From positions 50,523 through 70,522 of the forward strand of contig CAYVYK010000010.1 in NCBI GenBank assembly GCA_964455675.1: a stretch of DNA of 20,000 nucleotides. Direction: 5' to 3'. This document shows positions 1-20,000 of the stretch, one piece after another (positions within the stretch are counted from its first letter, which is position 1; each line of letters starts with the position of its first letter). The translations under genes were made by a program, and so were the position numbers. Below the pieces are notes generated by a model. It saw only the letters and a program-made list of their open reading frames with translations, had not been told where the DNA came from and did not search any database. Origin of the DNA: an uncultured Methanosarcinales archaeon. GTDB lineage: Archaea; Nanobdellota; Nanobdellia; Woesearchaeales; CAYVYK01.

Positions 1-140
1 AAAAGCCAGTAGAGAAGCGCGAGGATGATCGCCGCACTGATTCCATAAAAGAGGAGATCGTAGAGAGTGATGAGCAGCAATCGGTAGTCAGTGTTCTTCC
101 ATGCTGATCTGATGATTGTGTGTTGTTCTTTCCAGTACAT
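1..140 (-). CDS. 5' part of a hypothetical membrane protein (runs off the left edge)
   Basis: Not in the ORF track. ATG at 140, preceded by AGGGTG and 8 bp after the upstream stop. Translates MYWKEQHTIIRSAWKNTDYRLLLITLYDLLFYGISAAIILALLYWL..., open to base 1, with a hydrophobic helix. Confidence 0.8.
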   Translation of the reverse strand, partial: MYWKEQHTIIRSAWKNTDYRLLLITLYDLLFYGISAAIILALLYWL

Positions 141-148
141 GATGCACC

Positions 149-2953
149 CTAGATTTGGTTTTCAACGATTGATCCTGATGCCGTGCTTGATGCTCCAGTT
201 GAGGTCGTTGTTCCTTCGTATGTGCTCGCTGGAGTGTTGCTCGCGACGATGTCATTGCATACTTGATCGATGTAGCTGCCGCCGATGCTCCGCACGCTGT
301 TTTCAAATTCAATGCATGCTTCCTCGTACAGGTATGGGCTGTACTGCACGACTGCCGATGTTCCTGATCGGTAAAACTTCTTTCCTTCCTTGACTTTCAC
401 ATCCTCTGGATATAATAATATCTCCCTTTGACCCGTAAGGCGCACGTTGAAGATGAGGTCGGTTTCCTTTGGCCGTTCGGACTTGTACTTGTTCGGATTA
501 TCGACGGCGAACGTGATCTTGTAGAAGTATTCTACGGTCGTCCGGTTTGTTGCAGGGTCAAATCCGTAAATGGGGTCGCTGCGCTCAGCTTCGATATGCG
601 CTCCAACGGTGATGACTCCGCGTGGCGTCTCAAAGTATGCTACGTTGTCTCCCGCAGAGTCACCCCAGCTGCTGCAGAGCTTGCTCGCCCAGTATTGGCT
701 GCCAAGGTATGTTTGCGCGAAGAATTTGTCCACGCTCTCGCGCCATGGCGCGAGTTGTTTTCTGAAGAAGAGCTGTGAGTACCCGCTAAATCCTTGGAAT
801 TCTGTGAGAACGAAGTTTGCCCCGCCGAATATTTTCCTGCTCGTATCATACGTTTGCTCGGTCTTGAGCCTTGAGGTGTCCGCACCGCCCTTCTCATATG
901 TCCATCCTTTCTCGGTATCGCTTTGGAATTTTGCGTCGTACACCCCGATAGCATTGCCATCCTCATCTCGCACGATGACTTTCCCTTCAAGAGGATTACC
1001 GTTCTGGTCTTGCTTGCTGACTTCAACGGCCTCATACTCATAAACGGCTACGGTGTTTCCATCAACAGTCTTTGTTCCAACCTGTGTTTGCGTAAGCATC
1101 TCGGAAACTTGCGTGACGGTTTTCTTTTCTTTTCCGACCTTGATCTCTTTCTGCTCATATGTGGTGGTCGTCACGGTCTTTCCATCCGCGGAGTATCGGT
1201 CATAGAGCCGTGGTCTTCCTTGGTCGTCATACTCGATGATTTCCTGCACTCCTCCTTCGTAGAATGACATGGCGTCCGGGGTGCTGTCCTGTTCGGAGCT
1301 GAATATCTCGATGCGGCCCCCATCCACATGCAGTTGCTTTCCTTGCGATAGTTCGTAGATGCGCTGGAGTTTATCTTTTCGGACAAGTACCGAGCTCTGC
1401 TCGTATGGCTTTGTTGTATCGAAGATTCGCGCTTCCGTCTGGTCCGATTGCGCTCCTTGTGCGTTCAGCTTCACGTGCTCTCCTACCCAAATTGATGACG
1501 TCTTGCCTCCAAGCTGTTTCATGCGCCAGACGTATCCGCCATCTTTTTGCAGTTGCGAAAGCTGCGCGCTGTCCGTGATAGGCGCAAGTTGTCCTGTTTC
1601 TTTGTTGTACTTGAGTTCGTTTGGATTCGCTGTGCCTTCATAGTACTTGTATCCTTCGCTATCTGTGAGTGTTTCTCCTGTTCGCGTGGTGAGCCTAAGG
1701 TCCCGTCCGTCGACGGTGAGTCGTGCAGGTTTTGATGCTGGCGCGTTGAGGTCCGCGATCGCCCATTGCGGCCCATTGTATCGTGCCGCGGTTCCACCGC
1801 CTGCAGTATGTGTTGCTGAGGAGTAGTCCGCAACGCTGATGCCGTGGTCTTTTTGGAATTGGTCGCTTCGAGTTTTTTTCTCTGTTTCAAGTCGCGTAAT
1901 CTCTGCTCGTTTTTCATCTGCTTGCTTTTGGTATCGCGCGGCCGTGTCTTTTTGGCCATTCGCCGCGGCCTCTGCCGCTTTTTTTGAGAGTTCGAGTCGA
2001 TCAGCATCGAGCCTGGTGATCGTGGTTTGTATCGTTTCGATGGTTGTTCTGTCCGCGTCCGCGCGCTGCGCGTTGATCGTTGCAGGCATGACGATTGGCT
2101 TTCCGGGCACCATTCCTCCTGGAGGAGTTGCCGGCGTTCCGGTCGCGCCAAGCGCTGCTCCTGCTGGCTGGGTGGTTTCAGGTTGTGTCGTCGCTGGTTG
2201 CGTTGCAGCCGATGCTCCAAACACGGTTTCTGTGTTCACTTCATCTCCACCACTGACCGGTTTCCAGTTGCCGTTATCTTGGAGGATGTAGTCCTTGCCG
2301 TCTTGTCCGTTGAACCTGCTTCCTGGTTTCTGGAGGCCATTACCAGGAACGTTATAAAGTGGAGTGACAAAGTAATCATACTCATTGATGGTTCCCTCGC
2401 CCAAACCGGTAGTCGTCACTTCAAAATCAACTATCAGGGTTTCCTCGGCTTGTCCGTTTGTGTACGCTCCAGTTTTTGACCTTCCTGTCTGTGAATAGAC
2501 AAAACGCTCGTAGTCGGCTCGTGGTAGCTCGCTCGTGAATGATTGTGAAGTTCCGGATGGCGTGAGCACCCTCATCTCGTCCCCCCCGCTTTCTCGATAC
2601 ACATAATTCACGAATTCTGCGTTCGTGCCCGTGCCAACAGTGTTGTATGGTGTTGTTCCGTCACTGTTGCTGCCGTAATTTGCGGAGTTGTACTTGCGCC
2701 ACTCTCCGGTATTTGGATCCGTAGTTGATGGTACATAGACGTAGTAAGTGTCCCTGCCCCAGTCATCTACTTGGACTGCGTAGGACCCCGCGTTTGATAT
2801 TTTTCCTTTCGTGATGTCGCCGTAAGTGTATTCTGTCCCGCTCCATGTCCTGAGAGTATTGAGATCGACGCTGCTTGGTGCAGTTACCACAGATGATAGG
2901 TAGAGGAGGATGGTGATTGCCGCAAGTATCCTGAGGAGTGGTGTTCTTTTCAC
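149..2953 (-). CDS. Large secreted hypothetical protein (934 aa): signal peptide, QPATT linker, coiled coil, YD-like beta segment, Cys-containing C-terminal beta domain
   Basis: Long ORF. Its GTG start overlaps the upstream TGA (GTGA). Signal peptide MKRTPLLRILAAITILLYLSSVVTA. Heptad region at about aa 295-365. Confidence 0.88.
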   Translation of the reverse strand: MKRTPLLRILAAITILLYLSSVVTAPSSVDLNTLRTWSGTEYTYGDITKGKISNAGSYAVQVDDWGRDTYYVYVPSTTDPNTGEWRKYNSANYGSNSDGTTPYNTVGTGTNAEFVNYVYRESGGDEMRVLTPSGTSQSFTSELPRADYERFVYSQTGRSKTGAYTNGQAEETLIVDFEVTTTGLGEGTINEYDYFVTPLYNVPGNGLQKPGSRFNGQDGKDYILQDNGNWKPVSGGDEVNTETVFGASAATQPATTQPETTQPAGAALGATGTPATPPGGMVPGKPIVMPATINAQRADADRTTIETIQTTITRLDADRLELSKKAAEAAANGQKDTAARYQKQADEKRAEITRLETEKKTRSDQFQKDHGISVADYSSATHTAGGGTAARYNGPQWAIADLNAPASKPARLTVDGRDLRLTTRTGETLTDSEGYKYYEGTANPNELKYNKETGQLAPITDSAQLSQLQKDGGYVWRMKQLGGKTSSIWVGEHVKLNAQGAQSDQTEARIFDTTKPYEQSSVLVRKDKLQRIYELSQGKQLHVDGGRIEIFSSEQDSTPDAMSFYEGGVQEIIEYDDQGRPRLYDRYSADGKTVTTTTYEQKEIKVGKEKKTVTQVSEMLTQTQVGTKTVDGNTVAVYEYEAVEVSKQDQNGNPLEGKVIVRDEDGNAIGVYDAKFQSDTEKGWTYEKGGADTSRLKTEQTYDTSRKIFGGANFVLTEFQGFSGYSQLFFRKQLAPWRESVDKFFAQTYLGSQYWASKLCSSWGDSAGDNVAYFETPRGVITVGAHIEAERSDPIYGFDPATNRTTVEYFYKITFAVDNPNKYKSERPKETDLIFNVRLTGQREILLYPEDVKVKEGKKFYRSGTSAVVQYSPYLYEEACIEFENSVRSIGGSYIDQVCNDIVASNTPASTYEGTTTSTGASSTASGSIVENQI

Positions 2954-5900
2954 ACAACCACCCGGTCAGTGTCTGTCTTTGCGGAATTGTCTGTTTTGCT
3001 CTTCGTGTCTTTGAGGTATCTGCAGTAGTCTCCTTTCGCTTTCCACGTGTTTTCGTCCATGAGGAACATCACGTCGCCCACGACTTCGCCGATCATGGAT
3101 ACGACTTTGAACCACACGCACGCGCTATGGGGTCCTTCGCTGATCGGGTTTGCGCAGTGCGGCAGGCATGTGAGCGCGAGGATCGCTCCGACGATCGCGA
3201 ACGGGTCTGAGAGCATTGCTTTGATCATGTTCATGTAGTAGTCAAAGAGAGCGACAAATGGTATGAGTTGGAATATTTCTCCAAATACGTACTTGCACAT
3301 GAGTGTTTCCTCAAGTTCCTCACACGCGCTCGCGGGAATTCCGGTTGTGATCGCGTCCTTCAGGCAGACTGCCTTTGCGCACTTGATCTGTCTGATCTTG
3401 TCGAGATTGTAGAGGATTCCTGGCAGACAGAGTGTAAGGACGCTCATCGCAAGGCTTTCCTTGCCGTTCATGTAGGTCTTATAGTTCATGCCGGTGACCT
3501 TGTCGAGGAATCCGACGCCAGGGTAGTATTGCGGTATCCATTTATCGCCTAGGCCCCCTCCAAGCCAGCTTGACCATTTCTCGAATGTTCCGGCTCCTGC
3601 TCCTGGGAGTGACATTTTGCAGTTCACGAAGTTGCAGAACTGGTTGAAGATGTTGAACCACTTGTTTCCTTCGTCTCGCGCTCCTTCTGTTGCAAGGCAC
3701 ATCTTGACGCGCGCGGCATGTGTTGGCGGTCCTGATACGGGATTGAGCTTGTTTGCCGCTTCAACATGCCCTAGCTGCTGTGTCACCGTCTGGTATATTC
3801 CGATGAGATTTTGCAGGATGTTGTTAAGGACGCAGATGATGCGCGCGTACCGTACAATCATCGAGAGTATTTCGATGACTTTCCATAGGCCGCTCGTTGC
3901 GTCTTCTTTTGCATCTTTGTATTTTTGGTTGAGTTCTTTGCGCAAGTCTCCAAGTGGGAGGTTATAGAAGAGGACAGTAAAGCGTACGTCTTCCTGCTCG
4001 GGTATCGCAGTGATGCTGTTCCCGACGCTTGAGAAGATAGAAAGTGGACAGGTTATGTCAAGGCTGTCAACCTTCATGTCCATTGTAGCAAGCTGGATGG
4101 CAAGGTATGGGTCCCTGCTTTCTCTTTGGTTGTTGAGAAGCTGGATGGATGTGATGTAGTTGAGCGGGCTCGTGGCGTTCGTGTCGTTCGTGCTTGGCCT
4201 GCACGCGCCATCTTCAAGGCCAATGGAGAGCGTCTCTGCACCCGTTGATATGGGGGATAGTCCCACGTGGCAGTACATTTTTTGTCCGTTGCCTAGCGAT
4301 GTCACTTGCCGGTCGATCTTGCTTGGCGAGCAAATGACGGTGTTCGTCCAGTGGTTCTGTACGGCATCTTCAAGGAGACCTGAAAGGAATACGGGCATGT
4401 GGTATCGTACTTCATTTCCCACATCGTCCTTGAGGATAAAGTAGATCGTTGCCTCCTTTGGTCCTGAGATGTCAATGATTGGTGTGAGGAACACGCATGA
4501 ATGCGTGCTGTTTCCAAGGGTAACGCACGCAACGTCCATGATCGGGCTGACGTCCATGAGTTGTGATGCGTTCATCGTGCCGATGACATACTCTCCGCTA
4601 TCTCGCATCGTGATGTTGATCTCAAGGCGGTCTCCCCGCACGAGGTATTGTTCAAAGGTGTTTTCTCCTTTCACGATGCGCATGTTTGCACTAACCGCGA
4701 TCGGGCTGTCCACGTCAACGGTGATATTTATTGGCGCAAGTTCCGTGGACGGATTCCCAAGGTTATCGACGGAGAATGGGCTTCCTCGCACGATGGCATT
4801 CGTTCCCGTCGGCATCGAGATGAGGATATCATTCCACACGCATTCGTATGTTTCTCCTCCCTTGGACGTGCAGCCATCCGCAACTTGTGTGCTGCTTCGT
4901 CCTATTCCTGATAGGTCAAGGAAGATGCTGTCGTTTGAGATTCCGTTTGGCTCCCTGATATCTGCGGTAAATGTTGTGGTTGATCCCGCATAGTATCCGC
5001 TTCCCCCTGATACGGGATGCTTGTCTGTGGTAATCTGAGCAAATCGCGGTCCCGTGCTATCGACTTCTATGGTGTTGAGGGCAAGGGATGTCTCCATCCG
5101 GTTTCCCGTGCTATCGACGGTCACGACCGCAATGCTTGGTGTTGACGTGCTGTTGAGGAGCACGGTAACGTCCCAGATGCATTCCACGTGGTCAGTGTAT
5201 GCTGTGCATATTCGCGGGATTCTGTTCGTGTACGTTTCGCGAGTGTTGATGTTTGTTATCGTTCCTGCGATGCCGCCGATGCCATCATCCGTGGAGATGT
5301 TGACCATGATGGATGCTGGTACTTCCCGGTTCGTGACGAGCCTTATCTCGTTGCCGTTTCCATCGTTGAGGACTGCCCGCTGTGGCTGTGGTGCTGTGCG
5401 GTCAATTGTGAAGCTGCTACATGCATCGCCGCTTGTCTGGTTGAATCGGTCGTATGCCCGAGCGCAAATCCTTGTTGTGCCTTCCTGTGCCTGGGTGTAC
5501 TCTTCAGTTCCTCTTGCGGTGCAGGAAGCGGAGTTGGGCGTTAGGGTTTTGAAGGGAGACGATGTAAGATCTGTCTCGAAAAGTTCAATGCGCCCAACTC
5601 CGACGCATCCTGTGCCTCCTGCATGGCTAGTGTCGGATGCTTCATAGATGATCGTGACGGTTCCGTTTGTTGATCGTTCTGGGGAGATGGAGAGGGTGAT
5701 TCCAGCTCCTGCTCCATCAACCGTGATGGTTTGCGTATCTGTCGCAAGGACTCGTAATCCCTCAACAAGCTGGAGGACGAATCGGAATGGTCCTGGATTC
5801 ATCCTTCCAGAATACTCTTTGCTGCATTGGTATGCCCGTGCGCCGGTATTCGAGCAGCTGTCAAATGGCGCGTTGTTCAGCCGTACGTGGCTCGGATTGA

Positions 5901-6132
5901 GTTCCGTATCGCTGTCTGTGTACACTGCCGCGGTAAACGTCGTGTTGTCCTGCATCTTGCGATATCCGGAAATTGCGGACGCGCTCTGGATCGATGTGAG
6001 TTCAACGTTTGCTGCAAGTGCCGCGCTCACGTGGAATGGTATTGTGAGGACGAGCGTAATCATCATGAGCGCTGCAAGTTCAAGTGTTGTGAGCCAGATT
6101 TTTCTCTGTTCCGGTGCTGGTTTATCGTTCAT
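2950..6132 (-). CDS. Large exported protein (1060 aa): tandem Ig-like beta domains plus a Cys-rich hydrophobic helical C-terminus
   Basis: Start reassigned to ATG 6132 (MNDKPAPEQRKIWLTTLELAALMMITLVLTIPFHVSA, signal peptide), which overlaps the upstream gene by 11 bp. Ig-type boundaries DRTAP/DSTGP/DVDSP and recurring C-x7-9-C pairs. Confidence 0.87.
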   Translation of the reverse strand: MNDKPAPEQRKIWLTTLELAALMMITLVLTIPFHVSAALAANVELTSIQSASAISGYRKMQDNTTFTAAVYTDSDTELNPSHVRLNNAPFDSCSNTGARAYQCSKEYSGRMNPGPFRFVLQLVEGLRVLATDTQTITVDGAGAGITLSISPERSTNGTVTIIYEASDTSHAGGTGCVGVGRIELFETDLTSSPFKTLTPNSASCTARGTEEYTQAQEGTTRICARAYDRFNQTSGDACSSFTIDRTAPQPQRAVLNDGNGNEIRLVTNREVPASIMVNISTDDGIGGIAGTITNINTRETYTNRIPRICTAYTDHVECIWDVTVLLNSTSTPSIAVVTVDSTGNRMETSLALNTIEVDSTGPRFAQITTDKHPVSGGSGYYAGSTTTFTADIREPNGISNDSIFLDLSGIGRSSTQVADGCTSKGGETYECVWNDILISMPTGTNAIVRGSPFSVDNLGNPSTELAPINITVDVDSPIAVSANMRIVKGENTFEQYLVRGDRLEINITMRDSGEYVIGTMNASQLMDVSPIMDVACVTLGNSTHSCVFLTPIIDISGPKEATIYFILKDDVGNEVRYHMPVFLSGLLEDAVQNHWTNTVICSPSKIDRQVTSLGNGQKMYCHVGLSPISTGAETLSIGLEDGACRPSTNDTNATSPLNYITSIQLLNNQRESRDPYLAIQLATMDMKVDSLDITCPLSIFSSVGNSITAIPEQEDVRFTVLFYNLPLGDLRKELNQKYKDAKEDATSGLWKVIEILSMIVRYARIICVLNNILQNLIGIYQTVTQQLGHVEAANKLNPVSGPPTHAARVKMCLATEGARDEGNKWFNIFNQFCNFVNCKMSLPGAGAGTFEKWSSWLGGGLGDKWIPQYYPGVGFLDKVTGMNYKTYMNGKESLAMSVLTLCLPGILYNLDKIRQIKCAKAVCLKDAITTGIPASACEELEETLMCKYVFGEIFQLIPFVALFDYYMNMIKAMLSDPFAIVGAILALTCLPHCANPISEGPHSACVWFKVVSMIGEVVGDVMFLMDENTWKAKGDYCRYLKDTKSKTDNSAKTDTDRVVV

Positions 6133-8320
6133 AGGTGGGCACAAGGAGTGCTTCTGTTCCAATTGGTGCTGTTTCAACATAGTCGAGGGCCTGGAGGTCC
6201 TCAACGGTTGTGACGTCCACGAGTGCTGGTGCGAATGCGTAGAATACGATTCGTCCGCTGTGGAGGTCCGCGTCTGTGAATGTGTATGTTGTCTTTGATC
6301 CTCCTGAGATGAATTTTTTCTTTCCTCCGCCAAGTTCAATGCGTGGTATTGTGTAACATTCTTCTTTGATGAACGCATCAACGCATCGCTCTTCTTCCTC
6401 GATCGCGAATGGTTCTTCGCTCATGATCCGGACTTCGATGTTGTAGCGTCCTGGCGCAATCCTGATGGGGTTCATTTCGTCCTTGTCGACGCTTCCTAGT
6501 GCGTGCAGCTGCTGGTCGAATTCCGAGTCATTCCTTTCAAGGATCACGATCGCTTGCTCAAAAGGATTGATGGGCTGTTCTGTTGGCTGCACGATCCATT
6601 CGTCGTTGTGTTTGACCATGAGCCGTTTTTTGACGGTGAAATTGTAGAATTCCAGGTGTGAGAGTTCGATGCTGACGTTTGATGCTTTTCCCTTGAAGGC
6701 GTCAAGCGGGACTGTCTTTCCAAGGTATTCGGGATGATTCACGCCAAGGAGTCCTCCAAGGCACACGGGTAGTCTTGTGACGAGCATTCCTTCTTCGTCC
6801 GTTGCTCCGATGGCGCACGTTTGGCTGGCGCAGCTGTACGTTATTGCTGCGTCACTGACTGGCTTTTGAATGGCAATGGTTGCGACTCTCACGGTTCCTG
6901 ACGTGCGCTTATCCATGTCGCAGAGCATTGTCTTTGTGGCGAGCTGTTGCTCAGTGCATTCTCGTTGTTGTTCAACTTTCTGGGTTTGCTCTCCACTGAT
7001 CGGGTCGGTGACATTGACGATTCGTTCGTCCATGACGGTGCACACGAGTTCCACGTCGCGCGTGGGGGCTGTTGGGAGGAAGAAGAAGTCTTTCGTGAAT
7101 GGTTTGTTGTTGCGCACGTTTGCTTCGAGATAGTACCTGAATGTGTATCCTTTTCCGTTGAATGCGTCTTCGTCGTATATTTCCACTTGTACGGGGAAGG
7201 ATACATCATATGCGAAGTGGTAGCGCTGCACACCGATGGGGAAGATGATATTTGACATCACGCTTTGGGGCACGCAGAGTTCTCCTTTGCAGTTGAGGTC
7301 AAAATAGATCGGCCACCAGTCAAGGTATGCGAATGTGACGGCGAGGTCTTCAAATCCTTTTTTCATCGGGACGCGCATGCCTTCGTTAAAGACTGACTCG
7401 CGCAACGGATCATTCGGGAACTGGTGTTCGTGGTAGGTTTTTGTCTGGTACACTTGGAGGAGCGGGATGTATCCCATGAGCATGTCTTCAACATGTTGTG
7501 CAACCTCGCTCTTGATCCAGAATGTGCTTGGCGCGTAGTCAAGCGAGCTGTCGGTCATGGGCGGGATATTTTTCTTTCGCCCGGAAAATCCGACGAGGAG
7601 GTTGAGCGTGTCTTCCTCGATGAACTGGTAGCTTTTTTCTAGGTCCGCGATGGATCCTGCAAGGTCGTAGATGTGCTTGAGCCGCACCGGGAGCCTGACG
7701 CCAAATTCGCTCACACTCTGTTCTGAGTCTCCATGCCTTGCCTGCACGGGGAGTTGCACAACGACCGCGACATCTTCCTCGGTGATTGTCACATCGGTTG
7801 AGAGCGGGCCTGTCTGCTCGACGGCAAGGCCCGCTTCTGCAAGGCCCGTAAAGTCTTCAAGGCATGCGGGCAATTCTTGTGTGATGTAGGTTTCAAGCTG
7901 TTCCTCGATACTCATGCCGGTTCCCCGCAGACCTGGCCGTTTGCTGCTGAACACGCACTGTTCCCTGCATTCATTTGGCGTCTGCATGTAAAACCAGTAC
8001 GGGGCTAAAAGTCCTCCTGGACTGGCAACGACGTCGGATTCTGTTGGAACGAGTTCATTGATCGAGAAGAGTTGGGGATCAAGTGTGGTATAGCCTCCTT
8101 GCATTCCGACTTTTCGTACTCCTTCCTCACCGATCTGTCGAAGGCATACTTCAACAAATGTCTGGAGCGGCTGGTATGGAGCGGGCAGCTTGATTGCTGG
8201 TATGTTCACGGCAGCTTTTTCCTGACGGTCAAGGTATATGGAGATTCCGACACCTACGATAACCAGGAGAAGTATTCCTACGAATATGAAAATGGTGATT
8301 TGTCCTCGTTTAAAGTACAT
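6122..8320 (-). CDS. Large class III signal peptide (type IV pilin-like N-terminus) membrane-anchored protein, 732 aa
   Basis: N-terminus MYFKRG|QITIFIFVGILLLVIVGVGISIY fits the archaeal prepilin peptidase motif (K/R-G|Q plus hydrophobic helix). Confidence 0.85.
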   Translation of the reverse strand: MYFKRGQITIFIFVGILLLVIVGVGISIYLDRQEKAAVNIPAIKLPAPYQPLQTFVEVCLRQIGEEGVRKVGMQGGYTTLDPQLFSINELVPTESDVVASPGGLLAPYWFYMQTPNECREQCVFSSKRPGLRGTGMSIEEQLETYITQELPACLEDFTGLAEAGLAVEQTGPLSTDVTITEEDVAVVVQLPVQARHGDSEQSVSEFGVRLPVRLKHIYDLAGSIADLEKSYQFIEEDTLNLLVGFSGRKKNIPPMTDSSLDYAPSTFWIKSEVAQHVEDMLMGYIPLLQVYQTKTYHEHQFPNDPLRESVFNEGMRVPMKKGFEDLAVTFAYLDWWPIYFDLNCKGELCVPQSVMSNIIFPIGVQRYHFAYDVSFPVQVEIYDEDAFNGKGYTFRYYLEANVRNNKPFTKDFFFLPTAPTRDVELVCTVMDERIVNVTDPISGEQTQKVEQQRECTEQQLATKTMLCDMDKRTSGTVRVATIAIQKPVSDAAITYSCASQTCAIGATDEEGMLVTRLPVCLGGLLGVNHPEYLGKTVPLDAFKGKASNVSIELSHLEFYNFTVKKRLMVKHNDEWIVQPTEQPINPFEQAIVILERNDSEFDQQLHALGSVDKDEMNPIRIAPGRYNIEVRIMSEEPFAIEEEERCVDAFIKEECYTIPRIELGGGKKKFISGGSKTTYTFTDADLHSGRIVFYAFAPALVDVTTVEDLQALDYVETAPIGTEALLVPTYER

Positions 8321-8361
8321 CGTTCTCCCTAAAACCCTAGCCTGAACCCTAAGAAATCGAC

Positions 8362-8378
8362 TATTTAAAGCTTTTTAT
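8362..8378 (-). promoter_or_regulatory. BRE/TATA promoter for the 8320-1 operon
   Basis: Minus strand reads ATAAAAAGC-TTTAAATA about 42 bp upstream of ATG 8320. Confidence 0.6.
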
Positions 8379-8400
8379 GGTACAGCGAGTGAATACGAGT

Positions 8401-8408
8401 AAAAAAAA
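8401..8408 (-). terminator. Oligo-T terminator of rps6e
   Basis: T8 on the minus strand 20 nt after the stop codon. Confidence 0.55.
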
Positions 8409-8428
8409 GGATAAAGAGTGTTCAGAAT

Positions 8429-8818
8429 TTACTTCGCAGGTGTCTCTTCGGCAGCTTTCGGGATGAGCGGTTCCTTACCTTCCTTCGTGACCTGCATGTT
8501 GACCTGCGCGGTATGGTCGCCAATCGTGTTTCCCGCAACCGACTTGCGCTGGCGCATGCCCTTATCCATCTTGTGGACTCCAATCCCTGAGACGGTGAAG
8601 ACCTTGCGGCGTGCAACGCCCTCGATGTCCCACCGCATGGGAGTTCCTGAGCGGTCGCTCCCTCCTGTGATCTTGAATGTGTATCCAGGAAATCCTATGT
8701 CATCTCCTTTGATCTCAGCGCCAATGCGCTTGCCAAGGAGTGCTTGGCTTTCTGGGTCTTTGACTTCCTTTTGTACAGAGCGGCCGTCCTTGAGGCCGAA
8801 TACGATTTTAAAATCCAT
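8429..8818 (-). CDS. rps6e: 30S ribosomal protein S6e (eS6), 129 aa
   Basis: MDFKIVFG...LLGKRIG...GYTFKITGGSDRSGTPMR...RQRKSVAGNTI...QVNM are eS6 signatures. SD GGAGGT precedes ATG 8818. Confidence 0.97.
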   Translation of the reverse strand: MDFKIVFGLKDGRSVQKEVKDPESQALLGKRIGAEIKGDDIGFPGYTFKITGGSDRSGTPMRWDIEGVARRKVFTVSGIGVHKMDKGMRQRKSVAGNTIGDHTAQVNMQVTKEGKEPLIPKAAEETPAK

Positions 8819-8880
8819 GGTGTACCTCCAAGCCACTTCGGAGAGTGACTCAGCAGAATGCATGGAAGGAGCTTCAGTCC

Positions 8881-8910
8881 CTTTATAAAGCTATCTGCAG
8901 GTTTAATAAA
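8881..8910. promoter_or_regulatory. Divergent promoter region rps6e / parvulin
   Basis: Palindromic CTTTATAAAG (8881-8890) and TTTAATAAA (8902-8910) about 22-30 bp before ATG 8932. Confidence 0.6.
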
Positions 8911-8931
8911 TGGATTCGTGAATAGAAGAGT

Positions 8932-9213
8932 ATGGCATCAAAACTGAATGCATCCCATATCCTGGTGAAGTCTGAGTCAGAAGCAAATGCTCTTCTTTTT
9001 GACTTGCGAAGGGGCAAGAGTTTTGAGGACGCTGCAAAGGAGCACTCTCTCTGCCCAAGCAAGAAGCGTGGCGGCGACCTTGGCTGGTTTGGCAAGGGTC
9101 AGATGGTAAAGGAGTTTGAGGATGCCGCGTTTGCGCTAAAGAAGGGCGAACTCTCAAAAGCGGTTAAGACGCAGTTTGGCTGGCACATCATCAAGGTTAA
9201 TGACATGAAGTAG
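8932..9213 (+). CDS. ppiC: Single-domain parvulin (PpiC-type) peptidyl-prolyl cis-trans isomerase
   Basis: [46 protein letters not shown] are canonical rotamase motifs. Confidence 0.95.
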
Positions 9214-10122
9214 TTATGCGTGCATGATCGTAAAGTATGGTCCGTAGAGTTCACCGACGTGCGTAATAACGCTTCCAAGCTGGCTCACGATATACACATC
9301 AAGCTTGGATGATTTCTGTAGTGTGACGGGGTAGAGTTCAGACAGTTTCTGCCGTAGTTCCAGGAATTCTCGCGCCTTGTCCTTATCAAATTTATAGTAG
9401 AGTTCGTACATGATCTTGATGAATCGTGCTGTTTCGGTATAGAGTTTTTCAGTCGATGGATTGATTTTTACCTTCTTGGAAAGCGCGTGTTTGGCAATGT
9501 CTCGGTAGCAGTCTGCGATCTTTTCGAAGTCCCTGCACATGCTGTAGTACAGCGTTGCTTTCGAGCTTTCGAAATACGCGTGCTTGTTGATGACTCGTTT
9601 TAGGAAGTCGGTGAGCTTGTTGTTCGTTCGTTCGCCGTCAAGCGCCGCTCGCAATTTGTGTTCATCAGAAGTCTTGAGTGCGATCAAGAGCTCCTCGGTC
9701 ATTTCGATGAGCAGCCGAAACATCCGCCGGAACACGGCGTGGAATTCCTCGGGGGATACGCTTGACACGCTTCGTATCACACATGATCCTTTGCGTTTTT
9801 CGACGATCTCAAAGCCCATGAGGTCGCTCACTTTGTTCTTGAGCTCATCATACATCCTCTCATCGTCGAAGAAAACAGTCACCTCGTCATACCCTTTTTG
9901 GTAGAAATATGAGATATAGTTCTTGTCGAACTTTCCAAGGCTCTGTACAACAAGCTCTGACTTTTTCATGTCTGGTTGGTGCGAGAATGATATGAGGATT
10001 CCCCCCTCATGTTCGCTCACATGCACGTCCTGTCCTTTCTTCACTGCGTATTTCTTCACAAACGGCGTAGGGAGGCTGACAACAAGCGTCCTTCCTGCAA
10101 TCTGGATGACCTTCCGCTCCAT
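9214..10122 (-). CDS. Archaeal phosphate uptake regulator-like protein (N-terminal AbrB/SpoVT DNA-binding domain plus PhoU-type helical domains)
   Basis: MERKVIQIAGRTLVVSLP...KKYAVKKGQDV (AbrB); YFYQKGYDEV, LMGFEIVE, RDFEKIAD (PhoU LERIAD-like). Confidence 0.88.
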   Translation of the reverse strand: MERKVIQIAGRTLVVSLPTPFVKKYAVKKGQDVHVSEHEGGILISFSHQPDMKKSELVVQSLGKFDKNYISYFYQKGYDEVTVFFDDERMYDELKNKVSDLMGFEIVEKRKGSCVIRSVSSVSPEEFHAVFRRMFRLLIEMTEELLIALKTSDEHKLRAALDGERTNNKLTDFLKRVINKHAYFESSKATLYYSMCRDFEKIADCYRDIAKHALSKKVKINPSTEKLYTETARFIKIMYELYYKFDKDKAREFLELRQKLSELYPVTLQKSSKLDVYIVSQLGSVITHVGELYGPYFTIMHA

Positions 10123-10140
10123 ATCCGTCGAGAATGCAAT

Positions 10141-10157
10141 ATATCTTATAAGGATTT
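10141..10157. promoter_or_regulatory. Palindromic TATA (CTTATAAG): leaderless promoter of the AbrB/PhoU gene, possibly also firing on +
   Basis: CTTATAAG at 10145-10152 lies about 23 bp from ATG 10122 on - and about 22 bp from the start of the structured region on +. Confidence 0.55.
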
Positions 10158-10169
10158 CTCAATCAGCAG

Positions 10170-10583
10170 AGGAATGAACTCAAAAGCATTGGACTATGAG
10201 CACAGTTCCAGTCCACAGCAGCCCTGTTCGAAGAATGTGGTGTGCGGCGAACAGGACGTGCCGTCAGGCTGCAATAATGTGGTTTGGGCGTCATTGAAGT
10301 GAACCACTCACCCAAGGTTTGCATTCATCCATCATTTTGCCCACTTTAATCATAGGGGGGAATAATGGAATTCGCCCTGCACGTACTTCCGATGGTTCCC
10401 CACCCCCTTGTGGAAATGTGTGCGTGACGGCTAGCGCGCGGTTGTGCGTGGTGCATCAGTTATCGCCCTGTCCATCGATCGTTGAGTGGCAAGGGCAGGG
10501 CTCGCCGAAGGCCCGTACTAATTTTTTACATATGATTTTCAAAACGAACAGGTCGTGCCGTCAGGCCGCAGTAATTATTTTTT
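10170..10583 (+). ncRNA. Candidate unidentified structured RNA
   Basis: 525-bp gap without a convincing ORF. Several stems; G-U pairs favour the + strand. TATA upstream and T6 tracts at 10522 and 10578. Confidence 0.4.
10248..10575 (+). repeat. 31-bp imperfect direct repeat, two copies (10248-10278 and 10545-10575)
   Basis: CGAACAGGaCGTGCCGTCAGGCtGCAaTAAT vs CGAACAGGtCGTGCCGTCAGGCcGCAgTAAT: 28/31 identical, 297 bp apart. Confidence 0.92.
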
Positions 10584-10647
10584 AGCGTTATGCAGTGTAC
10601 CGCTCGTCGAGAATTAAAAAATCATGGAAAAGTAGAATGAATCGAGT

Positions 10648-11271
10648 TTATACCCACTGGCCAAGCCCCTGTTTTTTTCCTGGCGGCAGGATGTCTTTCA
10701 TTTTTTGAAAGTCAGCAGCGAGTACTGCGCGGAGTGGTGGGTTGTACAGCATTGCCGCAGGATGATAAAGTGGAACGACCTTAAAGCTCATTCCATCGAC
10801 GGTAATATCGACCGCAATGCCGTGCAGATGGCTGATCCCGCCGATGCGTTTCATGCCGGCAACGTCAAATTTCGCAAGGACGAATTTGGTTGAGAAATTG
10901 CCAAGGGTTGCGATGATTGTTGGCTTGATCGTTTTGATTTGCTCGATGAGGTAGGGTGTGTGCCGCGCGATCTCGTCGGGCTGTGGATCGCGGTTGTTTG
11001 GTGGTCGGTACTTGAGGATGTTTGCGATGTACACGTCTTCGATCGATAGTCCGATCGAGTGCAGAAGTTTGTCAAGTTCTTTTCCTGCTGATCCGACGAA
11101 GGGAATGCCTTGGAGGTCTTCCTGCTCGCCTGGTGCTTCCCCGATGAACATGATTGCGGCGTTCGGGTTGCCTTTTCCAAAAACGAGGTGTGTTGCCCGA
11201 TCCTTAAGTGGGCACACAAGTTCGTTGAGAATCCGCTGTCGTATGGTGTCGAGTTCTTCAATGCGTCCCAT
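10648..11271 (-). CDS. udg: Uracil-DNA glycosylase family 4, 207 aa
   Basis: MFIGEAPGEQED..G.PFVGSAG, YIANILKYRPPNNRDP, LYHPAA. Start reassigned to ATG 11271 because a TATAAATA box lies about 22 bp upstream and this removes the overlap with the upstream gene. Confidence 0.95.
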   Translation of the reverse strand: MGRIEELDTIRQRILNELVCPLKDRATHLVFGKGNPNAAIMFIGEAPGEQEDLQGIPFVGSAGKELDKLLHSIGLSIEDVYIANILKYRPPNNRDPQPDEIARHTPYLIEQIKTIKPTIIATLGNFSTKFVLAKFDVAGMKRIGGISHLHGIAVDITVDGMSFKVVPLYHPAAMLYNPPLRAVLAADFQKMKDILPPGKKQGLGQWV

Positions 11272-11303
11272 AAGAAAAGGTTGTGTGGCATTATTTATAT
11301 GTG

Positions 11304-12506
11304 TTATTCTGTTTTTTTCCACGGCCGCCATCCGCCATGCGTTCTTTTTTTCGGTTCGTCTCCTGGCTTGATCCCATACGTGGCGAGTGCTTCTTCGAGA
11401 GTATCGGCATACCGGATCTCGCGTACTTCTGGGACTTTCTGCAGACGGTCGAGCTGTTCATGGGCTTCCTGGTAGCAGGCCGCGGATGGTGGCAGAATGT
11501 ATGTTACTTTTGCGTTTTTGACGCCAAAATCTAGCGTTGAGAGGAGGAGTGAATTCCCGACGTATGTTGCGTGTGAGAGGTCCACAACGAGCGTTTGTGG
11601 GGAAAGGTGCATGAGGTATCCCATGATTCGGTCCCGCACTTCATAGTCTCCCACGTTGCCGTGGAGTTCCATGATGAGAATGCTGCTCTGAAAGACTTTT
11701 TGAACCATCGCGACAAGTTCGCTACTTGCTTTGTTCGTCCCGAGCGCAAGGAATGGGAGAATATCGAGGGTAAACCCTTGGGGATTCAATGGATCCATGC
11801 GCCAGTCGCTAATCTCGACGATGTCCTGTTTTTGTTGGTGTACTGCTCTTACTCGGATTGCCGCTGGAACGATGAACGCGTACCCATGCTCTCCAATGCT
11901 TCGAACGCTAAAATCTAGTGGCCGATAGCTAACATCACCCTTTGACTCAAGATATGCTTCAAGCGGTGGATCGCGCTCTTTCGTTCTGATGGTTTTGACA
12001 TAATACGGGACGAGGTTTTCTGTCCCGATGAGTGGGAGCGTGACCCCCTTTTCCCCGTTCTCGTGGAATAGGACTTCATAAAGGTACAGCTGGTCAAACG
12101 ATTCCTCTGTCAGTCCAATCATTCTGCGTGCTTCTGCCGTCGTCCCGATGATTGCTCCATCCGCGAGCGTGACAAGCCCAAAGTAGTGCGCATGCAGTTC
12201 TGATGAGAGTAGGGGAAGCGCGTGCCTGAGCACGCGGTATTCTTGGACTGCTTGAGTGTGCTGTTTCGTAAGTTCATGAAGCTGCCGCTGTGTTTCTGTA
12301 AGGTCCTTTTCCTTCTGCTTTGCGGCTTCCTCCGCGCTGGCAAGGCGTTCTTCGAGCCCTGCGATCAATTCGTTCAGTTCTGCAACGCGCCCCTTGCTGC
12401 TCGTTGCCTGGCCTCGCAGCTCCGTCAGAAGGGCTTGGCTGTCAGCAAGCTGTCGTTCAAGCTGTTCAAACGTTGCCTGCGTGGTAGCTTTCTTGCGTCC
12501 GAACAT
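11304..12506 (-). CDS. Coiled-coil + PAS-like + STAS-like domain protein, 400 aa
   Basis: Heptads at aa ~10-95. FGLVTLADGAIIGTTAEARRMIGLT is PAS-like. ILIMELHG...LVVDLSHATYVGNS...IRYADTLEEALA is STAS-like. Confidence 0.7.
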   Translation of the reverse strand: MFGRKKATTQATFEQLERQLADSQALLTELRGQATSSKGRVAELNELIAGLEERLASAEEAAKQKEKDLTETQRQLHELTKQHTQAVQEYRVLRHALPLLSSELHAHYFGLVTLADGAIIGTTAEARRMIGLTEESFDQLYLYEVLFHENGEKGVTLPLIGTENLVPYYVKTIRTKERDPPLEAYLESKGDVSYRPLDFSVRSIGEHGYAFIVPAAIRVRAVHQQKQDIVEISDWRMDPLNPQGFTLDILPFLALGTNKASSELVAMVQKVFQSSILIMELHGNVGDYEVRDRIMGYLMHLSPQTLVVDLSHATYVGNSLLLSTLDFGVKNAKVTYILPPSAACYQEAHEQLDRLQKVPEVREIRYADTLEEALATYGIKPGDEPKKRTHGGWRPWKKTE

Positions 12507-12558
12507 CAGTCAGAGTGTTCAATCTGACATTAAAAAGCTTTTCAATAGAAGTGAAAAG

Positions 12559-13278
12559 TTATGGTATCAATGCGTGTCTGCACTGGTGGATGATGGGGTC
12601 GCAGATATCCTGGGTGTTTTCATTCCCATCGTCGCACTCATCTGCTGTGGTGCATGGATAGTACGGTACGAACTCACACCGGCTCATCGCGCACACATCA
12701 AGGGTGTATCTGTCGCTGTCCACGCAGTCTGACGCATGCTGGCAGGGTATGCACCCGCTGATGATTATGGCCTCGCAGACGACATCTCCTTGGTAGTTGA
12801 CGACTCCAACCATGCGATGGCAGCTTGTTGGGGGCTCGAGGGCCTCGCAGTCACACTTCTCGAGGCATTGCAAAAGGGCTTCACCACTAAGCATCTCACA
12901 TGCTGCTCGGCAAGTGTCAAGGATACAGTCATTATTCCAGTCAAGATCATCATCGTCATCATCATCGTCATCATCAGGAACCTCTGTCTGGGTCTGAGTC
13001 TGGGTCTGAGTCTGGGTCATAGTCGCAATTCTGTCCGAGTCATGCGATCTCGCTGCCTGCTGGTTGAGATCACTAAGCGCGATCGTGCGCAAATCCGCAT
13101 ATGATGATCTGATCATCGGATTTACGCCCGCTGCTTCGAGGGAGAATCGCTCGCTCACAACATTTCCTGTGTAACTTGGCGCAAGGAGTACAAGGTTAAT
13201 GAGCGCAAACGCCCCGATCATTACTGCAATGACGATAGGCATGATGTGCGATTGTGGAGGTGGTGGTGCTTTATTCAT
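12559..13278 (-). CDS. Membrane-anchored Cys-rich protein with (TQ)n and poly-Asp tracts and CDDGN-x-x-T-x-D-x-C repeats
   Basis: N-terminal TM helix; CVDSDRYTLDVC and CDDGNENTQDIC. ATG 13278 follows the SD GTGATC (alternative start GTG 13287). Confidence 0.85.
   Translation of the reverse strand: MNKAPPPPQSHIMPIVIAVMIGAFALINLVLLAPSYTGNVVSERFSLEAAGVNPMIRSSYADLRTIALSDLNQQAARSHDSDRIATMTQTQTQTQTQTEVPDDDDDDDDDDLDWNNDCILDTCRAACEMLSGEALLQCLEKCDCEALEPPTSCHRMVGVVNYQGDVVCEAIIISGCIPCQHASDCVDSDRYTLDVCAMSRCEFVPYYPCTTADECDDGNENTQDICDPIIHQCRHALIP
12946..13018. repeat. In-frame microsatellites: (RTC)n encoding poly-Asp and (GTCTGR)n encoding TQ repeats
   Basis: atcatcatcgtcatcatcatcgtcatcatc and gtctgggtctgagtctgggtctgagtctgggtc are directly visible. 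Confidence 0.9.
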
Positions 13279-13283
13279 GGTGA

Positions 13284-14966
13284 TCACGTGATTCCGTTCC
13301 AGTCAAATCCGATATCCATAGAGACATCAGATAATGTGGCTGTCTGGGTCGCAGTGGTTGTTGGAATTTTTGTTGAGATAACTCCTTTCTTGACAACAGC
13401 GTTATGTACCACTACTCCGTCATCCACGAGGTAATTATGGTACTTTGCGATTTCAAGGTTGTACACTCGTACTGGTGCCTCAATCGTTTGTACACGGGTT
13501 ACTTTCGTGAAAGATCCATCGGACATTTCGACCATGTCTCCTGCTTCGATCCATGCTGCGGTTACCCATTCCCCGTCAACGAGGAACTGGTGCTCCGATG
13601 TTGTCTTTATGTTGTTAATCTGGATGTACTCATCGGTGTCGTGCATGAATGTTTTGATGACTTTTCCGCTGACGGCCTTCTTGTTATTCAGATTGTAGGA
13701 TTGGACATAGTCTCCGACCTTCACGGACTCGATTGGTTTTGTTGTTCCATCAGCCATGAGGACCCTTGTTCCCTCGACAAAGCATGTCGGTGTTGGTGTT
13801 GATGTTGGTGTTGGCGTCGGTGTTGTTGTTGGAGTAGGATCAGGTGGTGGAGGTGGCGGTGGAGGTGGCGGCATTCCAATAATGCGATCCAGCTGGTTGC
13901 AGCACACGGCACCGTTCTCATCAGTTGGTACACCTTGTGAGTATGTTACGCTCTTATGGATAAGGGCATTGCCGCATGGGCATTCGAAATAGAACTGCCC
14001 GCTTTCTTCTTTTGGATTGATTCCAGTTCCATAATAATTGTAATTGGTTTCCGCATTGACCTTGACAACGTCTCCATGCGTGCACTGTGTTCGTATTATC
14101 TTTGGATAGATATCACAGACCGCAGGCTCTTTTTCCATGTCGACGCATGCGGCGGGTCCTGGGCACATTTCAACTGCTTTGATTTTCACGGGGCCTGGTA
14201 CTCCTCCGATGAGATCCTGCTCGCAGACATAGAGATAACTGTATGCTCCTGGTGATACTCCTGCTGGAACTGGTGGGACAGCGCATTGCACCCGATCATC
14301 CTGATTTTCAGGGTTCGGGCATCGTGTTCGGCTGATTTCTGCAGGTACGCAGTCTTCATCAACTTCAAGGATGTTCATGTCTTGGAAGATTCCTTTGATC
14401 GTGACGCAGTCCCTGTCACAGATGCTGTCCGCATCTCCGACGCTTCCTTCGCAGAGCAAGTCAAGCCCGAACTGAGGGCAGTCTTGTGGGCATGTGGCAT
14501 GGTTTTCTCCAGCGCACACGCCATCGCCGCACTGTCCTCGCGTTCCAAGGAATGGTGCAAGTGAAAATGTTCCAACGAGCAAGTCATCTGCTGGTGCGTT
14601 ATTCTCCCAGATCTCTATCTTATCCATTCGTGGATCGTATGAAACAAGCTCGATCACGTGTGATCGTCCCATGGGATCACTGAGTTGGTAGAGATAGAAC
14701 CGTCCCTGTGCATCCTGCCCAGGGAATCCGGTGAATCTTCCATCATCTCGTGATTTGATCGTGAGATAATATGCTGGCATGTTCGATGGATTTGGAGTGG
14801 AAAGTCCCACTGATCTGGCAATGATCGCGCCATCCAGCTGGAAATTACTCTGGGGATAATCAATGATTCCAATGTCAAGCAGCAGTCCTTTTCCAGCAAG
14901 TGCTGGCATAACGGCTAGGAGGAATACTGCCACCATCAATCCGCAGAGGATAACTTGTTTTTTCAT
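13284..14966 (-). CDS. Secreted Cys-rich protein with a Pro/Thr stalk and a C-terminal Hint (intein-like) domain
   Basis: Signal peptide MKKQVILCGLMVAVFLLAVMPALA (ATG 14966 after GTGAT); CGDGVC..EN..TCPQDC repeat; poly-P/PT linker; Hint domain CFVEGT...VVHN. Confidence 0.9.
   Translation of the reverse strand: MKKQVILCGLMVAVFLLAVMPALAGKGLLLDIGIIDYPQSNFQLDGAIIARSVGLSTPNPSNMPAYYLTIKSRDDGRFTGFPGQDAQGRFYLYQLSDPMGRSHVIELVSYDPRMDKIEIWENNAPADDLLVGTFSLAPFLGTRGQCGDGVCAGENHATCPQDCPQFGLDLLCEGSVGDADSICDRDCVTIKGIFQDMNILEVDEDCVPAEISRTRCPNPENQDDRVQCAVPPVPAGVSPGAYSYLYVCEQDLIGGVPGPVKIKAVEMCPGPAACVDMEKEPAVCDIYPKIIRTQCTHGDVVKVNAETNYNYYGTGINPKEESGQFYFECPCGNALIHKSVTYSQGVPTDENGAVCCNQLDRIIGMPPPPPPPPPPDPTPTTTPTPTPTSTPTPTCFVEGTRVLMADGTTKPIESVKVGDYVQSYNLNNKKAVSGKVIKTFMHDTDEYIQINNIKTTSEHQFLVDGEWVTAAWIEAGDMVEMSDGSFTKVTRVQTIEAPVRVYNLEIAKYHNYLVDDGVVVHNAVVKKGVISTKIPTTTATQTATLSDVSMDIGFDWNGIT
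13401..13784 (-). other. Hint / BIL-type autoprocessing domain (128 aa, no homing endonuclease)
   Basis: Block A CFVEGTRVLMADG, block B TTSEHQF, block F VYNLEI, block G VVHN followed by Ala. Confidence 0.93.
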
Positions 14967-14978
14967 GAGTATCACATT

Positions 14979-17900
14979 TTATTGTTTCGTGCTGAATTCA
15001 TACTGCATGTATGGATAATCGAGGACATTGTAGTCGCCTGTGCAAGTCCATTTATCGAGGGGGCTTGGCACGTCGTTTCTCCGCACGCAGTTCCAGTGGT
15101 TCTTGAGTTCGCATCCCGCAAACGTGTTCTCGCTCGGATCACATGCCATGCACGGATCTCTGCTTTCCGGATGCGTATCGCACGTCTGTCCAACATCACT
15201 TAGTGTATTGACAAGTCCTGGAGGCTCGGGTGCTGTGGTATAATAACTGTACGGCAAGAGTCCCATTGTGGTTCCAAGGTATTTCTTGAATTCAGTGACA
15301 GCCTGCGTTGTTGTCATCGACGAAGGGAATGCAAGATCCATATAGTTTGCCCATCCGCTCGTTGCATACGCTGCATCTGAGTTCCAAACTGCTATGATCT
15401 TGTCAGCATATCGTGAGTCACTGTTCTCGATGTTCCTGCAATAGTTTGGCTTTGGATCAGGGTACGTTGAGCAATCCTGTGGTGGAGCCGTCTGGGCCAA
15501 GCATGATAAGAGTAATGCTGTTGTCTGGCCTGACATCTCGCAGTATGCTGCAGGATAGTATGAAGTGGGTAGCTTATATCGATTTTGAGCTTTGATGTAA
15601 CTACCTACTCCGTCAACAGAATAGCAGGTTAGCTCAGACCCTCCCTCTCCTTGGCTTGGGATATTGAGCCGCCATACATTGACTTTATTCTGGTATGTGT
15701 CAAATGGCGGTGCCGCCATCATTTGGGTGTTGGCCTGCGTCGTGAAGTCCACGAACTTGTTCCAGTCCGCTGATGGATTCGCGAAGTCTGATGATAATAT
15801 CCAGTAATCATACACTGCTTGGCTGCTTTCAAGGCTCGCGGTGTGGAGTCTTGTGCACACGCTTCCGCCAAGGACAACTTGTACAAACTGTGTGGACGGT
15901 TCGTCATCAATAATGACTCCGGCACTTTCTCCTTCAAGCCAGTTGTCTGCATAATCTTGCGCGGTGACTTTGAACACGTACCATCCGGCGCTCTGGAATT
16001 CGGTGTATCCTGCCTGATAGTCCCACGTGTTCGTGAATGTATCTCCCATCGCTACTTGCCATGGGCTGCTGTAATGGACTGACCCATCAAATGCTGTTCC
16101 GGGTGGTATTGATCCGGCCGCAGGTTCAGCTGCATAATACTTCCACTGGACTTGGATGGTCGACGGATCTACCCCGCTCGTATCATCAGTCATTCCGATC
16201 GTGAAAAGGATGGAGTCAACATATCCAGACACATCTTTTGTGACAATGGTGGGATTCACGCCAAACGATGTGAGATCTGGTGGCGTCGTATCTCCTTGCG
16301 TTTCATCGCATGCTCCAGTTCCTGGATTGCATGTGTATCCGCTCTGGCACCCGCACGTGGTACAGTCATTCACGATCACTCCCCTCCAGAAGTCTGGATT
16401 TGGATCATCACGCAGGCAGCGGTATGGTCTGAAGTCCTCAGGATAGCATCCGTTCTCGAGCACTCCTCGCGGATCTGAGCCAGTGACTGGTAGGCAGACG
16501 TCCTTGCACGGGTATCCTTCGTTCACCACACGGTCACAGTCCTCATCCCATTGTGGAATGAGCGGGCTTGGTGATGGCGGGCTGAGATAACTGTAAGCGT
16601 AATAATCTATCACACCTCCTCCGAGATCCTGGTAGGAGCACATTTCGGTTCCCCAGATACCGGTATCCCATGAGGGTTCTTCTTCGAAATTGTCTCCACA
16701 GCAGCGTGATGTGCTGCTGAGGTAATAATTCCCATCTCCTTCGCATGCAACTTGGCAGGCGTCGTAGAAGTCTGCACTGCCATCATTGATTTCTCCGTTG
16801 CAGTCATTATCAAGAGTGTCACAGAGTTCAGATGTTGAGTATCCCGAGCCATATTGTGGCGCGCCGCATCCCGGCCAGAAGCATGAGCCTCCGCCGCACT
16901 GGCATGTTTCCAAATCATTATAGCACGCACAGCTCGCTCCTTCTGCGATGCATTCGGGATTATCTGAGAGATCACACAGTCGTGTTTCTCCCTGATTGCA
17001 CTGGCATGGTGGATTCTCGTTCGATGATCCATCACAGTCCTCATCATTGTATGGAGCAGTATCGCAGGTTTCAGTTCCTGGCGCTGCAGGTGTTGCTGAA
17101 CAGTCGACACCACCGCCACTCGTGCACACAACAGTTCCTGAGCGTGCGCAGTCTCCAACTCCTTCCGTGCATGCGCCTCCCTTAGGTATGCCCTGCCACG
17201 TGTTTCCTTCATCGGTCTGTCCGTTGCAGTTGTTGTCCTTGCCATCGCAATGGCCTACTTCTGTTGATGCAGTAATATAGTCAGCAGGATAGACGCAGGA
17301 TCCCCAACAGTAGTCAGACCGGCATGTCTTGATTGCCTGCTCGCAAACTCCAGGTCGTGAGTCACATCCTTGTGTTGCTCCTGGCGAACAATCACCACAA
17401 CCGCTTGCAATGCAGCCTGATGTGTCCTCCCATGTGATTGGAGCTTCAGTACAGCTTGGAGAATTGCCGCTGCAAGTTTTCTTTCCCTTCTGAGTCTTGG
17501 TTCCTGGCATGCCGCCTCCAGCCGTGCAGGAAACAGTTCGATATTCCCATTGGTCTGGAACGCATACTGCATTGTCTGCTCGATATGATGTCGAGCTTGC
17601 GCAGCACGCCCCACCACTTTGGCATGGATGGGTTGGATCAGGTGGGAAGAAGTCGTTAATTCCTGGATATTGAATCTCCTGAGTGAAGTCCCAGTTCTGG
17701 ACTGTTCCCCAATCACGATTGGAACAGTACCAGACTCCTGCATCATCAACAGGATTTCCTCGGCAGATAAATGTCTTTAAGTGCATCTTAAAATAAAGCT
17801 TGTTTCCTATCCTATAGAAAACCCCATTCTGTCCAGAACCATCAGAGTCATCCACTTCAGGATAGGTATACGGATCACCGCTGCAACTTGCCTTTCCAAC

Positions 17901-18251
17901 ACTCTGTGCGGATGAATCAAGAACATACTCTCGGGCGACTGAACCGCCGCTCAGGACGCGAATCTTGTATTCTTGGCTTCCGTCCGTGTAGTCAGGTGAT
18001 GGGCATCCTGGGCAGTCTCCGTTTGTTACCCTACTTGTCGAGTCCATGCAAAACTCAAGGGTTACAGCTGGTCTTCCATTCTGCGCGGGAAACGAGGCGC
18101 TTGGCACACGTGAATCCCCGCATATCCAAATATCATCATACTCAAAGGGAATCGCATGGACGGACGAACTTGTTAATGAAAAAAGAGCCACAGAAATCAC
18201 AAGCATGACAAGCACAGGAAAACATATTCGGTTTACGCCTTGATTTACCAT
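14979..18251 (-). CDS. Large secreted Cys-rich protein (1090 aa): MopE-type metal-binding repeats, Ig-like domain, degenerate peptidase M64-like C-terminal domain
   Basis: Signal peptide; repeats CDGKDNNCNGQTDE, CDTAPYNDEDCDGSSNE, CDTLDNDCNGEIND, DEDCDRVVNE; DTTPP Ig domain; PFDTYQNKVNVWRL is M64-like. Confidence 0.88.
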   Translation of the reverse strand: MVNQGVNRICFPVLVMLVISVALFSLTSSSVHAIPFEYDDIWICGDSRVPSASFPAQNGRPAVTLEFCMDSTSRVTNGDCPGCPSPDYTDGSQEYKIRVLSGGSVAREYVLDSSAQSVGKASCSGDPYTYPEVDDSDGSGQNGVFYRIGNKLYFKMHLKTFICRGNPVDDAGVWYCSNRDWGTVQNWDFTQEIQYPGINDFFPPDPTHPCQSGGACCASSTSYRADNAVCVPDQWEYRTVSCTAGGGMPGTKTQKGKKTCSGNSPSCTEAPITWEDTSGCIASGCGDCSPGATQGCDSRPGVCEQAIKTCRSDYCWGSCVYPADYITASTEVGHCDGKDNNCNGQTDEGNTWQGIPKGGACTEGVGDCARSGTVVCTSGGGVDCSATPAAPGTETCDTAPYNDEDCDGSSNENPPCQCNQGETRLCDLSDNPECIAEGASCACYNDLETCQCGGGSCFWPGCGAPQYGSGYSTSELCDTLDNDCNGEINDGSADFYDACQVACEGDGNYYLSSTSRCCGDNFEEEPSWDTGIWGTEMCSYQDLGGGVIDYYAYSYLSPPSPSPLIPQWDEDCDRVVNEGYPCKDVCLPVTGSDPRGVLENGCYPEDFRPYRCLRDDPNPDFWRGVIVNDCTTCGCQSGYTCNPGTGACDETQGDTTPPDLTSFGVNPTIVTKDVSGYVDSILFTIGMTDDTSGVDPSTIQVQWKYYAAEPAAGSIPPGTAFDGSVHYSSPWQVAMGDTFTNTWDYQAGYTEFQSAGWYVFKVTAQDYADNWLEGESAGVIIDDEPSTQFVQVVLGGSVCTRLHTASLESSQAVYDYWILSSDFANPSADWNKFVDFTTQANTQMMAAPPFDTYQNKVNVWRLNIPSQGEGGSELTCYSVDGVGSYIKAQNRYKLPTSYYPAAYCEMSGQTTALLLSCLAQTAPPQDCSTYPDPKPNYCRNIENSDSRYADKIIAVWNSDAAYATSGWANYMDLAFPSSMTTTQAVTEFKKYLGTTMGLLPYSYYTTAPEPPGLVNTLSDVGQTCDTHPESRDPCMACDPSENTFAGCELKNHWNCVRRNDVPSPLDKWTCTGDYNVLDYPYMQYEFSTKQ

Positions 18252-18269
18252 GTGATGCGAAACCGCCGT

Positions 18270-18352
18270 GATTTAAGTATATAAACATTTTGATTTATGA
18301 AAGATTCCCTGTGGATGTGCGACGTGGATCGTTCTGCAAATAAATTTATACT
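18270..18352. promoter_or_regulatory. Divergent TATA promoters for the Cys-rich operon and the lgt-like gene
   Basis: Minus strand TTTATATA at 18279-18286, about 28 bp before ATG 18251. Plus strand AAATAAA-TTTATA about 23 bp before ATG 18374. Confidence 0.6.
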
Positions 18353-18373
18353 CATGTGGATATTATGTGAAAT

Positions 18374-19243
18374 ATGTCGTGGCTGTTTCCCGTGATTACC
18401 GAGCTGCAATTAGGCTCTCATGGCGTGCATGTATTTTACATTACGACAATTCTCACGATGGTGGTAGCCGCGATTCTGGTCTATATATATGCAAGAAGGC
18501 TGCATGAGCAACGGTGGAAGGTCATCGTCGCTATGTTTCTTCTGGGGCTTGGAATAATATACGGCGCAAAGGTATTCTCTCTCTTCGGGCCATGGGGCTG
18601 GCGATCAAGCGCTCCATTGCTTGAGAGAATTGTGTGGACGTTAAATCCCCTCTCGCCTGGACTCGTACTGTGGGGAGGTATTGTTGGCGCCATTATAATG
18701 CTCGTCGTGAGTAGAAAACTCCTTCATCCCAAGGGAACGCTCGGTGAGCACATGGATATTTTTGCGTTCGCGTTCCCGGTTGCTCTCCTCATCGCCCGTA
18801 TCGGTTGCCTTTTCATTAATGATCATCCTGAGAAGGTCACGACGCTTGCCTATGGCTGGGTGAGGTTTAGCGATCCAGGCATGCTGCCCTTTGGCCTCAC
18901 AAAGAACGCGCCGTCCTACGTTCTGGAAAACGCAACGCACCCGTCGGTGCTCATCTACGTGATCACGATGCTCATCATCTCCGTCTGGATGTGGAAGTGG
19001 TATGCTCGTCCTCGCCCTTTCGCAGGCGCCCTTTTTGTACTCTCACTCAGCATCTACGCGATCACGAGGTTCCTGAACGAATTCTTGAGGATGTATGATT
19101 GGTACTTCCTTGGCCTCACTGCTTCACAGTATGTGTCGCTTGGCATGCTCGCGGTATGTATCTATATAATATACAAGAAAGGATTCACGCCGCTAAGTTT
19201 CTTGAAAGCAATGTTTCATCCGCAGAAGTCCGCTTCCGGATGA
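18374..19243 (+). CDS. lgt: Prolipoprotein diacylglyceryl transferase (Lgt) family membrane protein
   Basis: About 7 TM helices; GLVLWGGIVG, IARIGCLFINDHP, HPSVLIY, YAITRFLNEFLR, GLTASQ match Lgt motifs. Confidence 0.85.
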   Translation: MSWLFPVITELQLGSHGVHVFYITTILTMVVAAILVYIYARRLHEQRWKVIVAMFLLGLGIIYGAKVFSLFGPWGWRSSAPLLERIVWTLNPLSPGLVLWGGIVGAIIMLVVSRKLLHPKGTLGEHMDIFAFAFPVALLIARIGCLFINDHPEKVTTLAYGWVRFSDPGMLPFGLTKNAPSYVLENATHPSVLIYVITMLIISVWMWKWYARPRPFAGALFVLSLSIYAITRFLNEFLRMYDWYFLGLTASQYVSLGMLAVCIYIIYKKGFTPLSFLKAMFHPQKSASG

Positions 19244-20000
19244 TCCATGCATATGTACTTCTTGAGCTCAGCGTTTTCCTTTTGGAGTTGAGTGATTTCC
19301 TGCTGCTGTGCTTGGATTGAGGCAAGCGCTACTCCACCGATGTGTACAGCATTGATGTACTTGGGATCACTTCCAACGCCGAATTCAGTATTGAATTCTT
19401 CCGAGAATGGCCCAATGCCTCGCTCATTCATCCCGATGTATTTGTAGTTGTAGATTGGCAACCGCTCAACTTTAGAGAGAATATCAGCAGGTGAAACCGT
19501 GCTCACATCCTCCTTCACGGTTTTGCTGCTCGCTACACAAGTTGCTGTCCCATCCTGGTTAATAGTGGCAATCCCCCCCGGACATGATGTGCCGACCCGA
19601 CGTTGTAGGCTTGTAGTATCAACATCAGCGTAGGTAATAGTACTAGCCGCAATATCCGCGCCAGTTATTGTACTATCAGTAATCTCCGAAGAAGTGATCG
19701 CCGTGCCAAGCGTTGCATGAACACCAAGACCATCAACAGTAATACCCGTGCCAGCCTCAACGGCTAATGCAGTGCCCACACCATCACCGGACAGGCCGTT
19801 TCCAACACTCACCGACGTAATGCCATTGTCTGTACCATCAGCAAAACCAACAGGAACACCAGTAAGACCAGACCACGGAGCAGCCAAGGCAGACGTCGCA
19901 GCACCACCCTCAGAAGCACTACCAGCATAATTAAACTGCACCTCGGTAGCAGCAACACAATCAGTACACCCTAAATCAGAAGCAGCACCACCCTCAGAGG
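19216..20000 (-). CDS. 3' part of a tail-fibre-like surface protein with a C-terminal peptidase S74 intramolecular chaperone domain (starts beyond the window)
   Basis: Frame is open to the window edge (SEGGAASDLGCTDCVAATEVQFNYAG...). ASSKTVKEDV...LPIYNYKY...IGPFSEEF...ASIQAQQQEITQL is S74 plus coiled coil. Overlaps the lgt 3' end by 28 bp. Confidence 0.88.
   Translation of the reverse strand, partial: SEGGAASDLGCTDCVAATEVQFNYAGSASEGGAATSALAAPWSGLTGVPVGFADGTDNGITSVSVGNGLSGDGVGTALAVEAGTGITVDGLGVHATLGTAITSSEITDSTITGADIAASTITYADVDTTSLQRRVGTSCPGGIATINQDGTATCVASSKTVKEDVSTVSPADILSKVERLPIYNYKYIGMNERGIGPFSEEFNTEFGVGSDPKYINAVHIGGVALASIQAQQQEITQLQKENAELKKYICMDHPEADFCG

Follow-up and report, generated by a model that had tools for sequence, protein, structure and literature searches.

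BOX of Streptococcus pneumoniae and ERIC/IRU of the enterobacteria are intergenic repeats, modular or long and structured, whose action, in the cases studied, is at the level of RNA. REP/BIME elements and REPINs are mobilised by RAYT (IS200-like Y1 transposases). For the archaea, a census of prokaryotic MITEs places a Woesearchaea genome among the archaeal genomes of highest MITE density (PMC11602168); its detector, which relies on terminal inverted repeats, would likely not report the family that is described here. A further paper mentions MITEs in passing, and DPANN in one reference title only (PMC13343696). Supplements aside, where such a family could be listed, no description of a repeat of this kind in Woesearchaeota was found in the literature.

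The locus considered here is an intergenic gap in the window (the whole 20,000-nucleotide stretch of DNA that was analysed), which belongs to a 1.7 Mb genome of Woesearchaeota type. The gap resembles one large new RNA, and was so read in an initial annotation of the DNA; it carries two members, in tandem, of a modular, dispersed repeat that is non-coding and lineage-restricted, and that this is a multi-copy family rather than a single RNA gene is close to certain. Judged by their sequences, these repeats constitute a separate family of intergenic repeats. The finding is a modest one; beyond the correction, it adds a well-delimited family to a view that is gaining ground, in which DPANN genomes of the Woesearchaeota type, small as they are, have many structured intergenic repeats specific to their lineage.

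Two copies in one intergenic gap

An ORF and Pfam search of the window sets the limits of the gap at 10123 and 10647. On its left border stands a PhoU-domain ORF on the minus strand (9214-10122, ATG at 10122), whose product is of a type with many paralogues, the best relatives being 30-37% identical; on its right border is a UDG-family ORF, also on the minus strand (10648-11331). An AT-rich palindromic box, ATATATCTTATAAGG, lies on the minus strand at 10138-10153, about 25-35 nt ahead of the PhoU-domain start codon, and is probably the TATA box of that gene, outside the repeat; tRNA promoters in the same genome have a TATA 8-mer ~33 nt before the gene. Both members of the repeat, a short unit at 10215-10281 and a full copy at 10347-10580, lie on the plus strand, and the element is directed away from the PhoU-type gene, just as the initial annotation had it. 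A direct repeat within the gap (D1) aligns over 47 nt at 79%, with a spacing of 297.

The first copy is a solo core unit (10215-10281), a hairpin (B) followed by a tail (R) that reads GTGCCGTCAGGCTGCAATAAT. The arms of its hairpin B are at 10222-10231 and 10248-10257, with one C.A mismatch. The unit is matched by the covariance model R1 at G000:C10:60737-60803 (62.3 bits, E 1.3e-19), and nhmmer aligns model positions 104-186 with 10207-10289. Just 5' of the unit, on the plus strand, is a local hairpin, TGGACT(14 nt)AGTCCA (10190-10215), whose arms (10190-10195 and 10210-10215) are present as first described but unsupported, and lie mostly outside the nhmmer matches, which start at 10207. Since a divergent copy, C1b, has GGACTAT...ATAGTCC at the corresponding place, this hairpin may be the collapsed remnant of a block A such as that of the second copy. 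A spacer (10282-10346), outside the core matches though the first nhmmer match reaches 10289, separates the two copies.

The second copy opens with block A, a conserved-sequence 5' block (10347-10432, ..ATA GGGGGGAATAATG...GATGGTTCCCCACCCCCTTGTGGAAAT...GTGACGGC), to which an A-core profile is matched by nhmmer at 10351-10432 (E 4.6e-17). It is joined by a linker, segment V (10433-10458), which is constrained in length and free in sequence, with a semi-conserved GGTTGTG, to a core unit (10459-10525) made up of hairpin B and the R1 tail TCGCCGAAGGCCCGTACTAAT. Here the hairpin is GCCCTGTCC/GGGCAGGGC (10465-10473/10493-10501), with one U.G pair and CGATCG in the loop, and the core is matched by the covariance model R1 at C10:60981-61047 with 70.3 bits. 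Directly 3' of R1 is a T6 run (10525-10530), the semi-conserved oligo-T of the repeat family. There follow R2, a second R unit without the 5' arm (CGAACAGGTCGTGCCGTCAGGCCGCAGTAAT, 10545-10576) that is a direct repeat of 10248-10278, and, 3' of R2, a second T6 run (10577-10582). All of these segments are on the plus strand.

The initial annotation called the region packed with stems. The stems that it listed are indeed in the sequence at the positions that it gave, among them GCAGCC/GGCTGC (10218-10223/10267-10272), CTGTTCG/CGAACAG (10224-10230/10248-10254), GACG/CGTC and GCC-GAA-GGC, and so are the AT palindrome near 10138-10153 and the two T6 runs, but the stability of the region as a whole is at the level of chance. 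On the plus strand, 10170-10583 has an MFE of -134.9, the mean of the shuffles being -130.9 (z -0.65, with 27 of 100 shuffles equally stable) and the z-score of the minus strand is -0.04, so that the comparison with shuffles by which the claim was to be judged is not significant on either strand. Comparison across copies validates only two of the stems, CTGTTCG/CGAACAG and GCCCTGTCC/GGGCAGGGC, and both represent one hairpin of the family, once in each of the tandem copies. The others fare less well. The 12-bp stem GCACGTACTTCC/GGAAATGTGTGC (10379-10390/10412-10423) exists, but lies in block A, where five helices (none of them this exact stem) were tested and found to be without covariation. 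GCAGCC/GGCTGC is unsupported and makes use of a leader segment that is variable among copies (identity 0.42), and GTGGTT/AACCAC (10279-10284/10302-10307), equally unsupported, starts in the fuzzy end of the match at 10207-10289 and has its partner arm in the spacer.

Rfam (release 15) matches no known family in the whole window at the gathering threshold. A permissive search of 10050-10720 yields three matches only, with E of 1-6.9 and far under the cut-offs, and 15 loci with other copies yield two mir-764 hairpin matches only, which reach 19-21 bits where the gathering score is 82. A scan of the window for tRNA and tmRNA finds 0 genes, and these searches agree with the earlier statement that signatures of RNase P, SRP and tRNA are lacking. 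In contigs of two DNA runs from one sludge-metagenome study there are excess depth and loose ends over 10464-10625, which would be accounted for by cross-mapping of paralogous copies; no joint bypassing the element is present in them.

The repeat family and its conserved hairpin

In the genome as a whole, nhmmer finds 38 matches at 29 loci, and a covariance model of B and R finds 32 matches, both copies of the window included. The full repeat is ~235 nt long and runs from block A (~80 nt) through the linker V (~45 nt) to hairpin B (10 bp, with a loop of ~18 nt) and a 30-nt tail R, which is composed of a small GCC-GAA-GGC or GCC-GTCA-GGC hairpin and TAATAAT, often with a T-run and a second R thereafter. 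About half of the copies consist of B and R only, without block A, and the start points of these short copies are not spread but cluster at model positions 90-119. There are 2-3 R units per locus at most. All copies lie between ordinary genes, with no match inside a Pfam-recognised domain; the flanking genes are housekeeping genes, and their contexts are unrelated.

The family is confined to one of the 151 genomes of the order that were searched with the covariance model. No homologue was found, either among 40 relatives searched at the DNA level or among the 150 other genomes of the order. (Exact-pattern scans of genome contigs gave 3 and 7 matches, all single and in unrelated bacteria such as Corallococcus and Streptomyces, which are presumably due to chance; the same scans of metagenome contigs gave 0 and 0, the second pattern fitting the GAA-type tail only.) A synteny search for an empty site found a UDG or PPIase neighbour in none of the 11 loci compared.

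Across 30 units (300 cells), hairpin B is 96.0% paired, compared with at most 56% in slid controls. It contains 21 double-change cells as against 5.5 in shuffles, and none of 500 shuffles reaches 21; its variants can be sorted into a few subtypes. The hairpin arms have a pairwise identity of 0.82-0.92, R one of 0.72, and V, spacer and flanks one of 0.38-0.40, V standing at 0.40 among 14 copies, the leader segment at 0.42 and R2 at only 0.44. Full copies are 62% identical on average and the closest pair is 78% identical. The copies are old, and hairpin B is still intact in nearly all of them; an intact hairpin together with the lack of any recent copy argues for selection on single copies. In origin, the family was probably a selfish repeat that spread.

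Block A is conserved in sequence and no helix is supported in it. Covariation is absent from five candidate helices (GGGGAAU/GGUUCCCC, UUCAG/CUGGA, GCCG/CGGC, GGUUCC/GGAAUU and CCAG/CUGG), a brute-force search over column pairs finds no run of covarying pairs, and RNAalifold applied to the full copies returns essentially hairpin B alone, plus two 2-bp stems in block A. The mean folding z-score of 13 full copies is -1.7 on the plus and -1.9 on the minus strand; that of 30 core units is -2.6 and -3.1, respectively, and the full copy in the window is near zero (-0.03/-0.22). These scores favour neither strand.

Signs of a mobile element were looked for in the copies and in the genome. Terminal inverted repeats were sought in 13 full copies by aligning each R end, reverse-complemented, to the 5' end of the copy: 12 of the 13 yield no alignment above the 95th percentile of 200 shuffles (three of those, having no 3'-end anchor, are unscored), and the single exception, AAAAAATTAT/ATAATTTTTT, is an A/T run. 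Both edges of the element, ATAATA on the left and TAATAAT on the right, are rich in A and T and seem to belong to it; relatives offer no synteny for an empty-site comparison. The assembly, which is 99% complete, has no match to PF01609 (DDE_Tnp_1), PF07282 (TnpB-type) or PF01797 (Y1, IS200/RAYT), the last of which, as a control, is matched in 6 of 14 reference genomes. There are 0 matches to PF00078 (reverse transcriptase), no match to Cas1, and one tyrosine recombinase only.

A number of other memberships were considered and rejected. A CRISPR array or mini-array does not fit with at most 2-3 R units per locus, an R2 identity of 0.44, no Cas1 and no convincing spacer targets. An IS200/IS605-derived element or a TnpB guide RNA is set aside on the lack of PF07282 and PF01797 matches in the genome, and a retroelement-derived repeat on the absence of PF00078 and on the clustered starts of the short copies. 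The sole box C/D sRNA match (sR24, minus strand, 10312-10357), with 15.5 bits where the gathering score is 36 and with E = 1, is a chance one, and no CUGA is seen by eye at the 3' end. Neither V nor the R1-R2 spacer has a convincing excess of genomic matches over shuffles that would speak for a guide or antisense role, and the core motifs of the hammerhead, the K-loop and the origin-recognition box, compared by eye, do not fit. The family is multi-copy, intergenic and non-coding, with a conserved foldable core, in the manner of structured intergenic repeats of the REP/BOX/ERIC kind. The alternative offered by the initial annotation, a structured non-autonomous element, thus holds insofar as this is a multi-copy, non-coding, intergenic hairpin element, but one without the terminal inverted repeats that mark a classical non-autonomous transposon, and without the transposase families that were searched for.

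Possible roles of the repeat

Among mechanisms, the one that we consider best, and favour tentatively rather than with confidence, is that B, R and oligo-T on the plus strand act as a transcript-end module, a stable hairpin and oligo-U that would stop and/or protect RNA entering it. The incoming RNA would stem from a co-directional gene upstream, of which it is the 3' end, or, at most loci, would be a non-coding transcript leaving the promoter region of the divergent neighbour (here, the PhoU-type gene), and the module would keep such transcription out of the next gene. Sense-strand oligo-T is an established signal for termination in archaea. Of the 30 units, 11 have a run of at least T5 in the 24 nt that follow R, and 16 have one of at least T4, while none has A5; the background for T5 in intergenic 16-nt windows is 3.1%. 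Nevertheless, the oligo-T terminator feature belongs to a minority of the copies, the T-run being missing in 19 of the 30 units. The hairpin cells include 6 G.U/U.G on the plus strand versus 2 A.C/C.A (as read by eye from the alignment), a small excess.

The 29 loci, oriented by their nhmmer matches and by rough ORF calls with tRNA and Pfam annotation, divide into 11 in which the element is antisense between tandem genes, 4 in which it is sense between tandem genes, 8 divergent gaps, 2 convergent ones and 4 that are undetermined. Thus, at 19 of the 25 determinable loci the 5' side of the element faces the start of an oppositely read gene or tRNA. The orientation bias is weak (11 versus 4 in the tandem-gene gaps, two-sided binomial p ~0.12 by hand calculation). 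Three of the 11 antisense loci are in one gene cluster; divergent gaps are longer and hence easier targets.

In the transcript-end model, block A and the fixed A-to-B spacing are left without a function. Both would find a place, as a candidate protein-binding platform, if the ~30 elements were host-maintained stops for divergent transcripts, located upstream of promoters and pointing away from them, a proposal that we regard as unlikely though worth stating. The selected hairpin and oligo-U would then be an insulator, halting antisense or promoter-divergent transcription before it reached the neighbouring gene in a very compact DPANN genome. If this is true, Archaea would have a transcription insulator that is both dedicated and repeated.

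It is possible, with a probability that we put well below that of the transcript-end module, that the repeat is purely selfish REP/MITE-like DNA, in which the hairpin is the recognition structure, perhaps as single-stranded DNA, of a transposase or recombinase that has been lost or was not assembled, and that the copies have no function for the host. The copies are dispersed in unrelated contexts beside housekeeping genes; the build is modular, with truncated forms; the family is limited to one genome among those searched; and the few hairpin subtypes could have been inherited from master copies. The high MITE density of a Woesearchaea genome in the census (PMC11602168) points the same way, and four loci lie within ~900 bp of a contig end, so that repeats may be under-assembled. 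On the other hand, there are no terminal inverted repeats, the mobilising-enzyme families searched for are absent from the 99%-complete assembly and no pair of full copies exceeds 78% identity. Moreover, neutral segments are saturated while 96% of the hairpin cells pair, which is not to be expected of dead copies that decay freely.

That each copy is the gene of an independently transcribed small RNA (~170-230 nt), trans-acting or protein-binding, also seems to us unlikely. The ATAATA box abutting block A would serve as TATA and the T-run as terminator. This AT-rich box does occupy a fixed place before block A and resembles two tRNA promoters of the genome that end in AATAGC and TATAGC; the T-run is enriched after R, and hairpin B is under selection. 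With a promoter matrix built from 23 tRNA promoters of the same genome, which themselves mostly score 12-19, only 3 of 14 copies score at least 9 at the A boundary (9.4-11.4, all at the same offset), but the 11 other boundaries score at most 5.1, values that speak against a good promoter being conserved upstream, and so against the transcript-end module as well. The start would, furthermore, fall ~16-22 nt inside block A, so that its best-conserved 5' bases would not be transcribed. Block A is missing from about half of the copies to begin with, and it has no covarying helix. The search for targets gave 9 matches for 27 real queries (two of them between paralogous copies) against 20 for 135 shuffled queries, a modest excess, and occurrence in 1 of 151 genomes of the order is unlike that of a conserved RNA gene.

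That the minus strand is the functional one is improbable. The reverse complement of R (an A-run and TTATTA) would be a portable promoter, and the remainder of the element would give the A-side gene a structured 5' leader; at 19 of the 25 determinable loci that gene is co-directional with the minus strand. An A-run with TTATTA after it bears a loose resemblance to a BRE/TATA pair, and at C1:41243 a solo unit lies directly against the start codon of a TGT gene. Against this, no minus-strand score in the R regions of 13 full copies is as high as 8 with the promoter matrix, a start ~26 nt after the box would land in a hairpin arm, and the distance from the element to the A-side gene varies from -2 to 849 nt. 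Most A-side genes have room for a promoter of their own, and that of the window's gene is visible at 10138-10153.

Coding on either strand was rejected, the peptides '..PEGAGEPS..' (minus) and '..DGSPAPSG..' (plus) being by-products of conserved DNA, and a family of small proteins of ~60-65 aa (..AGNT.HLPF...DGSPAPSG....GTGLAEGS*), read from the plus strand and ending at the conserved TAATAA, is very hard to credit. Blocks A and B are in the same frame, their distance being a multiple of three, in 8 of 12 copies (6 computed, 2 from translations), and the C17, C6 and C13 copies are open from block A to TAA. Yet column entropy by codon position (0.84/0.87/0.90 in A, 0.77/0.87/0.89 in B) has no three-base periodicity. 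Of the 13 full copies translated, C5 has neither anchor and 9 of the 12 others, the window copy included, have stops or frame shifts, while an ATG, GTG or TTG stands at the conserved 5' edge in one copy only. The overlapping ORFs have no Pfam match, and coding does not explain the compensatory changes in the hairpin arms. (The multiple-of-three spacing is left unexplained if the element is non-coding.)

Finally, one novel structured RNA of ~350-410 nt spanning 10170-10583, the reading preferred in the initial annotation, is about as hard to credit: many local stems can be drawn in what is the largest ORF-poor gap near the finding, but the region has the fold energy of ordinary sequence (z -0.65), is made of two independent repeat copies and an unrelated spacer, matches other loci of the genome only in part and nowhere over its whole span, and has no homologue beyond this genome in the collections searched.

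What is unusual about the family is that every copy is old yet has its hairpin intact and that a one-sided T-run marks a strand. It would for these reasons make a reasonable test case for deciding between transcript-end control, as a reason for keeping such repeats, and mere tolerance of them.

Comparison with known repeats

Like MITEs, the repeats are small, multi-copy, intergenic and non-autonomous in appearance; unlike them, they have no terminal inverted repeats and none of the IS or transposase families that were searched for. No target-site duplication was recognised beside their AT-rich edges. The likeness to REP/BIME elements and REPINs extends to a short, GC-rich intergenic hairpin unit, often near gene ends and occurring singly or in small tandem groups, and to a proposed role at the 3' ends of transcripts. 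In contrast, the present genome lacks a Y1/RAYT gene, the units are not inverted doublets, each combines a long loop with a T-run-bearing tail of 30 nt, and about half of the copies carry an additional A-V part of 125 nt. With regard to BOX and ERIC/IRU, the present family differs in being archaeal and unrelated in sequence, in having one covariation-supported helix only, in its far more diverged copies (78% identity at most) and in being present in one genome in the data searched. What it shares with them is a multi-copy, non-coding and strictly intergenic character, the combination of full and partial sets of modules, a stable hairpin, and existence without a transposase of its own.

Two repeat copies in one ORF-poor gap

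The largest ORF-poor stretch near the candidate region, the gap singled out in the initial annotation, spans 10123-10647 and is bounded by two minus-strand ORFs recognised by ORF calling and Pfam: a PhoU-domain ORF of 302 aa (9214-10122) and a uracil-DNA-glycosylase-family ORF of 227 aa (10648-11331). The stems that had been listed within it can all be read in the sequence where they had been placed. The further proposals, that 10170-10583 is packed with structure and makes up a single RNA of ~350-410 nt, have fared less well. As a whole the region is no better folded than its dinucleotide shuffles: -134.9 kcal/mol on the + strand (on which the element described here reads from block A through linker V and hairpin B to tail R) vs -130.9 +/- 6.2, a z of -0.65 (27 of 100 shuffles fold as well), and z = -0.04 on the - strand. 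Portions of the gap resemble ~20 further places in the same genome, and a 30-nt direct repeat (10248-10278 and 10545-10576) lies within the candidate region. What the gap holds on the + strand is a solo B+R unit at 10215-10281 and a full copy at 10347-10580, given 62.3 and 70.3 bits by the B+R covariance model and split by a 65-nt spacer outside the core matches. The candidate is therefore two repeat copies rather than one RNA, and the single large molecule is hardly credible. CTGTTCG/CGAACAG and GCCCTGTCC/GGGCAGGGC are real pairings, but they are one family hairpin, B, seen in two copies; the proposed 12-bp stem at 10379-10423 falls within block A. The noted absence of RNase P, SRP and tRNA signatures was borne out: the whole window has no Rfam match at gathering score, only chance matches (E at least 1) in permissive mode, and no tRNA by ARAGORN.

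Elsewhere in the window, a 563-aa ORF (13284-14975, minus) ends in a C-terminal Hint/intein-type domain (PT-HINT, E 4.7e-16; Intein_splicing, E 2.2e-10), its first ~390 residues being without a family match. Four very large ORFs (934, 1143, 732 and 1090 aa) in 149-8320 and 14979-18251 (minus) match no Pfam family, the last having only a sub-threshold metal-binding motif. The ORF at 18374-19243 (plus) matches the domain of prolipoprotein diacylglyceryl transferase (LGT; E 4.4e-24), so that a lipoprotein enzyme of bacterial type is present in an archaeal genome.

Modules and the paired hairpin

Iterated nhmmer over the whole genome (1.72 Mb, 25 contigs, 99% complete) yields 38 hits at 29 loci. 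The identity of the feature is certain: an intergenic repeat built of modules, non-coding and confined to one lineage, in which a single hairpin is under selection. In the aligned copies an AT-rich 5' edge (ATAATA) is followed by block A (~80 nt; GCGGGGAATAC...GATGGTTCCCCAGCCCCTTCTGGA...GTGACGGC), linker V (~45 nt), hairpin B (GCCCTGTYC, a loop of ~18 nt, GRACAGGGC) and tail R, which reads TCGCCGAAGGCTCG or GTGCCGTCAGGCCG and continues into TAATAAT, often with a T-run next; a second R without the 5' arm is often present ~22 nt beyond the first. The full length is kept in some 13-14 copies, whereas ~14 consist of B+R and 3 of block A alone. At several loci an R-type unit lies immediately ahead of a block A, so that R-to-A chaining of the modules may occur as well; just upstream of one solo block A (contig C2, 39080-39117) is a variant tail unit, GCCCGCAAGGGC then GCAATAAT. 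Most copies keep a GATC/CGATCG-like motif in the hairpin loop (consensus ..yGATCGT..; 10476-10481 in the window), which might be methylated or contacted by a protein.

Support for structure is concentrated in hairpin B. Over 30 units 96.0% of 300 cells are standard pairs, and both sides have changed in 21 cells, vs 5.5 +/- 1.8 in shuffles (reached by none of 500); with the partner shifted by 1-3 columns, pairing falls to 33-56%. One position is G-C in 23 units, U-A in 6 and C-G in 1, another is U-A in 21 and C-G in 9, and the tenth pair is C-G in 18 and G-C in 4. Of five candidate helices compared across 16 copies of block A, none rises above shuffled or slid controls, and RNAalifold of the full copies returns essentially hairpin B alone with two 2-bp stems in block A, the conservation of which is of sequence, not demonstrably of structure. 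The copies fold with moderate z-scores that prefer neither strand: means of -1.7 (+) and -1.9 (-) for 13 full copies, -2.6 and -3.1 for the 30 core units, and -0.03 and -0.22 for the window's full copy.

Polarity and possible function

Three features give the element a polarity. In 11 of 30 units a run of T5 or longer lies no more than 24 nt after R (against a background of 3.1%, which refers to intergenic windows of 16 nt), in 16 a run of T4 or longer, and in none an A5 run; oligo-T on the sense strand is an archaeal termination signal. Wobble pairs in hairpin B favour the + strand weakly, 6 vs 2. The 29 loci comprise 11 antisense and 4 sense copies between tandem genes, 8 divergent and 2 convergent gaps and 4 undetermined cases, and at 19 of the 25 loci where this can be told the element's 5' side is turned towards the start of an oppositely reading gene or tRNA; the informative contrast, 11 vs 4, is not significant alone, and the loci are non-independent. 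Five of the genome's 28 tRNA genes (ARAGORN) lie 67-164 nt from a copy, on contigs C2, C4, C6, C12 and C13 (for example, the tRNA at C4:56685-56761 and the element at C4:56828), three of them divergent from its 5' side; the proximity may simply come from both features occupying long intergenic gaps.

The favoured reading, a tentative one, takes B, R and the oligo-U that follows as a putative module for transcript ends, acting on the + strand. RNA entering it would be stopped or stabilised; such RNA would come from a co-directional gene or, at more of the loci, from a neighbour's promoter region on its divergent side. In the window that region would be the AT-rich palindrome at 10138-10153, ~40 nt ahead of the first copy.

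That the copies are purely selfish DNA whose enzyme is missing is possible but unlikely. The genome has no match to TnpB-type, Y1 (IS200/RAYT), DDE_Tnp_1, reverse-transcriptase or Cas1 families and only one tyrosine recombinase. No copy interrupts a recognised domain, and the adjoining genes are housekeeping ones (GTPase, epimerase, tRNA synthetases, TGT, TruD, DEAD helicase and others). At the window locus synteny with relatives is absent and no empty site for comparison was found. Full copies share 62% identity on average and 78% at most, figures to be read in the light of a short-read metagenome assembly, which could lose near-identical recent copies; four loci lie within ~900 bp of a contig end. 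Identity is 0.82-0.92 in the hairpin arms, 0.72 in R and 0.75 in the block A core, but just 0.38-0.40 in V, the R1-R2 spacer and the flanks. Neutral-looking positions are saturated while 96% of hairpin cells remain paired, a pattern hardly expected of dead copies in free decay; it suggests selection on most copies, or concerted evolution restricted to the blocks.

An independent sRNA gene family is a doubtful proposition. By a promoter matrix built on 23 tRNA promoters of this genome, only 3 of 14 copies have a decent box at the A edge. (The common tRNA promoter box, ~AAC-R-TTTATAAA, whose 8-mer begins ~33 nt ahead of the tRNA, 31-35 nt in most, can serve for annotating other small genes of this genome.) A minus-strand leader or portable promoter is improbable, the same matrix giving no minus-strand box in R. 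The conserved blocks give recurring peptides on both strands, and A and B share a + frame in 8 of 12 copies, the distance from GGTTCC to GCCCTGT (63-78 nt in full copies) being a multiple of three in 8 of 12; the excess of in-frame spacing is a small but puzzling point in a non-coding element. A small protein is nevertheless barely conceivable, since codon periodicity is absent (entropy by position 0.84/0.87/0.90 in A and 0.77/0.87/0.89 in B), stops or frame changes break 9 of the 12 full copies in which both anchors are present, all copies but one miss a start codon at the conserved edge, and overlapping ORFs match no Pfam family.

Distribution and known repeats

Among the genomes compared, the nearest relatives are at the level of order. 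A DNA search of 40 relatives gave no match, and the B+R covariance model, with 32 matches in its own genome, had none in 150 others of the order (1 in 151 carries the family); the homologue search suggested in the initial annotation was rewarded within the genome and came back empty from the relatives searched. Exact-pattern scans hit species-representative genomes only singly, in unrelated bacteria, and JGI metagenomes not at all. In the collections searched, no lineage but this one yielded the family.

The element does not qualify as a MITE, no terminal inverted repeats having been found. A prokaryotic census (PMC11602168), which relied on such repeats, reports that a Woesearchaea genome ranks with the most MITE-dense of the archaea; the present family lacks them. 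By the gene-family searches it also fails to qualify as a REPIN-RAYT system (no Y1 match), an IS200/IS605 derivative (neither TnpB-type nor Y1) and CRISPR (no Cas1), and nothing at gathering score assigns the element to any Rfam family. Closest to it in working are the structured intergenic repeats of bacteria, BOX, ERIC and REP/BIME.
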